Shown: piece after piece, positions 1 to 64,000 of the stretch
Position numbering within the stretch: position 1 is the first letter of the stretch
How the letters are laid out: each line of letters begins with the position of its first letter
Source: an uncultured Actinomycetes bacterium
Lineage (GTDB): Bacteria > Actinomycetota > CADDZG01 > JAHWKV01
Assembly: GCA_964501265.1 (NCBI GenBank)
Contig: CAZCSK010000001.1
Span: 86,314-150,313, forward strand
Reading direction: 5' to 3'
Length of the DNA: 64,000 nucleotides
Position numbers and translations under genes: made by a program
Notes under the pieces: generated by a model
The model's database searches: none
Seen by the model: only the letters and a program-made list of their open reading frames with translations
What the model was told of the DNA's origin: nothing

Positions 1-660
1 CACTGCGGCTTCAGCAAGGCGTGCCCAGGTTGTCGGTTCGCCGCCGCCGGCGAGGTGGATGACTCCCCTCTGTCCCTTGCCGATCAACTCGAGGATGCCA
101 TGTGCTAAGTCGACCGCGTACGTCGGGCGGCCCCACTGATCGTCGACAACATCGATTGACTCCCGGTCACGGGCCACCGCCAGGATCGAGCGGATGAAGT
201 TGCCCCCTTCGCCGAACATCCACGAAGTTCTAACGACTAGATGTTCAGCCGTCGCGGCCCTGCGTTCGCCCTCAAGTTTTGTACGGCCGTATACGTTCAA
301 CGGCCCCGTTTGGTCATCTTCGTTGTAAGGGCCTGACTTATCTCCGGAAAAGACATAGTCGGTCGAAATCTGAACCAACAAAGCCCCGTGACGCGCGCAA
401 GCCTCTGCCAGATTGCCGACGGCCTCAGAGTTCACCGCCGCCGCGGCGCCGGGATTGGCCTCGGCATCCTTGACGTTATAAACCGCAGCATTGATCACAA
501 CTTTTGGACTGTGTACGGCGACACTCTTCATCACGGCCACCGGATCGGTCACATCCAAACCAGCGTGATCCAGTACAAGGGCATCGGGGCGAAGGGCAGC
601 CAGCGCTTTGCCCAACTGTCCGCCGCCGCCGGTTACCAGGATTCGGGTATCGATGCCCAC
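1..660 (-). CDS. rmlD: dTDP-4-dehydrorhamnose reductase (RmlD), partial; C-terminus lies beyond window start
   Basis: Manual translation of the reverse strand from ~660 gives VGIDTRILVTGGGGQLGKALAALRPDALVLDHAGLDVTDPVAVMKSV..., the Rossmann N-terminus typical of RmlD. It overlaps the rmlC stop by ~28 nt. Not in the ORF track because its stop lies outside the window. Confidence 0.75.
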   Translation of the reverse strand, partial: MGIDTRILVTGGGGQLGKALAALRPDALVLDHAGLDVTDPVAVMKSVAVHSPKVVINAAVYNVKDAEANPGAAAAVNSEAVGNLAEACARHGALLVQISTDYVFSGDKSGPYNEDDQTGPLNVYGRTKLEGERRAATAEHLVVRTSWMFGEGGNFIRSILAVARDRESIDVVDDQWGRPTYAVDLAHGILELIGKGQRGVIHLAGGGEPTTWARLAEAAV

Positions 661-1211
661 TCGAGTTTGGAGTTTTCCTTGTCTCGGTCGGAAAGAATCG
701 GGCCGGAGATCTTCCAGGGACAGTCGAATGCGGGATCGTCCCATGCCACCCCGAACTCGTCGCTTGCGTCGTAGTAATCGGTCACCCAGTAGATGAGATC
801 CACATCCGTAACGGCAAGGAAACCATGAGCCACGCCCGGAGGGATATACAGGACTTGCGGTTCGCCGCCGACAAGGTCGATCGATACAACCGCTGGTTGG
901 TCCGTGCGGGTGCGAAGGTCGGCCAGCATCGCTTGGGCGTGGCCTCCAATGACGTACCAGAGGTCGGATTGATGGCGGTGCCAGTGAAGGCCGCGCAGCA
1001 CACCTGACGTGGATTTGGAATGATTGCTTTGCACGAACTTGACCCCGAGATTGCTCTCCCGCAAAATCTCCATGAAGGATCCTCGCTCGTCGGTGTGAAC
1101 GTCAGGGACGCCGATCAGGGCGCCGGGAATACCCGTAACTTCTTCGAACTTCATGCCGACTTCGAGTCGGTGTAAATAGACTCCGCTTCGGCTACGTGCG
1201 ATGCCCACCAA
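633..1211 (-). CDS. rmlC: dTDP-4-dehydrorhamnose 3,5-epimerase (RmlC, cupin fold)
   Basis: 192-aa ORF with a cupin-fold core (…RGLHWH…). Lies between rmlB and rmlD on the same strand. Confidence 0.85.
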   Translation of the reverse strand: MVGIARSRSGVYLHRLEVGMKFEEVTGIPGALIGVPDVHTDERGSFMEILRESNLGVKFVQSNHSKSTSGVLRGLHWHRHQSDLWYVIGGHAQAMLADLRTRTDQPAVVSIDLVGGEPQVLYIPPGVAHGFLAVTDVDLIYWVTDYYDASDEFGVAWDDPAFDCPWKISGPILSDRDKENSKLEWASIPESW

Positions 1212-2167
1212 TCGCGATTATTGCCATACCAGTCGACGGTTTTGCCGAGCTGTTCCCAGACGTCGCCTGGGCTCCAGCCAAGGGCGGTGATCTTTGAGGA
1301 GTCGACTGCGTAACGGCGATCGTGGTCGGGCCGATCGTAGGCAGTCATGGTGATGCGGTCGTCGCCCAAGTCGAGGTAACGCAAAAGCCAGCGGACCAGT
1401 TCGATGTTGGTGATTTCCGGATCGTGCATGGGGCCAACGTTGTACGCCTCGCCCGGCGTGCCCTGCTCTGCCAGGAGTCCGATCGCCCGGGCAAAGTCCT
1501 CGGCGAAAAGCCATTGCCTTATATAGAGGCCATCACCCCAAACCAGCAACGGGTCGTCGGTGAGCGCTCGCGCGATCCATCGCGGAAACGCCTTCTCGGG
1601 AAACTGCCAAGGGCCAAATGCGTTTGTGGGGCGGGCCACGACTACGGCCAGCCTGTCGGAGTGCGCAAGGGCAAGGTCGTCGCCCAATGCCTTCGATTGC
1701 GCATAAGGGCTGCTCGCCGCCCCCACGCCCGGCGGCTTATCGACCTCACGGAAGGCGCCTTCAAGGAGCGAACCGTAAACCTCGTCGGTGGAGATGTGTA
1801 CGAACTTCTCGACGCCGCTTGCAATGGATTCGGCGAGCATCGTGCGCGTGCCTTCAACGTTGGTGCGGTGGAATCTCTCAGGATTCGACTCGCTACGTGT
1901 CACGTGCGTCTCTGCGCCGTAGTGCACCACAACATCTGGTTTGTATTCGCGCATGGCCGCCTCGACATCCTCGGCCGAGGCAACATCGCCGCGCACAAAA
2001 GAGTAACGAGGATCGTCTTCAAGATCAGCGAGGCGAAGCCGGTCCCCCGCGTAGGTGAGCAGGTCGAAATTGACAACAGTCTTGGCCCCCGAAGCCAAAG
2101 CATGCCGGACAAAATGGCTACCCAAGAACCCGGCGCCGCCGGTGACGAGAATTCGGCTGCCGTTCAT
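1151..2167 (-). CDS. rmlB: dTDP-glucose 4,6-dehydratase (RmlB)
   Basis: ORF contains MNGSRILVTGGAGFLGSHFV… (GxxGxxG NAD site), a YxxxK region and extended-SDR dehydratase features. Start placed at ATG 2167 (MNGSRILVTG) rather than the ORF-track 2245. Confidence 0.85.
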   Translation of the reverse strand: MNGSRILVTGGAGFLGSHFVRHALASGAKTVVNFDLLTYAGDRLRLADLEDDPRYSFVRGDVASAEDVEAAMREYKPDVVVHYGAETHVTRSESNPERFHRTNVEGTRTMLAESIASGVEKFVHISTDEVYGSLLEGAFREVDKPPGVGAASSPYAQSKALGDDLALAHSDRLAVVVARPTNAFGPWQFPEKAFPRWIARALTDDPLLVWGDGLYIRQWLFAEDFARAIGLLAEQGTPGEAYNVGPMHDPEITNIELVRWLLRYLDLGDDRITMTAYDRPDHDRRYAVDSSKITALGWSPGDVWEQLGKTVDWYGNNRDWWASHVAEAESIYTDSKSA

Positions 2168-2316
2168 GACGAGATCAGAGCGCGCCAGCGTGAAGGCGCC
2201 TCGCGGAAGAACGTGCGTCAATAAACATTGCAACGAGAATACCATCGCTGCTTCGAACCAAGGGTGCGCTCCCCGGTGAATGGACCACAGCTTTCAGCCT
2301 TCTCATCAACGTTAGA

Positions 2317-5300
2317 TCACGCCCACCTTAGCGTCGCCCACGGGGCGTACCCCCGCGAACCGGAGGGTGCACTCGCAACAGATTTCGGACACTTCCTCGT
2401 CCCGTTGGATGTCGATTTAGAACGGGGACGGCATGGGGCGTCGGTGATGGTGCCAATGCCCTCGGAATCGCTGATCGAGGCGTTCACAGCGGCGGCCAGG
2501 TGGACCTTAAAGGTCTCGTCATATTCAGAGGTCGTGTCGCTGTTGACGATCACAGTCACAGTCTGGGTCGTGGTGGTCGGCCCAAAGGTTAAGGTCCCCG
2601 ACGTCGCCTGATAGTCCGATCCGGCAGCGGCTGTCACGTCTTGGGTCGCGAAGGTGACCGTTGCGGTGACTTCGGTCGCTCCGGTCTTGGTGACGGTAAA
2701 GACCGCGGTGGTGGTGCCGGAGCTACCTTCGTTCACGGTAACGTCGTTGATGGCAAATGAGGGTTGGTCGTCGTCGTTGGTGATCGTTCCAACGCCTTGA
2801 GAGTCGGAAATCGTTGCATCGGTAGCTCCACTCAGGTTGACGAAGAAAGTCTCGCTAGGCTCGAAGGTGGCATCTGCGTTGACTGGGATGCTGACCGATT
2901 GAGTGGTTGTCCCAGGCGCGAAAGCGAGAGTGCCACTGGTGGATGCATAGTCCGCAGGCGACGTAGCGTCGGCGTCGGCCGTGGCGAAGTTCACGGTAAC
3001 CATTTGTCCGCTCGCAGTCGACAGCGCGACTGTGAAGGTCGCCGCCCCGGCACCCTCCTCGACCGTCACATCGTTGATCGAGATGGTCGGGCCAGGATCG
3101 TTGTCGGTGATCGTACCCACACCCTGGCCGGGCCCGCCGGCCGAGATCGTTGCGTTAGTTGGATTGGAGAGATTGACGATAAAGGTCTCATTTTCCTCGT
3201 CAAGACTGTCCTCGAGGATCGTAACGTCCACCGTAGTCGTTGTTTGCCCAGAGGCAAAGGTCGCCGTCCCGGTTGCCGCGGTGTAATCGAACCCTGCCGT
3301 CGCGGTCGCGTTCGCGGTGGCAAAATCCACCGTCGCCTCATCAGTCAGCGGCTGCGACAGCGAAAGGGTGAAGGTCGCCGTCCCGCTATCCTCGCCGACA
3401 GCGACATCCGTGATCGAGATCGAGGGCGGCGGCCCGACGATCACGGTCACCGTCGCGGTGTCCGTGCGACCCTCTGGAAGCTCTGAATCGGTGATCGTGT
3501 AGGTGAAGCTGTCGGTGCCGATGAAGTTCGAGTAGGGACTGTAAGTACAGACTCCAGCCTGGGTGCATGAGGCCGCGCCGTTGGCAGGCGGGGTAGAGGC
3601 GGTCACGGTGAAGGGATCCCCATCGGGGTCATAGTCGTTGTTCACTACGTTGATCGTGACCGGCTTGCCCTGGCGAGTGCCAGCCGAATCGTCCACGGCG
3701 TTGGGAGACCGGTTTGGAGCGGTTCTTGCGAACGGGAGTTCGCGCTGCGATTGAACGTCGTCCAGAAAACCTTCACCCTCAACCGTCGAGGGACATAGCC
3801 GGAGGGGCTTGAACTTCCACTGCTCGTACATTTCGAGCTGGTCGATGTAGTGGGCGGGATATGCGCTGTTCGCCTTCGGGTCCGAGGTGTCCGATTCATA
3901 TCTCAGCAAATCGGCCGCCGAGACGGGCGCGCCCTGGCCCGGGGGCAAGATCGAGAGGGCGTTGCAGGTTCCGATTTCAGATATGAAATTGTAAGAGGAA
4001 TGGTCGAAACCGTTCACATCCCGCACCGCGAGGGCCCCAAGAGCTCGGACCTCTATCGTGTTCACGGGTAGTTTGGGCAAGCTCGACAGATCCCCGGTCC
4101 CGGTCGGATCGAGGACATTCAATCCCTCGTCCAGGGCAGTCACTAACAACTCGTCCCAAGTTTCGACGGTCTCGGTAGTAGAGATGTTGTCGAAGTATTT
4201 GCGCGAGGGGGTGAGACCGGTGAAGGGCTCACGCGCGCGCGCGTGACGCAACCACCGCTCCAAGGGGGCTAGTTGCTCCTGCGACGTACCGATCGACGGC
4301 CGACCCGCCAACTCGTCGAATACGAGTGGATAGATGCGGTCCCAGACCGGTCCGGGTTTCAGCGTGCCCCCGTACACATCACTCGGCATGTCATCGGCAG
4401 CCCAGATGGCCAGCCCGGGCGCGTCGTAGAAACCGTCCCCGTTCCCGATCCCGTCCACGTCGACGCGAGCGAACCCGGACTCCGCCCAGTCGTGGAGTAG
4501 GCCCAGTGCTTCCTCCCGACGATCCTGAGCCGGAGTGGTCGGCGTGGAGCGCATCTCAACTGCCTCACTCATTGCGTCGACTAAGAATCCCACCAAAGGA
4601 TCGGTGTCGCAGCAAGCAAGACGGTTCACTACCTTCATTTCGGCGAAGCTCACAGTATCGAGTTCGTCGGCGTCGGCGAGAGACCGGACAATGTCTTCGG
4701 TGACGCCTCGGCGCTCCAACCGCCCAATACGCCATTCGTCTGAGGACGACCACCAACTAACCGGCTTTGAGTCCCATCCTTGATTCGCGACGAGAAACCC
4801 TTGGCTCGGGTTGCGAACGTGGGGATTGGGGATCAAACCCTCCTGCCACTCAAAATCGCTGGAGTGCCCTGGGGTGGGGAGTCGAAGGTCGAGTCCAGCG
4901 GCGTGGAGCTGATTGCGCCCCGAAAACCAGTAAGCGATGTTGCCTTCCGTGTCGGCGTACGGGATGTGAACGCTCCAGGAGGCCTCCTGGATCGCGTCGT
5001 TGGCCTCATCGATGGTTTGAGCCTCAGTTAGGTGGAAGAGACTGGCGAGGTTGTCGAGAACATGCCCTTCTTGCGCCCGCTTGCGAACGTACGCGACGTC
5101 ATTGTCTGGGTCGGTGCTGAAAACCGTTCCATGTAGTGATCGCTGGAATTCGCGCTCCTCAGTCGTGAACTCGGGCACCGTCGGACTGGTGGGATTGGTG
5201 TTGCGGACGAGGAATTGTTCCGTCCGACGCACGAAGGGCCGGGCATCATCATCGTATATGTAGAAGTTGTCAACGTCCGAGAGCTGCTCTATTACCACGT

Positions 5301-6393
5301 CGACTTGATCCCCGGCTGATCCGGCCACTATCGTCCACGCGTGGTGGCTGCACGTTCCATTTACGAGGAATGGCCCCGCCCCCGGAACTGCCGCGCCCGC
5401 GCAATCGATGCCCGGAGCATGCATCCCAACTTCCCACACGAGCGGCGGAGCGGCGATCCCAGACTGCGGTGCGCCAAGGAGCATGGCATTGCCGCTGGCC
5501 GATTGCGAGGGGCCTATTGCGACTCCATACGATCCAAGCTTGGGCAGCGCAGCATCGTCCATGACGCGCCCCAGCAATGCGTCCTGCGACTGGGTCATGG
5601 CCATCGGCAAGGGAAGATCCAAGAATGCGAGTTGAGAGGGGGGCGGAGTGCCGGGCGGCGACGTCAGAATGCTCGGCGCCGGCGGTGCATCGGAGTCAGG
5701 GATGACGGGCGTCGCGTCGGGGTCGTTGATCCAAAGCGTGTCGTCCCAAATACCATCGGCCTCGGCCGAAATGGCGCCGGCCTCGGCCGCGGGAAACCTG
5801 TCCTTCAGCTGGCCCAAGAACACTGCGTTCTCCAGCTCGCCGCCTCCGCCCCAGCCTCCATTATCGACACTTGTGAACAGCAGGGCGACGGCCGCAGAGT
5901 CGATCATGGTCCAAGGCTCGGGTTCGTAGCCGAGGGCCGCAAACTCCACGGGGCTTCGAGTGGGATCGGCGATAACCGCGGCCCACCCGGCGGTGATGCC
6001 GTTGGCGTAAGCATCCCAAAGTCCCCGCAGATCGGGATCCCAGTCGTCGATCTCGGCCTGGATGCGGCTCCTCTCGAAAAACTCCTGGCGCATGAGAATG
6101 TCCTCCTGGAGGAAGTCCCCCGTACCATCGTTATCCGCATCTTCGCCGGCCCCCAGAATCTCGGTCAGCCGCCCCTGGCCCGCCCGACGGTATACGTCTA
6201 ACTGAAAGGGCCGATCCTCAGCCAGCGAAAAACCCATGGCGTAGGCCAGGGCGTTCTGGGAAGGCGCGTCGATGTGCGGAACCCCGAAGGAGTCGCGGTA
6301 AACGGTGGCGAGTTCCGCCGGGGCTGCCAAGGTTGGCGATGGAAGCACAACAGTGATGAGCGTCAGCGCACAGAGAATCGCTGCCCCTCGCAC
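2317..6393 (-). CDS. Secreted penicillin-amidase-family (Ntn-hydrolase S45) protein with cadherin-like/VCBS-like segment and 4 C-terminal Calx-beta domains
   Basis: N-terminus has a signal peptide followed by VYRDSFGVPHIDAPSQNALAYAMGF…, the hallmark penicillin/AHL acylase motif. The C-terminal ~480 aa carry 4 repeats of …TFTVxLSxxSGQxVTVxFATAxxTATxxxDYxxxSGTLxFAPGTTTQxVxIxVxxDxxxExxETFFVNLSxATxATI…GxGTITxDD (Calx-beta-like), preceded by NNDYDPDGDPFTVTA…. Confidence 0.8.
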   Translation of the reverse strand: MRGAAILCALTLITVVLPSPTLAAPAELATVYRDSFGVPHIDAPSQNALAYAMGFSLAEDRPFQLDVYRRAGQGRLTEILGAGEDADNDGTGDFLQEDILMRQEFFERSRIQAEIDDWDPDLRGLWDAYANGITAGWAAVIADPTRSPVEFAALGYEPEPWTMIDSAAVALLFTSVDNGGWGGGGELENAVFLGQLKDRFPAAEAGAISAEADGIWDDTLWINDPDATPVIPDSDAPPAPSILTSPPGTPPPSQLAFLDLPLPMAMTQSQDALLGRVMDDAALPKLGSYGVAIGPSQSASGNAMLLGAPQSGIAAPPLVWEVGMHAPGIDCAGAAVPGAGPFLVNGTCSHHAWTIVAGSAGDQVDVVIEQLSDVDNFYIYDDDARPFVRRTEQFLVRNTNPTSPTVPEFTTEEREFQRSLHGTVFSTDPDNDVAYVRKRAQEGHVLDNLASLFHLTEAQTIDEANDAIQEASWSVHIPYADTEGNIAYWFSGRNQLHAAGLDLRLPTPGHSSDFEWQEGLIPNPHVRNPSQGFLVANQGWDSKPVSWWSSSDEWRIGRLERRGVTEDIVRSLADADELDTVSFAEMKVVNRLACCDTDPLVGFLVDAMSEAVEMRSTPTTPAQDRREEALGLLHDWAESGFARVDVDGIGNGDGFYDAPGLAIWAADDMPSDVYGGTLKPGPVWDRIYPLVFDELAGRPSIGTSQEQLAPLERWLRHARAREPFTGLTPSRKYFDNISTTETVETWDELLVTALDEGLNVLDPTGTGDLSSLPKLPVNTIEVRALGALAVRDVNGFDHSSYNFISEIGTCNALSILPPGQGAPVSAADLLRYESDTSDPKANSAYPAHYIDQLEMYEQWKFKPLRLCPSTVEGEGFLDDVQSQRELPFARTAPNRSPNAVDDSAGTRQGKPVTINVVNNDYDPDGDPFTVTASTPPANGAASCTQAGVCTYSPYSNFIGTDSFTYTITDSELPEGRTDTATVTVIVGPPPSISITDVAVGEDSGTATFTLSLSQPLTDEATVDFATANATATAGFDYTAATGTATFASGQTTTTVDVTILEDSLDEENETFIVNLSNPTNATISAGGPGQGVGTITDNDPGPTISINDVTVEEGAGAATFTVALSTASGQMVTVNFATADADATSPADYASTSGTLAFAPGTTTQSVSIPVNADATFEPSETFFVNLSGATDATISDSQGVGTITNDDDQPSFAINDVTVNEGSSGTTTAVFTVTKTGATEVTATVTFATQDVTAAAGSDYQATSGTLTFGPTTTTQTVTVIVNSDTTSEYDETFKVHLAAAVNASISDSEGIGTITDAPCRPRSKSTSNGTRKCPKSVASAPSGSRGYAPWATLRWA

Positions 6394-6411
6394 GCGGTTC
6401 CACGTAATGAG

Positions 6412-6439
6412 GCAGGCCCTGCCGGTAGGCAGGGCCTGC
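6412..6439. terminator. Perfect 12-bp stem / 4-nt loop hairpin between two co-directional giant genes (putative intrinsic terminator, no U-tract)
   Basis: gcaggccctgcc-ggta-ggcagggcctgc read directly from the sequence. Lies between the stop of the 6474..10693 gene and the start of the 2317..6393 gene. Confidence 0.45.
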
Positions 6440-6473
6440 TCTCTAACTACTAGGTACGTGATTTTGGCTTAAC

Positions 6474-9400
6474 TCACAGGAGGAAGTCCCAGAGGTTACC
6501 CGTTCGGTCCAGCACCACGCCGGCGAACGAACTGGGCAGATCAAACGCTTTGTAGCTATCCACTCCCACGGTGTAAGGATGGCTGGCAGCGACAGCGGTC
6601 ACGGCTCCGAACGGGTGGATGCCGCCGTAGCCGTCGAGCACGTAACCCGAGTTCGGCTCGTTCGTTAGCAGCGCATCGTTGGCGATGTCGTTGCCAGCGA
6701 AGTAAGGCAGCCCTGTCAGTGCAGCCGCGCCGTTGACCGGGTGCATGCCGCCGTAGCCGTCCAGGATGTACCCAGGTGAGTCTCCCGTCGCGGGATCCTG
6801 CAGCACCAGCTCACGTGCGATGTCGATGCTGAAGTAAGGCCCGGGCACAGCACCGTTCCCGCCGAACGGGTGGATTCCACCACGACCGTCGAGCATGTAT
6901 CCGCCGTCATAGTCTTGCTCCTGGTTGTAACCGGTCAGGACCACGTCCCTTGCGATGTCGTTGCCGGGGAAGTACGGAAGTCCCTGGATTGCGTTCGGCG
7001 TGGTTCCGCTGAGGGTGCGGAACGGGTGCATACCGCCCCAACCATCGAGGACGAATCCGCCTGACACGTCGCCATTCTGGTCTTCAAGTAGGACAACTTC
7101 GCGTGCGATGTCGAAGTTGGGGAAGTAGGGCAGTCCCGTGACCGCTTCAGCCGCACCTACGGGGTGCAGCCCTCCGTATCCATCGAGGATGTACCCGCTG
7201 CAACTGTCGAACATCTCCACGTCTCGTGCGATGTCGCCCGAGAATGTGGGCTCGTTATACGGACCACATGAAGCGTTGGTTATCGTGCCCACGCCCTGGG
7301 GGTCGGAAATCGTTGCGTTGGTTGCCCCACTTAGGTTGACGAAGAAGGTCTCGTCGGGCTCAAACGTCGTATCTGCGTTAACCGTGATGTCGACTGTTTG
7401 GGTGGTCGTCCCAGGAGCGAAGATAAGCGTGGTCGTGACGACAGCCGTGTAGTCCAGCGGTGCTGTGGCTGTGCCGTTAGCCGTCGCATAATCAACAGTG
7501 ACGGTCTGACCACTGGGTGAGCCAAGAGTCACAGTGAAGGTGGCGGTGGTGGTACCCGCCGTGGGCTCCGCTACCGTCACGTCGTTGATGGACAAGCCGG
7601 GGGAGGCGGGAGGGTCATTGTCATTGATCGTGCCGACTCCCTGACCATCCAGGATTGCTGCGTTCACCGCGTTGGAAAGGTTGACGAAGAAGTTCTCGCT
7701 TGGCTCGTCCAATGCGTCATCCACGACCGAGACGTTGACCGTCTGCGTGGTTGCCCCGGGCGCGAATGTGACCGTGCCGGTAGCAGATGTGTAGTCCGCC
7801 GGTGCCGAGGCAGTGCCGTTGGCCGTCGCATAGTCGACGGTGACGGTCTGAGCGCTGGGCGCGGAAAGAGTCACCGTGAAGGTAGATGGCCCAGCTCCCT
7901 CGGTGACCGCCGGCGCGTCATTGATAGACAGAGTGGCGGTAGCTGGGTCGTTGTCGTTGATCGTGCCCACACCCTGACCATCAAGGATCGATGCGTTCGT
8001 CGCGTTGGAGAGGTTGACGAAGAAGTTCTCGCTGGGCTCGTCCACTGCGTCATCCACGACCGAGACGTTCACCGTCTGGGTGGTTGCCCCAGGCGCGAAC
8101 GTGAGAGTGGTGGTGGCAACGGCTGTGTAGTCCGCCGGTGCGGTGGCGGTGCCGTTGGCCGTCGCATAATCGACGGTCACTGTCTGACCGCTGGGGGCGG
8201 ACAGAGTCACCGTGAAGGTAGCTGGTCCGGCTCCCTCGGTGACCGCCGGCGCGTCATCGATGGACAAAGTGGCAGTAGCTGGGTCGTTGTCAGTGATCGT
8301 ACCCACGCCCTGACCATCAAGGATCGTTGCGTTCACCGCGTTGGAGAGGTTGACGAAGAAGTTCTCGGTTGGCTCATCCAATGCGTCATCCACGACCGAA
8401 ATGTTGACCGTCTGGGTGGTGGTACCGGGCGCGAATGTAGCCGTTGCAAGGGTAACGGCTGTGTAGTCCCCCGGCGCCGCGGCAGTGCCGTTGGCCGTCG
8501 AGTAGTTGACCGTTACCTCCTCGCTAATTGCTCCCGACAGCGTGATCGTGAAGGTAGCCGGGCCCCCGCTCTCGCTGACCGACGGAGCGTCGTTGATCGA
8601 GATCGTAGGCGCCATCACGTAGCCATTAAGCAGGTCGTGGCCGAGGAAGCAGCCGTTGGAGCAGGAATCCGCCGCGGTGATGTTCCCATCGCTGTTCAGG
8701 TCCACGAGACCGTTGTTGGCGGCGGCGGGAGGGTTCGCGAATCCACAGGGATTCGTGTTTCCTGCCGTGTTACCGAGGATGTCGGCCCCATCCGTCATGT
8801 CGCCGGCCCCGGCGTCGACCGTCTCACCGATGAGCCCGAAGTGACAGTCGTTGGCGTTGATCATCTCGTTGCCGTCAGAGTCCACCCGACCGCTGATGGC
8901 GGACCAAGCGAAGTCAGAGTCGCCGACATCCGGATTATCGGGATCACCGGCGTTAAAGACGGTGGGCAGCGGTCCATCGGCCACCTGAAACTCGCCGTCT
9001 ACGACATCGATCGTTACCCCATCGACGGTGCCGTCGTATCCGATGAGGGTGCAGTCGTCGCTGGCGTTGATTACGCCGTCGCCAGCGGCACCATCATTGT
9101 CAACGGTCCAGGCGTTGCAATCCAGGTATCCGTCGATGATGTGGGTGTCGCCGTAAAACGCGTTTGAGTCGTCGCGTCCAGTGACGGTGCCGCTACCGTT
9201 TAGGTCGGCCCGTCCGCCGATAATCGTCGGCGACAGCCCGCCCGTGTATACACCTGCGGGAGGCGGCGGCGGCGGCGCAGGAGCCACTGGCCCAGGAGAC
9301 TGCACGTAGCCGTTTGTAAGGTTGTGTCCGAAGAAACAGCCGTTGGTGCACGAGTCCGCGGCCGTGATGTCTCCGTCGCTGTTAAGGTCCACGAGCCCGT

Positions 9401-10693
9401 TGTTGGCTGGGTCCGGGGAGTTCGCGAACCCACATGGGTTCGTGTTCCCAGGGTCATTTCCGAGGATGTCGGCTCCGTCCGTGGCGTCTCCGAGCCCGGC
9501 GTCGACCGTCACACCGATGAGCCCGAAGTGACACTCATTGGTGATTATCTCGTCGCCATTGGAGTCCACCCGGCCGCCAATCGCGGACCAAGCGAAGTCA
9601 GAGTCGCCGACATCGGAGCTATTCGGATCGTCAGCGTTGAAAACGAAGGGCAGCGGTCCGTCGGCCCACTGGAACTCGCCGTCTACGACGTCGATCTCTG
9701 CCCCATCTGGGGTGCCGTCGTATGCGATGAGAGTGCAGTCGTCATTGGCGTCGATCACGCCGTTGCCGGCGTCCCCGTCGTTGTCGGACGTCCAGGCGTT
9801 GCAGTCGAGCTTGCCGTCGATGATGTGGGTATCGCCGTAGAACGCGTTCGAGTCGTCGCGCCCAGTGACGGTGCCGTTACCGTTTAGGTCGGCCTCTCCG
9901 CTGAAGACCGTCGGGGAGAAACCTCCCGTGTAAGAACCCGCAGGAGGTACGGGGGCCGCGGGTCCAGGAGACTGCACAAAGCCGTTAGTTAGGTTGTGGC
10001 CGAAGAAGCAGCCGTTGGTGCACGAGTCGGCGGCGGTGATGTTCCCGTCGCTGTTCAGGTCGACAAGACCATTGTTGGCTTCGGCGGGAGCGTTCGCAAA
10101 ACCACATGGGTTCGTATTCCCCGCGGTATTCCCGAGAATGTCGGCCCCATCGTGGGGGTCTCCCAGTCCGGCGTCGACCGTGTCGCCAATGAGCCCGAAG
10201 TGACAGTCGTTAGCATTGATCGTCTCGTTGCCATCGGAATCCACCCTGCCGCTAATCGTGGACCATGCGAACGCAGAATCGCCAACGTCAGGGTTGTTCG
10301 CGTCCCCGGCTTGGGGAAAGACGGTAGGAAGCGGGCCGGCCCATTGGAACCCACCGGCTACCACGGTAATTGTGACGCCACCTGGCGTGCCGTTGTATCC
10401 GACGAGCGTGCAGTTGTCGGCGGTTGTGATCGTTCCATCTCCGCCGCTGCCATCGTTGACAGACCCCCAATCGTCGCAGTCGAGCCCGCCGTCGATGATG
10501 TGGGTGTCGCCGTAAAACGCATTCGAGTCGTCGCGACCGTTACCCACGCCGTCACCGTTGAGGTCGGCATTTCCGTTCAGGACCGTCGGGGAGAAACCTC
10601 CCGTGAAGTCGGCTGCTGAAGCGGGGCTCGCCAGGAAGAACTGCCCTTGCAGGATCAACAGGGTGAGGACGCTGGTAAGTGCAACAGACTTCA
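6474..10693 (-). CDS. Giant secreted repeat protein: 3x ~228-aa Ca-binding-loop repeats, 4x Calx-beta, C-terminal 5x 'LDGxGGxHP…DIAR' repeats
   Basis: Signal peptide MKSVALTSVLTLLILQG…ASAADF (ATG at 10693, preceded by aagga). Three near-identical units begin …YTGGFSPTV… and contain DLNGDG / VDLNSDGNITAAD loops. Calx-beta units follow (…VTVDYATANGTATAPADYTA…). The C-terminus has repeats GYILDGYGGLHPVG…PYFPNFDIAREVVL. The ORF-track start at 10739 is probably an upstream extension. Confidence 0.8.
7290..8535. repeat. Tandem Calx-beta-encoding repeats (~330-nt period) within the giant gene; homologous array at ~2400-3700 in the amidase-family gene
   Basis: Repeated protein units …GPATFTVTLSAPSGQTVTVDYATANGTATAPADYTAV…NFFVNLSNATNASILDGQGVGTINDNDP…. 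Confidence 0.7.
8510..10560. repeat. Three tandem near-identical ~680-nt DNA repeats inside the giant gene (encoding the 228-aa Ca-binding unit)
   Basis: Antisense ORFs at 8637, 9324 and 9996 have near-identical translations (MAEEAAVGAGIRRGDVPIAVQVHE… / MSEETAVGARVRGRDVSVAVKVHE… / MAEEAAVGARVGGGDVPVAVQVDK…). This gives a period of ~672-687 nt. Confidence 0.8.
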
Positions 10694-11000
10694 TCCTTGG
10701 GGTGTGCGTTACTTCTGAGGAGCGGTTCCTTCTAAACATCTAGTGTTCCCCTTTCGTAGGAGACCAAAGTTATTGGACAAACGGTTTCTGCCCAGACATT
10801 ACCGAGCTCAAACAATTTTCCTTTGTGATTTGTCTTCGTGATTGCCTGACCCTAGTGGAAATTGTCGCTTTTTGTCAAGTTTGAGAAGTGCCCCCCGGCC
10901 AGCCTCGCTGCCTGCCCTATCCTCCCGAGGAAGTCCTCCGGCTGGTAGCCTCTTGATTTCCTCCCAATTTAGGCCAAATCGTAGGAGTAAGGGCAAGAAA

Positions 11001-11729
11001 ATGAAGCTTTCTGTGGTCATCCCGGTCTTTAACGAGGAACGGACGCTGGACGAGATCCTCGCCCGCGTTGACGCCGATCCAGTCGACAAGGAGATCATCC
11101 TCGTCGACGACGCCTCAACCGACGGGAGCAGAGATCGCCTAAAGGAAATCGAACGAACCAAGGGCAACGTCATTGTTCTCTACCACGACCGCAATATGGG
11201 GAAAGGGGCGGCGCTGCGGACCGGGTTCGAAGCGGCGAGCGGTGATGTAATTGTTATCCAGGACGCCGACCTCGAGTACGATCCGCGGGACTATGCAACG
11301 CTTCTGCAGCCGATAATAGAGGGGAAGGCGGACGTGGTTTTCGGTTCGCGGTTCCTCGGCGGCCCCCACCGAGTCTTCTTCTTCTGGCACTACCTCGGCA
11401 ACAGGTTTGTGACATTGCTATGCAATGTATTCAGCAATCTAAACTTGTCGGACATGATGACTTGCTACAAGGTATTCCGGCGTGAAGTGATAAATGACAT
11501 CACGCTGCGGTCCAATCGGTTCGGTTTCGAGCCGGAGTTCACCATCAAGGTCGCCAAAAGAGGCTACCGAATCTATGAAGTTCCCATCAGTTACGCAGGG
11601 CGCAGTTACGAGGAAGGAAAGAAGATCACCTGGAAGGACGCTTTCAGGGTAACTTGGACGATCTTTCGAACGGCTTTGTTCGACCGCGCACCTGGGGTAA
11701 AGAGGCGGTCGTACCTGGGAGGCTCTTAA
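11001..11729 (+). CDS. GT2 glycosyltransferase, Dpm1/ArnC/GtrB-like polyprenyl-phosphate sugar synthase
   Basis: [20 protein letters not shown]…[10 protein letters not shown]…[11 protein letters not shown]… The DAD/DxD motifs and C-terminal region are typical of polyisoprenyl-phosphate glycosyltransferases. SD aggag lies 8 nt upstream of ATG 11001. Confidence 0.8.
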
Positions 11730-11738
11730 GGTTCACGG

Positions 11739-12527
11739 ATGCAATATTTAGAGAGCTCGCGCCTGTCCCAGATATGGGCCGCAAGACAACTCCTTAAGAA
11801 CCTCACCGTACGCGAACTAAAGATTCGCTATAAGCGGTCGGCGCTTGGATTCCTGTGGAGCCTGCTGAACCCTCTTCTAATGATGGCCGTCTTCACGCTG
11901 GTCTTTGGGGTCGCCTTCGACATCGGCATTAAGGACTTCCCCATTTTCTTCCTTGTTGGCTACTTGCCTTGGTCGTTCTTTCAGGCTTGCGTTCAGGTTT
12001 CGACCGGCATCATCGTGGGTAACGCAAACCTTGTTAATAAGGTCTACTTTCCCAGAGAAACACTGCCCCTCGCCGTTGTTTTGAGCCAGCTTGTGCACTT
12101 CGTGCTCGCGATGGGGGTTCTGTTCGTCGCTCTAGCGGTCAAGGGGTACGCCTTCCTTCCTTACCTTCCCAGCCTGTTACTTGCGATTGTCTTGCTCGTT
12201 GGACTTTCGACGGGGATATCGATGCTGATGGCCGCAGCGAACACAAAGCTGCGGGACATCCAAGAGTTTCTCAACGTTTTGTTTCTCGTCTGGTTCTACA
12301 TGACTCCGGTGATCTACCCCCTTGACCGGATTCCCGCAAGATTTAGATGGATTATTGAGTTAAATCCCATGACGCAGATCGTCGAGATAGTGCGCGACAG
12401 CCTGTACAGGCTCACCTATCCATCTTGGCAGCGGATCGCAGCAGCCACGGCGGCGGCAATCGTATCTATGATCGTTGGCTTCGTGGTGTTCGGACGGCTC
12501 GCCGACGACTTCGCCAAAGAGGTTTGA
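11739..12527 (+). CDS. wzm: ABC-2 type polysaccharide exporter permease (Wzm/TagG/KpsM family)
   Basis: 262 aa with 6 TM segments and an ABC-2 signature region (…LWSLLNPLLMMAVFTLVFG…), followed by an ATPase gene. Confidence 0.8.
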   Translation: MQYLESSRLSQIWAARQLLKNLTVRELKIRYKRSALGFLWSLLNPLLMMAVFTLVFGVAFDIGIKDFPIFFLVGYLPWSFFQACVQVSTGIIVGNANLVNKVYFPRETLPLAVVLSQLVHFVLAMGVLFVALAVKGYAFLPYLPSLLLAIVLLVGLSTGISMLMAAANTKLRDIQEFLNVLFLVWFYMTPVIYPLDRIPARFRWIIELNPMTQIVEIVRDSLYRLTYPSWQRIAAATAAAIVSMIVGFVVFGRLADDFAKEV

Positions 12528-12570
12528 GCTGACCCTTCCAATAGGCGCTGTTTCGGTCCGAGACGTCTCG

Positions 12571-13731
12571 ATGAACTTTCGGATCTACCACGATCGCGCT
12601 ATAGGAATTAGGGACCGACTAGTTGGAAGACGGCGAAAACGGCCGGAGGAATTCCTAGCCCTTCGCAACGTCAATATCGAAGTGCAGCCTGGCGAAACGG
12701 TGGCCCTCATCGGCCCCAACGGATCGGGCAAGTCGACACTGCTCAAGTGCATCGCCCGTATCATGAAGCCCACCAGCGGAGAGATCCTTTTGAGCGGACA
12801 GACCGCAGCCCTGCTAGAGCTAGGCGCTGGATTTCATGGCGATCTAACGGGCCGGGAAAACGTGTATCTGAATGCGTCGATCCTGGGTTTTGCTCGCAAA
12901 CGCGTAGATGAGATTTTCGACGAGATAGTGGCATTCGCTGAGCTCGAAGATTTCATCGATACGCCGGTTCGCAATTACTCGTCAGGCATGTATGTGCGAC
13001 TGGGTTTCGCTGTGGCGGTCAATCTGTCCCCCGAAATATTTTTGGTCGATGAGGTTCTTGCGGTTGGGGATGCTCGCTTTCAGCAGAGGTGCTTCGATCG
13101 CATTCGCCAGCTTCAACGTTCGGGTACTACTATCGTTCTGGTCACTCATGATCTCGACGCAGCCGCCAACATCTGCCGGACTGCCGTGCTGCTGAACAAG
13201 GGCGAAGTGGTCAAAACAGGAGTAAGCCATCTAGTCGTGGACGCCTATAGGGATCTGGTCGCCGAAAGCGGAGTGCATGAACCTACCGGCTGGACTGGAG
13301 GACCCGTACACGGAAGTGGGGAGATGACCGTAACCAACGTCCGGCTCGAATCTAACGGAGATGACCCCTTGTTGAATTCCGGTGATGAGTTCGCCATTTG
13401 TTTCGATGTTGAGACCCACGTGGCTGTCGAGGACCCCGTCTTCGGGATGATCATTCGAGGGGTTGACGGAACTTACTTGTTCGACACCAACACCCTCTGG
13501 CGGCACCAAGCTACCGGCCGATTCGACAAGGGCCAACGCTCGACTGTGAGATTCGAGCTGAAGGCCAACATCCTTTCTGGGCTTTACCTAGTCACTGTGG
13601 CTGCATCAAACTCAGATGGCCGGAGCCCTTACGACTGGCATACCGACGCCCTCGCCTTCGAAGTCCGGGGGCCGGCCCACTCGGCTGGAGTGGCGGATTT
13701 GGGTGCGCATATCAGTGTAAGGAGCACTTGA
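12571..13731 (+). CDS. wzt: ABC polysaccharide exporter ATP-binding protein (Wzt/TagH family) with C-terminal carbohydrate-binding-like extension
   Basis: Walker A GPNGSGKST, LSGG-type signature YSSGMYVRL, Walker B FLVDE. The extra ~150-aa C-terminal beta-rich domain resembles the Wzt C-terminal glycan-terminus-binding domain. Start placed at ATG 12571. Confidence 0.8.
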   Translation: MNFRIYHDRAIGIRDRLVGRRRKRPEEFLALRNVNIEVQPGETVALIGPNGSGKSTLLKCIARIMKPTSGEILLSGQTAALLELGAGFHGDLTGRENVYLNASILGFARKRVDEIFDEIVAFAELEDFIDTPVRNYSSGMYVRLGFAVAVNLSPEIFLVDEVLAVGDARFQQRCFDRIRQLQRSGTTIVLVTHDLDAAANICRTAVLLNKGEVVKTGVSHLVVDAYRDLVAESGVHEPTGWTGGPVHGSGEMTVTNVRLESNGDDPLLNSGDEFAICFDVETHVAVEDPVFGMIIRGVDGTYLFDTNTLWRHQATGRFDKGQRSTVRFELKANILSGLYLVTVAASNSDGRSPYDWHTDALAFEVRGPAHSAGVADLGAHISVRST

Positions 13732-13732
13732 A

Positions 13733-14590
13733 ATGAGCGATAAGGAAAATTTCGAGAGCGACTACTACGCGTCGAGGTCCTTCGATGAGCAGCACTTGCG
13801 CAAAGTGCGTTCTCACTACTTGAAGTTCTTCAACGGCCGTCGATTCCTCGTTGAACTCGGATGTGGCCGCGGAGAGTTCTTGAAAGACTCCACCGAAATA
13901 GTCGATCGCGCGCTTGGAATCGACATTGAGCCCGCAATGGCCGAGGCTGCAAGAGAGCGCGGACTGGAGGTACACGAAGGCGACGCTCTCTCTTACCTGC
14001 GAGAAACCGCCGACCGACCTGACGCCGTGTTCGCAGCACACCTCGTGGAACACTTCAGCGTCGACGACACCTTTGAGCTGCTACGCGCGGCGGCCAACAT
14101 CATGGAACCCGGCGGAGTCGTCGTGCTCGTGACCCCAAACCCATACTGTCTGGCGGTCATGCTGAGTGACTTCTGGAGCGACCCCACCCATGTCCGCCCC
14201 TACACAACGGCTCTGCTCGAGTTCCTTGTCAAACAAGCCGGCTTCGTCGTCATTGAATCGGGTGCGAATCCACTCGACGTACCCGGGCCTCCGCCGGAGT
14301 TGATCGTACCCGAGACGATGGAGGGATGGGGCCCCCTAGAAACCCATCCTCTTCCGGATCTACCGGAGTACAAAGGCTCCATAAGCCGCAGAGTTGATGA
14401 GAGGCTCGAATTCCTTCTACAACGAACCAACGATATCAACCAAACTTTCGCCGCCGTCACAGAAGCCATCCAACGCCGAGTCGATGAGCTGCGACACCAA
14501 ACTCATCTGGCGACCATCGGGGTCAACAACGCACTGAAATACCTCTACGGCCCTAACGAGATATACATCGCCGCAGAGCGCCCCGCTTGA
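13733..14590 (+). CDS. Class I SAM-dependent methyltransferase
   Basis: Motif I LVELGCGRGEF, with downstream acidic and hydrophobic motifs. Translationally coupled to wzt (stop and start 1 nt apart). Confidence 0.7.
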   Translation: MSDKENFESDYYASRSFDEQHLRKVRSHYLKFFNGRRFLVELGCGRGEFLKDSTEIVDRALGIDIEPAMAEAARERGLEVHEGDALSYLRETADRPDAVFAAHLVEHFSVDDTFELLRAAANIMEPGGVVVLVTPNPYCLAVMLSDFWSDPTHVRPYTTALLEFLVKQAGFVVIESGANPLDVPGPPPELIVPETMEGWGPLETHPLPDLPEYKGSISRRVDERLEFLLQRTNDINQTFAAVTEAIQRRVDELRHQTHLATIGVNNALKYLYGPNEIYIAAERPA

Positions 14591-15930
14591 GTCCCCGGGT
14601 CCGCGTGGTCGTTCTTAACTACAACGGCGGCGACTTTATCCTTCGATGTCTTGAGCATCTGACGCTCATCGAGTGGCCGACGGACAGACTCGAAATCGTC
14701 GTGGTCGACAACGCCTCCAGCGACGGCAGCCCATCCCGGATCAAAGCGCGCTTCCCCGACATCGCCGTCCGCGATGCCGGAGGGAACCTCGGGTTCGCGG
14801 GCGGCAACAATGTTGGGCTACAGGATCTGGCTGACATCGATTACGTCGCTCTCCTCAACAACGACGCCTTTGTGGAAGCAAACTGGCTCGCGCCGCTTGT
14901 GAGGGAGTTGGAAAAGGATCCGGGCCTGGGTGCCGTCAACTCGAAGATCGTGTTTTCGTATTCATACGCCGACCTAGCGATCACTTCCGAAACCTTCACC
15001 CCTTCAGAAGGGGACGGACGGTCGCTCGGACTCCGGATAAGCGGGGTCCGCGTGGATGGAGAGGACCGCTTTCGCAAGGCACATTTCGTCGAGGGATTCT
15101 ACGGACCCGAGCATGGCGGGAAAGAAGAAGTCGACTTTCAGTGGACGGGTGCCAAAGCCTTGCTCCGCATCCCAGTCACTCCGGGCCGGACTGAGTCTGA
15201 GTGCGAGCTGCGAGTCGCCGCCGAACGTACCAAGGCAGTTGGATTCTCCACTGAGGACGGATCACGGGAGTACGAAGTTACGCCGACTCCGACCTGGGTC
15301 AAAGTTCCTCTCCCCAAACGCGCGCACGATGTGATCAATAACGTCGGTTCCGAGCTTGTCGTGAGGGGTTACGGGGGCGACCGCGGTTTTCTTGCGCGCG
15401 ACGTTGGACAGTTCGAGGAACCGGCTGAAGTCTTCGCGTGGTGCGGTTGCAGCGCTTTATTCAGGAAGGCTTATCTGGAAGATGTGGGGTTGTTCGATGA
15501 ACATCTCTTCCTTTATTACGAGGACTTTGACCTGTCTTGGCGCGGACGCCGAAGAGGCTGGCGTTATCTCTACGTTCCCGATTCAGTCGTCCGGCACTTT
15601 CACACGGCAACAAGCCAGGAGAACTCGCCGCTCTTCCAGCACTTCGTTCATCGCAACAGGATGCTCGTACTCATCAAGAACGCGCCAGCTTCGCTAGCTC
15701 TTCAGGCGATCACTGCCTACGTTTGGACCACGATCATTCATGCAATCAACGAGATTCTCCTACCGACAATCAAGGGTCGCAGGCCCTCACCAGGAACCAC
15801 ACAGCGAAGGTTGCGGGCCTTCGCATCTTTCATTCGCCTCGTGCCGTGGGCGCTTCGGGAACGGATGCGTATCTCCCGAACCGCAAGAGTCAGCGCGGCG
15901 AAGTTGATGGAATGGGTCGTCGAGAGATGA
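14587..15930 (+). CDS. GT2 family glycosyltransferase (rhamnosyltransferase-like)
   Basis: VRVVVLNYNGGDFILRCLEHL…IVVVDNASSDGS…GGNNVG… The C-terminal region is typical of WbbL/GT2_3-like enzymes. Confidence 0.75.
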   Translation: MSPRVRVVVLNYNGGDFILRCLEHLTLIEWPTDRLEIVVVDNASSDGSPSRIKARFPDIAVRDAGGNLGFAGGNNVGLQDLADIDYVALLNNDAFVEANWLAPLVRELEKDPGLGAVNSKIVFSYSYADLAITSETFTPSEGDGRSLGLRISGVRVDGEDRFRKAHFVEGFYGPEHGGKEEVDFQWTGAKALLRIPVTPGRTESECELRVAAERTKAVGFSTEDGSREYEVTPTPTWVKVPLPKRAHDVINNVGSELVVRGYGGDRGFLARDVGQFEEPAEVFAWCGCSALFRKAYLEDVGLFDEHLFLYYEDFDLSWRGRRRGWRYLYVPDSVVRHFHTATSQENSPLFQHFVHRNRMLVLIKNAPASLALQAITAYVWTTIIHAINEILLPTIKGRRPSPGTTQRRLRAFASFIRLVPWALRERMRISRTARVSAAKLMEWVVER

Positions 15931-17474
15931 AGGTCGCGGTTTACGACCGCTACTGGGGCACCGCCGGAGGAGGAGAAAAGGTGGCGGGAGGGGCAGCTCA
16001 GGTTCTATCGGACGAACATGAAGTCTTCCTACTTGGAAATGAACCGATCGATTTACAAACTCTGCAAGAAAGACTCAACCTCGACCTTCGTCGTGTTCAG
16101 ACCCACATCTTTGACGACACCGGAAGCGGAGCTTTGACGGCCGCAACCGAAAAGTACGACCTGCTGATCAATTGCTCTCACTTAAGCGCCGATCCGTGCG
16201 GCGCGGCCCGCGGCATCTACTATGTCCACTTCCCGACACCCTTCGACCACCACATCGGCGCGCCGCAACGAGCCGCGGTAAAGCTCCTGCGCCCCTTCGT
16301 GAGACCGAGGGGGGTCACCTTGGATTGGGGAAATGGATTCCACCTGCCTGAACAGTTCCGCCTGCGGAGATATAGATGGACGTCCGAAAAGGCCTATCTA
16401 AAGATCAGCGCACCCGAGGGGCGGCGAGCGGAAATTCATCTGACGCTTGGGGCACACAAGCCCGCCGGGTTGGAACCCGCCTATGTGAATATCGATGTGG
16501 ACGGCCGGATGGTGCGAGAACTCGAGGTGGGGCGCAAACCCATTCGTGTCGACCTCGAAACATATGGCCAGGGCGCAAACAAGCCGTCGGTAATCGGGAT
16601 AACCAGCACTGTCTTCGTTCCAAGCGAGGTAGTTGGGGGATCAGACATGAGAAGGCTCGGCGTGCAGCTGCTCTCCGTTAGGGTCGGAGATGGGCTGGGC
16701 TCACGAATAGCGGCTGCCTACCCTCTACTCGCAACCCCACCGGTGTCCCTCGACTTCCTTTCCAGCTACGACCGGGTAGTTGCAAACTCCGAGTTCACTC
16801 GCCGATGGGTCGCTATCCGGTGGGGCAGAGACAGCGATCTGCTGTATCCCCCCGTTACTGCCATCGAACCCGGACAGAAGTCGCCGGTCATCCTCTCCGT
16901 GGGACGTTTCTTCGACCGCAAACACGGCCACTCGAAGAAACAGTTGGAGCTTGTCCGCGCGTTCGCCACAATGCACCGCTCCGGCCTTCGGGGGTGGGAA
17001 CTTCATTTGGCGGGTGGGGTCAGCGACGACCAGCGGGAGTACCTCCACAAGATTGAGCGCGAAGCACACGGGCTGCCGGTTCACATCCACATCGATGCCT
17101 CCGGCACGCAGCTGCGAGAGCTCTACTCGAGGGCCAGCATCTTCTGGCATGCGACCGGATTGGGAGAAACCGCAGAGCGCACTCCTCATCTTATGGAGCA
17201 CTTCGGGATATCAACCGTGGAGGCGATGTCTGCCGGAGCGGTGCCCGTTGTGATCGCGAAGGGTGGGCAGCCGGAGATCGTGCAAGAGGGCGTGAGTGGA
17301 TTCTTGTTCGCAGATCTTGAGGAACTCGTTGCGAAGACACACCGGATCATCGAAGACCCAGACATGACGCAGCGCGTGTCGTCAGGCGCCAGAGCACGAT
17401 CTGCCGAGTTCAACATCGAACATTTCGGCGCGCGCTTGAAGGGAATCATCGACCAGATCATCATGTCGGCGTGA
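15927..17474 (+). CDS. GT4 (GT-B) glycosyltransferase with ~180-aa inserted domain; paralog 1 of a tandem pair
   Basis: Start MKVAVYDRYW… (ATGA overlap with the upstream stop). The C-terminal GT4 half reads VGRFFDRKHGHSKKQLELV…EHFGISTVEAMSAGAVPVV… The ORF-track N-terminal extension (15537) overlaps the previous gene and was rejected. Confidence 0.7.
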   Translation: MKVAVYDRYWGTAGGGEKVAGGAAQVLSDEHEVFLLGNEPIDLQTLQERLNLDLRRVQTHIFDDTGSGALTAATEKYDLLINCSHLSADPCGAARGIYYVHFPTPFDHHIGAPQRAAVKLLRPFVRPRGVTLDWGNGFHLPEQFRLRRYRWTSEKAYLKISAPEGRRAEIHLTLGAHKPAGLEPAYVNIDVDGRMVRELEVGRKPIRVDLETYGQGANKPSVIGITSTVFVPSEVVGGSDMRRLGVQLLSVRVGDGLGSRIAAAYPLLATPPVSLDFLSSYDRVVANSEFTRRWVAIRWGRDSDLLYPPVTAIEPGQKSPVILSVGRFFDRKHGHSKKQLELVRAFATMHRSGLRGWELHLAGGVSDDQREYLHKIEREAHGLPVHIHIDASGTQLRELYSRASIFWHATGLGETAERTPHLMEHFGISTVEAMSAGAVPVVIAKGGQPEIVQEGVSGFLFADLEELVAKTHRIIEDPDMTQRVSSGARARSAEFNIEHFGARLKGIIDQIIMSA

Positions 17475-19093
17475 AGATCGCCGTCTACAACCGCTACTGG
17501 CAGACCCTCGGAGGAGGCGAACGGTACACCGGTTCCGTGGCCCAGGCGCTCGCGGCAAAACATGACGTGACCTTGCTCACCAACGATCCCCTGGACCTCG
17601 AACTCATCAGCGAACGCCTTGACCTCGACCTTTCGGGGGTTCGCGTCCAACAGATCACCGATGCAGGACGACTGGCACTAAAGCGCGCCACCGAAAGCTT
17701 CGACCTTTTTGTCAACTGCTCCCATCTGAGTGAAGATGCCAACGGAGCGCGTCGTGGGATCAAGATGGTCCAGTTTCCGACTGCTCATCTAACTTTCCTC
17801 CAGCACCTAAACATCAGGCTTTTGGGGCGCTTCGTAAGATCACGTCAGGCACGTCTGGAATGGGGGGTTGGTTTCTATCCACCCGAAGGAAACTTGCTCA
17901 GAGCCTATCGCTGGACCAGCAGCGAGAGAGTCGTATTAAGGGTCTTCGCGCCGCTGGACGAAGAAACTGAGCTGTCGCTACTTATAGGTTCGCGGCCTAA
18001 GGATGCAGGTTCGGATTCGATCAAAGTCGAAGTCGACGGGGTCAATCTGGCAATGGTCCCTTGGAGTTTCACGGGTGGGACGCGCGTCCGCGTTTCGGTG
18101 CGCGGCCTTGGGCTGGATTCGCCCGTCGAGGTGATCCTTCGTAGCGACACTTTTGTTCCAGCGGAGATTGGCCTGGGAAATGACATACGCAGACTTGGGT
18201 TTCCCTTGCTGTCGGTCAGAGTTGGTAAGCGAATCACCGGAAATCCGCGTTTCAAAGACCTAGCGTCGTTCGCGGCCCCCAGACCTGTCGAGGCCATCGA
18301 CGGCGCGCTTGGTACTGTCGGACTCAGGCTCGGATGGCAATACCCCTACCTTCGCGAGCCCAAACCAAATCTCGGCGACCATCTGGATACCTACGACCGG
18401 GTCGTCTCCATTTCGGAGTTCACCCGGAAGTGGGTCAAGATTCGATGGGATCGCGATAGTGACATCCTCTATCCGGCGGTTCCCCAGATTCCGGGGAGAG
18501 CCAAGGAGAACATCATCCTGTCAGTGGGAAGGTTCTTCGATCGCAAGCACGGACACTCGAAGAAACAACTCGACATGGTGCGCGCATTCAGATCGATGAT
18601 CGAAAGGGGCCTCGGCGGATGGGAACTGCATCTTTGCGGGGGCGTTAGCCCTGAGCAAGTTGAATACCTGGATCGTGTACGCGAAGAGGCGGAGGGGCTT
18701 CCAATTCGTATCCACGTGGACGTTTCCGGAGAGGTTCTGAAGGACCTTTATTCGCGCGCAGCGATCTATTGGCATGCCACCGGATTAGGTGAGAAGGAAT
18801 CGAAAGACCCACACCTGTTCGAACACTTTGGAATAACTACCGTCGAAGCGATGTCCGCGGGGGCGGTGCCGGTCGTGATTGGGAAGGCAGGTCAAATTGA
18901 GATCGTGACAGACGGGGTGGACGGCTTTCACTTCCAGAATCTCGGAGAGTTAGTCGGCAAGACAATGCGATTGATCCAAGATGAGGCGCTCCGCAGATCG
19001 TTATCACAGGCCGCGATCCATCGAGCGAAGGATTTTGCCATCGAGCGCTTTTCCGAGCGACTCGAAGAGATCGTGCAACAAGTAGTCGGGTAA
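17471..19093 (+). CDS. GT4 (GT-B) glycosyltransferase with inserted domain; paralog 2
   Basis: MKIAVYNRYW…VGRFFDRKHGHSKKQLDMV…EHFGITTVEAMSAGAVPVV… ~50% identical to the upstream gene. GTG start overlaps the upstream stop. Confidence 0.7.
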   Translation: MKIAVYNRYWQTLGGGERYTGSVAQALAAKHDVTLLTNDPLDLELISERLDLDLSGVRVQQITDAGRLALKRATESFDLFVNCSHLSEDANGARRGIKMVQFPTAHLTFLQHLNIRLLGRFVRSRQARLEWGVGFYPPEGNLLRAYRWTSSERVVLRVFAPLDEETELSLLIGSRPKDAGSDSIKVEVDGVNLAMVPWSFTGGTRVRVSVRGLGLDSPVEVILRSDTFVPAEIGLGNDIRRLGFPLLSVRVGKRITGNPRFKDLASFAAPRPVEAIDGALGTVGLRLGWQYPYLREPKPNLGDHLDTYDRVVSISEFTRKWVKIRWDRDSDILYPAVPQIPGRAKENIILSVGRFFDRKHGHSKKQLDMVRAFRSMIERGLGGWELHLCGGVSPEQVEYLDRVREEAEGLPIRIHVDVSGEVLKDLYSRAAIYWHATGLGEKESKDPHLFEHFGITTVEAMSAGAVPVVIGKAGQIEIVTDGVDGFHFQNLGELVGKTMRLIQDEALRRSLSQAAIHRAKDFAIERFSERLEEIVQQVVG

Positions 19094-19133
19094 AATCCGA
19101 TAGCTTGACCGCGTAACGGAAGAAGATAGTGGA

Positions 19134-21878
19134 ATGCTGCGTAGAGTCCTAGTTTCAATTGCCTTGCTTGGCTCTCTCCTCGTCAGGGCACCAATTCCTG
19201 CATTGGGCGGACCTAGTTCGTTTGTCTTTCAGGGGGGAGGCTTCGGGCACGGAATTGGAATGAGCCAGTACGGCGCGCTCGGGATGGCCCGCGCCGGTTT
19301 CCCGTACGACCAGATCCTTAAGCACTACTACACCGGGGTGACGGTGGGCTCACGAGCATTGCCCCCCACTATCAGAGTGGGCCTCCGGCAAACCGACGGC
19401 GGCTTTCGCCTTTCGGGAAACGGGCTCTTCACCTTCTCCACATCGATCGACGGAGCAGCAATGTCCACCGGCAACACAGACGAGTGGTGGGACATCCGCC
19501 GCGAGGGATCGTCGGTCTTTCTTCTCGCCCCGCCGGCCCGCGTCCAACAGGGAGAACCTGCCGAGCGGGGACCTTTCGCCCAGATATGGCAGCGACCGGC
19601 ATCGGGCGTTCTACTGAAGTTCGTCGAATTTGTAAGTCCATCCTGGAAGGTAACCGGCGAGTACGCACACGGGCGCATACAAGTGAAGGCAAGCGCTGCG
19701 GCGACCACCACGCACGTGGTTCTCGATGCGATCTCGCTCGAAGAGTACGTCTATGGAGTTGCGGAGGTTCCTTCATCTTGGCCAGCGGAAGCAAAGAAGG
19801 CGCAGGCGGTCGCGGCTCGCACCTACGCGGGCAAGAAGGCGGAGGAACAACAAAACCGAAGCAGTTGTTCGTGCGCGGTCGTCGACGACACCCGTGACCA
19901 AGTGTACGCAGGATGGATCAAGGAAACCCCCGCGTGGACGAGCGCGGTTGATGCCACTGCTTCAGTAGTGGTCACGTACGCCGGGGTGATGGTTTCTACG
20001 TTTTACTCCTCTTCGTCCGGCGGATACACCGAGGACAACGAAAAGGTTTGGGGAGGCAGCGCCATCCCGTACCTGCGCGCTGTCTCGGACCTGTACGACA
20101 ATCAGCCGGAAAACTCCCGCTGGCGATGGACGATTTCGGTTTCAGCAGAAGAGTTGAGCAATCGGATCAACAGTTACTTGACCTCTATTGGCCGGCCCCA
20201 GGTGGGAATCGTTCAAGACCTTCTTTATCCGGCGCCGCGCGGGCACGCTGGCCGCATCATCGTGATCAGTGGTAGCGGTGGGGGCGTGACAGTCATCGGA
20301 TCAAGCGCAACCGCGCGGCTTTCAGGCGACCAGTTCAGGTCTGCAGCGAAGTTGCCCAGCTCACTCATCTTCCCATCGATAAACGAACCCACTCGCGACG
20401 TTTCGGGTGGGTACGTGGCAGACGCACGCGGGGGCCTTCATCCTTTCGGCGGAGCGGGGCCGGCAGTGGGTGGCGCCTACTTGAGCCAACCTATAGTGCG
20501 AGACGCGATCTACAGGACTGACGGACGGGGAGGCTATGTTCTCGACGGACGCGGAGGTCTTGCAAGGATCAATGGTGCGCCCGAAATTGGCTCGGCTCCC
20601 GCGTTTGGCATCGACATAGCGCGATCCATGGCCATCACCCCCGACGGATCCGGTGGTTACGTTGTCGACGGATACGGCGGCATCCATAGTTTGGGAAGCG
20701 CGCCGCCCCTTACTGGGAGCCCGTACTGGCAGGGATGGGACATTGCCCGCGCAATTGCTCTTTCTCCCGACGGACTTGGCGGCTATATGTTGGATGGTTT
20801 TGGCGGGCTTCATCCTCTCGGCAACGCCGCGCCAGCGGTTGATCTGCCGTACTTCGGATTTGACATCGCCCGGGATCTGATCATGAGGAGGGACGGAAGC
20901 GGCGGTTATGTGCTCGACGGTTTTGGAGGGATCCACCCGTTCAACGGCGCTCCCGCAATTTCGTCTTCCGGGTATCACGCCGGCGTCGACTCGGCAGCGG
21001 CTCTAGTTCTTCGCAACAAAGGCGTCGGTGGTTATGTGCTCGAACGCTCCGGCGCCCTCGTGGCGGTTGGGGGAGCGCCGGGAGTGTCAACGACTGGCTA
21101 CTTCGACTCGGGCGCTGCCCGGGGAGTCCTCCTTCCTCCCGACCCCGAGGGGTACATCCTTTCGAGCGAGGGCCCAGTGAGCGCGTTCGGTCTGGCGCCG
21201 GCCCTTGTCGGCGCGCCTAATTTTGGCATGGACATCGCGCGCGACCTCGCCCTTCGTCCAAACAGAACCGGATTCGTGCTCGACGGATATGGAGGATTGC
21301 ATCCTGTAGGGGTCGGGGCCCCCGCAGCGATCGGTGGCTCGTATTTCTCCGGACAGGATCGAGTTCGTCGGATCGCGCTGACAACCGACGGAAGTTACGG
21401 ATACGCGATGGATGCCGACGGAAGCCTGTACCCATTCGACGGCGCACCCGCGGTAACGGAGACTTCAACCTGGTGGCCGGATGGCTTCGATGTGGCGCGC
21501 GACTTCGTGCTTCGTCCATCGGGAGGCGGCTACCTCATAGACCGGGGAGGACTGGTTCACGAATTCGGTGGAGCGCCAGCAGTTTCAAGCTCGTGGTACG
21601 TAGGAGGAGAAGATCGCGCTCGAGCCCTTGCCCTCTTGGCCGACGGACAGTCGGGGTATGTCCTTGAAGTAAACGGCGTCCTGCATCAATTCGGTAGCGC
21701 GCCACCACTCGAATCTGGAGTGGTCATCGCCGACGCTCGCGACCTGATTCTGCGTCCGGACGGCCGTTCGGGCTGGATCGTCGGTGTTTCGTTAATCCAT
21801 CCTTTCGGTGGAGCGCCTCCAGTCTCGGGTGGATTGCCTTCCGACAAAGCAGCTCGGGCCGGCGTGGGAACCTCCTAG
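19134..21878 (+). CDS. SpoIID/LytB-domain cell-wall protein with C-terminal array (~12x) of 'LDGxGGxHP…DIAR' repeats
   Basis: Signal peptide; the SpoIID/LytB hallmark GGGFGHGIGMSQYGALGMA…YDQILKHYYTG. Residues ~413-914 are ~42-aa repeats, e.g. GGYVLDGFGGIHPFNGAPAI…, GFVLDGYGGLHPVGVGAPAAIGGSYFSGQDRVRRIAL. Confidence 0.8.
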   Translation: MLRRVLVSIALLGSLLVRAPIPALGGPSSFVFQGGGFGHGIGMSQYGALGMARAGFPYDQILKHYYTGVTVGSRALPPTIRVGLRQTDGGFRLSGNGLFTFSTSIDGAAMSTGNTDEWWDIRREGSSVFLLAPPARVQQGEPAERGPFAQIWQRPASGVLLKFVEFVSPSWKVTGEYAHGRIQVKASAAATTTHVVLDAISLEEYVYGVAEVPSSWPAEAKKAQAVAARTYAGKKAEEQQNRSSCSCAVVDDTRDQVYAGWIKETPAWTSAVDATASVVVTYAGVMVSTFYSSSSGGYTEDNEKVWGGSAIPYLRAVSDLYDNQPENSRWRWTISVSAEELSNRINSYLTSIGRPQVGIVQDLLYPAPRGHAGRIIVISGSGGGVTVIGSSATARLSGDQFRSAAKLPSSLIFPSINEPTRDVSGGYVADARGGLHPFGGAGPAVGGAYLSQPIVRDAIYRTDGRGGYVLDGRGGLARINGAPEIGSAPAFGIDIARSMAITPDGSGGYVVDGYGGIHSLGSAPPLTGSPYWQGWDIARAIALSPDGLGGYMLDGFGGLHPLGNAAPAVDLPYFGFDIARDLIMRRDGSGGYVLDGFGGIHPFNGAPAISSSGYHAGVDSAAALVLRNKGVGGYVLERSGALVAVGGAPGVSTTGYFDSGAARGVLLPPDPEGYILSSEGPVSAFGLAPALVGAPNFGMDIARDLALRPNRTGFVLDGYGGLHPVGVGAPAAIGGSYFSGQDRVRRIALTTDGSYGYAMDADGSLYPFDGAPAVTETSTWWPDGFDVARDFVLRPSGGGYLIDRGGLVHEFGGAPAVSSSWYVGGEDRARALALLADGQSGYVLEVNGVLHQFGSAPPLESGVVIADARDLILRPDGRSGWIVGVSLIHPFGGAPPVSGGLPSDKAARAGVGTS

Positions 21879-24186
21879 CGGGACCAACTTGAGAAACGCA
21901 ATTCGCAACTTCTTGTCCACACGGGGCTGGGAAACTGGGGGGGCGCTTGCATTCGCCTTGTTCGTTGCCTGGCCCCTTTTCCATCCTGGTCGGCTGGTAA
22001 CGGGTTTTGACACACTCACTTATTCGGTCCCCAATCACGCCGTTTCCATCGCGGCTCTGCGGGCGGGCCGTCTCCCGGCGTGGAACCCCTACATCTTTGG
22101 CGGGGCCCCTCACCTGGCTAACCCGCAGGTCGGGATCTTTTATCCACTCAAGTGGGCCTCGATCTTCGTCTCGCCTCATCGAGGACTTGTTCTACTGACC
22201 GGTCTGCATCTTCTCATTCTGGCACTCGGGATGGTCGTGCTCGTCGGAGGCGCTCTCAAGTTGCGACGGCCAGCCGCGTTGATTGCCGCAGTGATCGCTA
22301 CTGGCTCGGGAGTGGCTATGGCTCAGTCACTGCATTTCGAGCAGATCCTCACAATCGCTTGGGCCCCTTGGTTGCTGGCGGCGGTGGACGCCGCAGCTGC
22401 AGGAACGATCCGAATCCGCCGGGGAGTTGCGGCCGTAGCCTTAACTTGCGGACTCATGATTCTGGCCGGACACCAGCAACCCGCTTACGTGGTGCTCGTG
22501 CTGGCAGTTGCTTGGGCTTTGGCGCGGTGCATCGAGGTCAAATCAGTTACTCGTTTCCTCGGAGTGCTGGGCGGATTGCTGCTCGGGTTGGGCCTGGCTG
22601 CCGTTCAGCTTGTACCGACACTCGACCTTGTTAGTCGCTCGGTACGCGAGGGCGGACTCGCAATCAAAGGGCTCAGCGCCCCAGGCTACCTGCTCAATCT
22701 ACGCGACCTGCCGGCCGTACTCCTGGGCAACTCAGTTGCGCGTTCGATCATTAATGCTACCGGCGGCGTCGAAGCTAGCGCCTACATTGGCGCTGCAGGG
22801 TTTGTTCTCGTTCTCGTCGGTCTGATCGTGAGCATCAAGGTCGGGCGGCGAGTCTTGATCCTCACCCTCGCGGCGTCGGTGTTGGTCGCCACCATTTTGG
22901 CAGCAGGACCGGTCACGCCCTTCTTTCGCGCCGCCCACGCGGTCATTCCCGGCTTCTCGCTGTTTCGCGTTCCCGCACGCTGGGTGCTTGCGACAGACCT
23001 CGCACTCGCCGTCCTGGCCGGTTTCGGCGTTGACGCAATCGTGCAGAGGCATGTGCGGAGACGTGACGTCGTCGTCGTGCTGGCGGTCGGGGTGGTGATC
23101 GCGGTGCTCATCGGTGTGCGGGCTCTGCATCGCCCCTCGGGACCCGCAGTTATTGTTTGGCTGATCGCCGGAGGCACAATACTTGCGGGGGCTGCGATGG
23201 CGGGTCGCTTAGGCCGTCGACGGTTTGGGTTGGCGGTTCTCATACTTCTTCCCGTCCTCGAGCTTGGTGGCGCTGCGTCCCAGTCAACGCTTCCGAAACT
23301 CGCTCTCGACCTGCCGTTGCGCATTTATCCTCAGGCTGGAGATTCCGTGAAATTTCTTCAGGGGCATCCCGGGCGGACGCTTCCACTTGGGGGGGATCCC
23401 CAGGGCGCCCCCTTTTATAGCGCCGCTACATTGCGCCCCAACCTCAACGCGACGTACGGCGTCCGATCTCTCGATGGATACGATGGCGGCCCCCAAGTTT
23501 CGCGCCGTTGGGTACGCGCAATGGAGAGCCTGACCAAGCAGCCCTTTAACCCCGACCTCACTCTCAAGGCTCAGATGCCAGTCCCACTCGATGCCGAGAT
23601 GCTGGCCCGTTTCGGTGTGCGCTGGGCCCTTCTCGACACTGACATCAACCCCCCAAGTGTCGTCGTCCCAGGTTGGGGAGAGTCCGTTGCCCGTGAAGGA
23701 AACATTGGGGTGTGGGAAAACCCGCGGTACCAGGGGGAAGGATTTCTTTACGCGGCGACGAAGCCCCTAGGGAATCGCCCCGGTGAATCCCTCCGTGCTC
23801 TTGGGCTTGAAAGCAACTCGATCGCGCTTGTCGAGTCAGACGGCCCAGTCCTTGCCTGCTCCCTCGAGTGTGCAAGGTCTCCCGTCCCGGTAGGTCGTCC
23901 CCGGCCCGAGCGGATGACTGTCAATACCCAATCCGTTTCCCCCTCACTTCTGGTTGTGGCAGAACAGTGGGATCCGGGCTGGCGCGCCGAAGTGGACGGC
24001 AAGAAAGCGGTGGCGATACCGGTAGACGGATTCATGCTCGGGGTTTCGCTGCCCCCAGGCCATCACCGAATCAGACTCACATATCACGTCCCCGGCCTCG
24101 CGATTGGAACATCCCTGACGCTGCTTAGCTTGGCAATCACAACATTGCTGACGGTGAAGAGGCGCGCCGTTAACGCGTCGTTATGA
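21808..24186 (+). CDS. Large polytopic membrane protein, YfhO/GT-C-like (putative extracytoplasmic glycosyltransferase)
   Basis: ~13 predicted TM helices and an N-terminal region resembling YfhO-family proteins (…PAWNPYIFGGAPHLANPQVGIFYPL…), plus a large C-terminal extracytoplasmic domain. The true start may be TTG 21889, because the ORF-track start overlaps SpoIID by 70 nt. Confidence 0.55.
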   Translation: MERLQSRVDCLPTKQLGPAWEPPSGTNLRNAIRNFLSTRGWETGGALAFALFVAWPLFHPGRLVTGFDTLTYSVPNHAVSIAALRAGRLPAWNPYIFGGAPHLANPQVGIFYPLKWASIFVSPHRGLVLLTGLHLLILALGMVVLVGGALKLRRPAALIAAVIATGSGVAMAQSLHFEQILTIAWAPWLLAAVDAAAAGTIRIRRGVAAVALTCGLMILAGHQQPAYVVLVLAVAWALARCIEVKSVTRFLGVLGGLLLGLGLAAVQLVPTLDLVSRSVREGGLAIKGLSAPGYLLNLRDLPAVLLGNSVARSIINATGGVEASAYIGAAGFVLVLVGLIVSIKVGRRVLILTLAASVLVATILAAGPVTPFFRAAHAVIPGFSLFRVPARWVLATDLALAVLAGFGVDAIVQRHVRRRDVVVVLAVGVVIAVLIGVRALHRPSGPAVIVWLIAGGTILAGAAMAGRLGRRRFGLAVLILLPVLELGGAASQSTLPKLALDLPLRIYPQAGDSVKFLQGHPGRTLPLGGDPQGAPFYSAATLRPNLNATYGVRSLDGYDGGPQVSRRWVRAMESLTKQPFNPDLTLKAQMPVPLDAEMLARFGVRWALLDTDINPPSVVVPGWGESVAREGNIGVWENPRYQGEGFLYAATKPLGNRPGESLRALGLESNSIALVESDGPVLACSLECARSPVPVGRPRPERMTVNTQSVSPSLLVVAEQWDPGWRAEVDGKKAVAIPVDGFMLGVSLPPGHHRIRLTYHVPGLAIGTSLTLLSLAITTLLTVKRRAVNASL

Positions 24187-26059
24187 CCGCCCGGGCAACA
24201 TCCAGGCCCACCCATGTGCTTGATTGCGGCAGTCCAGGGGCATTACCGAACGTCCAGATCCTCCCGATGGAATCAAGCACCCAACCTCCTCCTCCGTCTG
24301 AGGTAAGAGCCAGTCCGCGCGCAGTGTCTTGGCCGGGTGCGTAGTAATTCGGAGACATCGATGGGGCTCCACCAAAGGAGTGAAGTCCACCCCAGCCGTC
24401 GAGCACGTACCCACTAATGCCATCTGGGCGCAAAGCGATCGCTCTTGCAATATCAAATCCGAAATAGGGAACGCCCAGTACCTTGGAAGCGACCCCCAGC
24501 GGGTGGACCCCGCCAAAGCCATCTAGGACGTAGCCGGCCGTGCCTGATGCATTCACAGCAATTCCCCGGGCGATATCCCACCCCCAATAAGGGCCACCAC
24601 GAGGAAGGGCGGCGCCACCGAATGGGTGAACACCTCCGTAGGCGTCAAGAACGTAGCCTGTCCCATTCGCCGGACCTTTAGCGGCCCCTCGCACTATGTC
24701 CCACCCGGCCCAATAGGAGTTCCCGGAGATCGGCAACGCGTCGCCATAAGGATGTAACCCGCCATATCCGTCAACGACATACCCGCCGCTGCTCGACCCG
24801 ATTGCGGCGCGCGCAATCGGCCACTTTGCCCAGTAGGAAGAGTGAGTCACCGCCGCTTGGCGCCCGGCGGGGTGCAGCCCTCCGTAACCGTCAAGCGTCA
24901 AGAGGCCCGGCCCGCTCGCTGCGGGGGTCCAACCGGGCAACGGGTGTGGCGGCGTGGAAAACACTTCCGACTGCACGTCGATACGCAGCTGGGGGATTAA
25001 GGGATAAGCGCGATCCCCTGGGCAGGCGGTTGCCGACACGTCTCGATGCCCACTGATCACGTCGAGCGTCACGTTCGTACCCGCTGGATAGCGCGTTGAC
25101 CCGCCGCTCACCGCCTGAATCTGAGCGCGTGAGTCGACTGTGTGATGGGTGAGTTTCCAGGCAAGTAGAGAACGCAACGCGGAACGAGAGGCGACCGGAA
25201 CCGGCACTGGCCCGTGCTCGCCAATCAAAGCGACACCTGTACTGCCGGTGTTGAACCCCCCGGAGTGCGCACCGATTACAGGTTTGGTCGTGCCTCCGAA
25301 CCGGCCCTCGTACACTCGGCCGAACCGATCGATAAGAAAGTTGTAACCGATGTCGCACCACCCGTTGCCAAGAACGTGGTAACGGTAGATGGCGCGCACA
25401 ATCGCCGGGGCCTCTTCTGCTGTGTAAGTGTTGGCGTTGACCGTGTGATGAACGAACGAATTCCTTAGTGAGCCAGCGTATTCGGGGGTTCCACAACCAG
25501 AGTTGGACGTGCGCAGGCTTTCATCGGCCCCCCATTCGGCGCGCGAGATTATCCCTGGCTGAGCAGGGGTCGCCGTCGCCGGAGAAATAGTGAACGGGCG
25601 AGGCTGCGAAACCTCCGAATGAATTAGATGCATCTTCAGCTGCGCGAGCGATCCCTCGGTGACTCGCACGTCCAGCGCGTCGACTCCACGCCCGATCCAG
25701 GTTGGGCCCGCCGATGTGGTGGCGCGATTCTCCATCGAACTCGGGTCCGGGCCTTCGTCGGGGTTGCCGTAAAGCTCGGTCCAGGGGGACCACCCGTCTC
25801 CTCTTCTAAGACGAATCTCCACTGCGCCCTCCACGTGGCCTTGCCACTCGAACCCAACGACTTCCGCCGGCTTGCTTAGCGACAGGAAACGGCGGTATCC
25901 GGGAGATGCTTCTTGAAGTGAACCGGACGCCAGGTCAACGATCCGGCTTTCCACGCGGGGCGGCCTCTGCTGCGGCGCGACCAAACCAGCCGATACCAAC
26001 GACAAAGCCACTACCAGCGGAGGCAGCCTTAAGGACCATCGATTCATGTGTGAAGACAC
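24170..26059 (-). CDS. N-acetylmuramoyl-L-alanine amidase (Amidase_2/PGRP domain) with C-terminal 'LDGxGGxHP…DIAR' repeats (~6x)
   Basis: Signal peptide; Amidase_2 motifs …FVHHTVNANTYTAEEAPAIVRAIYRYHVLGNGWCDIGYNFLIDRFGRVYEGR… The C-terminal ~255 aa are repeats, e.g. GYVLDGFGGVHPLGVASKVLGVPYFGFDIARAIAL. Confidence 0.8.
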   Translation of the reverse strand: MSSHMNRWSLRLPPLVVALSLVSAGLVAPQQRPPRVESRIVDLASGSLQEASPGYRRFLSLSKPAEVVGFEWQGHVEGAVEIRLRRGDGWSPWTELYGNPDEGPDPSSMENRATTSAGPTWIGRGVDALDVRVTEGSLAQLKMHLIHSEVSQPRPFTISPATATPAQPGIISRAEWGADESLRTSNSGCGTPEYAGSLRNSFVHHTVNANTYTAEEAPAIVRAIYRYHVLGNGWCDIGYNFLIDRFGRVYEGRFGGTTKPVIGAHSGGFNTGSTGVALIGEHGPVPVPVASRSALRSLLAWKLTHHTVDSRAQIQAVSGGSTRYPAGTNVTLDVISGHRDVSATACPGDRAYPLIPQLRIDVQSEVFSTPPHPLPGWTPAASGPGLLTLDGYGGLHPAGRQAAVTHSSYWAKWPIARAAIGSSSGGYVVDGYGGLHPYGDALPISGNSYWAGWDIVRGAAKGPANGTGYVLDAYGGVHPFGGAALPRGGPYWGWDIARGIAVNASGTAGYVLDGFGGVHPLGVASKVLGVPYFGFDIARAIALRPDGISGYVLDGWGGLHSFGGAPSMSPNYYAPGQDTARGLALTSDGGGGWVLDSIGRIWTFGNAPGLPQSSTWVGLDVARAVITTR

Positions 26060-26105
26060 TCTCTCTTAGTCTCGGCAATCCGGCGGGTCGGTTTAAGGGG
26101 TGACC

Positions 26106-26684
26106 TTACGGCAGCGGTCGCAGGCCCTTTAGATCGTCTATCTGTTCGTAGCTGCGGCCACACGAACAGGAAAGCTCCGCAGGCAACGTTAGCCCGCACT
26201 CGCATACCCATCCTACCCTGCGAGCGGGATTGCCGACCGTGACAGCGTGCGCAGGAACGGATCTCGTAACCGTTGCCCCTGCCCCTACGAACGCGTGCTC
26301 TCCAATGATCACTCCGCAGACGATGGTCGCATTGGCTCCTATCGTTGCACCGCGCCTCACGAGAGTCGGCGAAAACTCGTCGGGGGACTTCTTGAAGGCC
26401 GCACGCGGGTTGAGGTCGTTCGTGAACACCGCGTGAGGGCCGACGAACACGTCATCCTCTATCGTCACCTTGTCGCAGATCATGATGTAGTTCTTGATCG
26501 TGACACGGTCTCCCACGACGGCTCCGCTTTCGATGAAAGCATGCCCGCAGATGTTGCAGTCCGCTCCGACGTGCGCTCCTTGCATAATCTGGGCAAAAGC
26601 CCAAACTCGCGTCCTTGGACCGACATTTACCGATTCGCACAGGGCTTTGTCGTGCACGAATACGGATGGGTCGGGCAAAGTCAA
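26106..26684 (-). CDS. Left-handed beta-helix (hexapeptide) sugar N-acetyltransferase, WbpD/PglD-like
   Basis: Hexapeptide repeats (…IGANATIVCGVIIGEHAFVGAGATV…) with a C-terminal Cys cluster (CECG…CSCG). Translationally coupled to the upstream DegT gene. Confidence 0.75.
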   Translation of the reverse strand: MTLPDPSVFVHDKALCESVNVGPRTRVWAFAQIMQGAHVGADCNICGHAFIESGAVVGDRVTIKNYIMICDKVTIEDDVFVGPHAVFTNDLNPRAAFKKSPDEFSPTLVRRGATIGANATIVCGVIIGEHAFVGAGATVTRSVPAHAVTVGNPARRVGWVCECGLTLPAELSCSCGRSYEQIDDLKGLRPLP

Positions 26685-27787
26685 CGGACCGCCTTTCTTA
26701 GGGCGTCGGCCACCCGCTGCTGCTGTTCGGGCAAGATCTCGGGAAAGAGGGGAAGTGACAGGATCTGGCTCGCGGCCTCTTCGGCGACGGGAAAGTCGCC
26801 TTCTTCGTGGCCGAGACTCTTGAATGCCCCTTGAAGATGAATAGGCACGGGGTAGTGGATTCCCGCTCCGATATCTTGCTCATGAAGCTTCTCAAGAACA
26901 CGGTCACGGTCCGGCACTCGCACTACATAGAGATGCCAGATGTGCTCGTTACCACCGACAACTGATGGCAGGGTCACCTCATCTAAATCTTCGAGAAGCT
27001 CTTCATACTTAGCAGCTGCCACGCGCCGTGCCGCATTCCCGTCTGCGAGCCGCCGCAGCTTCGCACTAAGAACCACTGCCTGAAGGGTGTCGAGACGCGA
27101 GTTATAACCCTCCTGGGGATGCAGGTATTTGACTTCACTTCCGTAGTTTCTAAGAGCCCGTACCTTCGCGGCAACGTCGTCGGAGTTGGTGATGACCGCT
27201 CCAGCGTCGCCGTAAGCCCCTAAGTTTTTGCCTGGGTAAAAGCTAGTTCCGGCTGAGATACCAAATGCGCCCGCGCCAACACCGTTTCGGACAGCGCCCT
27301 GAGCTTGCGCCGCGTCCTCGATGATCAGAACCTGGTCGGAGGCGATCGTTGCGAGATCCTCCATCGGCGCCATCTGCCCGTATAGGTGGACAGGCATGAT
27401 CGCTCTCGTTTGCGGCGTCATCTTCCTCGCCACGTCATCCGAGTCGAGAAGATAGTCATGGGTCACGTCGACGAGGACGGGCCGCGCTCCGGCCCGCATC
27501 ACGGCAAGGGCGCTCGCCACGAAAGAGTTTGTCGGGACAATCACTTCGTCGCCCATGCCAATCCCCGAAGCGCGCAACGCGAGTTCGAGTGCATCCGTTC
27601 CGTTGGCAACACCGATGCAATGCTTGACTCCCGAGAAACTCGCAAACTCAGCCTCGAACTTACCGACTTCCTCGCCGAGGATGAAGGCGGTCCGATCTAA
27701 AACCTTCTCCCAACCGACCGCGACTTCCTTTTCGATCGCTCGATGCTGGGCCCGCAGATCAACGAGAGGAATCGGCGCGTCACTCAA
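26681..27787 (-). CDS. DegT/DnrJ/EryC1/StrS-family PLP-dependent sugar aminotransferase (WbpE-like)
   Basis: 368 aa. The PLP-lysine region …SFYPGKNLGAYGDAGAV… and overall pattern are typical of nucleotide-sugar 3-/4-aminotransferases. Confidence 0.85.
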   Translation of the reverse strand: MSDAPIPLVDLRAQHRAIEKEVAVGWEKVLDRTAFILGEEVGKFEAEFASFSGVKHCIGVANGTDALELALRASGIGMGDEVIVPTNSFVASALAVMRAGARPVLVDVTHDYLLDSDDVARKMTPQTRAIMPVHLYGQMAPMEDLATIASDQVLIIEDAAQAQGAVRNGVGAGAFGISAGTSFYPGKNLGAYGDAGAVITNSDDVAAKVRALRNYGSEVKYLHPQEGYNSRLDTLQAVVLSAKLRRLADGNAARRVAAAKYEELLEDLDEVTLPSVVGGNEHIWHLYVVRVPDRDRVLEKLHEQDIGAGIHYPVPIHLQGAFKSLGHEEGDFPVAEEAASQILSLPLFPEILPEQQQRVADALRKAVR

Positions 27788-28810
27788 TCAAATCACCTGC
27801 TCTTCGCGGCCGCCGCCGCGCGCCGACCTTTCTATCGCTTCTAGCACCCGAACGACAGCAAGCCCTTCACGGCCGCCTGTCAAGGGCTGCTTCCCGAACT
27901 CCACGCACTCGAGGAAGTGATCGCACTCAGCCTGCAGAGGTTCTCCCAACGCGACCTTCGGGATCGTGATGTCGCCCTCTCGAACGCTCGCGCGAAATGA
28001 CGCAAAAGTGTCGACGTAGCTCGGGACTATACGATCTTCCGCCACACCCTTGTCGTATATGCGAAGCGGTTCGCTCAAGTTCATATCGTCGAGGGTCAGC
28101 ATGCGTCTTTCTCCGACGACGGTAATGTCGCGGGCCTTGCGCGGGTTCAACCAGGACGCATGAAGGTTGACGAGAACTTCGTCGGGATACCGGAGCGTGA
28201 TGAACAGGGCGTCTTCTATTCCTTTGTTGATCCAGTTGCCCCCGATAGCCGACGCACTAAGCGGACCCGAGTTGAGCCAGTAGTTCGCGATCGAGACGTC
28301 GTGCGACGCGAGGTCCCAGGCAGCGCTAACGTCGACCCTGATTGGCCCCAAATTGGTCCGGACCATTGATACGTAATAGACATTGCCTAGATCCCCTTCG
28401 TCGAGGAACCTCTTGACGGCTTGAACACCCGCGTTATAAACGAACACGTGCCCGACCATCAGGATCAGCTTGTTCCGTTCGGCCACCGCACAAAGATCTT
28501 CGGCGTGTGCCGTGCTGTTGGTGATCGGTTTTTCCACAAGAACGTTCTTTCCAGATTCAAGCGCACTCTTCGCCAACTCATAGTGCGTGCTGGTGGGCGT
28601 CGCCACGACAACCGCTGTTACGCTCTCGTCGTCAAGGGCAGAAGAAGCATCTGTTCCCACCTGGATTTCGGGGAACCGAGCCGCCACCTGATCGAGACGA
28701 GTTCGATCGGTATCGATCACCCAAGCGACGCTGCTCTTCGGAGGATTGTGGAAGTTGCGGATCAGGTTCGGCCCCCAATGGCCCGCGCCGATCATGGCTA
28801 GTTTGATCAC
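27788..28810 (-). CDS. Gfo/Idh/MocA-family NAD-dependent sugar oxidoreductase (WbpB-like)
   Basis: MIKLAMIGAGHWGPNLIRNF… N-terminal Rossmann fold, …EKPITNS… motif and a C-terminal alpha/beta domain. Confidence 0.8.
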   Translation of the reverse strand: MIKLAMIGAGHWGPNLIRNFHNPPKSSVAWVIDTDRTRLDQVAARFPEIQVGTDASSALDDESVTAVVVATPTSTHYELAKSALESGKNVLVEKPITNSTAHAEDLCAVAERNKLILMVGHVFVYNAGVQAVKRFLDEGDLGNVYYVSMVRTNLGPIRVDVSAAWDLASHDVSIANYWLNSGPLSASAIGGNWINKGIEDALFITLRYPDEVLVNLHASWLNPRKARDITVVGERRMLTLDDMNLSEPLRIYDKGVAEDRIVPSYVDTFASFRASVREGDITIPKVALGEPLQAECDHFLECVEFGKQPLTGGREGLAVVRVLEAIERSARGGGREEQVI

Positions 28811-28833
28811 TTCGGAATCCTACTCATTGCAGG

Positions 28834-29556
28834 TCAACGCTTTATTCTTAAGCCCACGTACACGAGCGGGCGCAGTATCGACCACCACCCCACAATCGGC
28901 TTCATCTTGGTCTGGCCGAGATGCTTGGGCGGGTAGATCTTGGTGACCGGCGCCTCTGCGGTCCGGTAGCCCAACTTGATTACCTTCAAGTACAGGTAGG
29001 GCTCCAACTCATACTCGTCCAGCCAACTTTGCGCCAGGTCGATGCGAGCATCTTTAAAGACCGACATCCGGATCGCGCGGAATCCGTTTGTGGAATCGGT
29101 CACGCGGCGACGTGCAACAAGGGAGAAAAGTAGAGGGTGAAGACGCGTGGCCAACTTGCGGTAGGCAGGCATAGGACCCAAGTTCAGTTCTTCCTTTAGA
29201 AAACGTGACCCTTGCACGAAGTCTGCACGGTCGGATGCGATGGGTTCAAGAAGATCGGGGATCTCCTGCGGTTCGTCCTTGTTGTTCCCTGCCATGACCA
29301 CCGCAACGTCGTACCCCCTTTCGAGACCGTATTGATATCCGCGCCGCAACGCTGCGCCGACTCCGACGGTTTTGCCCAGTTCCAGAACGGTCGCACCTCC
29401 GGCTCTGGCAACTTCCGCTGAGCGGTCGGTTGATCCGTCGTCCACCACCAGCAGTTCGTCGACGACGTCGCGTGGAGTACGACGGACGACTTCTCCGATC
29501 TTTTCCTGCTCGTCGAGAACTGGAACGATTGCCAACACCCTCAGCCCTTTATACAC
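28834..29556 (-). CDS. GT2 glycosyltransferase, polyprenyl-phosphate sugar synthase-like (Dpm1-like)
   Basis: …RVLAIVPVLDEQEKIGEVV…LVVDDGSTDRS… Small GT2 (240 aa), GTG start at 29556. Divergent from a GT-C-like membrane gene. Confidence 0.75.
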   Translation of the reverse strand: MYKGLRVLAIVPVLDEQEKIGEVVRRTPRDVVDELLVVDDGSTDRSAEVARAGGATVLELGKTVGVGAALRRGYQYGLERGYDVAVVMAGNNKDEPQEIPDLLEPIASDRADFVQGSRFLKEELNLGPMPAYRKLATRLHPLLFSLVARRRVTDSTNGFRAIRMSVFKDARIDLAQSWLDEYELEPYLYLKVIKLGYRTAEAPVTKIYPPKHLGQTKMKPIVGWWSILRPLVYVGLRIKR

Positions 29557-29589
29557 AGCTGTTTCCAGGATCTCTTCCCGCAGTCCGGG

Positions 29590-29616
29590 CTCAACGGACG
29601 GTAGATTAGCGCCGTG
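29590..29616 (+). promoter_or_regulatory. Putative leaderless-type promoter: -10 TAGATT, 6-nt spacer, GTG start codon
   Basis: cggTAGATTagcgccGTG read directly. The same arrangement and flanking sequence recur at 35803-35829. Confidence 0.4.
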
Positions 29617-31239
29617 GAGACAAGCTCCAAGAAGGGGTTCGGGATGTCAGACATCGGCATCAGAATACCGGATGCAGACAGGCACCGGCGCAAGATCGTC
29701 GCCGGGTTCTTCGCGCTACTGCTACTTCTCGGGGTTGCGATCTTCAACGACTTCGGAGTCTCCTGGGACGAGCCGGATTACTATCGCTACGGCCACCTCG
29801 TTCTGGATTTCTTCACCGGTGGGGGTCGGCAGTTCGAGACTTTTCTGAACCTCAGGCTCTACGGACCGGTCGTCCCAGTGGTCCAGGCAATCGTCGCAAA
29901 TGTGTTTGATCTCTCGCCCGGACAAGCCTTTCCCGGGGCTCACCTGGTTAACTACATCATCTTCTTGGCCGGGGCAGTTGCCTTCTACCACCTGTGCCTT
30001 CTGCAATTCGAAAGCTGGAGATGGGCACTTTTGGCTACTGCGATGCTCTTCTTGTCGCCTCGCATCTTCTCGCACGCATTCGTCAATCCAAAAGACGGAC
30101 CCTTTCTTGCCCTGTTTACGATCAACATCTACTTGCTGGTTCTCTTCCTCGAGAAACGCAAACTATTCCTCATTCCTCTGCTTGGCCTAACCACTGCGCT
30201 TCTAATCGATATTCGAGTAGCAGGGTTCCTAATTCCGGCCCTCGTGACGGTTGCGCTCGCGGCCGACGCGCTCACTGCGTCCGGTCGCCGTTTCCTGAAA
30301 TCGCTCTTGCCTCATCTCGGCCTCTACTTACTCGTGGTGGTCCCGACGGCGTTGGCGTTGTGGCCGTTTCTCTGGCCCAACCCGATTGGCCGGTTGGGCG
30401 AGTCGATGAGTTTGATGAGCAACTTCGTAGGGGGCCCCGTCGTCGCCGTTTACATGGGAATGGCACACGAGACGACCAGCCTGCCCTGGCATTACCTGCC
30501 GGTCTGGATTGGGATCACCACGCCCCCTGCTTACCTGGTGCTGGCTTCGGTCGGCCTTGTCTCGGGCTTGTGGCGAAATCCCATCGCGGCCTTTCGGACA
30601 CATTCGAAGGACCGTCATTTCTTCCTGTACGCGGCCTGGCTCCTTGCGGTTCCCTTGGCCATCATTGTCAGCGGAGCAAATCTTTACGACGAGTGGCGTC
30701 AGGTTAATTTCATCTATCCCGCGATGCTGATATTTGCCATCGCCGGTGCGAGATCGATCTACCTGCGTCTTGGCCGACAGAGGAACGTTGGACATCTTTT
30801 GCGCGTCGGGTTTGCGGCGGGCCTGGTAATCGTTATGGCATCCGTGGGGGTTCGCATGATTTCGCTGCACCCCTACGAGGCTCTCTACTTCAACTCACTC
30901 GCAAGGGGAGGAGATCGCGTGGAGAACAATTTCGAACTCGACTACTGGGGCATCTCATACAAGGAAGGACTCTCCTACCTGCTATCGCATTATCCTGGAC
31001 AACTCAAGGTTTATGGCTGCACAGCTCCTGCGGCCCACAACTCAATCTTGTTCGAAGATCGCGCGCGGCTCGAGTTCGTTTCGAAAGAAGATGCCGAATT
31101 CGGGCTGTGCGCCCCTCGGGAGTATTTCCTCGGATATGGGGGGGGCCGGGATGTGTATCTTTCGGAGTATCCGACGCTTTACAGCGTCGAGCGCGACGGA
31201 GCGACGTTCCTCTACGTGAAGGATCTAAGGGGCGCCTGA
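29614..31239 (+). CDS. Polytopic membrane protein, GT-C fold, GT39/ArnT/PMT-like (putative polyprenyl-P-sugar dependent glycosyltransferase)
   Basis: METSSKKGFGMSDIG…; ~11 TM helices and an acidic first extracytoplasmic loop (…VSWDEPDYY…) reminiscent of GT-C DE/DD motifs. Confidence 0.55.
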   Translation: METSSKKGFGMSDIGIRIPDADRHRRKIVAGFFALLLLLGVAIFNDFGVSWDEPDYYRYGHLVLDFFTGGGRQFETFLNLRLYGPVVPVVQAIVANVFDLSPGQAFPGAHLVNYIIFLAGAVAFYHLCLLQFESWRWALLATAMLFLSPRIFSHAFVNPKDGPFLALFTINIYLLVLFLEKRKLFLIPLLGLTTALLIDIRVAGFLIPALVTVALAADALTASGRRFLKSLLPHLGLYLLVVVPTALALWPFLWPNPIGRLGESMSLMSNFVGGPVVAVYMGMAHETTSLPWHYLPVWIGITTPPAYLVLASVGLVSGLWRNPIAAFRTHSKDRHFFLYAAWLLAVPLAIIVSGANLYDEWRQVNFIYPAMLIFAIAGARSIYLRLGRQRNVGHLLRVGFAAGLVIVMASVGVRMISLHPYEALYFNSLARGGDRVENNFELDYWGISYKEGLSYLLSHYPGQLKVYGCTAPAAHNSILFEDRARLEFVSKEDAEFGLCAPREYFLGYGGGRDVYLSEYPTLYSVERDGATFLYVKDLRGA

Positions 31240-31267
31240 GCGAGCACTAGAGCAAGCGCGGATTCGC

Positions 31268-33316
31268 TCATGTTGAGCGCCCTGTCTCCCGTTTGAATCG
31301 ATGCGCGAACCGCTTAAGGAACCGCTCGTACGGGAGTAGAAGGATGAGGCCCCCGAGGGCCGACAGAACGCGGGCTACCCTAACTTGCCACGGGAGCTCG
31401 TACGTCACCTGGAGAAGATGGCTTCCTGTGGGAACCCGCACGAGCATCTGGTCGAATTCGTCGGGCCGAGTTGCCAGTGGGCGGCCATCAAGAGAGGCCG
31501 TCCAGTACGGCGATTCGATCACCCGAACAAGAATAGTGGCCCGCACCTTTGCATCGATCCGCGCCGCGAACGACTTGGCACCTGAAGAGAGCAAAGTTAC
31601 TTCGGCTGAGTCGATTGCAACGATCCTTCCGGGTTTCGCCGGCAGAAACCGGAAAACGGCCAGGTCGTCGAATCGCGCCTGCTGACTGAACAAGTTAGGG
31701 AGCCGAGACATCACCTGGAACGGTAGACGGTTGCCCTCTGCAACAATCTCGGCCGCGCCCACAGTCTCGAGGTAGCCGGCAAGACGATTCGCCGCTGCAT
31801 CCAACGTCATCACGTCCGCCCAAGAGATCCCAAAGATAGACCTGTGATCGAAGTCGTTGGCAAAGTCTCGTACCGTATCGGCCCCTGGGCCGTACATCAG
31901 ATAGGCCTGCATCGGGCTCGGATGAGTCGACGTTCCTCCGATGAACTCTCGCTCAGCGAAGACACCGGTGAGCCCGAAGATGTGCGTAGCGCCGCTTCCG
32001 TACGTCGAACTCGTGAACACCACACGTCCGGAATGACCCGCAAGATATGCCCATAGATGCCCGACGGCTCCCTCTTTTGGACCTTCCAGTCGCAGAGCAA
32101 ATCTCTCCTCAGGGCCTAGCACCGAATGCTCCGCCACTATCCATCCCAATCCCAGTAACCCAACGAGGATGGGAGACAGAGCGCGCGTCCAGCGCAGACG
32201 AGGCAATGCCTCGATCCACAACACCGACATCACCGCGAACCAGAAGAAGATGTCGTCGAGGACTCGGTAAGGGTCGAAGTACGAGATGCGGAGGGGGCCC
32301 GCGATCAACATCATGAATGCCACCAGGAGAAGGAGCGGACCCGCCGCTTTGAACAAGACGAACCGTGGATCTTTCAAGCGGCCTCGCGCCAGTAGAAATC
32401 CCCCCGCAACCGCTGCGCAAATAAGCCACCAATCCCAGCCCCGGCTGTGTGGTGGATTCAAGAGAGATTGGAGCAGGTTCTTGCCCCACAGAAACGGGAT
32501 GGTCTCCCGGCGCATCAGTAGGAGTCCGGCCCACCAGACTCCGGCGAGAAACACGCCAGCTGCAAGTCCCGTCCATGCGCGAATTACGCCGCCCTTGCGA
32601 TCGCGGTTCAGCCCCCAAGCAGCCGCCGCAGCTACGACGAGGGTCGCTGGAAAGTGATACGGGTGACTCAGGATTAACGCCACTGCCGACGTCGCCAGTG
32701 TCAAGGTCCACAGACCGCGCCTTGCGGTCGCGCCCGAGGCTATCTTGGCGAACGCAACTACAACCACGGGCGCGATCGCCAGAGAAAGCCTCGAGCCGAG
32801 CGTGCCGTACCCGGCCCCGACAACCGTCCCTGACACGCCGAAGGCCATGTAGCCCGCAACAACTCCGGCAAGGGCCGCCACGTGCGGACGGACGTTAAGG
32901 AAAATGAGCGACAGCGTCACGGTAAGAGCCGGAGCGAGATAGACGATAACGACGAGGAGCCAATAGGCTCGCTCGTCATTTAGACCCAAGACCAGTCCGA
33001 GAGCCCCTCCTAGCAACGACGGCCCCGGCGGATAGAACTGAAGGTCGGGGTAGCCGCCGAAGATCTCCTGCACCCAACCAAATGGGTCCCTGCCGTCCAC
33101 GATCATCTGTCGTGCGTTGATCATCCGCGCAAGCCGGTCGGGATGGTCCGAAAGAGCAAAGGCCCCTTCAGACAGCAGCCCCTTCGCGGCTAGAAGCATT
33201 ACAGCCAGCGGCACGAAAACCCAGACGGACGCCCACAGGCGTCGGCGCAGGTGATGGTTCAAGATCTCTTCAGGCCCTGAGCGCTCCTTTGGCCCTCGTC
33301 TTTCACTGCAACGCAC
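31268..33316 (-). CDS. Large polytopic membrane protein with C-terminal extracytoplasmic domain (GT-C-like / polymerase-like), function unknown
   Basis: 682-aa ORF with >10 hydrophobic helices in the N-terminal 400 aa and a soluble C-terminal ~250 aa. Start uncertain; the ORF-track start overlaps the upstream gene by 58 nt. Confidence 0.5.
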   Translation of the reverse strand: MRCSERRGPKERSGPEEILNHHLRRRLWASVWVFVPLAVMLLAAKGLLSEGAFALSDHPDRLARMINARQMIVDGRDPFGWVQEIFGGYPDLQFYPPGPSLLGGALGLVLGLNDERAYWLLVVIVYLAPALTVTLSLIFLNVRPHVAALAGVVAGYMAFGVSGTVVGAGYGTLGSRLSLAIAPVVVVAFAKIASGATARRGLWTLTLATSAVALILSHPYHFPATLVVAAAAAWGLNRDRKGGVIRAWTGLAAGVFLAGVWWAGLLLMRRETIPFLWGKNLLQSLLNPPHSRGWDWWLICAAVAGGFLLARGRLKDPRFVLFKAAGPLLLLVAFMMLIAGPLRISYFDPYRVLDDIFFWFAVMSVLWIEALPRLRWTRALSPILVGLLGLGWIVAEHSVLGPEERFALRLEGPKEGAVGHLWAYLAGHSGRVVFTSSTYGSGATHIFGLTGVFAEREFIGGTSTHPSPMQAYLMYGPGADTVRDFANDFDHRSIFGISWADVMTLDAAANRLAGYLETVGAAEIVAEGNRLPFQVMSRLPNLFSQQARFDDLAVFRFLPAKPGRIVAIDSAEVTLLSSGAKSFAARIDAKVRATILVRVIESPYWTASLDGRPLATRPDEFDQMLVRVPTGSHLLQVTYELPWQVRVARVLSALGGLILLLPYERFLKRFAHRFKRETGRST

Positions 33317-34785
33317 AGGATCGAAGTCCCCACCGGAAGCGACACGAGCGCTATGAGGACGCGCTCCAAACGCGTGAGAACAAGCGCGGCGCGGTCGAGA
33401 AACGGCGATGACTTATCGAGACCGAGCTTGCTGCGTGCATCACCGGGCCGCCGCCTGCTCGCCCATACGAATGGCGTGAGCCAGCTGAATATGTGGCTGA
33501 TAAACAGAACGCGGAACCCGCTCTCGGCAAGTTCTCGACGCAAGCTATTTTTGCTGTAACGGCGGTGATGACCGAGAAGTTCATCGGCCGAGCTCCAAAG
33601 CCATTGATGAGCAGGAACGGTGACTATCAAGCGACCGCCGGGCTCGAGGATGCGACGAGCTTCTCGCAAAACCTCGTCCGGATTTTCGACGTGCTCTATA
33701 ACGTCGAGAAGGCATGCATTTGAGATGAACCCATCGGGAATGGCGACGCGGTGGATGTCGCCGACAAATCCCGACAGCGCGTGCCTGTCGCGCGCACGCT
33801 TGGCAAGTTCGTGCGATCCCTCAACGATAAAAAGGTGCTCTGGGGGCCAACCAAGCATGGCGGTCACTCCACCCGCACCTGCGCCAAGGTCCACGAGCCA
33901 AGAAGATCCTTTGCCCCAACGTCTCAGAGCCCAGGAGACGAAGGCCGCCTTGCTTCGGAACCACCAGTGGCGAGCGTCGGCGTCCATCAGCGCCTCGGCA
34001 TTTGCTGCGTCAAAGATTCCATCCGCTTGGGGGATCGGTGGATTCTGCTTTCGCAACGCCCTCACCCTTAGCGCGATTCTTGGAATAGCCAAGACCATGT
34101 TCATACCGTCTCTAAAGACGCGCACACGGGATCTTTCGTCGTGACGCCAGGAGATGGCGATCTCTTCTACACCGATGTCGAGAGCGCGCGCGAGGGCGAC
34201 AATTTCTACATCCCATGCGAAGCCGACTTCGGTTGAGGCAGGGAGGATCTTTTTCCACGTCTGCGTTGAGGCAGCCTTGGCTCCACACTGAGTGTCGACG
34301 ATCCCGGGCGTCAACACGAGCTGCACGAGACGGTTGTAGGCGCGCCCAAGAAGTTCCCGCATTCGATTCTCATGGCGAAGCAATTCGGAGCCAGCGAGAT
34401 CCCTCGATCCGATGACCAACTCATGACCCCTTTGTGCTGCCTTCAGAATGACTTCGAGGTCGTGGAGCGGCGTGGCCAGGTCGACATCACAAAATCCGGC
34501 GAGATCGGTCCGCGCGCTCAACAACCCGGCAGTGATCGCGGCGCCTTTGCCGTAGTGCCCTGCGCGGATTAGACGGCCCGGTACATGAAGGTTGTTGAGC
34601 AGAAACTTCTCGACGCGCTGCGAGGTTTCATCGGCGCTGCCGTCGTCCACAAAAATTAGCTCACTACCCTCGGGCATCGAGACGATGAATGCGGCGAGTT
34701 CCTCTGCAGACTCTTCGAACCGCTCTTCTTCGTTAAATAGGGGAACCACTAGCGAAACGGTCTTCACAACACGCGAGCCAGTCAT
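33259..34785 (-). CDS. Bifunctional GT2 glycosyltransferase (N-terminal, Dpm1-like) / class I SAM methyltransferase (C-terminal) fusion
   Basis: N-terminus VSLVVPLFNEEERFEES…IFVDDGSADET…; C-terminus …LVDLGAGAGGVTAML… followed by …ILEPGGRLIVTVP…. Confidence 0.7.
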   Translation of the reverse strand: MTGSRVVKTVSLVVPLFNEEERFEESAEELAAFIVSMPEGSELIFVDDGSADETSQRVEKFLLNNLHVPGRLIRAGHYGKGAAITAGLLSARTDLAGFCDVDLATPLHDLEVILKAAQRGHELVIGSRDLAGSELLRHENRMRELLGRAYNRLVQLVLTPGIVDTQCGAKAASTQTWKKILPASTEVGFAWDVEIVALARALDIGVEEIAISWRHDERSRVRVFRDGMNMVLAIPRIALRVRALRKQNPPIPQADGIFDAANAEALMDADARHWWFRSKAAFVSWALRRWGKGSSWLVDLGAGAGGVTAMLGWPPEHLFIVEGSHELAKRARDRHALSGFVGDIHRVAIPDGFISNACLLDVIEHVENPDEVLREARRILEPGGRLIVTVPAHQWLWSSADELLGHHRRYSKNSLRRELAESGFRVLFISHIFSWLTPFVWASRRRPGDARSKLGLDKSSPFLDRAALVLTRLERVLIALVSLPVGTSILCVAVKDEGQRSAQGLKRS

Positions 34786-35723
34786 CGTGACCGTTTCCCC
34801 ATCTCACTTGGATATTTCCCGTTGTTGAACTGAGCAAATCTCTCGCGTAAGGGCTCCCTCAACAGGCGGTCCATCTTTGCCGTTAACGATTCGCGCACCA
34901 TCCGGCGGCGGCACACAAAGAACGAATGCATGACGGGGACCACTCCTTCGAGAGTGAGTCGATCGTCCAGTGCTAGCAGATAAGCAAGAGCCTTGTTCGC
35001 CTCTTCGTCCTGCCTGGCGAACTCTTCTATGTTGTTCCAAAGTATCTGATAGCCGATGCCGCCGCCCAGATCTTTGCGTTCGACAAAGTCGAAGTAGTGC
35101 CCGATGGCGCGAAACAGTTCAGCAGAATGAACTGCCTCAGTTGGCTCCCAGGCCAGCAGGTGGCGAAGAGCGGGGCGAAGCGGGTGAGATGTTCTGAAAC
35201 GCTCGGGCAGCCCGGCATTCGCCTCTTCCATAGCAGCCGCGTGGCGATCGGAGTACTGATTCCGGCTGGGCCCAACATACTCCCAGTTAACAAAGAGCCC
35301 CTCGGGGGTCAAGCAGGTTGAGAGGACGCGAGTGATCCTGTAGAGGTACTGAGCATGGTGCAACGCCGCCACGTTCACTATTAGGTCGTAACTCTTGCGT
35401 GGGGAGAATGACCGAAAGTCCGACTTGAAGTAAGAGATGGGGCGATCCTTCCTAAGCTCTTTCGCCTCCTCTAGATAGGAGGGAGACACATCGAAGGCAT
35501 CGATGTGTGCTGCGATCCCTCGATCGATTAGATCGCGATCCACCCATCCATTCCCGCAGCCGATTACTAGTGCCTGATCGAGTGGCGGTGTTGCGTAACG
35601 CACCTTGAAGTAGTCCATCCACCAGACGTTGGAGTCGCCCGTGGCCTTACGACATAGATGGGCCAACACGCCCGGCAACTCATTCCAATACTTGTCGACA
35701 TAGTGGCTGAGGGCGTCAGCCAT
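34782..35723 (-). CDS. Class I SAM-dependent methyltransferase
   Basis: …ALVIGCGNGWVDRDL…AFDVSPSYLEEA…; ATGA overlap with the upstream gene. Confidence 0.65.
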   Translation of the reverse strand: MADALSHYVDKYWNELPGVLAHLCRKATGDSNVWWMDYFKVRYATPPLDQALVIGCGNGWVDRDLIDRGIAAHIDAFDVSPSYLEEAKELRKDRPISYFKSDFRSFSPRKSYDLIVNVAALHHAQYLYRITRVLSTCLTPEGLFVNWEYVGPSRNQYSDRHAAAMEEANAGLPERFRTSHPLRPALRHLLAWEPTEAVHSAELFRAIGHYFDFVERKDLGGGIGYQILWNNIEEFARQDEEANKALAYLLALDDRLTLEGVVPVMHSFFVCRRRMVRESLTAKMDRLLREPLRERFAQFNNGKYPSEMGKRSR

Positions 35724-35800
35724 CGAGGATTGCCAGAACTGGAACGAATGCCACCACCTTCATCCCTTTGTACACGGCTGCTGTCTCTTCCCGTAGGCCG
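35716..35800 (-). pseudogene. Remnant 5' end of a Dpm1-like GT2 gene (≈20 codons) retained within a duplicated promoter cassette
   Basis: The reverse strand encodes …REETAAVYKGMKVVAFVPVLAILDG*, parallel to the N-terminus (LREEILETA)VYKGLRVLAIVPVLDEQ of the intact GT2 at 28834..29556. The surrounding ~115 nt are ~80-85% identical to 29521-29635. The rest of ORF-track entry 35716..36045 has no GT2 continuity. Confidence 0.4.
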
Positions 35801-35802
35801 GG

Positions 35803-35829
35803 CCCGGTGAGCGGTAGATTGAGACCGTG
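35803..35829 (+). promoter_or_regulatory. Second copy of the TAGATT-N6-GTG leaderless-type promoter
   Basis: gcggTAGATTgagaccGTG. The flanking ~60 nt are conserved with 29560-29616. Confidence 0.4.
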
Positions 35830-37590
35830 GAGACAGCCTCGAAGGACGAGATATCCGCCGCCTCTGTGGCAGACACCGGATCTCGCGAACGCGATAGCGC
35901 GGCGCGCGTCACGCTTGTACTCGTTCTCTTCCTCGCCGTAGCCGTTTACGCAACGTGGCCGCTTTCCCGGTACATGGGTAGCAGGGTACCCCAAAATCTT
36001 TTTGACTCTCTTGAAAACGCGTGGATCTTCGGGTGGAACGCGCACGCCTTTACAACCAACCCCCTCAAGATATTCAACGCGAATATCTTCTATCCAGAAC
36101 CGCTGACCCTAGCCTACGCGGAGAACCTGCTGGGCGTTTCCGTCTTCGTCGCGCCGATCTTCTGGCTGACTAAAAACGCGCTTCTGACCGCCAACATCGC
36201 CTACCTGCTCATGTACGCGGTGGCCGGGCTTGGCGTATACCTCCTTGTGAGGGAACTAGGCGGATCGCGCGTGGGTTCTTTTCTTGCAGGTTTCGCCTTT
36301 TCGGTGGCACCTTACCGGCTCATTCAAATAGCCCATCCACACGTGGTTGCAATTCACCTTGTCCCTTTCATCCTCCTGCTGTTGATCCGGCTTCGGCGTT
36401 CGCGTTCGAGATGGGTTCTAGTGGGGATAGCTCTTCTCGTCGCACTCCAGATGTGGTCTTCCATTACTGGCGGTTTGATCATGCTTATTGCAATCACCGG
36501 CTTCGGGATTTGGGAAGTCATCCGACTCCGGACGAGATCGCTACCGGTGGTTGGACGAGCTGCTGCCTCTGTCATCGTGGGCTTGGTTCTGGCGATCCCT
36601 GTGGCTCTTCCCTACATCGAGGTCCGCAAGCTTCACCCGGAGTTCCAGCACTCACCTGGCGAGATATTTACCTTCTCCGCGCTCCCTTCTTCCTACCTGT
36701 CTCCGGCCGAGGGACGGGGTCCGCTTGTCCGGTCATCGAACGATTGGCTAGACAAGCGATTCCGAGCCCGCGATGGGTTCTGGGAAAAAACGCTTTTCCC
36801 CGGTTACTGGCTGGGGGGTGCATTCCTGCTAACTCTTGCGCTCCTTGGCGTCGCGCTGGTGAGAAGGCGAAAGGCACCCTGGATAGAGCCGGCGGCGCTA
36901 TTCCTGTTCATCGCAACGATTGGGTTCGTGGCTAGCCTCGGCCCTCGCTACGGAGGGCCGAGCGGGATTAGGCTCCCATTTAGCCTGGTGTCAGATCTCA
37001 TTCCCGGGGGTTTCGTGCGCGTGCCGGCCAGATTCGGAACCGTCACTCTCCTCGGAATGTCGATTGCCGCGGGAGTAGTTCTCGGGGGGATCAGATCGCG
37101 TCCCGCCCGCGCGCTCATAGCAGTCTCAGGACTCTTCCTACTTCTCGAGGCCGCGCCATCCCCCTTTCCAATGATCGAGCCCCCTCCTCTTAGTAGGGCG
37201 CTCCAGCAGGTCCCCCGCTCCGGCGCAGTATTGGCGCTTCCCACAACCCAGGTGAACGAGAAGGGTAACGTGGTCGAGGGGAGCATCTTCCAGGATACGC
37301 GCAACCTCTACCTCTCCACCGGCAATTTCGCCCCGATGGTCAACGGATACGGGGCATTCCATCCTCAAACTTACTGGGAGGTCATGTCCGCCGTGCAGGA
37401 CTTCCCGAGCGCCGTCGGCATGCAGAGGTTGCAGGTGGTCGGTGTCAAGACAGTGGTGATTCAGACGGAGAGGATCAAAGGAACTCCCTGGAGTGAAGTG
37501 GTAGAGCGGCTGGAAGCATGGAAGGGAGTGCGCAGAATCGCTTCGGGCGAGCAGATCGTCGTCTTCGACATTTCGATGGCGAGTGACTAA
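35827..37590 (+). CDS. Polytopic membrane protein (putative GT-C-like glycosyltransferase/polymerase); N-terminal 7 aa and 5' region paralogous to gene 29614
   Basis: METASKDE…; ~12 TM helices and extracytoplasmic loops. Conserved upstream cassette. Confidence 0.55.
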   Translation: METASKDEISAASVADTGSRERDSAARVTLVLVLFLAVAVYATWPLSRYMGSRVPQNLFDSLENAWIFGWNAHAFTTNPLKIFNANIFYPEPLTLAYAENLLGVSVFVAPIFWLTKNALLTANIAYLLMYAVAGLGVYLLVRELGGSRVGSFLAGFAFSVAPYRLIQIAHPHVVAIHLVPFILLLLIRLRRSRSRWVLVGIALLVALQMWSSITGGLIMLIAITGFGIWEVIRLRTRSLPVVGRAAASVIVGLVLAIPVALPYIEVRKLHPEFQHSPGEIFTFSALPSSYLSPAEGRGPLVRSSNDWLDKRFRARDGFWEKTLFPGYWLGGAFLLTLALLGVALVRRRKAPWIEPAALFLFIATIGFVASLGPRYGGPSGIRLPFSLVSDLIPGGFVRVPARFGTVTLLGMSIAAGVVLGGIRSRPARALIAVSGLFLLLEAAPSPFPMIEPPPLSRALQQVPRSGAVLALPTTQVNEKGNVVEGSIFQDTRNLYLSTGNFAPMVNGYGAFHPQTYWEVMSAVQDFPSAVGMQRLQVVGVKTVVIQTERIKGTPWSEVVERLEAWKGVRRIASGEQIVVFDISMASD

Positions 37591-37807
37591 CATTAGATGC
37601 GGGAAGAATGGAGTGATGCGGCTGAGCGGAGAGGTGTGGAAGGTCCGACGGTTCGCTTCCGGCGACCAGATCCTATGTCGGTTCAGAATCGGTGATGCAG
37701 GGCCGCTCGAATGTGAAGATATTTGCGGACGGTACACTACCGATAACATGGTTTGCAGCTCGGCCGTTGAGGACTACCGCTAATGCAAGGGTGCAGTTAG
37801 GATCATC

Positions 37808-38815
37808 ATGCGGCTCGTTTCTCGCCGCCTGATTGTGTCAATCGCAATTCTTGCCACGAGTACTGCATTGCTGTCGGTCGGCGCTCTAGTGGTGCGGCGG
37901 GGAGTCGTCAGAGAAGTAGCGCCCCCGGGAGAGCCCGCAACCGATATGCCTCCCGCAGTCGCCCAATCCCCCACACCCGAGTTTTCTCCTACCCCGGAGA
38001 GGCCCTCACACCTACTCTCCCCCCCGCAGGAAATCCCCACGTCCGCCACGTCCCCTCAGGACTACATTTGGAGCTTTCCGAAGTTGACCCTGAGCATAAA
38101 TGTAGATCCTGTAGAAGGGCCCACCTATGTCGGCCCCCAAGCACGAGGTGGATCGGGGTGTGCAAGGCTGATGGCCCAGACAAAGGGATCTGACATCACC
38201 GTTGAAGGTATGCGCTACCCACGCGATGCCATTTGCACGGCGGATACTCCGTTGCGCTGGGAGCCGATTGCAGTCAATGGCGCTGCGATGCAAATCACCA
38301 TTCGCTACCAGGGAGAAACTGGCGTATACGAGTTGAACCGGATTGAAGGTCGAGTGCGCTTGCTGCTTGCGCAGGGAATGGATGTCAGTCCGCCTGTGTG
38401 CCCGGCCTGGTGGGAGGTTCCCTCGGATATCTTAGCCGTCTCCGTCTGGAACAACGACGACCGCGCGGCCGCGACTGTAGAACGCGTCTCTGATCGCATC
38501 AGCTACCGGCTTCATGAGGAAGGCGGGTCCAAGCATGATCCACCACCCGGAAGAGCGATCGTCAAACGAGCAGGTGCCGACGACAACGGCGGTTGCGACG
38601 GCGAAGCTTCTGTCCTACCTGCGGCGTGGCGGGACCGGGAGGGGTTGTCCCGCAGCTTTCGCGTCTACCGCACTTCATCCGACGACAGCACACTCCAGCG
38701 AATCGCCGCGGAGGAGTCCAGTCGGGAGAAGGATTACTGCATAAACGTGAACATGAGCAGGCGATCCGAGTACATGGCGTCTCCAAAAATCCGGACCGAA
38801 GGCTGCCAGTATTGA
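37808..38815 (+). CDS. Hypothetical membrane-anchored/secreted protein (N-terminal TM, Pro-rich linker, Cys-containing domain)
   Basis: 335 aa; hydrophobic segment LIVSIAILATSTALLSVGALVV, then a P/S/T-rich linker. No family recognised. Confidence 0.45.
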   Translation: MRLVSRRLIVSIAILATSTALLSVGALVVRRGVVREVAPPGEPATDMPPAVAQSPTPEFSPTPERPSHLLSPPQEIPTSATSPQDYIWSFPKLTLSINVDPVEGPTYVGPQARGGSGCARLMAQTKGSDITVEGMRYPRDAICTADTPLRWEPIAVNGAAMQITIRYQGETGVYELNRIEGRVRLLLAQGMDVSPPVCPAWWEVPSDILAVSVWNNDDRAAATVERVSDRISYRLHEEGGSKHDPPPGRAIVKRAGADDNGGCDGEASVLPAAWRDREGLSRSFRVYRTSSDDSTLQRIAAEESSREKDYCINVNMSRRSEYMASPKIRTEGCQY

Positions 38816-38930
38816 TACGAGCGTTCCAGCATTGTACCCCCCGGGGCCCCAGTGACTAACCTCAAATGGGGGTCTAGCGCACTCGCCGCGATGACGATAA
38901 CTATCCCGTAACCAATCGCATCGGACCGAT

Positions 38931-40757
38931 ATGTTCAATAAGGCGAAATCTGTATTACTCGTCCTCGCGTCGATAGCCCTTGCGGCATCGATGCAATCGC
39001 CCTCGTACGCCGCCAACGGCACGCTCGTCGGCAGGGTCACCAACGTAGACACCGGCGGCGCCGTTTCGGGTGCGAGCATTTGGGCCGGCGTCGGACTTCC
39101 GACCGGTACAAGCAACTCAAGCGGCAACTACTCAATCAGTCTCCCAGCCAACAGCGGGTACAACGTGTTAGCCGACAAATCAGGTTACGCAGGAGCCCAC
39201 CAGTACGGGGTATCGATAATCGCAGGCTCGACTACCATCCTCGACTTCAGAATCACGACTCGGCAAGGCATCATCACCGGAAGGGTGATCGACGGCTCGG
39301 GATCACCAGTGCCAAGTCACGTTATTGCCGATTCCACAGAAGGCAACGGCTTCGGTAACGCGAACACGGACTCCAATGGTTACTTCACGATCAACCGTCT
39401 TGCCCCCATGACCTATTACATCCACGCCTTTCCAAACAACACCGCGTACGCACAGGTTGCTCAGGCAGGTGTGATCGTTTCAAACGGACAGACGACGAAC
39501 ACCACGGTGATCATCAACGGTGGAAGTACCGGGAAGATCGCCGGTCGCGTGACCTTCCCTGACGGAAGTGGACCTTCCAACGCAAGCATCTACATCGACA
39601 GCGGCCAGACATCGTCGGCTTGGGCGGGCAACACCGACGCATCGGGGAACTACACGAGCAGCTTCCTGCCGGCGGCCAAGTACAACGTCCATGTGTCGGA
39701 TGTCCCAGGATGGGCCAACCAGGTGAGATACGACGTACCTGTCAATGGCGGTCAGACCGCAGTGCTCAACATTCCTCTGGCCAACAACACCGGAAGCATT
39801 AGGGGCTGGATCACCGACATCAACGGCACCCCCATAGTGGGAGCGCAGGTCGATGCCTTCTCGTCGTCTAACACAGGCCCCTGGGGTTGGCAGACGGTGT
39901 TCTCCGCAGCGGACGGGTGGTACGACCTCAACCGTCTTCTTCCGAGCGACCGCTACCAGATCTGGGTGCACACCGCAGGGCGGCCGTCGCTGCACGCCGA
40001 TTTCATCACCCTGGCGGCCGGTCAGATCCGCCAGCCTTATAACTTCACGTTCACGTTCCCTGGAAAGGCAATCGCCGCCAACCCCAGCGGCGGCTATTAC
40101 CTGCTGAGCGGAACGGGCGAAGTGTACGCATATGGTGGCGCGAACTATTATGGATCACCCACATTCTCGTGGAATATCGCCCGCTCGATCGCGGTCATGC
40201 CTGATGGTCTCGGATACATCGTGCTCGACGGATACGGTGGTGTGCACAGGTTCGGCAGCGCCGCGTCCGGACCGATCTCGTCGCTTGTGAGTCCCTATTT
40301 CGGATGGGACATCGCGCGAGGTTTGGCGATCACCCCGTCAGGCGCTGGATTCGCGGTGCTCGACGGATACGGCGGCTATCACGCCCGAGGCAACGCTCCC
40401 ACCCCCCCGGTCAAACCCCCTTACTGGGGCGGTTGGGACATCGCAAGAGCCATCGCATTCAGCCCGAGTGGCGGGGGCTACTACATCCTCGATGGATATG
40501 GAGGAGTCCACGCCCGAGGGGACGCCGTCAGCCGCCAAGCGCCCTACTTCGGATGGGATATCGCGCGAGGTTTGGCGATCACGCCAACCAATGGGGGTTT
40601 TGCGATCCTCGACGGCTTCGGAGGGGTTCACATCGCTGGTGACGCAACCGTCGCAGGGCCCGGCGGTTATCTTGGGGCGGATCGGTGGCGTGGCCTGATC
40701 ATCCAAGGTGGCAAGTACCGTTTAGTTAGAAACGACGGATACGCAGCCCAGTTCTAA
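38931..40757 (+). CDS. Secreted protein with ~4 carboxypeptidase-regulatory-like (CarbopepD_reg / Big-like) domains and C-terminal 'LDGxGGxHP…DIAR' repeats (~5x)
   Basis: Signal peptide MFNKAKSVLLVLASIALAAS…; repeated G(R/W)(V/I)TdxxGxPVxGAxVxA…TDxxGxYxI units. C-terminal repeats, e.g. GYIVLDGYGGVHRFGSAASGPISSLVSPYFGWDIARGLAITP. Confidence 0.7.
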   Translation: MFNKAKSVLLVLASIALAASMQSPSYAANGTLVGRVTNVDTGGAVSGASIWAGVGLPTGTSNSSGNYSISLPANSGYNVLADKSGYAGAHQYGVSIIAGSTTILDFRITTRQGIITGRVIDGSGSPVPSHVIADSTEGNGFGNANTDSNGYFTINRLAPMTYYIHAFPNNTAYAQVAQAGVIVSNGQTTNTTVIINGGSTGKIAGRVTFPDGSGPSNASIYIDSGQTSSAWAGNTDASGNYTSSFLPAAKYNVHVSDVPGWANQVRYDVPVNGGQTAVLNIPLANNTGSIRGWITDINGTPIVGAQVDAFSSSNTGPWGWQTVFSAADGWYDLNRLLPSDRYQIWVHTAGRPSLHADFITLAAGQIRQPYNFTFTFPGKAIAANPSGGYYLLSGTGEVYAYGGANYYGSPTFSWNIARSIAVMPDGLGYIVLDGYGGVHRFGSAASGPISSLVSPYFGWDIARGLAITPSGAGFAVLDGYGGYHARGNAPTPPVKPPYWGGWDIARAIAFSPSGGGYYILDGYGGVHARGDAVSRQAPYFGWDIARGLAITPTNGGFAILDGFGGVHIAGDATVAGPGGYLGADRWRGLIIQGGKYRLVRNDGYAAQF

Positions 40758-40769
40758 GGCACACAAGCT

Positions 40770-42170
40770 CTATGCAACTGGGCAGGGGCCCGGAACAAAA
40801 TTCTGGTTAGGGGGGGGAGACTTCGGCGGGGTTGGCCCCGCCGGGTTGGCGGGAATTGATACTGGTTTGGCCCCGTCTGCCCCCACCACCAGAGCGATTG
40901 GCGTTTCGACAATCACGGCGGGGGGCATCGCTTTCACTGGCGCGCCATAGCGGGCAGCCACCAGTCGAGCCTTTTCATCATGGCCCGGCCCGAAATAAAC
41001 AGTTGTCGCGGCGTGAGGGCTCGCATCACCCGTTGCAACGACCTGATAACCCGCCGCCTTCAGAGCGTCCGCCACCTTGCGCGCCTCGCCATCGACGCGC
41101 GTTCCGTTCAGAACACTGATCTCAACATCTTCAGGTTCCAGCGTACTCACGCCGGTTCTGCCGTAATCGGGCAAAGCCTTTCGCTCTTTGATCGCGGCAA
41201 ATAGCGCGTCGGACTGTCTTTTGTTCGCGACAACGAAAGAGACTCCACCTATTCGCGCACCGCTGGATGGAACCGCTCGAAGATCGAGTTTGCTTGAGTC
41301 GAAGCCTCGAAGTCGGAGCGCCAGTGTCTTCATGTCGGATATCGCAAGATCAGCGTCCGTCTTTACGTTCTTCGAGAAAAGGTTAACGAGTTTCACGACC
41401 TTGATCGGGTTTAGCACTGTTCCCTTCCTCGTCAATTTTTCCATCATGAGTTTCACGAACAACTGCTGGCGGGCTATGCGGCCAAAGTCGCTGTCGATCT
41501 TGCGCACCCTCACAAACGCAAGCGCCTGATCGCCTTTGAGGCGCACGCAACCCTTGGGAACGTTGAGTCCGGAGTCTTTTTCGTTGATGGGTCTTTCAAA
41601 GAAAACATCGATGCCTCCCAGGGCATCGACGATGCTTCGAAATCCGGTGAAATCGACTTCGACGTAGTGATTCATTTCGAGCCCCGTGAAGCTTTCCACT
41701 GTTTTGACGACGGATCCTGCCCCGCCCTGGTATGCCCCGTTAATTTTTCCGGTCTTGCCGCCGGGCAGCGCTACTCTTAAGTCCCTTGGGAAGTGCACGA
41801 GCACTACCTCATCTCGCTTTTCGTCGACATGGACAAGGATGATCGTGTCGGCCCTGCGGCCGGTCTTGCGATCGGTCCCCTCCGGATCAAACTTCTTGAG
41901 TTCTTCTGGTGAAAGCCCTTCTCTGGAGTCGGAACCAACGATTAACACATTGAGCGGAGCCTTCGGCGCCTGACTGCTGAGTTCGGCTATGTCCTGCCTC
42001 TCGCCGCCAAGACGGATTACAACGTAGGCGAGGACGGCCCCGGCTATCAGACTCAGGATCAACACGAACATGAATGTATAGAAGGCAAGCCTGGCGCCTC
42101 GGGACCACCGATGTCGGCCGCGCCGGCCTCTCTCCTTGATTATTTGGTCCCAACCCGGGCTCATGGACAT
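40770..42170 (-). CDS. LytR-CpsA-Psr (LCP) family glycopolymer-to-cell-wall phosphotransferase
   Basis: N-terminal TM anchor, LCP core …LNVLIVGSDSREG…RADTIILVHVD…VLVHFPRDL…MNHYVEVDFTGF…, a C-terminal LytR_C-like domain and a Pro-rich tail. Confidence 0.8.
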   Translation of the reverse strand: MSMSPGWDQIIKERGRRGRHRWSRGARLAFYTFMFVLILSLIAGAVLAYVVIRLGGERQDIAELSSQAPKAPLNVLIVGSDSREGLSPEELKKFDPEGTDRKTGRRADTIILVHVDEKRDEVVLVHFPRDLRVALPGGKTGKINGAYQGGAGSVVKTVESFTGLEMNHYVEVDFTGFRSIVDALGGIDVFFERPINEKDSGLNVPKGCVRLKGDQALAFVRVRKIDSDFGRIARQQLFVKLMMEKLTRKGTVLNPIKVVKLVNLFSKNVKTDADLAISDMKTLALRLRGFDSSKLDLRAVPSSGARIGGVSFVVANKRQSDALFAAIKERKALPDYGRTGVSTLEPEDVEISVLNGTRVDGEARKVADALKAAGYQVVATGDASPHAATTVYFGPGHDEKARLVAARYGAPVKAMPPAVIVETPIALVVGADGAKPVSIPANPAGPTPPKSPPPNQNFVPGPCPVA

Positions 42171-42186
42171 AAGAGAAGTATCACCT

Positions 42187-43296
42187 TCAATCTCCCGCGA
42201 CGTCGCTGTAGACCTGACGAGTTAGGCGAGCCGTTTCCGCCCATGTATATAAGGAAGCCTGGGTGACTCCCAATTTGATTGCCCGGTCTCGAGCGTCATC
42301 GTCAGTAAGGACTCGCCGAATCGCATCGGCGATTGAGTCGGTATCGAGCGGATCGCACCAAATGGGGGCCTCTCCAAGCACTTCGACCAATGAACCAACG
42401 CTTGACGCGACCACTGGGATCCCGGCCGCCATAGCCTCCAGCGGTGGAAGCCCAAAACCCTCATATAAAGGGGCAAACACGAAGGCCCGGCAGCCTGCCA
42501 TAAGAGCGCCTAACTCAGCGTCTGGAAGATACCCCGAGAAAACAACTCGCGGATGAACCTTCAGCCTCCGAGTAAGAGCGCGCAAGTCGATGCTCCCCCA
42601 TCCTGGGGGACCCGCAATGACGAGGCTCACTTCCTCTTTAACCAGGCTGAGCGCCGTGACTAGCCTGTCAAGATTTTTCCTCGGTTCCTGCGTTCCCGCG
42701 AATAAGACATACGGACCATTTATGCCCAACCGATCGAGAACGGATTTGTCTGGTTGTGTGTTATTAAAGGCCCCCCTTACGCCTTCGGGCGTTACGACAA
42801 CGCGGTCAGATGGGACTCCTAGTTCGGCGACGACCTGGTCGCCGACTGTCCTGGACGGAGCAATGACCATTGCGCACCTTCTCAAAAAGCGCGGGACGAG
42901 CCACCTATAGCGCTGTACGTGTGGCGTGCACATCTCCGGATACAACCAGAAGGTCATGTCGTGAATCGTGATAACGCTGCGACTGCCTTTCACGGGGGGC
43001 ACCCAGAAATTGGTGCCATGAAATACGTCGATGGGTCCGATAAGCCTCTCCGCGTTCGGGGCACCCAACACTTCCCAAGCGGTGACGGCATAGCGCGCGG
43101 GGACCCTAAAGTGCCGCAGGGCAATCCTTGGATCGATAGGAACTTTCGACCTGTCCTCACCCATAGTAAGAGCGAGCAAGCGAAACTCCACCTGGGAGTC
43201 GATGGCCATCAACCCTTCCAACAGGTTCAGAGTGTAGTGACCCACCCCTGTCAGGGGGTTCAGCAACGGAGATACGTCGTAACCCACTCTCATCAC
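42187..43296 (-). CDS. GT4 (GT-B) glycosyltransferase
   Basis: MMRVGYDVSPLLNPLTGVGHYTLNLL… and a C-terminal E-x7-E-like region (…FAPLYEGFGLPPLEAMAAGIPVV…). Confidence 0.75.
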   Translation of the reverse strand: MMRVGYDVSPLLNPLTGVGHYTLNLLEGLMAIDSQVEFRLLALTMGEDRSKVPIDPRIALRHFRVPARYAVTAWEVLGAPNAERLIGPIDVFHGTNFWVPPVKGSRSVITIHDMTFWLYPEMCTPHVQRYRWLVPRFLRRCAMVIAPSRTVGDQVVAELGVPSDRVVVTPEGVRGAFNNTQPDKSVLDRLGINGPYVLFAGTQEPRKNLDRLVTALSLVKEEVSLVIAGPPGWGSIDLRALTRRLKVHPRVVFSGYLPDAELGALMAGCRAFVFAPLYEGFGLPPLEAMAAGIPVVASSVGSLVEVLGEAPIWCDPLDTDSIADAIRRVLTDDDARDRAIKLGVTQASLYTWAETARLTRQVYSDVAGD

Positions 43297-43315
43297 CGAT
43301 ATCCTGCCTTAGATA

Positions 43316-44428
43316 ATGCGTATCGGCGTCAATTTGATGTTTCTTGTTCCCGGTGAAGTCGGCGGAAGCGAACCGCTTCTGACGCGGCTTGTTGAATCTA
43401 TCTCCGACCTGGATCACGAATTAGTCGTCTTTGCCACCTCCGGTTTCGCGTCTGCTTACCCCCAAATCGCCGAGAGGACGCGAATCGTGCAGGTCCCCTG
43501 GAGTTCTGGCGCGCAGGGTTTGCGCATAGCCGCCGAAAACTCCTGGCTTGCGTGGAAGGCTCGGAGCCTAAAGCTCGATGTGATTCACCACGGCGTGGGC
43601 ACGACCCCGTTTTTCAAGACCATTCCCACCGTTGTGACCATTCACGACATCCAATACCTGCATCATCCGGAGAATTTTGTGAAGCTCAAACGCAAATGGC
43701 TTGAAATTAATGTTCCCCATTCGGCCCGGCGGTGTGAAGTAATTTGCGTTCCCAGCAACTGGGTAAAGCTGGACATCGTCCGCGCATTCGGAATCTCTGT
43801 TGACAAGGTGGCGGTCGTTCCCTTTGGAAGCGAGGGCCTCTTTGGAGTCGACGGTGGAGCGGGGGTTTCGAGCGTTACTGCGAAGTATCGCCTCGAACGA
43901 CCCTTCTTCTTGTTCCCCGGCAGGGCGTACCCCCACAAGAGTCATCGATTTCTTCTAGAGGCTTACAAACCTCTTGCCCCGTTCGCAGACCTCGTCTTCA
44001 CGGGTCCGCCGTGGTTTCGCGATAGGGAGATCGCCACGGCTGCCAGGGGGCTCGGGCTTTCCGGCAAAGTTCGGCATCTGGGCATCGTCTCCAGGGAGGA
44101 CCTCGGAGGGCTCTATCGCGCCGCCACTGCGCTTGTTTATCCAACGCGCTTTGAAGGCTTCGGACTACCTCTACTCGAAGCGATGTCCGTAGGCTGCTGC
44201 GTGATTGCATCCAACGTGACTTCGATTCCCGAAGTTGTTGCCGAAAGCGGCATTCTTCTTGAGCCAGACGATCTTGAAGGTTGGACCGAGACCATGGACA
44301 AGGTGCTGGGCGATGAGGCCCTACGGGCCGAACTTTCCTTGAGGGGTCTAAGGCGGGCGGCAGATTTCACCTGGGAGAACGCGGCGCGTCTTCAGGTGGC
44401 GGCCTACCAGCAGGCCAAGCGACCATGA
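43316..44428 (+). CDS. GT4 (GT-B) glycosyltransferase
   Basis: …FEGFGLPLLEAMSVGCCVIASNV… GT4 C-terminal motif. Divergent from the previous GT4. Confidence 0.75.
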   Translation: MRIGVNLMFLVPGEVGGSEPLLTRLVESISDLDHELVVFATSGFASAYPQIAERTRIVQVPWSSGAQGLRIAAENSWLAWKARSLKLDVIHHGVGTTPFFKTIPTVVTIHDIQYLHHPENFVKLKRKWLEINVPHSARRCEVICVPSNWVKLDIVRAFGISVDKVAVVPFGSEGLFGVDGGAGVSSVTAKYRLERPFFLFPGRAYPHKSHRFLLEAYKPLAPFADLVFTGPPWFRDREIATAARGLGLSGKVRHLGIVSREDLGGLYRAATALVYPTRFEGFGLPLLEAMSVGCCVIASNVTSIPEVVAESGILLEPDDLEGWTETMDKVLGDEALRAELSLRGLRRAADFTWENAARLQVAAYQQAKRP

Positions 44429-45207
44429 CGGCGCCCGTCGCCGTAGTCTTTGTCGCCACCAACGAAAACAACTTTCTGTTCGAAGCGCTTGAGTCACTCT
44501 TTGCTTCCACGACCTTGCATCCCGAAGTGGTGGTCGTTGACAACTGTTCAGACGAATCTCCCGCGCCAAAAATCGGCTCCCAGTGGCCGAGCGTAAAAGT
44601 ACTCTCGCGGGAGACCCGCTCCGGGCTCCCCTCAAACTTGAATTTTGGTTTCCGCGCGACGACGGCACCCTATGTGATGTTGTGCAATTGCGACCTCATC
44701 TTCAAGGCTCAATCGATCGAGATTCTCGCCCGTTTCCTGGGAGATAACCCGGGGGCCGGAGTGGCAGCCCCCAAATTGCTAGATCCGCAGGGGAAAAGGC
44801 GTGCCTCGGCCAGGCGCTGGTACACGTTTAGTTCGTTGATCGCCCTGCAGGGACCCTGGAGAAAGTTGTTCAAGAACAGCGTGCTCGTTCGACGGAGCCT
44901 GTACGAAGATTGGGACTACACTTCCGCCCGCCTGGTCGATTGGACGCCATTCTCAGCCACGATGGTGAGGAGGACCGCCTTCGAACAGGTCGGCCTAATG
45001 GACGAACGCTTTTGGGTCTACTTCGACGACGTCGACATCTGCCTTCGCATGCACAATGCAAGCTGGGAAGTGTGGTGCGTGCCGGACGCGGAAATAATTC
45101 ACCTGGAGCAACGATCGAGCAGCCGGCCCTTTTCACGCGCCTGGCGATGGCACCTTGCGTCGATGATCAAGTTCTGGCTGAAACATCGGAGCCTCACGCC
45201 TCGTTAG
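44425..45207 (+). CDS. GT2 family glycosyltransferase
   Basis: …VVVVDNCSDES… and …DDVDICLR… (DxD) motifs. ATGA overlap with the upstream GT4. Confidence 0.75.
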   Translation: MTAPVAVVFVATNENNFLFEALESLFASTTLHPEVVVVDNCSDESPAPKIGSQWPSVKVLSRETRSGLPSNLNFGFRATTAPYVMLCNCDLIFKAQSIEILARFLGDNPGAGVAAPKLLDPQGKRRASARRWYTFSSLIALQGPWRKLFKNSVLVRRSLYEDWDYTSARLVDWTPFSATMVRRTAFEQVGLMDERFWVYFDDVDICLRMHNASWEVWCVPDAEIIHLEQRSSSRPFSRAWRWHLASMIKFWLKHRSLTPR

Positions 45208-45632
45208 AAGCAGAAGGCCCCGATCGCGCAGGGGGCAAAGTCTACGACCTCCAAGAAGGCCAGCATCGCCGCAACGATTACCGTAGCTAACGTCAAAAGC
45301 CATAGCCGTCTGACGGGGGGCGACTCTCTCGCATCCGCCACGGCTGGCCTGTGATCTACTTCGGCCAAAGCGAGGGTTGCGGCATCGAAGTCGGGTTCAC
45401 GGACCAGCACTTTGACTGACGCTAACGCGTCGCCGAATGGCTTTAGAAAAGCGCCGGGGGCCAGATTGGTCTCGTCGAGCACGACCTCTATCCCAACGCT
45501 CGCAAGGAGCCCCTCAATCAAATGGGCAGTGAAATGATCTTTGGCGACCGTCAGTTCTTTCCATTTATCTCCCCCGCCACCACGGTGAGGTCTCGGCGCG
45601 AGTGGCGGACGATCGATGATCGATGTTTTCAT
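45204..45632 (-). CDS. Hypothetical small protein, DUF2007-like (PII-like putative signalling fold) with C-terminal TM helix
   Basis: MKTSIIDRPP… start overlaps the upstream stop (ATGA). …LTVAKDHFTAHLIEGLLASVGIEVVL… resembles DUF2007. Assignment is tentative. Confidence 0.35.
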   Translation of the reverse strand: MKTSIIDRPPLAPRPHRGGGGDKWKELTVAKDHFTAHLIEGLLASVGIEVVLDETNLAPGAFLKPFGDALASVKVLVREPDFDAATLALAEVDHRPAVADARESPPVRRLWLLTLATVIVAAMLAFLEVVDFAPCAIGAFCF

Positions 45633-46360
45633 TTCCAGTTTTCCAGCATTTTCGCAAAACGTTTCCATCCTGCGGGGACGACAATCTGAGCGCCGTCGAT
45701 TCCCGACTCGCGCAAAGAATCCATCTCGTCTATGGCCGCATTAAAGCCTGCTTCGCCATCATTTGAGAACCGATCCAGATATCCCGACGGCGGCTGCAAC
45801 TCTGGAATCTTTTCGAACACCCGGCGAGCCATCGCTTCATCGCGAAGCGCGATGACGCCACAATACAGCGGCTTATTCAAGTCAATCGCCTCCTTCCACG
45901 GTCCGACCCCAGCACGTCCGAAGGCCAACTGCGTCATGAAGAAATCCGCCTTGCCTCTCCAGCCGAGCGGCTTGCCAATCGCCGCAGCGACTCCCCTTTT
46001 GAATCCTTTGGCGGCTTCATCAGACAACATCCGGCGCACATTGAGGTCCGACCGCCCCTCCTTCACGGGATCGCCGTAAAGAAACATCACTTCATCGATT
46101 CCGTAGGCCTTCAAGGTGATCAAGTCGCTCGCCAACCGCAACTGGTTGCGATCGCGCGCATTCATTCCCACGATCGGCTTAAATCCGCGTTCCAGTATCT
46201 CCAGAGAAATCGCCAGAGATGACATAGCCGGCAGGCCCAGGTGATTGTCCGGCACGAAGATCGAATCGACGATCGGTCCGAAGATCTCGATCTGGCGCGT
46301 AACCTTCTTCAGATCCGGCTCACGGGGCGCGGCCATCTCGTAGATGAGCCTGAAGCTCAT
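45629..46360 (-). CDS. Methylenetetrahydrofolate reductase-like (MetF-family TIM-barrel) protein
   Basis: …FVPDNHLGLPAMSSLAISLEILERGFKPIVGMNARDRNQLRLASDLITLKAYGIDEVMFLYGDP… fits the MTHFR fold pattern. It is short (243 aa), so the family call is moderate. Confidence 0.5.
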   Translation of the reverse strand: MSFRLIYEMAAPREPDLKKVTRQIEIFGPIVDSIFVPDNHLGLPAMSSLAISLEILERGFKPIVGMNARDRNQLRLASDLITLKAYGIDEVMFLYGDPVKEGRSDLNVRRMLSDEAAKGFKRGVAAAIGKPLGWRGKADFFMTQLAFGRAGVGPWKEAIDLNKPLYCGVIALRDEAMARRVFEKIPELQPPSGYLDRFSNDGEAGFNAAIDEMDSLRESGIDGAQIVVPAGWKRFAKMLENWK

Positions 46361-47523
46361 TTCAGTAACCTGCGCCCGATCACCACTCGCTGAATCTGGT
46401 TGGTGCCCTCGTATATCTGAGTGATTTTTGCATCGCGCATCATTCGCTCCACGGGAAATTCCTTGACGTAACCGTATCCGCCGAGCAATTGCACGGCGTC
46501 AGTCGTTACCTTCATCGCGGTGTCGGAGGCAAATGCCTTCGCTATGGCGGCGAAGTAACCGACGTTAGGGTCCTTTTGATCGACCATCACCGCCGACTTG
46601 TAAGTCAAAAGACGCGAGGCCTCGATGGCCATCGCCATGTCCGCCATCATGAACTGGACACCCTCAAAGCGCGAGATCGCCTGGCCAAACTGTTCACGTT
46701 CCTTCGTGTACCCGACGGCGTAGTCGAGCGCCCCCTGCGCGATGCCAAGAGCCTGGGCCGCGATCGTTGGGCGAGAGTAGTCCAACGTCTTCATAGCGAT
46801 CTGAAACCCCTCGTTGACTTCGCCCACGACATCTTCATCGGGAACCCAAACGTTGTCACAAATCACCTCGCAAGTTGGAGATCCGCGAATGCCCATCTTC
46901 TTCTCCGACTTTCCAATTGAGAAACCCTCACTGTCGGATGGTATGAGAAAGGCAGTGATGTTCTTGCCTTTCTCTCCCTCGGGGTTGGTCACTGCGAAAT
47001 ACAGGTAGCGATTCGAGATACCCGCGTTCGTAATAAAGCGCTTCGTGCCCGTGATGCGCCAGCCGTCGCCGTCTTTGACGGCCCGAGACTTCATCGCCGC
47101 TGCGTCGGAGCCCGAGCCGGGCTCCGTCAGACAATACGAATACTGACTCTCACCTGTCGAGATTCCGTGCGACGCTGCCTTTTTCTGCTCATCTGTACCG
47201 GCAATCAAAACTGGAATTGCTCCGAGCCGGCTCACGAGATGGATAAGACTCACGCCTGCCGAAACTCGCGAGATCTCTTCGGCGAGGATGCAGACGTCGA
47301 GGGGCCCTCCGCCGGAACCTCCCCACTGTTCCTCGTAGCCCACCCCCATAAACCCCTGTTCAACCAGCAACTTGTGAATGTCCCAGGGGAACTCATCAGC
47401 CTCATCGATCTCGGCGGCGCGAGGTGCGATCTTGTTTTCCGCAAACTCGCGCACTGATTTGCGGAAGAGTTCCTGCTCCTCGGTGAGAGCAAACGATGGG
47501 GAGGCGCTAGATAACTCGTTCAA
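46357..47523 (-). CDS. Acyl-CoA dehydrogenase (short/branched-chain type)
   Basis: …LTEEQELFRKSVREFAENKIAP…, …YCLTEPGSGSDAAAMK…, …QLLGGYGYVKEFPVERMMRDAKITQIYEGTNQIQR… Start proposed at TTG 47523 (TTGA overlap with the thiolase stop); the ORF-track ATG 47571 is the alternative. Confidence 0.85.
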   Translation of the reverse strand: MNELSSASPSFALTEEQELFRKSVREFAENKIAPRAAEIDEADEFPWDIHKLLVEQGFMGVGYEEQWGGSGGGPLDVCILAEEISRVSAGVSLIHLVSRLGAIPVLIAGTDEQKKAASHGISTGESQYSYCLTEPGSGSDAAAMKSRAVKDGDGWRITGTKRFITNAGISNRYLYFAVTNPEGEKGKNITAFLIPSDSEGFSIGKSEKKMGIRGSPTCEVICDNVWVPDEDVVGEVNEGFQIAMKTLDYSRPTIAAQALGIAQGALDYAVGYTKEREQFGQAISRFEGVQFMMADMAMAIEASRLLTYKSAVMVDQKDPNVGYFAAIAKAFASDTAMKVTTDAVQLLGGYGYVKEFPVERMMRDAKITQIYEGTNQIQRVVIGRRLLK

Positions 47524-48704
47524 GCTTCGACCCGGATGATCAGCGCATCGCCTTGACCACCGCCGCCGCAAAGAGCGGCGGCGCCGAACCCTCCGCCGCG
47601 GCGGCGCAGTTCGGCGCTAAGAGTAAGCACCAAGCGCGCCCCGGACATCCCGATGGGATGGCCGAGGGCTATCGCCCCTCCGTTTACGTTCACCCTTTCC
47701 GCGCCAACGCCCAACTCCTTCGACGACTGGATGGCGACGCTGGCAAACGCCTCGTTCATTTCATAAAGATCGAAACCGCCGGGGTCGCGCCCAAGTTTGC
47801 CTGCGGCCTTGCGGATCGCATTCGCGGGTTGCGATTCCAAAGTTGGACCGGGACCTGCCACCATGCCGTGAGCCGCGATAGTCGCGAGGACGGTGAGGCC
47901 CTCACTTGTCGCGCGCTCGCGACTAGTCACAATGACGGCGGCCGCCCCGTCGGAGATTTGCGAGGCATTGCCGGCGGTGATCGTCCCATCGGCTACAAAA
48001 GCTGGTTTCAACTTGCCCAAAGACTCCGCTGTCGTTCCCGGCCTGATCCCTTCGTCTTCTAGGGCGAGCAGAGGCTCACCCTTTCGCTGTGGAATTTCAA
48101 CGCCCACGATTTCTTCAGCCAGCAAGCCAGCCTTGGTCGCTTCAGCAGCGCGCTCATGCGAGGAGGCCGCCCACTCGTCTTGCTCGGCGCGACTGATTCC
48201 CAGGCGGGCTGCGCAGGCATCGCTTCCCTTGCCCATGTGCTGATGATCAAAGGCGCACCAGAGACCGTCGTGGATCATCAGGTCGACCGCTTCCGCATTT
48301 CCCATCCGAAATCCTTGGCGTCCGCGCGGCAAGGCATAGGGGGCCCCGCTCATCGATTCCATACCGCCTGCGACGACCATTTCGACTTCGCCAGCGCGGA
48401 TCAGTTGATCCGCCAGTGCAATCGCGTTCAGACCCGAAAGACAAACTTTGTTGATCGTTATGCAGGGCACTTCCATGCCGATTCCCGCGTTAGTTGCCGC
48501 CTGCCGGGCCGTGATCTGGCCCTGACCCGCCTGCAAAACCTGACCCATGATTACGTAGTCGATCTGCTCCGGAGCAACTTGTCCGCGCTCCAGGGCGCCC
48601 TTGATGGCTACGCCGCCCAGATCCTGCGCGCTCAGATCGCTGAACGATCCAAGGAACTTGCCGATGGGCGTGCGGCTGCCGGCTACGATGACGGATTCGG
48701 TCAT
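47520..48704 (-). CDS. Acetyl-CoA C-acetyltransferase (thiolase II)
   Basis: MTESVIVAGSRTPIGKF… (ATG 48704 with caggaggg SD), active-site Cys region …NKVCLSGLNAI… and C-terminal …NVNGGAIALGHPIGMSGARL…GLAALCGGGGQG… The ORF-track N-terminal extension is rejected. Confidence 0.85.
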   Translation of the reverse strand: MTESVIVAGSRTPIGKFLGSFSDLSAQDLGGVAIKGALERGQVAPEQIDYVIMGQVLQAGQGQITARQAATNAGIGMEVPCITINKVCLSGLNAIALADQLIRAGEVEMVVAGGMESMSGAPYALPRGRQGFRMGNAEAVDLMIHDGLWCAFDHQHMGKGSDACAARLGISRAEQDEWAASSHERAAEATKAGLLAEEIVGVEIPQRKGEPLLALEDEGIRPGTTAESLGKLKPAFVADGTITAGNASQISDGAAAVIVTSRERATSEGLTVLATIAAHGMVAGPGPTLESQPANAIRKAAGKLGRDPGGFDLYEMNEAFASVAIQSSKELGVGAERVNVNGGAIALGHPIGMSGARLVLTLSAELRRRGGGFGAAALCGGGGQGDALIIRVEA

Positions 48705-48784
48705 TTTAAGACCCTCCTGATTGATTTCTTCTTCACATCTTATCGCCGCCCGGTGGAGGGGTCTCAACCAGTTAGGATGCGGCC

Positions 48785-49192
48785 ATGTTGACGAAGATCG
48801 AACACGTTGCGATCGTAGTTTCCGATCTGGAAGCAGCCATCGAGTTGTACACGAAGACGTGGGGACTGCCTCTTGTCCACCGAGAGATCGTGGAAGACCA
48901 AGGTGTGGAAGAGGCCATGTTGGCCCTGGGCGATTCCCATATTCAATTGCTTTGCCCGCTGTCGCCCGACACGACCGTCGGGAGATTTCTCGCGAAGAAA
49001 GGTGAGGGATTGCATCACATCGCATACGAAGTGAAGAACCTGGAGGCTGCGCTCGAATCGCTGCGAACGCAGGGCGCGAGCTTGATCGATGAAGAACCGC
49101 GGCGCGGCTCTCGCAATACTCGAATCGCCTTTGTACATCCCAAGTCAAACCGGGGCCTGCTGGTGGAACTAGTGGAGTTGGACCCCTCCTAA
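48785..49192 (+). CDS. Methylmalonyl-CoA epimerase-like VOC/glyoxalase-family protein
   Basis: 135 aa with an MLTKIEHVAIVVSDLEAAIELY… paired βαβββ pattern and …GEGLHHIAYEV… metal ligands. Confidence 0.7.
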   Translation: MLTKIEHVAIVVSDLEAAIELYTKTWGLPLVHREIVEDQGVEEAMLALGDSHIQLLCPLSPDTTVGRFLAKKGEGLHHIAYEVKNLEAALESLRTQGASLIDEEPRRGSRNTRIAFVHPKSNRGLLVELVELDPS

Positions 49193-49203
49193 GGGGGGGC
49201 GTG
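49183..49203. terminator. Short G/C hairpin (CCCCUCC-UAA-GGGGGGG) overlapping the epimerase stop codon between convergent genes
   Basis: Read directly; 7-bp stem including one G·U pair and a 3-nt loop. Weak. Confidence 0.25.
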
Positions 49204-49205
49204 TC

Positions 49206-50768
49206 TCAGGGATCCGTGACTTCCAAGGTCCGGCCTTGCTGAATTGACTTGCAGTCGGGGAGCGGCAGTTGGCTCAGAGAGCGACGGGCTCGTTGCCGGG
49301 AGAAATGAAACGACTGCCATGCCTCCCCGTCTCGGCTACCTTGCCAAGAGGCGCAAGAGAGCATCCGATTAAGAGCCGCTCGAGGTCCAGGCGCAAGCTC
49401 GCCGGCCCTCGCGACCACCACAGGAACAGCGTCGCTTGAAAGCTGGGACAAGTAATGGAGATCTAGTTCCCGGCCCTCAACCCATCGACTTAGGTTCCGA
49501 TTCGCAACAAAGGAATCTACACCCAGTACGTTAAGGGATAAGAGAAAGGCAACGGACGCGACCAAAGATAAAAAGGCGAACGACCGGAGTCGCCCCAACC
49601 ACTGCAGCGCCAATGTTCCGACGAGCAAGGCAGCAAGACAGAAAATGAAGACATGCGTGTAGGTCCGAAGCCGCGTGAAGCCATAGGCGTCTTCGTAAAG
49701 GAGTAAACGCTGGAGGGCAGAAACAAGTATCACCGAGGTGAGGAGAATCCAGACGCTGCCCAAGACGGAGAAGGCTTTGGCCATACGTCTAGAGTTTGGA
49801 GTCGAAAGCAGGCTTAAACCGAGAAAAAGAAAGAGGGTAAGGATCGCCACTGCCACCAGTTGGCCGAATCCCCGCCTTGCGTAATCTGAATAGGTCATGC
49901 CAAGAGTCTTCACTGCGGCTTCTCCGGCGAAGAAGTAACGAAGTTGAACCGCGACAAACGCGGCGAAGAGCAGATCAATGCTTGCGAGAACAACGAGCGC
50001 TTCAGTGGATCCCTTAGTACGCGCTTCGCGCTCGGGAAAGTTATCGAGCGCGCCATGATGGTTGATTGAATGCATATAGAGTCCGCCCAACAAATAACTG
50101 AGAATGCCCACGACAAACACTCGTGCCATGATCTCGGCCACAGACTCCGCCTCAATCCAATCGAGTGGATTGCGTAACATCTTCGAAAAGATCGGGTCCG
50201 CACTGGCGAATAGCAAGGAAAAAATAGCCAGCAAAGGTAGCGCCAGTAGGATGCCTCGCACCAGCGGACTTCCTCTAAACCGCCGTCCCCCCCGTTGATG
50301 CGAAGCCCCACGCCGCCCAGCGAGTTCCATTCCGGGCCGCACGAGCACGGCGATAATCAATTGGACTGCGGCGACAACATAGTCAACAAAACGGTACCGA
50401 ACCCAGCGGCCGGTTGTCATCGAATCGGCGAGAACACCCACTAGCAAAGTGGTTGCGAAATAGTTGAGAGCCAAGGTCAAGGGCTCCGCGCGAAAGATCG
50501 ATCCCAACGAAAAGGCCAAGATGAGGGCGATCAGCCACGCACTCTCTCCCGCCACGCGGGTCGACGTTAAACGCGCGATCAAGGCGCCTCCAGTCAATAC
50601 GAGGGCGACAAAAATCGGAAAGGAAATTCCCGGCCGCGTTCCCCAAAAGAGAAAGTCAAAGGCCCAGCCGATGAACAGTGCCAGCGGCCACAGGGCCGGG
50701 GAAACAATTGGCGCTGAGTCGACACCAAGCAACTCTTCGAAGAAGCCTCTGCGAGTGATCTCCTGCAC
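49206..50768 (-). CDS. Polytopic membrane protein, DUF4173-like
   Basis: 520 aa with >10 TM helices; the family call is from recollection of DUF4173 architecture. The C-terminal ~60 aa may be non-coding read-through. Confidence 0.45.
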   Translation of the reverse strand: MQEITRRGFFEELLGVDSAPIVSPALWPLALFIGWAFDFLFWGTRPGISFPIFVALVLTGGALIARLTSTRVAGESAWLIALILAFSLGSIFRAEPLTLALNYFATTLLVGVLADSMTTGRWVRYRFVDYVVAAVQLIIAVLVRPGMELAGRRGASHQRGGRRFRGSPLVRGILLALPLLAIFSLLFASADPIFSKMLRNPLDWIEAESVAEIMARVFVVGILSYLLGGLYMHSINHHGALDNFPEREARTKGSTEALVVLASIDLLFAAFVAVQLRYFFAGEAAVKTLGMTYSDYARRGFGQLVAVAILTLFLFLGLSLLSTPNSRRMAKAFSVLGSVWILLTSVILVSALQRLLLYEDAYGFTRLRTYTHVFIFCLAALLVGTLALQWLGRLRSFAFLSLVASVAFLLSLNVLGVDSFVANRNLSRWVEGRELDLHYLSQLSSDAVPVVVARAGELAPGPRAALNRMLSCASWQGSRDGEAWQSFHFSRQRARRSLSQLPLPDCKSIQQGRTLEVTDP

Positions 50769-50839
50769 TAGGCGAAGTTACCATCGTCGCAGAAGGGCTG
50801 GAGCTTGCTGAGTGCGAACGCGGGTTAAAAGCCTGGTAC

Positions 50840-50865
50840 ACTTATTTTCTGAAAGTAAGAAAATA
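50840..50865. promoter_or_regulatory. Near-perfect inverted repeat (cTTATTTTCT-gaaagt-AGAAAATAg) upstream of antitoxin gene; putative TA operator in an AT-rich promoter
   Basis: Read directly; lies 22 nt upstream of ATG 50888, with SD aggag at 50876. Confidence 0.5.
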
Positions 50866-50887
50866 GGAAACCTGACAGGAGCCTTTT

Positions 50888-51193
50888 ATGTCCATTTCGA
50901 TTGTCCGGTCCAAGGGCCAGATCACCATTCCTCGAGAGGTTCGGGAGGCAGCGCACCTGGAAGAAGGAGACCCGGTGGAGGTCGAAATGACTCCCGAGGG
51001 AATCCTGCTGAGGCCGCAGAAAGTGATCGACGCCACCCAGGCATGGTTCTGGACGCCGGAGTGGCAGGCGGGAGAGCGCGAGGCCGACGCAGACTTGGCG
51101 GCAGGACGTGGCGAAACCTTTAACTCCGGCGAGGAGTTCATCGAAGCTCTGCGTTCCCGTCCGAAGCCCGCGCTCCCACGCCGACGGCGCTAA
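50888..51193 (+). CDS. AbrB/MazE/SpoVT-family antitoxin (type II TA system)
   Basis: MSISIVRSKGQITIPREVREAAHLEEGDPVEVEMTPEGILL… is a swapped-hairpin AbrB-domain signature. Confidence 0.65.
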   Translation: MSISIVRSKGQITIPREVREAAHLEEGDPVEVEMTPEGILLRPQKVIDATQAWFWTPEWQAGEREADADLAAGRGETFNSGEEFIEALRSRPKPALPRRRR

Positions 51194-51199
51194 TAACGC

Positions 51200-51493
51200 T
51201 TGCCCACCTTCCGGTGGCTGCCTCGCTTCCGAGTGGACTTCACCCGACTGACTCCCGCGCGCAAAGCGATGTTTCTGACCGCTGTTGCGCAGTTCGTCGA
51301 GGACCTGCGATCGGGGGGGCGCTTCCGCAATAGCCTTCGCGTTAAAGGCGTCAAGGGCGCGCCCGGCGTCTTCGACCTGACCTGGGCCGGTGACGGCCGG
51401 GCAACTTTTCAATACGGAGATCCGGTGAAAGAAGGAGAGCCGCACGTGATCTGGCGTCGTGTCGGAACGCACTCGATCTTCGAGAAGCCCTGA
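51200..51493 (+). CDS. Putative type II toxin (RelE/ParE-superfamily-like), partner of upstream AbrB-type antitoxin
   Basis: 97 aa, 7 nt downstream of the antitoxin. …LRVKGVKGAPGVFDLTWAGDGRATFQYGD…HVIWRRVGTHSIF resembles the RelE/ParE C-terminal pattern. Confidence 0.45.
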   Translation: MPTFRWLPRFRVDFTRLTPARKAMFLTAVAQFVEDLRSGGRFRNSLRVKGVKGAPGVFDLTWAGDGRATFQYGDPVKEGEPHVIWRRVGTHSIFEKP

Positions 51494-51497
51494 TCGA

Positions 51498-52490
51498 TTA
51501 GCGTTTAGGGTCAAGCGTGGAAAGCGTGACCATCCACTTCGCCTTGTAGGTAAATCCGCGATCGTCGGTCACGTTCTGGTCGTAGAACTCCTGCACGGTT
51601 TGGCGTTGCTCAGGCGACACCCACAGCCGCACCAGCACGTCGCCCGTGCTCTTAGGCCCTAACAGTTTCATCTTAAGTTCGACGACCCACGTCCGAACCT
51701 TGCGTCCCGAGATGACAATCTCTTGCTTATCGATGATGCGTGCGGTGTAGTCGGCATCCGCCTCGCGATTGCCGTCCTCCCAGTGCCCGCTCCAGGCGGC
51801 CCCCACTGCTGCCGGAAATTGCATGTATCGCGCCGGGGGAATCTGTTTGATATGGATTCCTCCAGAACCGGGACCGATAGTGATATCCACGTCATAGCGA
51901 TCCCCCATCACTCCCGAAGAATCGACGAACAAGTCGAATTCTTCTTTGTGCTCCCCGGAGTATTGGTGATAACTCGTCCACTTGTTCGGGGCCGTAACGA
52001 TCACGCTGCGCTGGCCCTTTCGAGGAAACTCGCGGCCCAAGCCTCCCAACTCTTCCGTCGCTGTGGGTTCGGTTTCGGCCCCCGAGCACTGACCGGAATC
52101 CCGTCCGCACTGGTACCACTCGTATACGCCCTGCTCCGGTGCCCTGAGGGGGCCCTGGCAGACCCACTCGCAAGAGGGAGTTGGACTGACAACGCCTCCA
52201 GAAGATAATGAGGGGGGCAACGCTTTGGGCAGAGTCAACGCTGCGGCCGTCGGTTGCGGTGAAGAAATCTCTGCCGGAGAGGTGGAATCGGGAAGATTCC
52301 CCGCCGCGGCCTGTCGTCGACGAAAGTCATCGAGGGCGCTACTCTGCAGAACCTCTTCGGATGTCGTCAGGGTGCCGTAAACGGCGGTCAATTGCGCCAC
52401 CAAGAGTGCAACTATGAGAGCGCTGTAGATGCGTCGGTGATTTGACGCCCAGATCCCAGGCAGTCGAAGGATCCTGCGCGGTTCTTTCAA
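51498..52490 (-). CDS. Hypothetical membrane-anchored secreted protein
   Basis: N-terminal TM (ALIVALLVAQLTAVYG), a Pro/Ser-rich region and a Cys-rich segment. No family recognised. Confidence 0.4.
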   Translation of the reverse strand: MKEPRRILRLPGIWASNHRRIYSALIVALLVAQLTAVYGTLTTSEEVLQSSALDDFRRRQAAAGNLPDSTSPAEISSPQPTAAALTLPKALPPSLSSGGVVSPTPSCEWVCQGPLRAPEQGVYEWYQCGRDSGQCSGAETEPTATEELGGLGREFPRKGQRSVIVTAPNKWTSYHQYSGEHKEEFDLFVDSSGVMGDRYDVDITIGPGSGGIHIKQIPPARYMQFPAAVGAAWSGHWEDGNREADADYTARIIDKQEIVISGRKVRTWVVELKMKLLGPKSTGDVLVRLWVSPEQRQTVQEFYDQNVTDDRGFTYKAKWMVTLSTLDPKR

Positions 52491-52506
52491 TGTCGAAAGG
52501 ACGGAG

Positions 52507-53841
52507 TCAGGCTAGATCGCGCCATGCTGTGAGCTTTTCCCCGAGCCGGCTGCGTTTCTCATCGTCGGTGACGCCGAGACCTTCTGATGGCGCCATACAA
52601 AGGACACCGAGCTTGCCAGTGTGCGCGTTGTTGTGGACTTCGTACGCGGCCTGCCCCACCTCTTTCAGCGGATAGGTCTTCGACAAGATCGGCTGGATCA
52701 TTCCAAGATCGAGCATTCGATTGGCTTCCGAGGCCTCGCGGTAATTCGCGAAGTGCGAACCGATGATCGTCTTCAGATGCATCCACAAGTAACGGTTGTC
52801 AAACTCGTGCATGAATCCCGATGTCGAGGCACAGGTGATGATCTTCCCCCCGCGTTTAGCAACATAGACACTGGCTCCGAATGTTTGCCTGCCGGGATGC
52901 TCGAAAACGATGTCTGGATCTGCACCCCCGGTTAGTTCCCGGATCTTCTTTCCGAAGCGCGCCCACTCTTTCGGGTCCTGGCGGTCGTCCTTCCAAAACT
53001 CGTAACCCTCCGCGCTTCTGTCGATCACTAACGCGACTCCCAAATCTCTGAGGTGCTGCGCCTTTCTTGCCGACGACACCACTGCTACCGGGATCGCGCC
53101 ACCGTTCAAGCAATACTGAACGGCGTAACCTCCGAGGCCCCCGGTCGCGCCCCACACCAACACGATGTCCCCCTGCTTCATGCGTGCTCCGTTAGAACCG
53201 ATGAGCATTCGGTACGCCGTCGAGTTGACCAGACCGTTGCAGGCCGCCTCTTCCCAAGTCAGATGCGACGGCTTGGGCATCAACTGGTTTGCCTTGACCA
53301 TCGCGATCTCCGCCAGGCCACCGAAGTTGGACTCGAAACCCCATATTCGCTGGCGAGGATCGAGCATCGAATCGTCGTGGCCCTCCGGCGATTCGAGGTC
53401 AACGTAGTTGCAATGGATCGTGACAAGATCACCTGGCTTCCAGCGAGTCACTCCCGGCCCAACTCTTAAGACGATGCCCGAGCCGTCCGACCCGACAATG
53501 TGATAGTCGAGGTCGTGCCGGGCCCCAAGTTCGGACTCCTTGCCAAACTTCTCAAGGAATTTGAAAGTCGGAATCGGTTCAAACAGGGAAGTCCACACGG
53601 TGTTGTAGTTGATCGCACTTGCCATCACCGCCACAAGGGCTTCGTTGGGGCCGAGCGGGGGGATGGGCACTTCCTCAACATGAGTCGACTTGCGCGGATC
53701 CCTCTCGGAATGGGCCATGCCCTCGAACATCTGCGCCTCGTCCTTGCGGACGAACGCAGCCACCATAGATTCAGGAAGGGCAAGCCCCCCCGCGGCTTCG
53801 AAGTCACCCGCAGCGAAGGCCGTTCGAATCTCCTCTATCAT
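52507..53841 (-). CDS. ccr: Crotonyl-CoA carboxylase/reductase (MDR-superfamily enoyl-CoA reductase/carboxylase)
   Basis: 444 aa with an N-terminal extension typical of Ccr before the MDR catalytic domain, and …LVWGATGGLGGYAVQ… NADPH motif. Confidence 0.8.
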   Translation of the reverse strand: MIEEIRTAFAAGDFEAAGGLALPESMVAAFVRKDEAQMFEGMAHSERDPRKSTHVEEVPIPPLGPNEALVAVMASAINYNTVWTSLFEPIPTFKFLEKFGKESELGARHDLDYHIVGSDGSGIVLRVGPGVTRWKPGDLVTIHCNYVDLESPEGHDDSMLDPRQRIWGFESNFGGLAEIAMVKANQLMPKPSHLTWEEAACNGLVNSTAYRMLIGSNGARMKQGDIVLVWGATGGLGGYAVQYCLNGGAIPVAVVSSARKAQHLRDLGVALVIDRSAEGYEFWKDDRQDPKEWARFGKKIRELTGGADPDIVFEHPGRQTFGASVYVAKRGGKIITCASTSGFMHEFDNRYLWMHLKTIIGSHFANYREASEANRMLDLGMIQPILSKTYPLKEVGQAAYEVHNNAHTGKLGVLCMAPSEGLGVTDDEKRSRLGEKLTAWRDLA

Positions 53842-53925
53842 CTCCGCCGCATTCTCTCACCTCGCTTGACCCGTCGGTCAACACGGTTATAGTGACGTCG
53901 ACCATACCGACAGAAAGGTTCAAGA

Positions 53926-54708
53926 ATGATCAGGTCCAAGCTCTTAACCGCGGCCATAGCTCTCACCCTTGCGCTCACCGCTTGCCAAACAACCACTGAA
54001 ACCACCAGCGACGACAAGACGGAGGCCAAGGGTCCTTCTCTTTCGATCACATCGCCCAAGAACACGTCAACCGTGGATGGCAATGTCGTCACGCTTGCGC
54101 TCGAAGTAAAGGGAATCGACATCGTTAAGGCGGCCGAAGGCGACACTTCTGGCAAGAACGGGCACTTCCACGTCTTCGTTGACAAGGACCCCGTCGCTCC
54201 CGGGGCCGTGGTTCCGAAAGAAGCAGGAATCATCCACACCACCGACAACCCAATCACCGTAACCGGGCTCGGGATCGGCGAGCACACACTCAAAGTCATT
54301 TTTGGCGACAGCACCCACACCAGAATCGGCGACGCCGTGGCAGCGGTGACGCTCAGCGTGAAGGGCCCCTCTGTCGACATCGACAGCCCGACCACGGAGT
54401 TCACTTCCGGGCAAGACGTTTTCCTGGCCTTCGTAGTTCAGGGCGTCAATCTCGTGAAGGCGGACGCCGACACTGCCGGCTCAAAGACCACGGGGCATCT
54501 GCATGTCTTCCTGGATCCTGCCGCTGCGCCGACGGCCGATGGCACAGCTATTGCTAAGACGGACACGATCATCCACGCGACGGAAACCAGTTACATCTTC
54601 AAGGGGCTTGCTGTGGGCGAGCACACCATCTGGCTCGTACTCGGCGACAAGGGCCACGTCCCATTCGGCCCCTTGGTAGCAGACAAGATAGTCATTACCG
54701 TCAAGTAG
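53926..54708 (+). CDS. Lipoprotein with two tandem DUF4399-like domains (conserved GHxHVF(V/L)D motifs)
   Basis: Lipobox LTLALTAC; two ~100-aa repeats each ending …GEHT(L/I)…. Confidence 0.55.
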   Translation: MIRSKLLTAAIALTLALTACQTTTETTSDDKTEAKGPSLSITSPKNTSTVDGNVVTLALEVKGIDIVKAAEGDTSGKNGHFHVFVDKDPVAPGAVVPKEAGIIHTTDNPITVTGLGIGEHTLKVIFGDSTHTRIGDAVAAVTLSVKGPSVDIDSPTTEFTSGQDVFLAFVVQGVNLVKADADTAGSKTTGHLHVFLDPAAAPTADGTAIAKTDTIIHATETSYIFKGLAVGEHTIWLVLGDKGHVPFGPLVADKIVITVK

Positions 54709-54718
54709 AAAGGTTCGG

Positions 54719-55210
54719 ATGGAGCCGTCCGTCGACTCGAGCGTTCTTAGGACTCGAGCCTACGCCGACTCGCGCCACCTAGCTACTCGCCGCGACATCT
54801 ACAAGTACCGAACCACATCGGCCAGTCTTGGCAGCTGGGTGCTGTCGCACCTGCCCCATGACCAAGGAAGGGTGCTCGATGTCAGCTGCGGCCCTGGCAT
54901 TTGGTTGGCAATGCTGGCCGAGCGCCATGCCTCTCGGGCGCTCGTGGGAATCGACCTTTCACACGGAATGCTCAAGGAGGTGGACGTTCCCGGCGCCCTG
55001 CGCTGCGTAGCCGATGCTGAGAATCTACCGCTGAGTGACACATCTTTCGACACCACGCTTTGCATTCATATGCTGTATCACGTCCCCGATGTTGACAAGG
55101 CGATTGGGGAACTTCGTCGCGTAACAGGGCCTTCCGGCGTCGTCCTTGTCGCCACGAACGGGGCCAACCATATGAGTCGCTTCAGAAGGACCTTCGTATG
55201 CCGGCAGTGA
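54719..55210 (+). CDS. Class I SAM-dependent methyltransferase (short)
   Basis: …VLDVSCGPGIWL…GIDLSHGML…PSGVVLV…. Confidence 0.55.
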   Translation: MEPSVDSSVLRTRAYADSRHLATRRDIYKYRTTSASLGSWVLSHLPHDQGRVLDVSCGPGIWLAMLAERHASRALVGIDLSHGMLKEVDVPGALRCVADAENLPLSDTSFDTTLCIHMLYHVPDVDKAIGELRRVTGPSGVVLVATNGANHMSRFRRTFVCRQ

Positions 55211-55893
55211 CTCAGGCCGTGATCCTCGCTGGGGGTCAAGCGACTCGCATGCGCCCCTATACCGACGATCGGCCCAAAGCGATGGTCGATGTTGGCGGCG
55301 CCCCGATCATCGAGCACCAGATCAAATGGCTGGCATCAAACGGGGTTACTCAGATCGTCATCAGCTGCGGATACAAGGCAGACGTGATCAAGTCCTATCT
55401 CGGCGATGGTTCGCACGTCGGCGTGCAGGCGACATACGCAGTTGAGGACGAACCGCTCGGACGCGGTGGTGGACTCAAATTCGCTTCTCGTTTGTTGGCG
55501 AAACCCGAAGGTATATGGCTCGCGATCAACGGCGACGTTCTTGCTCGGTTTTCCACAGACGACTTAGTAGCGCAGCACGAAACACTCGACGTAACCGCGA
55601 CGATTGCACTTGCCCAATACCGAACGACCTGGGGCATCGCCGAACTGGACGGAGACCTCATTCGCGGCTTCACGCAGAGCCCGTCGCTGCCCTATTGGAT
55701 CAACGCGGGCATCTATTGCTTCGACCCGTCATTTGCGGAGCTTCTCCCCGAAGTTGGAGACCACGAGAATTCCACATTCCCCGAACTTGCGGCCGCGGGA
55801 AAACTGGGGGCCTACCGCATTGACGGATACTGGCGCGGAATCGACACCGCCAAAGACATCAAGGAAGCGACCCAGGAGCTTGAGAATCTCTAG
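55198..55893 (+). CDS. Sugar-1-phosphate nucleotidyltransferase (NTP_transferase family)
   Basis: AVILAGGQATRMRPYTDDRPKAMVDVGGAPIIEHQI… G-loop and overall GT-A-like pyrophosphorylase pattern. Confidence 0.75.
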   Translation: MPAVTQAVILAGGQATRMRPYTDDRPKAMVDVGGAPIIEHQIKWLASNGVTQIVISCGYKADVIKSYLGDGSHVGVQATYAVEDEPLGRGGGLKFASRLLAKPEGIWLAINGDVLARFSTDDLVAQHETLDVTATIALAQYRTTWGIAELDGDLIRGFTQSPSLPYWINAGIYCFDPSFAELLPEVGDHENSTFPELAAAGKLGAYRIDGYWRGIDTAKDIKEATQELENL

Positions 55894-55931
55894 GAACATG
55901 CGCATCGCGTCCGCCCTATAAACTGATCGCC

Positions 55932-57551
55932 GTGGCAAAGAAACTAAAGGACGAATCGAAGGCGGCGCTCCGCGGGGAGGGGACGCTCGACTCCCACAAG
56001 ATCTCTCCCGAGACCCGGCTCGATCAGGTGCGCGACGCGAAGGCCGAGTCCCTATTGGGTGGAGGCGAGGCGCGAATCGCTCGGCAGCATGCCGGAGGCA
56101 AACTCACCGCCCGCGAACGCCTTGAGAAGTTGCTCGACGCTGGCTCTTTCGTTGAAACCGACGCGCTCGCCCGCCACCGAGCCAAGGGTTTCGGGATCGA
56201 AGAGCGCCGCCCATACGGCGATGGCGTGGTTACTGGATGGGGAACCGTCGACGGACGCAAGGTCTTCGTTTTCTCACAGGACTTCACCGTCGAGGGTGGG
56301 TCGCTTGGCGAGGTCATGTCGGAAAAGATCTGCAAAGTGATGGATCTCGCGCTGGCAACCGGCGCCCCTGTCATCGGATTGGGCGATTCGGGCGGAGCCC
56401 GAATCCAGGAGGGGGCCCCCTCGCTGGCTGGATACGGATACATCTTCGACCGCAATGTCCGATCGTCGGGGGTCATCCCTCAGATCTCGGTGATACTCGG
56501 CCCCTGCGCGGGGGGCGCGGTCTACTCCCCCGCAATCACCGACTTTATTTTTATGAGCGAAGGTACATCGCACATGGCCATCACCGGCCCCGAAGTTATC
56601 AAAGCCGTAACGGGCGAGGAGGTCACGCTGGAGGAACTGGGTGGGGCCATGACTCACGCATCGCGATCGGGAGTGGCACACTTTGTCGGCGCAGACGAAG
56701 AACAGACCTTGGCGATGGTGCGGTATCTATTGAGTTTTATCCCGTCCAACAATCTGGACGACCCGCCCTACTTCCCGCCCACCGATGATCCAAACCGCAC
56801 CGAGCAGCGGCTACTGGAGCTGATGCCCGACACATCCAACAAGCCCTACGACATGCACGAGGTCATCCGTCTTGTCTTTGACGACGGTGAATTCTTCGAG
56901 GTGTTCCCTCACTGGGCTGGCAACATCCTCACCGGATTTTCAAGACTCAACGGACATTCCGTGGGCATCGTAGCCAACCAACCTGCGGTCCTGGCCGGAA
57001 CACTCGACATCAACGCGTCGCTGAAAGCTGCGCGCTTCGTGAGGTTTTGCGATGCATTCAACATCCCCTTGATTGTCCTCGTGGATGTACCTGGATTTCT
57101 TCCAGGAGTCACTCAGGAGCATTCGGGGATCATCCGCCACGGTGCAAAGTTGCTTTATGCATTCACCGAGGCCACGGTTCCTCGGCTTACTGTGATCACC
57201 CGCAAAGCTTTCGGCGGCGCCTACTTAGTCATGAACTCAAAACACATTCGCGCCGACGTGAGCTTCGCATGGCCGACCGCCGAGATCGCAGTGATGGGGG
57301 CCGAAGGGGCAGTCAACATCGTGTTCCGCAAGGAGCTGGCGGAATCAGAGAATCCGGATGAGTTGCGCGCCGAGTTGCTCGCCGACTACACGGCCAAACT
57401 CTTCAACCCATTCGTCGCCGCTGAGCGCGGCTACGTCGACGACATCATCGAACCGCAGGAAACTCGTCCACGCTTGATCCAAGCTCTCGAAGCTCTTCGG
57501 AACAAGCGCGAAACGTTGCCGCCTCGCAAGCACGGAAATATCCCGCTGTGA
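55932..57551 (+). CDS. Acyl-CoA (propionyl-/methylcrotonyl-type) carboxylase carboxyltransferase beta subunit
   Basis: …GGGEARIARQHAGGKLTARERLEKLLDAGSFVE… and duplicated crotonase-like CT domains. Confidence 0.85.
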   Translation: MAKKLKDESKAALRGEGTLDSHKISPETRLDQVRDAKAESLLGGGEARIARQHAGGKLTARERLEKLLDAGSFVETDALARHRAKGFGIEERRPYGDGVVTGWGTVDGRKVFVFSQDFTVEGGSLGEVMSEKICKVMDLALATGAPVIGLGDSGGARIQEGAPSLAGYGYIFDRNVRSSGVIPQISVILGPCAGGAVYSPAITDFIFMSEGTSHMAITGPEVIKAVTGEEVTLEELGGAMTHASRSGVAHFVGADEEQTLAMVRYLLSFIPSNNLDDPPYFPPTDDPNRTEQRLLELMPDTSNKPYDMHEVIRLVFDDGEFFEVFPHWAGNILTGFSRLNGHSVGIVANQPAVLAGTLDINASLKAARFVRFCDAFNIPLIVLVDVPGFLPGVTQEHSGIIRHGAKLLYAFTEATVPRLTVITRKAFGGAYLVMNSKHIRADVSFAWPTAEIAVMGAEGAVNIVFRKELAESENPDELRAELLADYTAKLFNPFVAAERGYVDDIIEPQETRPRLIQALEALRNKRETLPPRKHGNIPL

Positions 57552-57817
57552 GCGAGATCGGCGACTACTCGATTCAGGGCACACCTACCCCGACTGAGGA
57601 AGCACTGGTGCTTGCGGCGCTCGAGCGGATGCTGCGAGAGGAAGCGGAGCGCGCTCGCCCTTCCAGATGGAAACTCGCGGGCCGCGCCGCATCGCTTCGT
57701 GTAGGCGTGACTGAGCTAAGGCATAGGTTCGGGTCCGAGACTTGGGGTGCGAGCAGAACCCTTTCGTGGAGCGGCGAGTCCACTCTCGACTTCCACGGCC
57801 GCGGCGACTCCCGCTAG
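57548..57817 (+). CDS. Possible acyl-CoA carboxylase epsilon subunit (small protein immediately downstream of beta subunit)
   Basis: 89 aa, ATGA-coupled to the beta subunit; the position mirrors actinobacterial accD-accE pairs. The sequence is low-complexity and the call is weak. Confidence 0.35.
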   Translation: MSEIGDYSIQGTPTPTEEALVLAALERMLREEAERARPSRWKLAGRAASLRVGVTELRHRFGSETWGASRTLSWSGESTLDFHGRGDSR

Positions 57818-57844
57818 ACGCCCGCCAACCCCTCCTTGGTTCGC

Positions 57845-59614
57845 TTAGTAGGTGTGGAAACCTCGGCCTGATTTGCGGCCCAAGTAGCCCGCGGTCACCA
57901 TGTGCTCCAGGAGGGGGGCTGGCGCGTAGGCTGGTTCTCGAAACTCGGTGTGCATCGACTTCATGATCTCTAGCGTGACATCCAAACCCACCAGATCCAC
58001 GAGGGCAAGCGGGCCCATTGGGTGACGGCAGCCGAGCTTCATCGCCGTGTCGATGTCCTCTGCCGTCGCGTAACCCTGCTCCATCATCTTGACCGCATCG
58101 TTTAGATAAGGAAACAGAAGGCGGTTGACGATGAAACCGGCCCGGTCTTCGCAGAAGACCGGATGTTTGCCGACTCGTTCGACAAAGGCTCTCGCGTCTG
58201 CCAACGTCTGGGGAGACGTCGCAACGGTGCGGACTAGTTCGACCAACCCCATGAGCGTTGCAGGGTTGAAAAAGTGAATGCCGAGGACGCTCTGTGGCCG
58301 CGAAGTGGCCGAAGCAAGTTCAACGACCGAGAGTGATGAAGTTCCTGTACCTAGGACTGCAGAATCCTTCGCGACGCGATCAATCTCGCGGAAGATGGCG
58401 GTCTTGAGTTCAAGGTCTTCAGCCACCGACTCTATGATCACGTCGCATTCCGAAAGAGCGTCGAAGTCCGTTTCCCAAGTTACGCGTGCGAGGAGTGAGT
58501 CGCGCTCGGCTTCGGTCATCTTTTTCTTCTCCACCGCCTTTGCCGCCGACCGACCCAGGGCACCTTCGGCACGCTTCAGCGCGTCGTCGCTTCGGCCCCG
58601 GCAGACGACGTCGAGACCAGCCTTCGCTGCAACTTCCACGAGCCCGGCTCCCATCTGCCCGGTCCCGACAATGCCGACCTTTTTTACTTCCGAAGACGGC
58701 TCGGGCAGCGCGAGCACTCTTCCGGAGCGGCCGTCGGAAACGGTCTTGGGCGAGTCTGGCTCCTCGTAGGTATAGAAACCCTTGCCAGCCTTACGTCCCA
58801 GATATCGCGCCGACACCAAATGACGGAACGCCGGCGAGGGCGCGTAACGAATCTCGGGAAACTGGCGGTAGAGCGATTCCAGAATCTCCGCGCAAGAATC
58901 CAACCCGACAAGATCCAACAACGCGAGTGGCCCCATGGGATGTCCTGCGCCCAGTCGCATCGCGGCGTCGATGTCCTCACGGGAAGCGAATCCTGCCTCC
59001 AACAACTTGACCGCCTCGTTGAGATAAGGGAATAACAAAAGGTTCGCGATGAATCCCGCGCGGTCGCGGCATACCACCGGAGTCTTGCCAAGGCTCTTAA
59101 CAAACTCGGCCGCGGCCTCAACGGCTTCGGGTGAGGAAGTGACGGTCTGGACGAGTTCAACTAATTCCATCACCGGAGCCGGATTGAAGAAGTGAACTCC
59201 CAGTACGCGGTTGGGACGGCCGGTTGTCACTCCCAACTCGATGACCGGCAGGGACGATGTGTTTGTCGCGATTATCGCCTCGGGCCCCAGGACGGAATCG
59301 AGCTTTTGGAACACTTCTCTTTTGGCTTCCAGGAACTCCGGCACTGCTTCTATCACCAATTCGCATCCGGCAAGATCGTCCAAACTCGTGGTCCCGCTGA
59401 TGTTGGCTAGAGTCTTGGACCGCTCGTCGGAGGTGATCTTGCTACGGTTCAGGGCCCTGGAAAGGGAATGGTCGATACGATCCCGGCCGGCCTCAACGCG
59501 TGACGGATCGACCTCGCGGAAGATCACCTTGTAGCCCGCCCTTGCGACTACCTCGCATATCCCTGAGCCCATCGTGCCGCAACCAACGACACCAACAGTA
59601 CGGATCTCGGTCAC
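57845..59614 (-). CDS. Tandem-duplicated 3-hydroxyacyl-CoA dehydrogenase (two complete HCDH modules in one polypeptide)
   Basis: Two copies of the NAD-binding motif (VGVVGCGTMGSGI… and VGIVGTGQMGAGL…), each followed by …HFFNPAP…/…HFFNPAT… and the C-terminal HCDH domain. Start proposed at GTG 59614 (VTEIRTVGVVG). Confidence 0.8.
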   Translation of the reverse strand: MTEIRTVGVVGCGTMGSGICEVVARAGYKVIFREVDPSRVEAGRDRIDHSLSRALNRSKITSDERSKTLANISGTTSLDDLAGCELVIEAVPEFLEAKREVFQKLDSVLGPEAIIATNTSSLPVIELGVTTGRPNRVLGVHFFNPAPVMELVELVQTVTSSPEAVEAAAEFVKSLGKTPVVCRDRAGFIANLLLFPYLNEAVKLLEAGFASREDIDAAMRLGAGHPMGPLALLDLVGLDSCAEILESLYRQFPEIRYAPSPAFRHLVSARYLGRKAGKGFYTYEEPDSPKTVSDGRSGRVLALPEPSSEVKKVGIVGTGQMGAGLVEVAAKAGLDVVCRGRSDDALKRAEGALGRSAAKAVEKKKMTEAERDSLLARVTWETDFDALSECDVIIESVAEDLELKTAIFREIDRVAKDSAVLGTGTSSLSVVELASATSRPQSVLGIHFFNPATLMGLVELVRTVATSPQTLADARAFVERVGKHPVFCEDRAGFIVNRLLFPYLNDAVKMMEQGYATAEDIDTAMKLGCRHPMGPLALVDLVGLDVTLEIMKSMHTEFREPAYAPAPLLEHMVTAGYLGRKSGRGFHTY

Positions 59615-59644
59615 GGGCACAATATAGCCGGTAACATCTGACCC

Positions 59645-60742
59645 ATGATCGATCCACGGGACCTGCCGGAACTTCCGGCCCTCATGATCGCCGGCCCGGG
59701 CGAACTGCGCGATGACGATCTGAAAGTTCTCGGCCATCAGGTTCTTGCGCACTATGGTGAAACCTGGACCGCACTTCACGACGAGACCATCGATGCAATC
59801 TCGCACCTGCTGGGTGCAGGCGGTGGCACTTATCTCGTTCCGGGAAGCGGAACCACCGGGGTCGAAATGGGTATCCGAAATGTCTTTGGTCCGGGGCAAA
59901 AAGTTGTCATACCTAACTCAGGCTTCTTTGGCTTTCGTTTAGTTGAGATTGCCAGAGCTGTTGGGCTCGAGGTTCGCGAGGTGCCGGTCGAAGTCGGCGA
60001 GCCCGTCGATGTAAACCTCATCGCCGAGGCGGCAGTTGGCGCCGACGGCGTGATATCGGTCCACGTCGACACATCCACCGGTGTTCGTCACCCTATCGGC
60101 GAGATCGCAAAAGCTGCGCACACAGCCGGAGGACTCTTCATGGTCGACGCGATTGCATCTGCTGGAGGTGAGGTCATCGATGTTGAAGCTATGGGCATCG
60201 ACCTGCTCGTGACCGGCTCGCAAAAGGGCCTTGAAGCGCCGCCCGGGCTGGCCGTTGTATGCCTCAGCAACGCCGGCAAAGAGGCGATCGCGAATCGGAC
60301 CTTTTCTACCTTGAGTTGGTATCTAGACATTGCAGTGTGGGACAGGTTCAGAACGGACTGGGGGGCCTGGCATCCTCATCCCGTAACCATGCCCACCAAC
60401 GTCGTCCTCGCGCTCGCGTCGAGCGTGAAACGCATCACCGAGTTCGGCGGAGGCGATTGGATCGAGGCCCGCGCTGCCTTGGCAAAGCGTTGCCGCGAGG
60501 GGCTAGCGGAATTGGGCCTTTCTCCGGTGCCAGTGCCGGGCGCTGAAGCCAATCTGATCGTCGTAGCCTGGGCGGATGATCCCGACAAGATTATTCAAGC
60601 CCTAAAACGGGAAGGAATCATGATCGGCGGAGGCCTCGGTCCGACCGCCGGCAAGTCGATCAGGATCGGGCTGATGGGGAAGAACGCGACCGAAGAGATG
60701 GCCGACAAGGCGCTGGGGATCATCGCCGACTCATTCAAATGA
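59645..60742 (+). CDS. Class V aminotransferase (serine-glyoxylate/alanine-glyoxylate/SPT-like)
   Basis: …LMIAGPGELRDDDL…GSGTTGVEMGIRN…VDAIASAGG…GSQKGLEAPPGLA… PLP-Lys motif. Confidence 0.8.
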   Translation: MIDPRDLPELPALMIAGPGELRDDDLKVLGHQVLAHYGETWTALHDETIDAISHLLGAGGGTYLVPGSGTTGVEMGIRNVFGPGQKVVIPNSGFFGFRLVEIARAVGLEVREVPVEVGEPVDVNLIAEAAVGADGVISVHVDTSTGVRHPIGEIAKAAHTAGGLFMVDAIASAGGEVIDVEAMGIDLLVTGSQKGLEAPPGLAVVCLSNAGKEAIANRTFSTLSWYLDIAVWDRFRTDWGAWHPHPVTMPTNVVLALASSVKRITEFGGGDWIEARAALAKRCREGLAELGLSPVPVPGAEANLIVVAWADDPDKIIQALKREGIMIGGGLGPTAGKSIRIGLMGKNATEEMADKALGIIADSFK

Positions 60743-62724
60743 CCGAGCGGGACCGGCCGTGGTTGATGCGGACTTACGGGGGACATACTTCGGCTAAAGC
60801 AAGCAACGCTCTTTACCACACCAACTTGGCCAACGGCCAGACCGGACTCTCGGTCGCCTTCGATCTCCCAACACAAACCGGTTACGACGCGGACCACATC
60901 ATGGCCCGAGGCGAAGTCGGCAAAGTCGGCGTTCCGATCAAGCACATCGGCGACATGCGCACGCTTTTCGAGGGAATACCTCTGGACACATCCAATACTT
61001 CAATGACCATTAATGCGACGGCGATGTGGCTGCTTGCGCTTTACGTTGCGGTGGCCGACGAGCAAGGTGCGGACCGCGCCACTCTTGCGGGAACTACTCA
61101 GAACGACATCTTGAAGGAATACCTGGCGCGCGGCACCTACATCTTCCCTCCGGGGCCCTCGATGCGACTCACTGTCGACATGGTCACGTGGACTCTTCGA
61201 AACACGCCTAAGTGGAATCCGATCAACATTTGCTCGTATCACTTGCAGGAGGCCGCCGCGACTCCCGTGCAGGAACTGGCCTACACAATGGCCAACGCCA
61301 TCGCAGTGCTCGATGCGGTGAAAGACACCGGGCGGGTATCCGACGAAGAGTTAGGGCGCCTCGTGGGGCGCATTTCTTTCTTCTGTAACGCCGGCATACG
61401 GATAGTCGAAGAGATCTGCAAGATGCGAGCCTTCACCAGGATGTGGGATCAAATCACGTTGGATCGTTACGCGGTGACCGATCCGAAGTTCCGCAGGTTC
61501 CGTTATGGAGTGCAAGTCAATTCGCTAGGACTAACGGCGTTGCAACCCGAGAACAACGTCTACCGCATTCTCCTTGAGATGTTGGCAGTTGTGGCATCGA
61601 AGGACGCCAGGGCACGTTCGGTCCAATTGCCGGCATGGAACGAGGCCTTGGGGCTTCCGAGGCCCTGGGACCAGCAGTGGTCGCTGCGAGCGCAACAGAT
61701 TCTGGCAGTCGAGACAGATCTGTTGGAGTACGAAGATATCTTCGAGGGATCCGCGGTGATCGAGAAGAAAACCGCGGACTTGACGCAGGAGGCGACCGAA
61801 GAACTCAACCGCGTGCTCGAGATGGGAGGCTCGATCGAGGCCATCGGTTACATGAAAGAACAGATGGTCGCGTCGCACGCGGCCCGACAGAGGGCAATAG
61901 AGTCAGGTGAATTGACGGTTGTTGGAATGAATGATTACCTTTCAACCGAGCCGTCGCCGCTCGAAGGGCGGACAAGCGGATCAATCCTGACCGTTGAGGC
62001 TGAAGCCGAGACGGACGAGGTTGAGGCCCTTAACCAGTGGCGGGAAACGCGAGACGGACCCCTCGTCGAGCGAGCACTCGCGGATCTCAAGAAAGCAGCT
62101 TCAACCGATGAGCAATTGATGGAGTTTTCGATCGCCGCCGCCGTCGCTGGCGTCACGACCGGCGAATGGGCGGGGGCCCTTCGCGAAGTCTTCGGTGAGT
62201 ACCGGCCCCCCACCGGCGTGACCGATCGGTCGGCCGCCGGCGCGGCAACATCGGAGGCGATCACAATAGTTCGAAAGAAAGTAAGGGAAACCGCCGCATC
62301 TATAGGTGCGAAGAGATTGCGTCTGCTGGTCGCCAAACCCGGACTGGATGGTCACTCAAACGCGGCCGAGCAAGTCGCCGTGAGGGCGCGCGATGTTGGG
62401 TTCGAGGTGATCTACCAGGGAATAAGGCTGACTCCCGAGCAGATCGCGCAGGCGGCGGTGGACGAAGGTGTGCATGCGATCGGAATCTCGATACTGTCGG
62501 GTGCCCACAACTTCTTGGTAAAAGACTTGCTCGAACGTCTGCGCGACTTGGGGCTGGACCCGTCTAAGGTTCCGTTGATAGTTGGCGGTGTGATTCCGCC
62601 CGAAGACGAAAAACGGTTGCTCGACTCGGGCGTTGTGCGGGTCTACACGCCGCGAAACTACGACCTGACTCAGGCCATGGGCGAAATCGCGGATCTCATT
62701 GCGACAAGCGCGGGGCAGGCTTAG
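60739..62724 (+). CDS. ecm: Methylmalonyl-CoA-mutase-family acyl-CoA mutase with fused C-terminal B12-binding domain; given ccr context probably ethylmalonyl-CoA mutase
   Basis: …WLMRTYGGHTSAKASNALYHTNLANGQTGLSVAFDLPTQTGYD… catalytic domain, plus a C-terminal …LLVAKPGLDGHSNAAEQVAVRARDVGFEV…GVHAIGISILSGAH… B12-binding Rossmann domain with the DxHxxG motif. Confidence 0.8.
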   Translation: MTERDRPWLMRTYGGHTSAKASNALYHTNLANGQTGLSVAFDLPTQTGYDADHIMARGEVGKVGVPIKHIGDMRTLFEGIPLDTSNTSMTINATAMWLLALYVAVADEQGADRATLAGTTQNDILKEYLARGTYIFPPGPSMRLTVDMVTWTLRNTPKWNPINICSYHLQEAAATPVQELAYTMANAIAVLDAVKDTGRVSDEELGRLVGRISFFCNAGIRIVEEICKMRAFTRMWDQITLDRYAVTDPKFRRFRYGVQVNSLGLTALQPENNVYRILLEMLAVVASKDARARSVQLPAWNEALGLPRPWDQQWSLRAQQILAVETDLLEYEDIFEGSAVIEKKTADLTQEATEELNRVLEMGGSIEAIGYMKEQMVASHAARQRAIESGELTVVGMNDYLSTEPSPLEGRTSGSILTVEAEAETDEVEALNQWRETRDGPLVERALADLKKAASTDEQLMEFSIAAAVAGVTTGEWAGALREVFGEYRPPTGVTDRSAAGAATSEAITIVRKKVRETAASIGAKRLRLLVAKPGLDGHSNAAEQVAVRARDVGFEVIYQGIRLTPEQIAQAAVDEGVHAIGISILSGAHNFLVKDLLERLRDLGLDPSKVPLIVGGVIPPEDEKRLLDSGVVRVYTPRNYDLTQAMGEIADLIATSAGQA

Positions 62725-63773
62725 GGCGCGAAACGCGGGTAATAGCTTTCAGGACCGATAGCCTTTACATCGTCTGCATAGTTCCCGTCGTAGAAATCTT
62801 CAAGGCCCTCGGCGGCGTCGACGAGGCTCCACGCCTGCCGTTTGTAGGTCCAGTTGTTCGGCTGTGCGCGATGAGCTTCGCGGAAGTGAAACATCGCATC
62901 AGTCGGATGGCCCGCGCGATGAAGATGCTGTCCCATTTCAAAGTGGGCCGCCGCCGCACCTACCTCAAGGGGACGAGGATGAGACCGGCGGATCACCTCA
63001 TCGGGTTCAAGGGCAAAAACGGAGTCAGGTCCCTTGCCGACCCAATCTCTAAGAGCGTTCACGTAGGTGTCCCCGTCGATAATCAGCCGCCTCGCGAGAT
63101 TGATTCGTTCTTTTCGCTCAGCCGAAGCATCCTCGGGGATGGGGAAGTTGCTGTTGTCAACGCTGTGCGTCCACGCCGGTTCGGCCGGCCTGACGAGCAC
63201 TCCCTGCTCATCGATCCAGACACCGTTAGGAACGTTGACTATTCCGAGTAGCTCGTCCACGACGTGGGCCTCGTCGATCAATGACGGATGCTCCGGGTTG
63301 GCAGCCTCGATGTATTCCCGGCAGGCTTCAGACCCTCCGGTGTCCAATGCGACAGTGACTATCTCAAGCCCTTTTGGGTTCAACTCGAGGCGAAGTTTCT
63401 GCCACCCGGGCAGGTCATTGCGGCACCCTCACCAAGACGCCCACGCTACGAGCAGAACTTTTTGCCCAAGCAAGGAACGAAGGTCGAACGATCCGCCTTC
63501 GAGATCGGGCAAGACCAGCGGCGGCGCGGCGGCAGAGGTGAGGGCCCTGCCCCCGGACTGAGGGCCGAGGCTCCAGAGCCCGTGTTTCTCATCATGAACA
63601 ACAGGCATGGCAAGTTGGGATGCAAGCAGAGAGATGTCGACGGCCCCATCGACGCGAGTCTCGGAAGCAAGCGGGATGCACACTTCCCCTTTGCATGCGC
63701 CCCGGTCATTCAGTTCCCAACCCGTCAGTCGTTCGAACTCCGCCACTGCGACCCATGCCGATTCAAAGATCAC
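62721..63773 (-). CDS. Thioredoxin-fold TlpA/ResA-like thiol:disulfide oxidoreductase interrupted by a single in-frame TGA at the redox-active Cys position (selenoprotein candidate, or pseudogene)
   Basis: ORF 63429..63773 ends …LPDLEGGSFDLRSLLGQKVLLVAWASW-TGA. It continues in the same frame as GCRNDLPGWQKLRLE + ORF 62721..63383 (…EIVTVALDTGG…IDEQGVLV…). The 45 nt between them are in frame with no other stop. Compare the redoxin consensus …VLVNFWASWCxPCRxE(x)P…. Confidence 0.5.
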
Positions 63774-64000
63774 TTAAGGAGTTACAACAACTCTCGTGCC
63801 GACGGGCGCCCAATTCCAAAGTATCTCGGCGTTAGCACGCAATTGACGCACGCAGCCGGCACTCCGAAATGTTCCGAGTTGGGACTCGGTTTGAATCGGG
63901 CCACCGCGGCCAACTGGAATCGAGTGAAAACCAATTGCCAGACGGCGGCCTCGGGCGAAGCGGACCATAAATTCCATCCTCACGCGGCCCCCGCGTGCGC
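63774..64000 (-). CDS. L,D-transpeptidase (YkuD domain), partial; N-terminus beyond window end
   Basis: C-terminal …IGFHSIPVGRGGPIQTESQLGTFRSAGCVRQLRANAEILWNWAPVGTRVVVTP matches the YkuD catalytic H…S-x-GC(I/V)R…G-T-x-V motif. Its stop abuts the start of the redoxin-like gene. Confidence 0.6.
   Translation of the reverse strand, partial: ARGGRVRMEFMVRFARGRRLAIGFHSIPVGRGGPIQTESQLGTFRSAGCVRQLRANAEILWNWAPVGTRVVVTP

Follow-up and report, generated by a model that had tools for sequence, protein, structure and literature searches.

A conserved four-gene cassette that may supply a polyprenyl-phosphate-linked 2,3-diacetamido sugar in an uncultured actinomycete

In this work we have analysed a stretch of 64,000 nucleotides (the window, 64 kb) from an uncultured member of the Actinomycetota, and in particular four neighbouring minus-strand genes for the synthesis and transfer of a sugar. 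The features on which the argument rests are listed here; the four genes of the cassette come from the open reading frame list together with Pfam.

636 to 2293: rmlC and rmlB
24170..26059, minus strand: secreted protein of the PGRP type that ends in a repeat domain (Pfam Amidase_2)
26106..26684, minus strand: hexapeptide N-acetyltransferase, 192 aa
26681..27787, minus strand: DegT aminotransferase, 368 aa
27788..28810, minus strand: Gfo/Idh/MocA oxidoreductase, 340 aa
28834..29556, minus strand: GT2 glycosyltransferase, 240 aa, first gene of the cassette, upstream of the other three (the triad)
29614..31239, plus strand, divergent from the cassette: predicted GT-C glycosyltransferase, 541 aa, ArnT/PMT-like (AF2 and Foldseek)
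35827..37590, plus strand: membrane protein, 587 aa, about 11 TM segments, putative kin of PTPS_related/PMT_2 (profile-profile match)

The surrounding locus also encodes Wzm, Wzt with a Wzt_C domain, GT1, GT2 and GT4 enzymes and an LCP ligase. An earlier note on this DNA had described a tightly coupled minus-strand series of oxidoreductase, aminotransferase and acetyltransferase genes preceded by a GT2, and the reading frames lie exactly in this way; an independent gene caller run on the public contig gave the same boundaries. The TTG start of the aminotransferase gene directly abuts the TGA stop of the oxidoreductase gene and the aminotransferase and acetyltransferase genes overlap in TTGA, so that the three genes between 26106 and 28810 are translationally coupled. 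The GT2 gene is separated from them by 23 nt containing the RBS-like GAGTAGGA. On the other side, 46 nt lie between the acetyltransferase stop and the Amidase_2 gene and we found no terminator-like site between the two; the Amidase_2 gene is possibly co-transcribed downstream of the cassette. It is not kept with the cassette in other genomes.

In most of 80 related loci, which come from many phyla, the triad genes stand next to one another or nearly so, and because of this recurrence the arrangement is not a matter of chance. The GT2, oxidoreductase and aminotransferase genes, with or without the acetyltransferase gene after them, follow each other in the same order in Actinomycetota, Myxococcota and Acidobacteriota as well as in MAGs without classification, and two archaeal MAGs carry the triad together with a GT2 of 41–42% identity. 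In at least 14 loci a GT2 orthologue (66–73% identity) stands directly upstream of the oxidoreductase. The earlier note was right about the position of the GT2 gene, but this gene is more than an upstream neighbour, being the conserved fourth member of a cassette found across several phyla, usually beside a GT-C membrane glycosyltransferase.

The oxidoreductase has both the N- and the C-terminal GFO_IDH_MocA domain of Pfam (E 5e-26) and carries the Rossmann motif GAGHWG (residues 8–13), EKP (93–95) and D166...H170. Its best NCBIfam model is NF040723, the archaeal UDP-GlcNAc 3-dehydrogenase (E 7e-49, model positions 1–252 of 302), with 167 bits, which is far below the equivalog cut-off of 450. 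Matches in the PDB are 3c1a (4e-26), 6nor (8e-22), which we take to be GenD2, and GnnA (7bvj, 7.5e-19), a similarity that cannot separate non-uronic from uronic pathways because a WbpA-associated oxidoreductase of Bacteroidota, taken as a control, shares these PDB neighbours (3c1a, 6nor and GnnA). GenD2 is a characterised sugar 3''-dehydrogenase which requires partner enzymes to pull the reaction. The name WbpB-like, given to the protein in the earlier note, does not fit: none of its 60 best PDB matches bears the name WbpB or WlbA, and the match to 3q2k, presumably the WlbA of B. pertussis, reaches only 2.6e-10. By sequence similarity the enzyme belongs to the clade of GnnA and the archaeal UDP-GlcNAc 3-dehydrogenase and not to the WbpB/WlbA type, and we predict that it is an NAD-dependent UDP-GlcNAc 3-dehydrogenase.

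The names WbpE- and WbpD-like for the other two enzymes are, in contrast, well chosen. The aminotransferase (Pfam DegT_DnrJ_EryC1, E 4e-106) has the PLP-lysine motif SFYPGK (K187) and DAAQA (D158), and its best solved relatives all act at C-3: QdtB (4e-95), DesV (2oga, 1e-88), 5u1z (8e-83) and WbpE (5e-72, over residues 6–351). It matches 4-aminotransferases far more weakly (perosamine synthase 3e-55, ArnB 1e-41). The acetyltransferase (Pfam Hexapep, E 3.5e-22) shows the motifs of a left-handed beta-helix (LbH) and is closest in the PDB to the 3-N-acetyltransferases 4mzu (5e-48), WlbB (3mqg, 4e-43, over residues 10–170) and 7s43 (2e-41); it ends in a four-Cys tail, CxC...CxCGR, which is kept across the cassette clade. 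The two proteins are thus predicted to be a PLP-dependent NDP-3-keto-sugar 3-aminotransferase and a 3-amino-sugar N-acetyltransferase. The triad had been read as oxidation, transamination and N-acetylation toward a 3-acetamido sugar, with 4-amino-sugar enzymes named as the relatives that would speak against it; since the best relatives of both proteins act at C-3, this reading stands.

More questions are raised by the GT2 (Pfam Glycos_transf_2, E 3e-12). In the PDB only DPMS and three entries for ArnC match it with E below 1e-4, weaker matches being of the GpgS type. The NCBIfam models that fit it best are AglJ, PpgS and a Dol-P-hexose transferase, with every family score under the curated cut-off. 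In the DxDxQ motif (DADLQ) the second Asp and the Gln bind the metal and the first Asp is the proposed base (PMC5526996; bioRxiv 10.1101/2025.01.29.634835). The cassette enzyme has A89-G90-N91-N92-K93 instead, so that the motif, including the proposed catalytic-base Asp, is wholly absent, with N and K in the places of the two metal ligands D and Q. Within the cassette clade AGN(N/D)K is invariant, and among GT2 relatives the switch covaries perfectly (83 N/K, 45 D/Q, 0 mixed pairs), which indicates that the active site has been kept and has not decayed. The acceptor-phosphate residues R118 (141/150 relatives), R133 (133/150) and T137 match R117, R131 and S135 of PfDPMS, and the A-loop K211-HLGQT-K217 aligns with REFGESK of ArnC and RIAGDTK of GtrB/YfdH, all three sharing the motif [RK]xxGx[ST]K, the PfDPMS counterpart being R202...K208. 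An amphipathic segment closes the protein, which lacks the two C-terminal TM helices of ArnC and YfdH. Such helices are not universal in polyprenyl-phosphate glycosyltransferases, since human DPM1 and PpgS are TM-less. Because the DxDxQ motif with its base Asp and the TM helices are missing, the enzyme could have a different activity; its similarities nevertheless lead us to predict a polyprenyl-phosphate glycosyltransferase of a DxD-less subfamily. With an enzyme of this type inside the unit, the product of the operon would be a lipid-linked donor, beyond the nucleotide sugar alone.

Which enzyme could use such a donor? Four GT-C-like proteins are encoded in the locus. The 587-aa protein, which has a weak Pfam PTPS_related match, resembles a PMT_2-type GT-C family in profile-profile comparison (probability 94%, E 1.4e-7), and homologues with 41–51% identity are immediate neighbours of the cassette in an Acidimicrobiales locus (L082) and in L083, where the cassette neighbours are PIG-V-like and PTPS_related; the 587-aa protein is our candidate for the GT-C that uses the lipid-linked sugar. 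The 541-aa protein has a GT-C fold according to its AF2 model (pLDDT 90.5), for which Foldseek gives ArnT as the top match, followed by STT3, ALG9/12, AftA, PglB and Pmt4. Its homologues carry PMT_2 or PMT domains, and after TM1 D52 is invariant and E53 nearly so. It may be an alternative acceptor-side partner, but more likely forms a separate module with 33259..35723: in another locus (L090) a homologue with 52% identity is flanked by homologues of the MT313 and the GT2-MT fusion of the window, and the cassette is absent. Elsewhere, at least six further loci have GT-C genes next to the cassette, of the PMT_2 type in L016, L020 and L023 and AglB/STT3-like in L014, and such genes were seen beside it in most of the loci examined.

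Taken together, we propose a four-gene, Arn-like donor cassette that makes polyprenyl-P-GlcNAc3NAc for extracytoplasmic glycosylation, and we give this proposal an even chance of being correct. The Gfo/Idh/MocA enzyme would oxidise the 3-OH of UDP-GlcNAc with NAD+ and the DegT enzyme would transaminate the 3-keto sugar to UDP-GlcNAc3N, which the hexapeptide enzyme would N-acetylate with acetyl-CoA to UDP-2,3-diacetamido-2,3-dideoxyglucose, thereby pulling the two unfavourable earlier steps forward. The small GT2 would then move the sugar onto polyprenyl phosphate, probably without a divalent cation because Asn and Lys stand where the two metal ligands, Asp and Gln, would be, with Lys93 taking the place of the metal at the diphosphate. 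Lastly, the lipid-linked sugar would be flipped and attached outside the membrane by a GT-C enzyme, one of the four GT-C-like proteins of the locus and perhaps the 587-aa protein encoded at 35827. The final acceptor may be a surface protein or the wall glycopolymer that this locus, with its Wzm/Wzt and LCP genes, builds.

Is the sugar really the non-uronic one? The earlier note had seen no WbpA-like dehydrogenase adjacent to the operon and had guessed at a non-uronic 2,3-diacetamido product. Pfam and NCBIfam scans revealed no WbpA-like 6-dehydrogenase (UDPG_MGDP_dh) anywhere in the 64-kb window, and with E. coli WecB as a probe no WecB-like 2-epimerase (WbpI type) was found in the window or in close relatives. 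Neither gene occurs within 8 kb in any of about 30 loci whose oxidoreductase is at least 51% identical, whereas a WbpA-like gene is present, usually directly upstream, at about 25 of about 50 loci with an oxidoreductase of 30–40% identity. It is this comparative gene content with which the guess agrees and on which we favour a non-uronic product. The classical Wbp/Wlb route would instead give UDP-GlcNAc3NAcA, and perhaps UDP-ManNAc3NAcA as well, from which a polymer resembling teichuronic acid would be made, as by the utr clusters of Streptomyces. The genes for the 6-dehydrogenase and 2-epimerase would then lie beyond the window, or C-6 would be oxidised only once the three steps are complete, as has been proposed for Methanococcus. 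The clear homology to WbpE and WlbB and the WbpA-like genes adjoining a related oxidoreductase clade fit this route, and the window is 64 kb of a genome which could encode a 6-dehydrogenase elsewhere. Moreover, uronic diacetamido sugars in actinomycete walls are documented: the teichuronic acids of Streptomyces are built of GlcNAc3NAcA and ManNAc3NAcA by a full Wbp-like gene set. A Geobacillus secondary wall polymer also contains these uronic sugars. When the earlier note calls such sugars uncommon in the wall polymers of Gram-positive bacteria, this is thus too strong for the uronic forms; of the non-uronic sugar in a Gram-positive wall we found no report in the literature searched. Nevertheless, with UDPG_MGDP_dh and Epimerase_2 genes absent from the window and from the surroundings of close relatives, with a compact cassette that moves between phyla without these genes, and with an oxidoreductase so distant from 3q2k, we allow the uronic route only a small probability. 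A 3-acetamido-3-deoxy sugar without the 2-acetamido group, either UDP-3-acetamido-3-deoxyglucose (N-acetylkanosamine, by a RifL/RifK- or NtdC/NtdA-like route) or a dTDP-3-acetamido-3,6-dideoxyhexose (Qui3NAc/Fuc3NAc) from rml genes, also has to be considered. The top solved relatives of the aminotransferase and acetyltransferase (QdtB, DesV, 5u1z, 4mzu and 7s43) work on dTDP-3-amino-3,6-dideoxy sugars, NtdA matches the aminotransferase (3e-49), Gfo/Idh/MocA enzymes oxidise many sugars at C-3, and rmlC and rmlB lie in the window, while rmlBDAC abuts the cassette in Myxococcaceae (L085 and L002). However, of about 30 close loci only 3 have rml genes with the cassette, and dTDP-3-amino-3,6-dideoxyhexoses are made by way of a cupin 3,4-ketoisomerase, without a Gfo/Idh/MocA dehydrogenase. 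Since no FdtA/QdtA-type cupin ketoisomerase was detected beside the triad by Pfam and NCBIfam scans of ORFs of at least 180 aa, this alternative way to a 3-keto sugar was not found there; the dehydrogenase, moreover, is translationally coupled to the aminotransferase and has a UDP-GlcNAc 3-dehydrogenase as its best profile. We consider such a sugar unlikely.

It may also be that the sugar pathway is as proposed but that the GT2 is an ordinary cytoplasmic glycosyltransferase, which would put the sugar straight onto a lipid-PP-linked glycan during its assembly, or that it is altered in its catalysis or no transferase at all and has some other role. There would then be neither a lipid-monophosphate donor nor a GT-C step. 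The loss of the DxDxQ of DPMS, GtrB and ArnC, the lack of TM helices and the family scores below the cut-offs would agree with this. No small multi-TM ORF of a flippase (GtrA, SMR or MATE type) was found outside the long genes in the 64-kb window, no GT-C neighbour was found at one cassette locus (L003), and the membrane neighbours at two others (L025 and L006) are without any Pfam family. Against it, all matches better than about 1e-4 in the PDB and about 1e-17 in NCBIfam are polyprenyl-phosphate glycosyltransferases, the residues R118, R133 and T137 and the A-loop lysines K211 and K217 are conserved, the N/K pair is never mixed with the D/Q pair, and GT-C genes accompany the cassette in most loci. 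A GT2 of this other kind appears to us distinctly unlikely.

The proposed donor cassette has parts in common with several known systems. With Wbp/Wlb/utr (P. aeruginosa WbpA/B/E/D/I, Bordetella WlbA/C/B/D, Streptomyces utrD/A/B/J/H; product UDP-ManNAc3NAcA) it would share NAD-dependent C-3 oxidation, PLP-dependent transamination and N-acetylation from acetyl-CoA, but it has no 6-dehydrogenase or 2-epimerase, its oxidoreductase is of another Gfo/Idh/MocA subgroup, and neither Wbp nor utr clusters contain a polyprenyl-P-type GT2. The closest characterised oxidoreductase relatives, GnnA and Methanococcus MMP0352 (EC 1.1.1.374), act directly on UDP-GlcNAc and not on a uronic acid, and of the set MMP0352/MMP0351/MMP0350 the last supplies the same third N-acetylation step. 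GnnA/GnnB, however, feed lipid A acylation (GlcN3N) and are without acetyltransferase and GT2 partners, while the archaeal product, by then a uronic acid, becomes part of an N-glycan. The order of reactions resembles that of Arn (ArnA/ArnB/ArnC/ArnD/ArnE-F/ArnT, L-Ara4N on lipid A), in which a dehydrogenase, a DegT aminotransferase and an N-acyl transfer precede a GT2 acting on undecaprenyl phosphate and a GT-C outside; in sequence the cassette GT2 is homologous to ArnC, and the 541-aa neighbour is modelled with a fold like ArnT. The cassette would nevertheless work at C-3 of GlcNAc with acetyl, whereas Arn works at C-4 of GlcA with decarboxylation and formyl; a deacylase and an ArnE/F-like flippase were not seen, the GT2 differs in its missing TM helices and DxDxQ, and the host, being an actinomycete, has no lipid A. 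By analogy with the three-component systems (GtrA/GtrB/Gtr*, CsbB/GtcA/YfhO, GacI-L, PpgS/Rv3779 and C. youngae ORF12/14/15), a GT2-type synthase would provide a lipid-monophosphate donor with which a GT-C encoded together with it (the 541-aa protein by its modelled fold, the 587-aa protein by profile) decorates a polymer of a separate pathway, here of the ABC-transporter type. Those systems take common sugars straight from the nucleotide-sugar pool, whereas the synthase of the cassette is a DxD-less variant, fused by operon to a dedicated three-enzyme sugar line, with no flippase identifiable in the 64-kb window.

The sugar chemistry of this cassette is ordinary; what is unusual is the GT2 that would load the sugar on the lipid without the usual metal-binding motif. 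Perhaps the cassette is an unrecognised, widely transferred module of Actinomycetota, Myxococcota, Acidobacteriota and some Archaea, in which a metal-independent Asn/Lys subfamily of polyprenyl-phosphate glycosyltransferases makes polyprenyl-P-2,3-diacetamido-2,3-dideoxyglucose for use by diverse GT-C enzymes, a broader suggestion that we put forward tentatively and hold to be somewhat less probable than not. If it is true, this would be a new lipid-linked donor, with which GT-C enzymes, including an STT3/AglB-like one, would modify proteins, O-antigens or wall polymers on the outer side of the membrane.

The cassette consists of four genes on the minus strand:

28834-29556, minus strand: GT2, 240 aa (Pfam Glycos_transf_2), preceding the oxidoreductase
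27788-28810, minus strand: oxidoreductase, 340 aa (Pfam GFO_IDH_MocA, N- and C-terminal domains)
26681-27787, minus strand: aminotransferase, 368 aa (Pfam DegT_DnrJ_EryC1, E 4e-106)
26106-26684, minus strand: acetyltransferase, 192 aa (Pfam Hexapep)

Gene calls on an identical public contig (Logan SRR6868923) gave the same boundaries. The GT2 and the oxidoreductase are separated by a 23-nt spacer carrying an RBS-like GAGTAGGA, the TTG of the aminotransferase directly abuts the oxidoreductase TGA, and the aminotransferase stop overlaps the acetyltransferase start in TTGA. The tight coupling of the last three genes (the triad) with a preceding GT2, which an earlier note had proposed, is thus borne out by the ORFs, the Pfam assignments and the three junctions. 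The next gene, 46 nt downstream of the acetyltransferase, encodes a secreted Amidase_2 protein; a sequence scan found no terminator-like site between the two, and the promoter and terminator scan gave nothing exceeding shuffled expectation.

The best solved relatives of the aminotransferase in the PDB are all sugar C-3 aminotransferases: QdtB (4e-95), 7b0d (2e-93), DesV (2oga, 1e-88), 5u1z (8e-83) and WbpE (5e-72), with far weaker matches to the 4-aminotransferases perosamine synthase (3e-55) and ArnB (1e-41). The top NCBIfam model is PseC, at 214 bits and well under its cut-off of 423, which we take to mean that NCBIfam has no fitting model for 3-aminotransferases. The acetyltransferase is closest to 4mzu, an enzyme of the Fuc3NAc pathway (5e-48), WlbB (4e-43) and 7s43 (2e-41), the last deposited as an N-acetyltransferase and, as we assume, from Helicobacter pullorum. 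Among NCBIfam models the oxidoreductase scores best with that of the archaeal UDP-GlcNAc 3-dehydrogenase (E 7e-49; 167 bits against a cut-off of 450), and its best PDB matches are 3c1a, 6nor, which we take to be the sugar 3''-dehydrogenase GenD2, and 7bvj, the UDP-GlcNAc 3-dehydrogenase GnnA. None of its 60 best PDB matches is deposited as WbpB or WlbA; 3q2k, presumably WlbA, matches at 2.6e-10. The catalytic motifs of all three enzymes are intact. The earlier note had called the triad WbpB/WbpE/WbpD-like, and this holds for the aminotransferase and the acetyltransferase, which match WbpE and WlbB, but the oxidoreductase is not a WbpB orthologue. Best homologues among 4-amino-sugar enzymes would, by the note, have spoken against its reading; as this is not what the searches gave, the triad is very probably a line of 3-oxidation, 3-amination and 3-N-acetylation, leading to a 3-acetamido sugar. 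Could the triad instead modify the sugar after its transfer to a lipid, in the manner of ArnD or NaxD? We judged this unlikely because all three proteins are homologues of nucleotide-sugar enzymes and have no membrane segments. At the C-terminus of the acetyltransferase (26106-26200), cassette-type enzymes conserve a four-cysteine motif, CxC-x10-CxCGR, possibly a zinc knuckle; Bacteroidota acetyltransferases from a WbpA context have the same hairpin without cysteines, and the aligned segment of WlbB also has none.

Is the product uronic or not? All fetched loci were searched with E. coli WecB and WecC and with a WbpA-like gene taken from a Bacteroidota MAG (L046), where it immediately precedes a distant homologue of the oxidoreductase. 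Neither a 6-dehydrogenase nor a 2-epimerase was present within 8 kb in any of the roughly 30 loci with an oxidoreductase sharing 51% identity or more with that of the window, whereas about 25 of about 50 loci with an oxidoreductase of 30-40% identity had a WbpA-like gene, mostly immediately upstream. The resemblance to GnnA, at one point regarded as a sign of a non-uronic product, was dropped as an argument. The WbpA-linked oxidoreductase of L046, used as a control, shares the same PDB neighbours (3c1a 5e-26, GnnA 3e-15), so this resemblance is a trait of a broad clade and does not tell which product is made. Cassette-type and WbpA-context enzymes differ at dozens of clade-specific residues, and among these no interpretable loss of a basic residue was seen. 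It is the gene content around close relatives, with 64 kb of the host genome examined, that supports the non-uronic product guessed in the earlier note. That UDP-GlcNAc would be the substrate and the product non-uronic, taken jointly, seems to us slightly favoured. The three-enzyme C-3 chemistry is known from Pseudomonas, Bordetella and Methanococcus. It also occurs in Streptomyces teichuronic-acid clusters as part of a full Wbp-like set including a 6-dehydrogenase; none was found in the 64-kb window. Because these clusters carry the full set, the supposed rarity of such sugars in Gram-positive walls does not apply to uronic diacetamido sugars.

The best NCBIfam models for the GT2 are AglJ, PpgS and Dol-P-hexose transferase, and its PDB matches with E <1e-4 are Dol-P-Man synthase and three ArnC entries. 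An alignment with ArnC of E. coli and with YfdH, a homologue of GtrB, shows the A-loop motif in all three proteins (REFGESK in ArnC, RIAGDTK in YfdH, KHLGQTK in the window GT2), and the window GT2 is missing the two C-terminal TM helices of the others. Its residues R118, R133 and T137, conserved across relatives, are the counterparts of R117, R131 and S135, which hold the acceptor phosphate in PfDPMS. The DADLQ motif of DPMS, GtrB and ArnC is replaced by A89-G90-N91-N92-K93, which is invariant among the orthologues. In these three enzymes, all of them solved, the donor diphosphate is held by a metal whose ligands are the second Asp and the Gln of DADLQ, and the first Asp has been proposed as the base. 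In an exhaustive search that gave over 22,000 GT2 hits, the subfamily to which the protein belongs proved small, with 137 clusters at E up to 1e-30. Of the 150 closest representatives, 83 have N/K at the metal-ligand positions, 45 have D/Q and none has a mixed D/K or N/Q pair; covariation without exception speaks for an active site that was re-engineered and has been maintained. On the simplest reading, the lysine would stand in for the divalent cation. As the defining motif is missing, we do not file the GT2 as a canonical polyprenyl-phosphate glycosyltransferase; it most probably works like one, and we consider transfer to a lipid phosphate fairly likely.

According to a genome scan and synteny analysis, many phyla have the triad. 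In its closest relatives (57-73% identity), among them Myxococcota, a MAG of Acidobacteriota, Actinomycetota (L016) and MAGs without classification, the gene order is GT2-oxidoreductase-aminotransferase(-acetyltransferase). The order is also found in an Acidimicrobiales MAG (L082), in another fetched locus, L083, and in Myxococcaceae, where rmlBDAC precedes the cassette and Wzt/Wzm follow it; in two archaeal MAGs a GT2 of 41-42% identity comes after the triad. This conserved order makes the GT2 part of the unit. The database names of the relatives, which number in the thousands, are all generic. At L083 (7179-11305) the GT2, oxidoreductase and aminotransferase occur without an acetyltransferase, and next come a PIG-V-like protein and two paralogues of the 587-aa protein described below. 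Thermoanaerobaculia loci (L007-L013, L017, L019) combine the oxidoreductase and aminotransferase with a 41% identical GT2 that keeps D...Q (AGDNQD), and no acetyltransferase was detected in them.

The 35 kb around the cassette is a wall-glycopolymer locus. Encoded there are Wzm, Wzt with a Wzt_C domain, a methyltransferase, a polyprenyl-P-type GT2, further GT2 enzymes, GT1 and GT4 enzymes, an LCP ligase and four large multi-TM proteins, with rmlC and rmlB at the left edge. The features considered here are:

636-2293, minus strand: rmlC-like and rmlB-like genes, left edge of the window
2317-6393, minus strand: giant secreted protein, 1358 aa, with penicillin-amidase, Ig/cadherin-like and Calx-beta domains, upstream of the glycan locus
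6474-10739, minus strand: giant secreted Calx-beta protein, 1421 aa, upstream of the glycan locus; three repeat copies
11739-14590: Wzm, then Wzt with C-terminal carbohydrate-binding Wzt_C, then methyltransferase
14587-15930, plus strand: GT2 ORF
15537-17474, plus strand: GT1 ORF
19134-21878, plus strand: SpoIID-like protein; four repeat copies
21808-24186, plus strand: multi-TM protein, 792 aa; YfhO match at the C-terminal 60 residues only
24170-26059, minus strand: amidase; five repeat copies
29614-31239, plus strand: PMT_2-type GT-C, 541 aa
31268-33316, minus strand: multi-TM protein, 682 aa; no family match
33259-34785, minus strand: GT2-SAM methyltransferase fusion, 508 aa
34782-35723, minus strand: methyltransferase
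35827-37590, plus strand: multi-TM candidate GT-C, 587 aa
38931-40757, plus strand: CarboxypepD_reg protein; two repeat copies

The earlier note's assumption of a Gram-positive host is reasonable, as the named best relatives of a housekeeping acyl-CoA carboxyltransferase in the window are only Actinomycetota MAGs (75-83% identity). The Wzm-Wzt(Wzt_C)-methyltransferase layout is the usual one for glycans that an ABC transporter exports once their chain end has been capped and recognised. The GT2 and GT1 ORFs after it are mechanical calls overlapping by about 390 nt, and the true start of the GT1 is probably further downstream. The rmlB-like protein scored 313 bits on the dTDP-glucose 4,6-dehydratase model (cut-off 365); rmlBDAC lies directly upstream of the cassette in the Myxococcaceae loci L085 and L086 and near it in the fetched locus L002. 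A repeat of about 41 residues (core GYVLDGYGGLHPFG) is common to four secreted proteins of the locus; it has no Pfam match and may be a wall-polymer-binding module.

Almost all loci have multi-TM proteins of 500-770 aa flanking the cassette. They belong to PMT_2 in L016, L020 and L023, include PIG-V-like and PTPS_related proteins in L083 and a TM+TPR protein in L001, and have no Pfam family in L025 and L006; the one in L003 is a non-GT-C protein, 7TM_transglut. In an unclassified bacterial MAG (L014, 10744-13050) an AglB/STT3-like oligosaccharyltransferase homologue directly follows the cassette, which hints that the sugar may enter protein glycosylation in some lineages. Which of the window's own membrane proteins would be the partner of the cassette? 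Our first assumption was the 541-aa protein, whose gene is oriented divergently from the cassette. A PDB sequence search gave no match for this protein, and its kinship came from a fold search: the confident predicted model (pLDDT 90.5) best matches ArnT, STT3, ALG9/12, AftA, PglB and Pmt4, and in its family Asp52 is invariant and Glu53 nearly so, both after TM1. The assumption is weakened by the genomic context of its homologues. At L090, one of 52% identity has as its neighbours homologues of the methyltransferase (34782-35723) and of the GT2-methyltransferase fusion (33259-34785) of the window, and the cassette is absent there; homologues of 33-35% are not linked to the cassette. The 587-aa protein, whose single-sequence AlphaFold model was unusable (pLDDT 44), matches a PMT_2-type family when profiles are compared (94%, E 1.4e-7), and in L082 and L083 homologues of it with 41-51% identity directly adjoin the cassette. 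Because the two groupings differ in this way, the region appears to consist of two interleaved modules, with the 587-aa protein, on the strength of two independent loci, the likelier partner. The joint conservation at L090 (51-54% identity) of the 541-aa protein, the fusion and the methyltransferase suggests a system for a methylated, lipid-linked sugar donor that has been inserted between cassette and 587-aa protein. The 682-aa and 792-aa multi-TM proteins may be additional GT-C-like enzymes.

We propose that UDP-GlcNAc would be converted through 3-keto and 3-amino intermediates to the 3-acetamido sugar UDP-GlcNAc3NAc, and this to polyprenyl-P-GlcNAc3NAc, which would be flipped and used by a GT-C. 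The acceptor would be a Wzm/Wzt-exported, LCP-attached wall polymer or a surface protein. No flippase candidate or small flippase ORF was found in the 64-kb window. The oxidation and the transamination are unfavourable, and N-acetylation plausibly pulls both forward, as for GenD2/GenS2/GenN, where such a pull by a later reaction has been shown. The account rests on inference from sequence and context, and we give the whole chain about an even chance. The Arn pathway follows the same logic (dehydrogenase, DegT aminotransferase, N-acyltransferase, ArnC, ArnT), but the cassette would act at C-3 of GlcNAc.

Alone, the three sugar-modifying enzymes are ordinary, textbook chemistry, and three-component glycosylation is well known. 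Our literature search found no report of a dedicated sugar line operon-fused to a lipid-phosphate synthase, nor of the DxD-less synthase subfamily. If confirmed, the cassette would deliver a rare non-uronic 2,3-diacetamido hexose as a lipid-monophosphate donor, adding to the few sugars that GT-C enzymes are known to attach outside the membrane, and would account for thousands of metagenomic genes that carry generic annotations. The GT2 subfamily, with Asp/Gln changed to Asn/Lys, would be a natural experiment on a metal-free GT-A polyprenyl-phosphate transferase. In the Streptomyces umbrella-toxin work the uronic forms are antigenic and receptor determinants. Since surface sugars can have such roles, the cassette could plausibly be a horizontally exchanged determinant of cell-surface identity.

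What the first reader, a model, noticed from the sequence alone, without database searches (positions are those of the whole stretch)
29521..29640. Duplicated ~115-nt promoter cassette (TAGATT-N6-GTG, leaderless-type) upstream of two different GT-C-like membrane genes; second copy retains a decayed GT2 5' end
Regions 29521-29635 and 35742-35850 are ~80-85% identical. Each contains …CTCTTCCCG.AG.CCGGGC…CGG.GGTAGATT.AG.CCGTGGAGACA.GCTC.AAG…, with the GTG start of a membrane-protein gene 6 nt after a TAGATT -10-like hexamer. That spacing is what leaderless transcripts show.

Both genes begin METSSK / METASK, but the proteins diverge afterwards. At the first copy the divergent gene is an intact Dpm1-like GT2 (28834-29556). 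At the second copy only ~20 codons of that GT2 5' end survive (…VYKGMKVVAFVPVLAILDG*).

This suggests a mobile or duplicated regulatory module co-ordinating expression of the membrane GT-C-like genes, or a past segmental duplication of a GT2/GT-C gene pair.
Basis: seen in the sequence. Interest (0 to 1): 0.6.

Follow-up and report, generated by a model that had tools for sequence, protein, structure and literature searches.

The report
Duplicated two-way promoter flanking inserted genes
A ~116-base stretch carrying the start signals of two back-to-back sugar-transfer genes occurs twice, 6.2 kb apart, on either side of a gene block that sits between those two genes only in this lineage, so each end of the block has a copy of the promoter region; this is a tidy but fairly ordinary case of promoter re-use in an uncultured actinobacterium.

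Summary
The repeat is real. 29516-29635 and 35735-35848 align with E=9e-18: 79% identity over aligned bases, one 6-nt indel, and only two copies in the window. Each copy spans a whole divergent gene-start region:
- 14 codons of a polyprenyl-phosphate-sugar GT2 (minus strand);
- its leader with an SD-like GGGAAGAG;
- CGG-TAGATT placed 6 nt before a GTG that is the first possible start of a GT-C-fold glycosyltransferase;
- 8 codons of that gene.

The two GT-C genes, A and B, are only remote homologues (14% identity at profile level).

Synteny suggests the origin. In a relative (L019) the same GT2 operon is directly divergent from the B orthologue. In another (L015) the genes lying between the repeats form a stand-alone, circularly permuted module. 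The best reading is that this module was inserted into the GT2<>B start region, duplicating ~116 bp of it.

The GT2 stub at copy B is an intact 19-codon ORF, not a decaying remnant. Its TGA overlaps the ATG of an SD-less methyltransferase gene, and it is conserved above the neutral rate.

Leaderless initiation is plausible but untested. I found no evidence of mobility and none for duplication of a whole gene pair. Interest is modest: a new member of the known promoter re-use phenomenon.

The parts
29516..29635 (.). Repeat copy R1: the head of the GT2 gene, the intergenic region and the first 8 codons of the plus-strand gene
   Evidence: blastn E=9e-18 to R2; nhmmer 29516-29637; orthologous copy in L011:26-147
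35735..35848 (.). Repeat copy R2: GT2 head stub, intergenic region (6 nt shorter) and the first 8 codons of gene B
28834..29556 (-). Intact 240-aa polyprenyl-phosphate sugar GT2 (DPMS/ArnC/PpgS-like), first gene of the GT2-oxidoreductase-aminotransferase-acetyltransferase operon. Its first 14 codons lie inside R1
   Evidence: PF00535; PDB 5mlz DPMS E=3e-11; NCBIfam AglJ/PpgS below cut-off; conserved operon in L002, L004, L006, L019
29572..29579 (-). SD-like GGGAAGAG in the GT2 leader (GGGAGGAG in L011); conserved block of the repeat
   Evidence: sequence; three-way conservation
29602..29607 (+). TAGATT -10-like hexamer preceded by CGG, 6 nt before GTG 29614. With the next base it reads TAGATTA, so TAATCT is a -10-like hexamer on the minus strand (29603-29608)
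   Evidence: conserved in R2 and L011; CGN-TANNNT consensus at 7-12 bp before the TSS in M. tuberculosis; reciprocal -7T/-11A geometry of bidirectional promoters
29614..31239 (+). Gene A: GT-C-fold membrane glycosyltransferase (PMT_2/ArnT-like), 541 aa from GTG 29614. Alternative SD-preceded ATG at 29644 (531 aa)
   Evidence: AlphaFold pLDDT 89.9 with Foldseek hits to ALG12/STT3/ArnT
31268..33316 (-). 682-aa multi-pass membrane protein, last gene of the minus-strand unit. Absent from the close relative L011 and from L015
33259..34785 (-). GT2 + SAM-methyltransferase fusion (508 aa)
   Evidence: orthologues in L011 (77% over the C-terminus) and L015 (51%)
34782..35723 (-). SAM-dependent methyltransferase (313 aa). 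ATG 35723 is the native start and has no SD
   Evidence: L018 orthologue aligns from residue 1; homologue N-termini; no upstream in-frame start
35716..35775 (-). GT2-head stub ORF: GTG, 14 GT2-derived codons, 5 new codons and TGA. It overlaps the methyltransferase ATG by 8 nt (ATGGCTGA)
   Evidence: 36/42 identical to R1 against 63% at neutral sites
35785..35792 (-). SD-like GGGAAGAG, 9 nt before the stub GTG
35815..35820 (+). TAGATT -10-like hexamer (CGG-TAGATT-G), 6 nt before GTG 35827
35827..37590 (+). Gene B: GT-C-fold membrane glycosyltransferase of a different family (587 aa); no SD before any candidate start
   Evidence: AlphaFold pLDDT 93.0 with Foldseek hits to STT3/DPY19/ArnT/PglB

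Best explanation
R1 and R2 are two copies of one divergent gene-start region, the one that originally lay between the GT2 operon (minus strand) and GT-C gene B (plus strand).

Origin (inferred). A module of two convergent, promoterless units was inserted into that region. The units are gene A on the plus strand and methyltransferase -> GT2-MT fusion on the minus strand. About 116 bp ended up duplicated, from GT2 codon 14 to B codon 8, so that a copy lies on each side of the insert. The 682-aa gene is absent from the close relative L011.

Consequence (inferred). All four outward- or inward-reading units now start at a copy of the same region:
- R1 serves the GT2 operon and gene A.
- R2 serves the methyltransferase unit and gene B.

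Mechanism (inferred, not shown):
- CGG-TAGATT acts as a TANNNT-type -10 element that starts plus-strand transcripts at or next to the GTG. That is leaderless for B. For A it is either leaderless or a 30-nt leader to the SD-preceded ATG 29644.
- The near-symmetric TAGATT(A/G) may also fire leftwards, giving a ~35-40-nt leader with GGGAAGAG for the GT2 start.
- At R2 that start now opens a 19-codon stub ORF. Its stop overlaps the ATG of the SD-less methyltransferase, so the stub probably delivers ribosomes to it by termination-reinitiation.

The net effect would be co-expression of lipid-linked sugar-donor synthesis with the GT-C transferases that use those donors.
For: Shown:
- The repeat is significant and has only two copies.
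- L019 carries acetyltransferase-aminotransferase-oxidoreductase-GT2 (72.5% id) directly divergent from the B orthologue (45% id), with nothing between. L006/L007 also pair this GT2 with a B-family gene.
- L015 carries MT (54% id) <40 nt> A (52%) convergent with GT2-MT (51%). This is a circular permutation of the block between R1 and R2, flanked by the same outer neighbours as in the window.
- The homology edges fall 11 nt before the MT's native ATG and about 8 nt before A's own ATG 29644.
- A and B are only remote homologues.
- The close relative L011 (A 85% id) keeps R1 with TAGATT-N6-GTG. The GTG-to-ATG stretch stays in frame despite a 12-nt indel.
- Site patterns (all identical 81; A=L011 15; A=B 9; L011=B 9) place R2 outside the A/L011 pair, so the duplication is old and has not been homogenised since.
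- Identity of R1 to R2 (90/116) and of the stub (36/42) exceeds the 63% seen at four-fold sites between the window and L011 (p=7e-4 and 1e-3).
- The variable positions sit in the promoter spacer and discriminator. The conserved blocks are the GT2 codons, the SD-like block, CG(G/A)-TAGATT, and CCGTGGA.ACA.

Supporting context:
- TANNNT at 6-7 nt before the first possible start occurs at 5 of 43 ORFs against 0.7 expected. One case is a 30-bp divergent intergenic region.
- The TANNNT and CGN context, the absence of a -35 consensus, and use of GTG for leaderless starts are documented in M. tuberculosis.
- The reciprocal -7T/-11A geometry of bidirectional promoters is described.
Against: - No transcription or translation data exist for this organism. 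Every functional step (the TSS at the GTG, leftward firing, uORF coupling) is inferred.
- The E. coli-type promoter scan finds nothing in either copy, and no -35-like element is conserved.
- On the minus strand the -10-like hexamer is TAATCT only in R1. It is CAATCT in R2 and L011.
- For gene A the gene caller preferred ATG 29644 with an AAGGGG SD.
- A 116-bp target duplication is far longer than transposase-type duplications, and I cannot name the mechanism. A Campbell-type integration would need the incoming circle to carry R already.
- The selection test assumes R2 split from R1 no later than the window/L011 split. The 15:9:9 site pattern supports that only weakly.
- Taken on their own, the intergenic part (36/50) and the 8 plus-strand codons (18/24) are not significantly above neutral.
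- The rest of the genome could not be searched.
Confidence: 0.6

Rival explanations
1. Segmental duplication of a whole GT2/GT-C gene pair. The second GT2 was then deleted down to a stub, and the second GT-C gene diverged or was replaced.
For: A GT2 head is present at both copies. Both plus-strand genes have the GT-C fold and are detectable remote homologues. A tandem GT4 duplication elsewhere in the window shows that such events happen here (D13/D14/D16).
Against: - A and B share 14% identity at profile level and nothing by BLASTP. Each has its own orthologues at 45-85% identity in other genomes. They therefore diverged long before a 79%-identical DNA repeat could have formed.
- Homology stops abruptly on both sides.
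- L019 shows GT2<>B as a single pair, and L015 shows the intervening genes as a separate module.
Confidence: 0.12
2. A mobile promoter-carrying element (MITE-like or otherwise transposable) that has landed in front of two membrane genes.
For: The same upstream DNA lies before non-homologous genes, which is the operational signature of 'putative mobile promoters'.
Against: - Only two copies in 64 kb, even with a profile search.
- No terminal inverted repeats of the block (one search finds only a short internal 8-nt pair).
- No transposase or integrase in the window.
- Both ends of the block are gene heads in frame with real genes.
- Pattern scans of 185,579 reference genomes and of JGI metagenomes gave only chance hits in unrelated taxa.
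Confidence: 0.05
3. Two independently evolved promoters kept alike by gene conversion, or made alike by convergence on the same regulator-binding sites.
For: The conserved blocks are interspersed with freely varying spacers. There is partial dyad symmetry, and 8-nt inverted arms bracket the intergenic part.
Against: - The similarity includes 14 codons of a GT2 gene that has no business at R2. That is descent, not convergence.
- R2 is no closer to R1 than to the orthologue in L011 (9 against 9 sites), so there has been no conversion since that split.
- No palindromic operator is conserved in all three sequences.
Confidence: 0.05
4. The conserved core is a transcribed RNA or DNA signal rather than a promoter. 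Candidates are a 5'-leader structure, a riboswitch, or an ops-like pause and recruitment site for a NusG paralogue, with the real promoter further upstream.
For: - R2 reads AGCGGTAGATTG, 11/12 to the ops consensus GGCGGTAGNNTG (consensus recalled from memory). L011 also matches 11/12 and R1 10/12.
- Polysaccharide loci are classic targets of such antiterminators (general knowledge).
Against: - No Rfam match at E<=1.
- Folding energies are not different from shuffles.
- RNAalifold finds 1-2 compensatory pairs only.
- ops-like 12-mers with up to 1 mismatch occur 5 times in the window against 3.9 expected.
- CGN-TANNNT is the ordinary actinobacterial -10 context.
- No NusG-like gene was seen in the window.
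- The TAG of the motif is an in-frame stop immediately before the first start codon, leaving only 6 nt of 'leader'.
Confidence: 0.05
5. Chance similarity of GC-rich coding sequence.
For: None beyond the moderate GC content (57-60%).
Against: E=9e-18 within the window. The core pattern occurs twice against 0.05 expected, and 0 of 100 shuffles reach 2.
Confidence: 0.01

Closest known systems
Putative mobile promoters / promoter re-use in prokaryotes (Matus-Garcia, Nijveen & van Passel 2012, PMC3488235)
   Same: Homologous upstream DNA in front of non-homologous genes within one genome, with neither the upstream nor the downstream coding bodies aligning. Family size 2 is the commonest class in that survey's definition.
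   Different: Identity is 79% (75% with the gap), just under their 80% threshold. The block extends into both flanking genes (14 and 8 codons), serves both strands, and flanks an inserted module. Nothing suggests it moves on its own.
Leaderless TANNNT promoters of Actinobacteria (M. tuberculosis TSS map, Cortes et al. 2013, PMC3898074)
   Same: A TANNNT hexamer 7-12 bp before the start, CGN immediately upstream, no -35 consensus, and GTG accepted as a leaderless start codon. Here CGG-TAGATT-N6-GTG matches exactly.
   Different: No TSS data here. The organism is an uncultured Actinomycetota MAG, not a mycobacterium. Gene A has an alternative SD-led ATG 30 nt downstream.
Symmetric bidirectional promoters (Warman et al. 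2021, as summarised in PMC10268837 and PMC12825309)
   Same: The -10 hexamers on opposite strands overlap so that -7T and -11A pair reciprocally. TAGATTA in R1 reads TAGATT on top and TAATCT on the bottom, which predicts divergent TSSs about 18 bp apart.
   Different: In R2 and L011 the bottom hexamer is CAATCT (it lacks -12T). The divergent TSSs have not been measured. That work is in enterobacteria.
Polyprenyl-phosphate sugar GT2 plus GT-C transferase pairs (e.g. ArnC/ArnT; mycobacterial PpgS with its GT-C partner, from general knowledge)
   Same: A DPMS/ArnC/PpgS-like GT2 sits next to GT-C-fold enzymes, with enzymes that make an amino/acetamido sugar. This gives the functional logic for co-expressing the two strands.
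   Different: The sugar, acceptor and pathway are unknown. All NCBIfam hits are far below the equivalog cut-offs.
Translational coupling through overlapping stop/start codons and short upstream ORFs (general knowledge)
   Same: The stub ORF's TGA lies 8 nt into the overlap with the methyltransferase ATG (ATGGCTGA). The downstream gene has no SD.
   Different: Here the upstream ORF is a recycled fragment of another gene's head. Coupling has not been tested.
JUMPstart/ops elements upstream of enterobacterial polysaccharide clusters (recalled from memory)
   Same: A conserved short non-coding block recurs in front of different envelope-polysaccharide operons. There is a partial match to the ops 12-mer.
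   Different: The match is at chance level in this window, sits at the promoter rather than in a long leader, and no RfaH-like factor is known here.

Membership tests
Putative mobile promoter (PMP) family, Matus-Garcia et al. 2012 | Upstream regions align over >50 nt at >=80% identity | tested here: not met
   116 columns, 87 identities: 75% with the gap, 79% of aligned bases. Only the 46-nt sub-block reaches 87% (D17). Threshold.
Putative mobile promoter (PMP) family, Matus-Garcia et al. 2012 | Downstream and upstream coding sequences (beyond about +50 nt) are not homologous | tested here: met
   A against B: no BLASTP hit. GT2 against methyltransferase are different families. Flanks are not similar.
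Putative mobile promoter (PMP) family, Matus-Garcia et al. 2012 | Not an IS, MITE or riboswitch | tested here: met
   No Rfam hit; no terminal inverted repeats; no transposase in the window.
Leaderless actinobacterial gene start | TANNNT hexamer ending 6-7 nt before the start codon; ATG or GTG start | tested here: met
   TAGATT-N6-GTG in R1, R2 and L011; consensus.
Leaderless actinobacterial gene start | No SD, and no better alternative start | tested here: inconclusive
   B: the GTG is the first possible start, and there is no SD before it or before GTG 35866. A: ATG 29644 has an AAGGGG SD and was the gene caller's choice. In-frame 12-nt indel in L011.
Leaderless actinobacterial gene start | Transcription start coincides with the first base of the start codon | not testable with these tools
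   No transcriptome for this uncultured organism.
Symmetric bidirectional promoter (Warman 2021 type) | -11A and -7T of the two strands pair reciprocally (TANNNTA) | tested here: met
   R1 TAGATTA. R2 and L011 TAGATTG keep the bottom-strand -11A and -7T but not -12T.
Symmetric bidirectional promoter (Warman 2021 type) | Divergent TSS pair 7-25 (typically 18) bp apart | not testable with these tools
   Needs TSS mapping.
GT-C fold glycosyltransferases (genes A and B) | Multi-pass membrane GT-C fold | tested here: met
   A: pLDDT 89.9; ALG12, STT3, ArnT, AftA, PglB at E 1e-6 to 1e-4. B: pLDDT 93.0; STT3, DPY19, ArnT, PglB at E 3e-8 to 1e-4. Pfam hits are only sub-threshold.
GT-C fold glycosyltransferases (genes A and B) | Acidic catalytic residue(s) in the first extracytoplasmic loop | tested here: inconclusive
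   Invariant D52 (WDE) in the A family and D60 in the B family lie just after TM1. Their position in the models was not inspected.
Polyprenyl-phosphate glycosyltransferase GT2 (DPMS/ArnC/PpgS-like) | GT2 catalytic domain with closest solved and curated relatives among lipid-phosphate sugar synthases | tested here: met
   PF00535 E=3e-12; 5mlz DPMS and ArnC. AglJ, PpgS and DPhHxTase are the best NCBIfam hits but all lie below the equivalog cut-offs, so this is family level only.
Transposable element / MITE | Terminal inverted repeats, short target duplication, multiple copies | tested here: not met
   The whole genome was not available.
ops / NusG-paralogue recruitment site | ops-type 12-mer in the transcribed leader, plus a cognate NusG paralogue | tested here: not met
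   Best match 11/12, but at chance frequency. It lies 6 nt before the first start codon. No NusG-like gene in the window. The rest of the genome is unseen.

The most novel reading that the evidence does not exclude
Insertion of a promoterless, convergent two-unit gene module into a compact bidirectional (leaderless) promoter, with duplication of the whole ~116-bp start region, may be a one-step way of 'plugging in' new glycan-modifying genes. Both ends of the insert would inherit a promoter, a start codon and a few head codons. The recycled GT2 head would then be kept by selection as a coupling uORF for the methyltransferase operon. If this is general, long start-region duplications would mark recent module insertions in actinobacterial envelope-glycan islands.
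Probability: 0.25. Interest if true: 0.5.

Novelty: new member of a known kind. Interest (0 to 1): 0.3.

Why it matters
It gives a concrete, datable example of how genes that arrive without promoters can become expressed. The whole start region of a divergent gene pair is copied, so four transcription units of one pathway share one regulatory sequence. It also shows a gene fragment (14 codons of a GT2) persisting as a probable coupling ORF rather than decaying. That matters for annotation: the stub and the true starts of A and the methyltransferase are easy to miscall. For envelope-glycan biology in uncultured Actinomycetota, it links lipid-linked sugar-donor synthesis and two different GT-C transferases into one predicted co-regulated set. 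None of this overturns current understanding.

Tried and rejected
1. Whole-genome search for further copies. The source MAG is not in the reference-genome collection. The 18-base core pattern hit only a Pseudomonadales and a Pirellulales contig, which are chance matches.
2. A gapped pattern across the block found three AT-rich, unrelated JGI metagenome contigs.
3. Rfam at E<=1 over 28-38 kb found nothing.
4. The sigma-70/terminator consensus scan found nothing in either copy. It is uninformative for TANNNT-type promoters.
5. Single-strand folding of the putative leaders and 5' ends gave z-scores from -1.9 to +1.1, unremarkable. RNAalifold on three sequences gave no convincing covariation.
6. 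Extension of homology to the right (TGTCAGACATCGG against TGGCAGACACCGG) has p=0.08, so I did not accept it.
7. Upstream regions of GT2 orthologues in more distant genomes (L002-L004, L006, L015-L019) do not align with the block. The cassette sequence is therefore lineage-specific, and only L011 is informative.
8. Sequence and profile searches of A and B against PDB sequences found nothing. Fold search was needed.
9. The ops/RfaH-like reading was considered and set aside.
10. The idea that the methyltransferase lost its N-terminus at the junction was rejected. The L018 orthologue aligns from residue 1.


Full report
**The observation**

The window carries a direct repeat at 29516-29635 and 35735-35848, 6,219 nt apart. 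blastn of either copy against the whole window finds only the other copy (E=8.9e-18). There are 87 identities in 116 columns with one 6-nt gap, which is 79% of aligned bases. MAFFT and the repeat finder agree.

The core GGTAGATT-N4-CCGTGGAGAC occurs exactly twice even with three mismatches allowed, against 0.05 expected. An nhmmer profile of the block finds no third copy in the window or in any fetched locus. Sequence just outside the block is not significantly similar (right p=0.08, left p=0.78).

Otherwise everything described is there.

**Anatomy**

Each copy is a complete divergent gene-start region. From left to right on the plus strand it holds:

1. The first 14 codons of a GT2 gene, read on the minus strand (GTG at 29556 / 35775).
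2. A 57-nt (R1) or 51-nt (R2) intergenic stretch. It contains CTCTTCCC, which is GGGAAGAG on the minus strand (SD-like; GGGAGGAG in the relative L011).
3. CGG-TAGATT.
4. Six variable bases.
5. A GTG (29614 / 35827) that is the first possible start, because the TAG of TAGATT is an in-frame stop.
6. Eight codons, METSSKKG / METASKDE.

At R1 the GT2 is intact (28834-29556, 240 aa, PF00535). Its closest solved relatives are dolichyl-phosphate mannose synthase and ArnC, and its best NCBIfam hits are AglJ and PpgS, below cut-off. It heads a conserved GT2 - GFO/IDH/MocA oxidoreductase - DegT aminotransferase - hexapeptide acetyltransferase operon.

At R2, homology to GT2 ends after codon 14. Five new codons and a TGA follow (stub ORF 35775-35716). 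That TGA overlaps, by 8 nt (ATGGCTGA), the ATG 35723 of a SAM-methyltransferase gene.

The two plus-strand genes:

| | Gene A | Gene B |
|---|---|---|
| Coordinates | 29614-31239 | 35827-37590 |
| AlphaFold pLDDT | 89.9 | 93.0 |
| Best solved folds | STT3, ArnT, ALG9/12, AftA, PglB, DPY19 | same set |

Both have the GT-C fold but belong to different families. BLASTP finds nothing between them. Profile-profile comparison gives 14% identity at E=8e-6. The shared N-terminal leader is disordered in both models.

**Source and relatives**

The window comes from an uncultured Actinomycetota MAG. The identical proteins lie on an NCBI contig of 228 kb and on a Logan assembly of SRR6868923. The pattern scans of genomes and metagenomes returned only chance hits in unrelated taxa.

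**Origin**

Four relatives are informative.

- **L019** (GCA_044869025.1) has acetyltransferase-aminotransferase-oxidoreductase-GT2 (72.5% identical) directly divergent from the B orthologue (45%), with nothing in between. L006/L007 likewise pair this GT2 with a B-family gene.
- **L015** carries the genes that lie between the repeats as a stand-alone module: methyltransferase (54%) <40 nt> A (52%), convergent with the GT2-methyltransferase fusion (51%). The outer neighbours match those in the window, a repeat-rich secreted protein on one side and a CarboxypepD_reg protein on the other. Its gene order is a circular permutation of the window's A / GT2-MT / MT, cut in the short MT<>A spacer.
- **L018** shows that the methyltransferase's MA... 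N-terminus is native. The R2 junction therefore lies 11 nt upstream of an intact gene. The R1 junction lies about 8 nt upstream of A's own ATG 29644, which the gene caller chose as the start in the window; in L011 it chose the ATG at the equivalent position.
- **L011**, a close relative (A 85% identical), has the same GT2<R1>A junction.

The simplest history is as follows. A single GT2<>B start region received the module [A -> <- GT2-MT <- MT], and about 116 bp, from GT2 codon 14 to B codon 8, ended up on both sides of the insert. The 682-aa membrane gene (31268-33316) is absent from L011, where 33 nt replace 2.07 kb of the window.

I cannot name the mechanism that made a duplication this long. 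It could be a small tandem duplication followed by insertion, Campbell-type integration of a circle that already carried R, or a staggered break. This step is inferred.

**Age and constraint**

Across the block, the site patterns are: all three identical 81, A=L011 15, A=B 9, L011=B 9. R2 is therefore no closer to R1 than to the L011 orthologue. The duplication is at least about as old as that split, and the copies have not been homogenised since.

Four-fold degenerate sites of gene A are 63% identical between the window and L011. Against that yardstick:

| Region compared (R1 vs R2) | Identity | p |
|---|---|---|
| Whole block | 90/116 | 7e-4 |
| GT2 stub | 36/42 | 1e-3 |
| Intergenic part alone | 36/50 | not significant |
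| Eight plus-strand codons alone | 18/24 | not significant |

The whole block and especially the stub are too similar to be drifting. The differences cluster in the promoter spacer and in the 6-nt discriminator. The GT2 codons, the SD-like block, CG(G/A)-TAGATT and CCGTGGA.ACA are invariant in all three sequences. So the stub is better described as retained than as decayed.

**Likely function**

All of this section is inferred.

CGG-TAGATT-N6-GTG matches the actinobacterial pattern mapped in M. tuberculosis:
- TANNNT at 7-12 bp before the TSS;
- CGN immediately upstream in a large share of promoters;
- no -35 consensus;
- GTG used for leaderless genes as often as for others.

In this window a TANNNT 6-7 nt before the first possible start occurs at 5 of 43 ORFs, against 0.7 expected. 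One case is a 30-bp divergent spacer at 59615-59644. There both a 3-hydroxyacyl-CoA dehydrogenase (its Pfam domain starts at residue 6) and an aminotransferase must start essentially without leaders.

For B, no candidate start has an SD, so leaderless initiation at 35827 is the best reading.

For A, the same transcript could be translated from its 5'-terminal GTG or from ATG 29644, which has an AAGGGG SD. The GTG-to-ATG stretch stays in frame across a 12-nt indel in L011, which is weak support for translation from the GTG.

TAGATTA in R1 also reads TAATCT on the other strand. This is the reciprocal -7T/-11A arrangement of symmetric bidirectional promoters. In R2 and L011 the bottom hexamer is CAATCT. 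A leftward start there would give a 35-40-nt leader carrying GGGAAGAG for the GT2 start.

At R2 that start opens the 19-codon stub, which terminates on top of the SD-less methyltransferase ATG. This is a plausible termination-reinitiation arrangement for the MT -> GT2-MT -> 682-aa unit.

The outcome would be co-expression of lipid-linked sugar-donor synthesis (minus strand) with the GT-C transferases that consume such donors (plus strand). All of this sits inside a 45-kb envelope-glycan island that includes rhamnose genes, a Wzm/Wzt exporter, GT2/GT4 genes, YfhO and LytR-CpsA-Psr.

**Rivals**

- **Whole gene-pair duplication.** Disfavoured by the remoteness of A and B, the sharp edges, and the L019/L015 synteny.
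- **A mobile element.** Disfavoured by copy number, the lack of terminal repeats and transposase, and the fact that both ends are gene heads.
- **Gene conversion or convergence.** Disfavoured by the 9:9 site pattern and by the presence of GT2 codons at R2.
- **An RNA element or ops-like site.** Disfavoured by Rfam, folding and alifold results, and by the chance-level frequency of ops-like 12-mers.
- **Chance.** Excluded.

**Comparison with known things**

Conceptually this is promoter re-use, as catalogued under 'putative mobile promoters'. It meets the non-homologous-flanks criteria but narrowly fails the 80% identity threshold, and nothing suggests autonomous mobility. It works like a leaderless TANNNT promoter and like a symmetric bidirectional promoter. 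In both cases the sequence-level features are met and the defining TSS features are untestable here.

I rate it a new member of a known kind, of modest interest. The appealing feature is the geometry: a duplicated two-way start region on both sides of an inserted, otherwise promoterless module, with a recycled gene head kept as a probable coupling ORF.

**Unexplained**

A short inverted repeat brackets the intergenic part. It differs between copies while staying complementary:
- GCTGTCTC/GAGACAGC in R2, 8/8;
- CTGTTTCC/GGAAACAG in L011, 8/8;
- CTGTTTCC/GGAGACAA in R1, 6/8.

The block's profile also weakly matches its own reverse complement. Three sequences are too few to tell promoter pseudo-symmetry from a hairpin or from paired operator sites.

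Noticed in passing
window 31229-33302 (gene 31268-33316, minus strand) vs L011 1724-1757: A 682-aa multi-pass membrane protein gene (no Pfam or NCBIfam hit) is present in the window but absent from the close relative L011, and also from L015. In both of those, gene A is directly convergent with the GT2-methyltransferase fusion. This is a 2.07-kb indel inside the module.
   Followed up: partly
window 59612-59647: A 30-bp divergent intergenic region with back-to-back TANNNT-start arrangements: TATATT-N6-GTG (59614, minus; 3-hydroxyacyl-CoA dehydrogenase) and TAACAT-N7-ATG (59645, plus; class-V aminotransferase). Both genes must be leaderless or nearly so. Similar arrangements occur at 50768 (minus, DUF4153, TAACTT-N6-GTG) and 55932 (plus, carboxyltransferase, TAAACT-N7-GTG).
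   Followed up: partly
window 29559-29566 / 29616-29623; 35780-35787 / 35830-35837; L011 69-76 / 126-133: A short inverted repeat brackets the intergenic part of the cassette. It changes between copies while staying complementary (8/8 in R2 and L011 with different sequences, 6/8 in R1). The block also weakly matches its own reverse complement. Significance unknown.
   Followed up: partly
window 35810-35821 (also 29597-29608; L011 107-118): AGCGGTAGATTG matches the enterobacterial ops consensus GGCGGTAGNNTG at 11 of 12 positions. Such near-matches occur at chance frequency in the window (5 against 3.9 expected), so this is probably a by-product of the CGN-TANNNT promoter context.
   Followed up: yes
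window 6588-7235, 20334-21869, 24182-24913, 40158-40631: A repeat unit of about 41-45 aa (…GY.LDGYGG.H…) recurs in tandem in several large secreted or cell-wall proteins: the SpoIID-domain protein, the Amidase_2 protein, the CarboxypepD_reg protein, and a 1,400-aa surface protein. It is possibly a shared wall-binding or propeller repeat.
   Followed up: no
window 15537-17474 and 17471-19093: Two adjacent GT4 (Glycos_transf_1) genes share patches of about 80% DNA identity at a 1,625-nt (and in one case 1,544-nt) offset. This is a tandem gene duplication inside the glycan island.
   Followed up: no
window 2317-10739 (minus strand): Two very large surface proteins (about 1,360 and 1,420 aa; penicillin-amidase, Calx-beta, cadherin-like and Big_9 domains) carry internal DNA repeats of about 336 and 680 nt periods at 62-88% identity.
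   Followed up: no
L019 3753-3769: In the relative GCA_044869025.1 the GT2 and B-orthologue start codons are only 11 nt apart. Each gene's promoter must therefore lie inside the other gene's head, an even more compact version of the divergent arrangement. It has no sequence similarity to the cassette.
   Followed up: partly

Follow-up and report, generated by a model that had tools for sequence, protein, structure and literature searches.

A redoxin gene with one in-frame TGA codon belongs to a known Sec-Gly-Cys selenoprotein family

On the minus strand of the window (the whole 64-kb stretch of DNA that was analysed), a gene for a redoxin-like protein carries a TGA codon in frame, and this raises the question of whether the codon marks a broken gene, ends a short protein or is read as selenocysteine (Sec). 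An earlier reading of the letters alone (the sequence-only reading) had proposed a TlpA/ResA-like selenoprotein, and its claims are taken up below with the results that bear on them.

A complete gene around one TGA codon

Translation of the minus strand from 63773 to 62721 yields 350 codons in which the sole internal stop is the TGA at 63431..63429, as the sequence-only reading had it. The codon lies in the context ...GQKVLLVAWASW-*-GCRNDLPGWQKLRLE..., where codons 111-117 read W-A-S-W-TGA-G-C. The gene and the parts of its predicted product are as follows.

62721..63773, minus strand: complete selenoprotein gene, with a GTG start at 63773 and a TAA stop at 62723..62721; member of NCBIfam NF041054 (WAxxUGC_long)
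63429..63431, minus strand: in-frame UGA, codon 115, predicted selenocysteine, aligned to the first Cys of CxxC in ResA/TlpA-type proteins
63423..63425, minus strand: Cys117 (TGC), the Cys of the U-G-C motif, invariant across homologues and presumed to be the resolving residue
63534..63773, minus strand: N-terminal domain of ~80 aa with an invariant G-A-C-x4-C-V/I-P motif and no known relatives
63695..63693, minus strand: Cys27, N-terminal domain Cys-x4-Cys
63680..63678, minus strand: Cys32, N-terminal domain Cys-x4-Cys
63174..63533, minus strand: thioredoxin-fold catalytic domain (TlpA/ResA/DsbE-like), codons ~81-200
62724..63173, minus strand: C-terminal helical domain with an invariant NWTYKRQAW motif (N305-R310 and W313 invariant in P0001 numbering)
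62853..62954, minus strand: single TPR-like repeat, codons 274-307 (TPR_2 below the Pfam cutoff; consensus-TPR matches at profile positions 277-312)

The read-through protein has a Pfam AhpC-TSA/Redoxin match over residues 82-194, with the TGA inside the span, and PF00578 scores 42.7 bits, above its gathering cutoff of 26. As PF00578 includes TlpA-like proteins too, this match is no proof of peroxidase function. A peroxiredoxin was rejected, since LLVAWASW-U-GCRNDLP lacks the PxxxT/SxxC peroxidatic motif and no Pro stands four residues ahead of a Thr/Ser-x-x-Cys in it. When the protein was aligned by profile to PDB 3kcm, codon 115 fell on the leading Cys of WCPPC and a gap of one residue opened ahead of the second Cys, and this bears out the claim that the TGA sits where redoxins carry their first Cys. 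In AF2 models, the N-terminal, thioredoxin-fold and helical C-terminal domains are all visible, with the N-terminal domain forming a compact unit that is folded with confidence. A 19-residue Kyte-Doolittle scan of the 350-residue protein found no hydrophobic segment for a membrane anchor or signal peptide (maximum hydropathy 1.36) and the N-terminus is acidic; the protein is probably cytoplasmic.

The window copy retains 49 of the 51 family-invariant residues, including C27, C32 and NWTYKR, as well as 34 of the 35 invariant residues 3' of the Sec codon, and no other lesion was found in it. Past the TGA, dN/dS in six homologue pairs is 0.05-0.38, indicating purifying selection on the downstream part. 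An independent Logan assembly is identical to the window sequence over 13,262 bases, TGA included, though it may share the same reads. A global reassignment of TGA was rejected, because 27 of the 43 window genes end normally in this codon.

The same codon and spacing in homologous loci

At 19 of 21 homologous loci, drawn from about five phyla, TGA stands at the identical codon and is followed by GGN-TGY, and since these loci come from other genomes the codon in the window is beyond chance. The TGA-form lineages comprise Acidimicrobiia/Actinomycetota, Dormibacterota, Terriglobales, Bryobacteraceae, other Acidobacteriota and Kiritimatiellia. The remaining two loci (L007 and L009, gammaproteobacterial) have TGC or TGT at the Sec codon. 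These two loci, like each of the 120 top-ranking full-length homologues from the databases, have Cys at this position (W-A-S-W-C-G-C), and the Cys orthologues are single chains of 344-362 residues. With the same TGA in several phyla, Cys orthologues, purifying selection past the codon and the covarying hairpin described below, the proposal of a TlpA/ResA-like selenoprotein is supported, and the redoxin gene is intact, with an in-frame TGA that almost certainly encodes selenocysteine.

The spacing of the motif had been described as atypical, and a 3-nt indel or pseudogenisation had been offered as an alternative to a genuine active site. The spacing is real, but published work had recorded it before. 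The idea of a 3-nt deletion from CxxC was rejected: U-G-C or C-G-C is invariant family-wide, and it both defines NF041054 and stands in the name of that curated model.

Against the NCBIfam equivalog NF041054, "ResA-like WAxxUGC motif-containing protein", the read-through protein scores 516.8 bits (cutoff 300, E 3.2e-155), and the match runs end to end, from residue 2 to 349 of the protein and from position 2 to 353 of the 354 in the profile. We put the probability at about 90% that the gene is a member of the 'UGC-containing TlpA/Prx-like' selenoprotein family (NF041054, WAxxUGC_long) with the UGA of codon 115 recoded to Sec. This family was catalogued by 2008 and has an entry in the GOS selenoproteome, whose Dataset S1 contains reads with WASWUGCRLDVPVWQ and the same N- and C-terminal features. 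It also appears in a 2026 review, and it is classed as 'predicted with high confidence' and not as experimentally verified. The text of BSepDB does not mention the UGC-containing family, and a literature search on the WAxxUGC motif or ResA-like selenoproteins returned nothing.

The window protein shares with NF041054 the W-A-x-x-U-G-C motif, the N-terminal Cys-x4-Cys, the hairpin-encoding LPxWQ and the NWTYKRQAW...YYP tail. Nothing of substance sets it apart, although its identity to any retrieved sequence reaches about 59-63% at most and its SECIS stem is a minimal 5 bp. Since its Sec-Gly-Cys family was catalogued by 2008, the gene is real but not new: the selenoprotein gene is genuine, its family is known and its novelty is low, with both the recoding and the motif already known. 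The family is widespread yet biochemically uncharacterised. As standard gene callers split the UGA-recoded gene of the window into products of 114 and 220 aa, the finding matters mainly for annotation quality.

A small hairpin past the UGA

The sequence-only reading had pointed to a 5-bp stem with a 5-nt loop about 15 nt past the UGA as a candidate SECIS, and this hairpin was found.

63399..63413, minus strand: putative bacterial SECIS, with CUGCC (63413..63409), the loop CGGGU (63408..63404) and GGCAG (63403..63399)

It starts 15 nt past the UGA and is encoded by the Leu-Pro-Gly-Trp-Gln codons. Every one of the 19 aligned Sec forms keeps a hairpin of the CUGCC-N5-GGCAG type, which RNAalifold also predicts independently. 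Covariation occurs at its two outer pairs (CG to UA, GC and UG), with 98% of cells paired; among 500 shuffles, 0-2 matched the observed values on four of five measures, and 23 did so for pairs changed on both sides. Conserved amino acids hold much of the stem constant, which leaves few positions free to covary. Within the stem, Leu is encoded by NUG in every case, for which the product of background frequencies is ~1e-6 with sequences treated as independent, and LPxWQ occurs in 19/19 Sec forms versus 28/120 Cys forms (Fisher 6e-11, without phylogenetic correction).

The published bSECIS model calls for a loop of 3-9 nt, a stem of 4-16 bp, a G in the first two loop positions, a UGA-to-loop distance of 16-37 nt and a minimum free energy of -7.5 kcal/mol or lower. 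The window hairpin fits, with a 5-nt loop, a 5-bp stem, a G at loop position 2 followed by another G, and 20 nt from UGA to loop, while its -7.5 kcal/mol lies exactly at the threshold and is borderline. It is the weakest of the set, as stems of 6-8 bp and energies of about -10 kcal/mol prevail among the homologues, and in the window copy GGCAG has an alternative pairing with the Cys-codon region.

The 63 nt past the UGA, taken as a whole, fold no more stably than shuffled sequence (z = +1.28). Within this stretch, the comparison between genomes supports the small hairpin alone. An Rfam search of 62000..64000 with E up to 1 gave no match; Rfam has no model for this hairpin.

Other readings of the codon, proposed mechanism and surroundings

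A first alternative is that the UGA is recoded through the SECIS and a SelB-like route but that Cys or another standard amino acid is inserted, so that the product is CGC and not UGC; this could occur through a Cys-accepting tRNASec-like tRNA or through near-cognate read-through. Natural Sec-to-Cys recoding systems have been reported, although they are rare, and the Cys forms of this family are common and evidently functional. Sec machinery was likewise not found nearby: selA, selB, selC and selD are absent from the 64-kb window and the 8.7 kb beyond it (Pfam on all large ORFs of 1..29,500 and precomputed annotation of 28.9-72.7 kb), and ARAGORN found no tRNA. Against this, the TGA forms occur in Actinobacteria and Acidobacteria, phyla with reported selenoproteins, two independent groups catalogue the family as selenoproteins, and a UGA with a hairpin would be costly without obvious benefit if Cys were the result. 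We regard insertion of a standard amino acid as very unlikely.

Slightly less probable again is that the TGA ends a functional N-terminal protein of 114 residues, with the downstream part made separately or not translated. Termination always competes against Sec insertion, the N-terminal domain is compact and confidently folded, and databases hold many fragments of ~114-117 aa. Such a chain would, however, stop midway through the thioredoxin fold, immediately ahead of helix 1, and the Cys orthologues are single chains throughout. The downstream part lacks an ATG start and a Shine-Dalgarno sequence, as the sequence-only reading had noted: the first in-frame start codon past the TGA is a TTG at 63383, inside the fold, and the first in-frame ATG is codon 281. 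In the databases, the fragments break off precisely at W-x-x-[WY], which shows them to be gene-calling truncations at the UGA; N-terminal fragments that stop exactly there form at least 38 distinct 50%-identity clusters.

A pseudogene, or a sequencing or assembly error that turned TGC or TGT into TGA, would need one base change and would accord with the two pieces given by gene callers and with the frameshifts that one homologue (L020) does have, but it is effectively refuted by the comparative data, namely the same TGA at 19 of 21 independent loci in several phyla, the low dN/dS past it and the otherwise intact copy, and the second assembly adds to this if its reads are distinct.

With codon 115 recoded to selenocysteine in a three-domain, 350-residue redox protein, the hairpin CUGCC-CGGGU-GGCAG would act as a bacterial SECIS that brings SelB-GTP-Sec-tRNASec to the ribosome while it pauses at the UGA, and the hairpin's location within the coding sequence would constrain the peptide to L-P-x-W-Q. 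In the thioredoxin fold, Sec115 would lie at the N-terminal end of helix 1, the site of the nucleophilic Cys in ResA and TlpA, and presumably attacks a disulfide or other oxidised substrate. Cys117 may then resolve the intermediate to a Sec-Gly-Cys selenenylsulfide, a ring of the CXC type rather than the CXXC type. The N-terminal Cys-x4-Cys and the TPR-like C-terminal domain might serve in electron relay or client binding. The Sec-Gly-Cys centre of the CXC type in a thioredoxin fold and the orphan Cys-x4-Cys domain would both be worthwhile targets for enzymology.

The window protein has the TlpA/ResA subtype of the thioredoxin fold in common with ResA, TlpA, DsbE (CcmG) and StoA. Those proteins have CxxC, whereas the U-G-C of the NF041054 family is one residue shorter; they are extracytoplasmic, with a membrane anchor or signal peptide, and the window protein has neither; and the family has two extra domains. 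Scores against the corresponding NCBIfam models fall far below the cutoffs (ResA 49.6 vs 170, TlpA 42.1 vs 230, DsbE 26.5 vs 123). Like the UxxC selenoproteins, the window protein would carry Sec in place of the N-terminal nucleophilic Cys, with a SECIS hairpin in the coding region and abundant Cys orthologues, but its UxC spacing and domain architecture differ. The CGC of MauE (bioRxiv 10.64898/2026.03.05.709764) and CGC peptides or PDI mimics likewise present a redox-active dithiol/disulfide pair of the Cys-Gly-Cys type; MauE is a membrane protein with no thioredoxin fold and no Sec, and its likeness to the UGC protein is chemical only.

Finally, the annotated surroundings comprise cell-envelope polysaccharide genes, Calx-beta giants and genes of acyl-CoA metabolism, and directly upstream lies one further gene.

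63774..64000, minus strand: 3' end of a YkuD L,D-transpeptidase gene (full gene 63774..64547, cut by the window end)

The product of 63774..64547 was identified as YkuD by precomputed Pfam annotation and by a PF03734 match (E 6e-11), and the TAA stop of this gene directly adjoins the GTG that starts the redoxin gene. The adjacency noted in the sequence-only reading is thus real, but the link does not extend further: clustering of ORFs over 22 loci gave no conserved neighbour, and YkuD is unique to the window genome and absent at the 21 other loci. As the gene neighbourhood is not conserved, it indicates no substrate or partner. At the Dormibacterota loci, an AlkA-like gene stands upstream instead of YkuD.

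A predicted selenoprotein of a catalogued family

The gene on the minus strand, candidate for a redoxin with selenocysteine (Sec) at codon 115, is well supported as a genuine selenoprotein gene, and the sequence-only reading that had proposed this is borne out by a family profile match, a conserved TGA and a covarying hairpin. The gene and its two neighbours are:

63773 to 62721, minus strand: predicted selenoprotein gene, 350 codons, GTG start and TAA end
63774..64547, minus strand, cut by the window end: YkuD L,D-transpeptidase gene, 257 residues, 5' of the selenoprotein gene
60739..62724, plus strand: methylmalonyl-CoA-mutase-like gene, 661 aa, with MM_CoA_mutase and B12-binding domains

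The sole interruption of the 350-codon frame is a TGA at 63431..63429, in the context ...GQKVLLVAWASW-TGA-GGG-TGC-CGC..., which reads W-A-S-W-U-G-C-R. As the TGA breaks the frame, the earliest in-frame start beyond it is a TTG at 63383, within the thioredoxin fold, and no in-frame ATG occurs before codon 281, automatic gene callers split the gene into products of 114 and 220 aa. The earlier observation of a single in-frame TGA with no other internal stop was confirmed, as were all its other details. A separately assembled Logan contig matches the window without difference over 13,262 bases. The DNA comes from an uncultured organism (Logan SRR6868923), probably an Actinomycetota of the Acidimicrobiia type, to judge by the best homologues and by envelope genes such as YkuD and the LCP-family LytR_cpsA_psr gene.

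The read-through protein matched the NCBIfam equivalog NF041054 ("WAxxUGC_long, ResA-like WAxxUGC motif-containing protein") with an E-value of 3.2e-155 and 516.8 bits (curated cutoff, 300 bits) over profile positions 2-353 of 354, a match that is decisive for the predicted identity of the gene; scores against the ResA, TlpA, StoA and DsbE models fell far under each cutoff. Because the family name itself carries the UGC motif, the U-G-C spacing that had seemed atypical is a family-defining feature. In a profile alignment, the CPPC of PDB 3kcm (WATWCPPCR) stands against C/U-G-C in the family, which is one residue shorter and takes a gap. Pfam places AhpC-TSA/Redoxin over residues 82-194, spanning the TGA. 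It also marks residues 274-307 as a TPR-like repeat, the one such repeat in a helical C-terminal domain with an invariant NWTYKRQAW motif. No signal peptide or transmembrane segment was found in the sequence, and the protein is therefore probably cytoplasmic, differing in location from ResA and TlpA. Sec115 would probably serve as the attacking nucleophile, with the adduct resolved by Cys117 to give a Sec-Gly-Cys selenenylsulfide, a centre of the CXC type.

The recoding, motif and architecture of the family are all previously documented. Table 2 of the 2008 Global Ocean Sampling selenoproteome (PMC2398784) has an entry "Prx-like (UGC-containing)" (pfam00578, motif UGC), counted among previously described families and comprising 46 Sec sequences plus 855 Cys homologues. 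Its Dataset S1 includes reads such as ...LLLTWASWUGCRLDVPVWQ..., which share an N-terminal KPEGLCxxxxCV segment and a C-terminal ...NYYAPLE tail with the family studied here. NCBI annotation names members as well, those of Frankia sp. QA3 and of Acidimicrobiia MAGs being examples, and no experimental characterisation of the family was found in the literature. As the window gene is an ordinary member of this catalogued family, its novelty is low. What mild interest there is, in an N-terminal Cys-x4-Cys domain that is an orphan and in the biochemistry of Sec-Gly-Cys within a thioredoxin fold, attaches to the family rather than the locus.

Decoding of the TGA

Scanning one genome from each GTDB species yielded 22 loci, 21 with the family active-site motif. 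On the question of whether orthologues carry TGA or a cysteine codon, 19 of these 21 (Sec forms) have TGA at the same codon, followed by GGN-TGY; they come from Acidimicrobiia and other Actinomycetota, Dormibacterota, Terriglobales, Bryobacteraceae, another Acidobacteriota and a Kiritimatiellia. The other two loci are gammaproteobacterial, one from a Spongiibacteraceae MAG and one from Halioxenophilus aromaticivorans, and carry TGC/TGT there. The best 120 full-length protein-database homologues all carry Cys-Gly-Cys (Cys forms), as W-A-S-W-C-G-C in 119 and W-A-P-Y-C-G-C in one.

Insertion of cysteine in place of selenocysteine at the UGA is a remote possibility; no selA, selB, selD or tRNA-Sec was found in the 64-kb window or in the 8.7 kb past its end. 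A pseudogene is ruled out by the presence of the TGA across phyla, by low dN/dS 3' of it (0.05-0.38 in six pairs of Sec-form homologues, equal to or below upstream values) and by the window copy's retention of 49 of 51 family-invariant residues, among them 34 of the 35 that lie beyond codon 115. With coding constraint persisting after the TGA and the spacing proper to NF041054, the indel or pseudogene alternative raised earlier is rejected. The same-codon TGA in 19/21 loci rules out an assembly error. TGA is the ordinary stop of 27 of the 43 window genes and is therefore not globally reassigned, which excludes an alternative genetic code.

One homologue, in the Acidimicrobiia MAG MFD02360.bin.1.92 (L020 3001..4100), keeps the TGA and hairpin but can be read through only with two frame shifts, which reflect either indel errors in long reads or decay of this copy.

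The putative SECIS hairpin

63413..63399, minus strand: putative SECIS hairpin, stem CUGCC/GGCAG, loop CGGGU, starting 15 nt after the UGA

The hairpin lies where the sequence-only reading had placed it, and, as a prediction from sequence, it fits the published bacterial SECIS consensus (PMC13188914).

Window hairpin compared with the bacterial SECIS consensus of PMC13188914
Apical loop: consensus 3-9 nt; window 5 nt
Upper stem: consensus 4-16 bp; window 5 bp
G within first two loop positions: consensus yes; window at position 2, then another G
UGA to loop: consensus 16-37 nt; window 20 nt
MFE: consensus -7.5 kcal/mol or lower; window -7.5 kcal/mol

The window energy is exactly at the threshold, and most homologues reach about -10 kcal/mol. 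Of the folding expected downstream of the TGA, the small hairpin stood and the wider structure did not, as the whole 63-nt region folds no better than shuffled sequence. No Rfam family matching the hairpin was found.

Alignment of the 19 Sec-form sequences shows (C)CUGCC-N5-GGCAG(G) at 16-31 nt past the UGA, and RNAalifold on this alignment predicted this hairpin alone. Four of its six pairs are invariant, and the two outer pairs vary with pairing preserved (C-G to U-A, G-C or U-G). Paired cells amount to 98% overall, and shifting the 3' partner by one to three columns lowers this to 25-74%. Observed values were reached by 0-2 of 500 shuffles on four of five measures and by 23 of 500 on the fifth, pairs altered on both sides.

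The stem is formed by Leu-Pro-x-Trp-Gln codons. The Leu codon is NUG in 19/19, although NUG makes up 31-76% of Leu codons in these genes (product of frequencies ~1e-6, with sequences taken as independent), and CAA replaces CAG only where UUG stands for CUG. L-P-x-W-Q itself occurs in all 19 Sec forms versus 28 of 120 Cys forms (Fisher 6e-11, phylogeny ignored), which commonly carry LSGWR or GPIWS at this site. The RNA structure therefore constrains the protein only where UGA needs decoding.

An alternative pairing was seen at 63399..63431 (minus strand), joining the 3' arm GGCAG with GUGCC from the Gly-Cys-Arg codons right after the UGA; in the window copy it gives the 63-nt segment its MFE structure, and it is not kept in homologues such as L013.

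Neighbouring genes and wider surroundings

The adjacency to the L,D-transpeptidase gene noted earlier holds, the TAA stop of the YkuD gene adjoining the GTG start with no gap; a functional link is unsupported. No conserved gene neighbour hinting at a substrate was found among the homologous loci. On the other side, the methylmalonyl-CoA-mutase-like gene is convergent, and the 3' ends share 4 nt (62721..62724; TAG plus, TAA minus), which leaves no intergenic room for a terminator.

Two very large adjacent ORFs (1358 and 1421 aa) occupy 2317..10739 on the minus strand, one with penicillin amidase, cadherin-like/Big_9 and Calx-beta domains, the other with four Calx-beta repeats and an N-terminal ~800 residues otherwise without assignment. 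A long cell-envelope polysaccharide cluster follows at 10842..45207, with many GT2 and GT4 glycosyltransferases, a Wzm/Wzt ABC-2 exporter, a DegT aminotransferase, and LCP (LytR_cpsA_psr), SpoIID-like, YfhO-like and Amidase_2 proteins; several of its large ORFs, for example 31268..33316 and 35827..37590, had no Pfam match. Past the window end (L023 17309..21986, ~window 68047..72724), two adjoining large genes join guanylate/adenylate cyclase domains to AAA/STAND ATPase and TPR domains, and the Dormibacterota loci L001 and L002 have comparable ORFs close to their homologue of the selenoprotein gene, forming a cluster of three loci.
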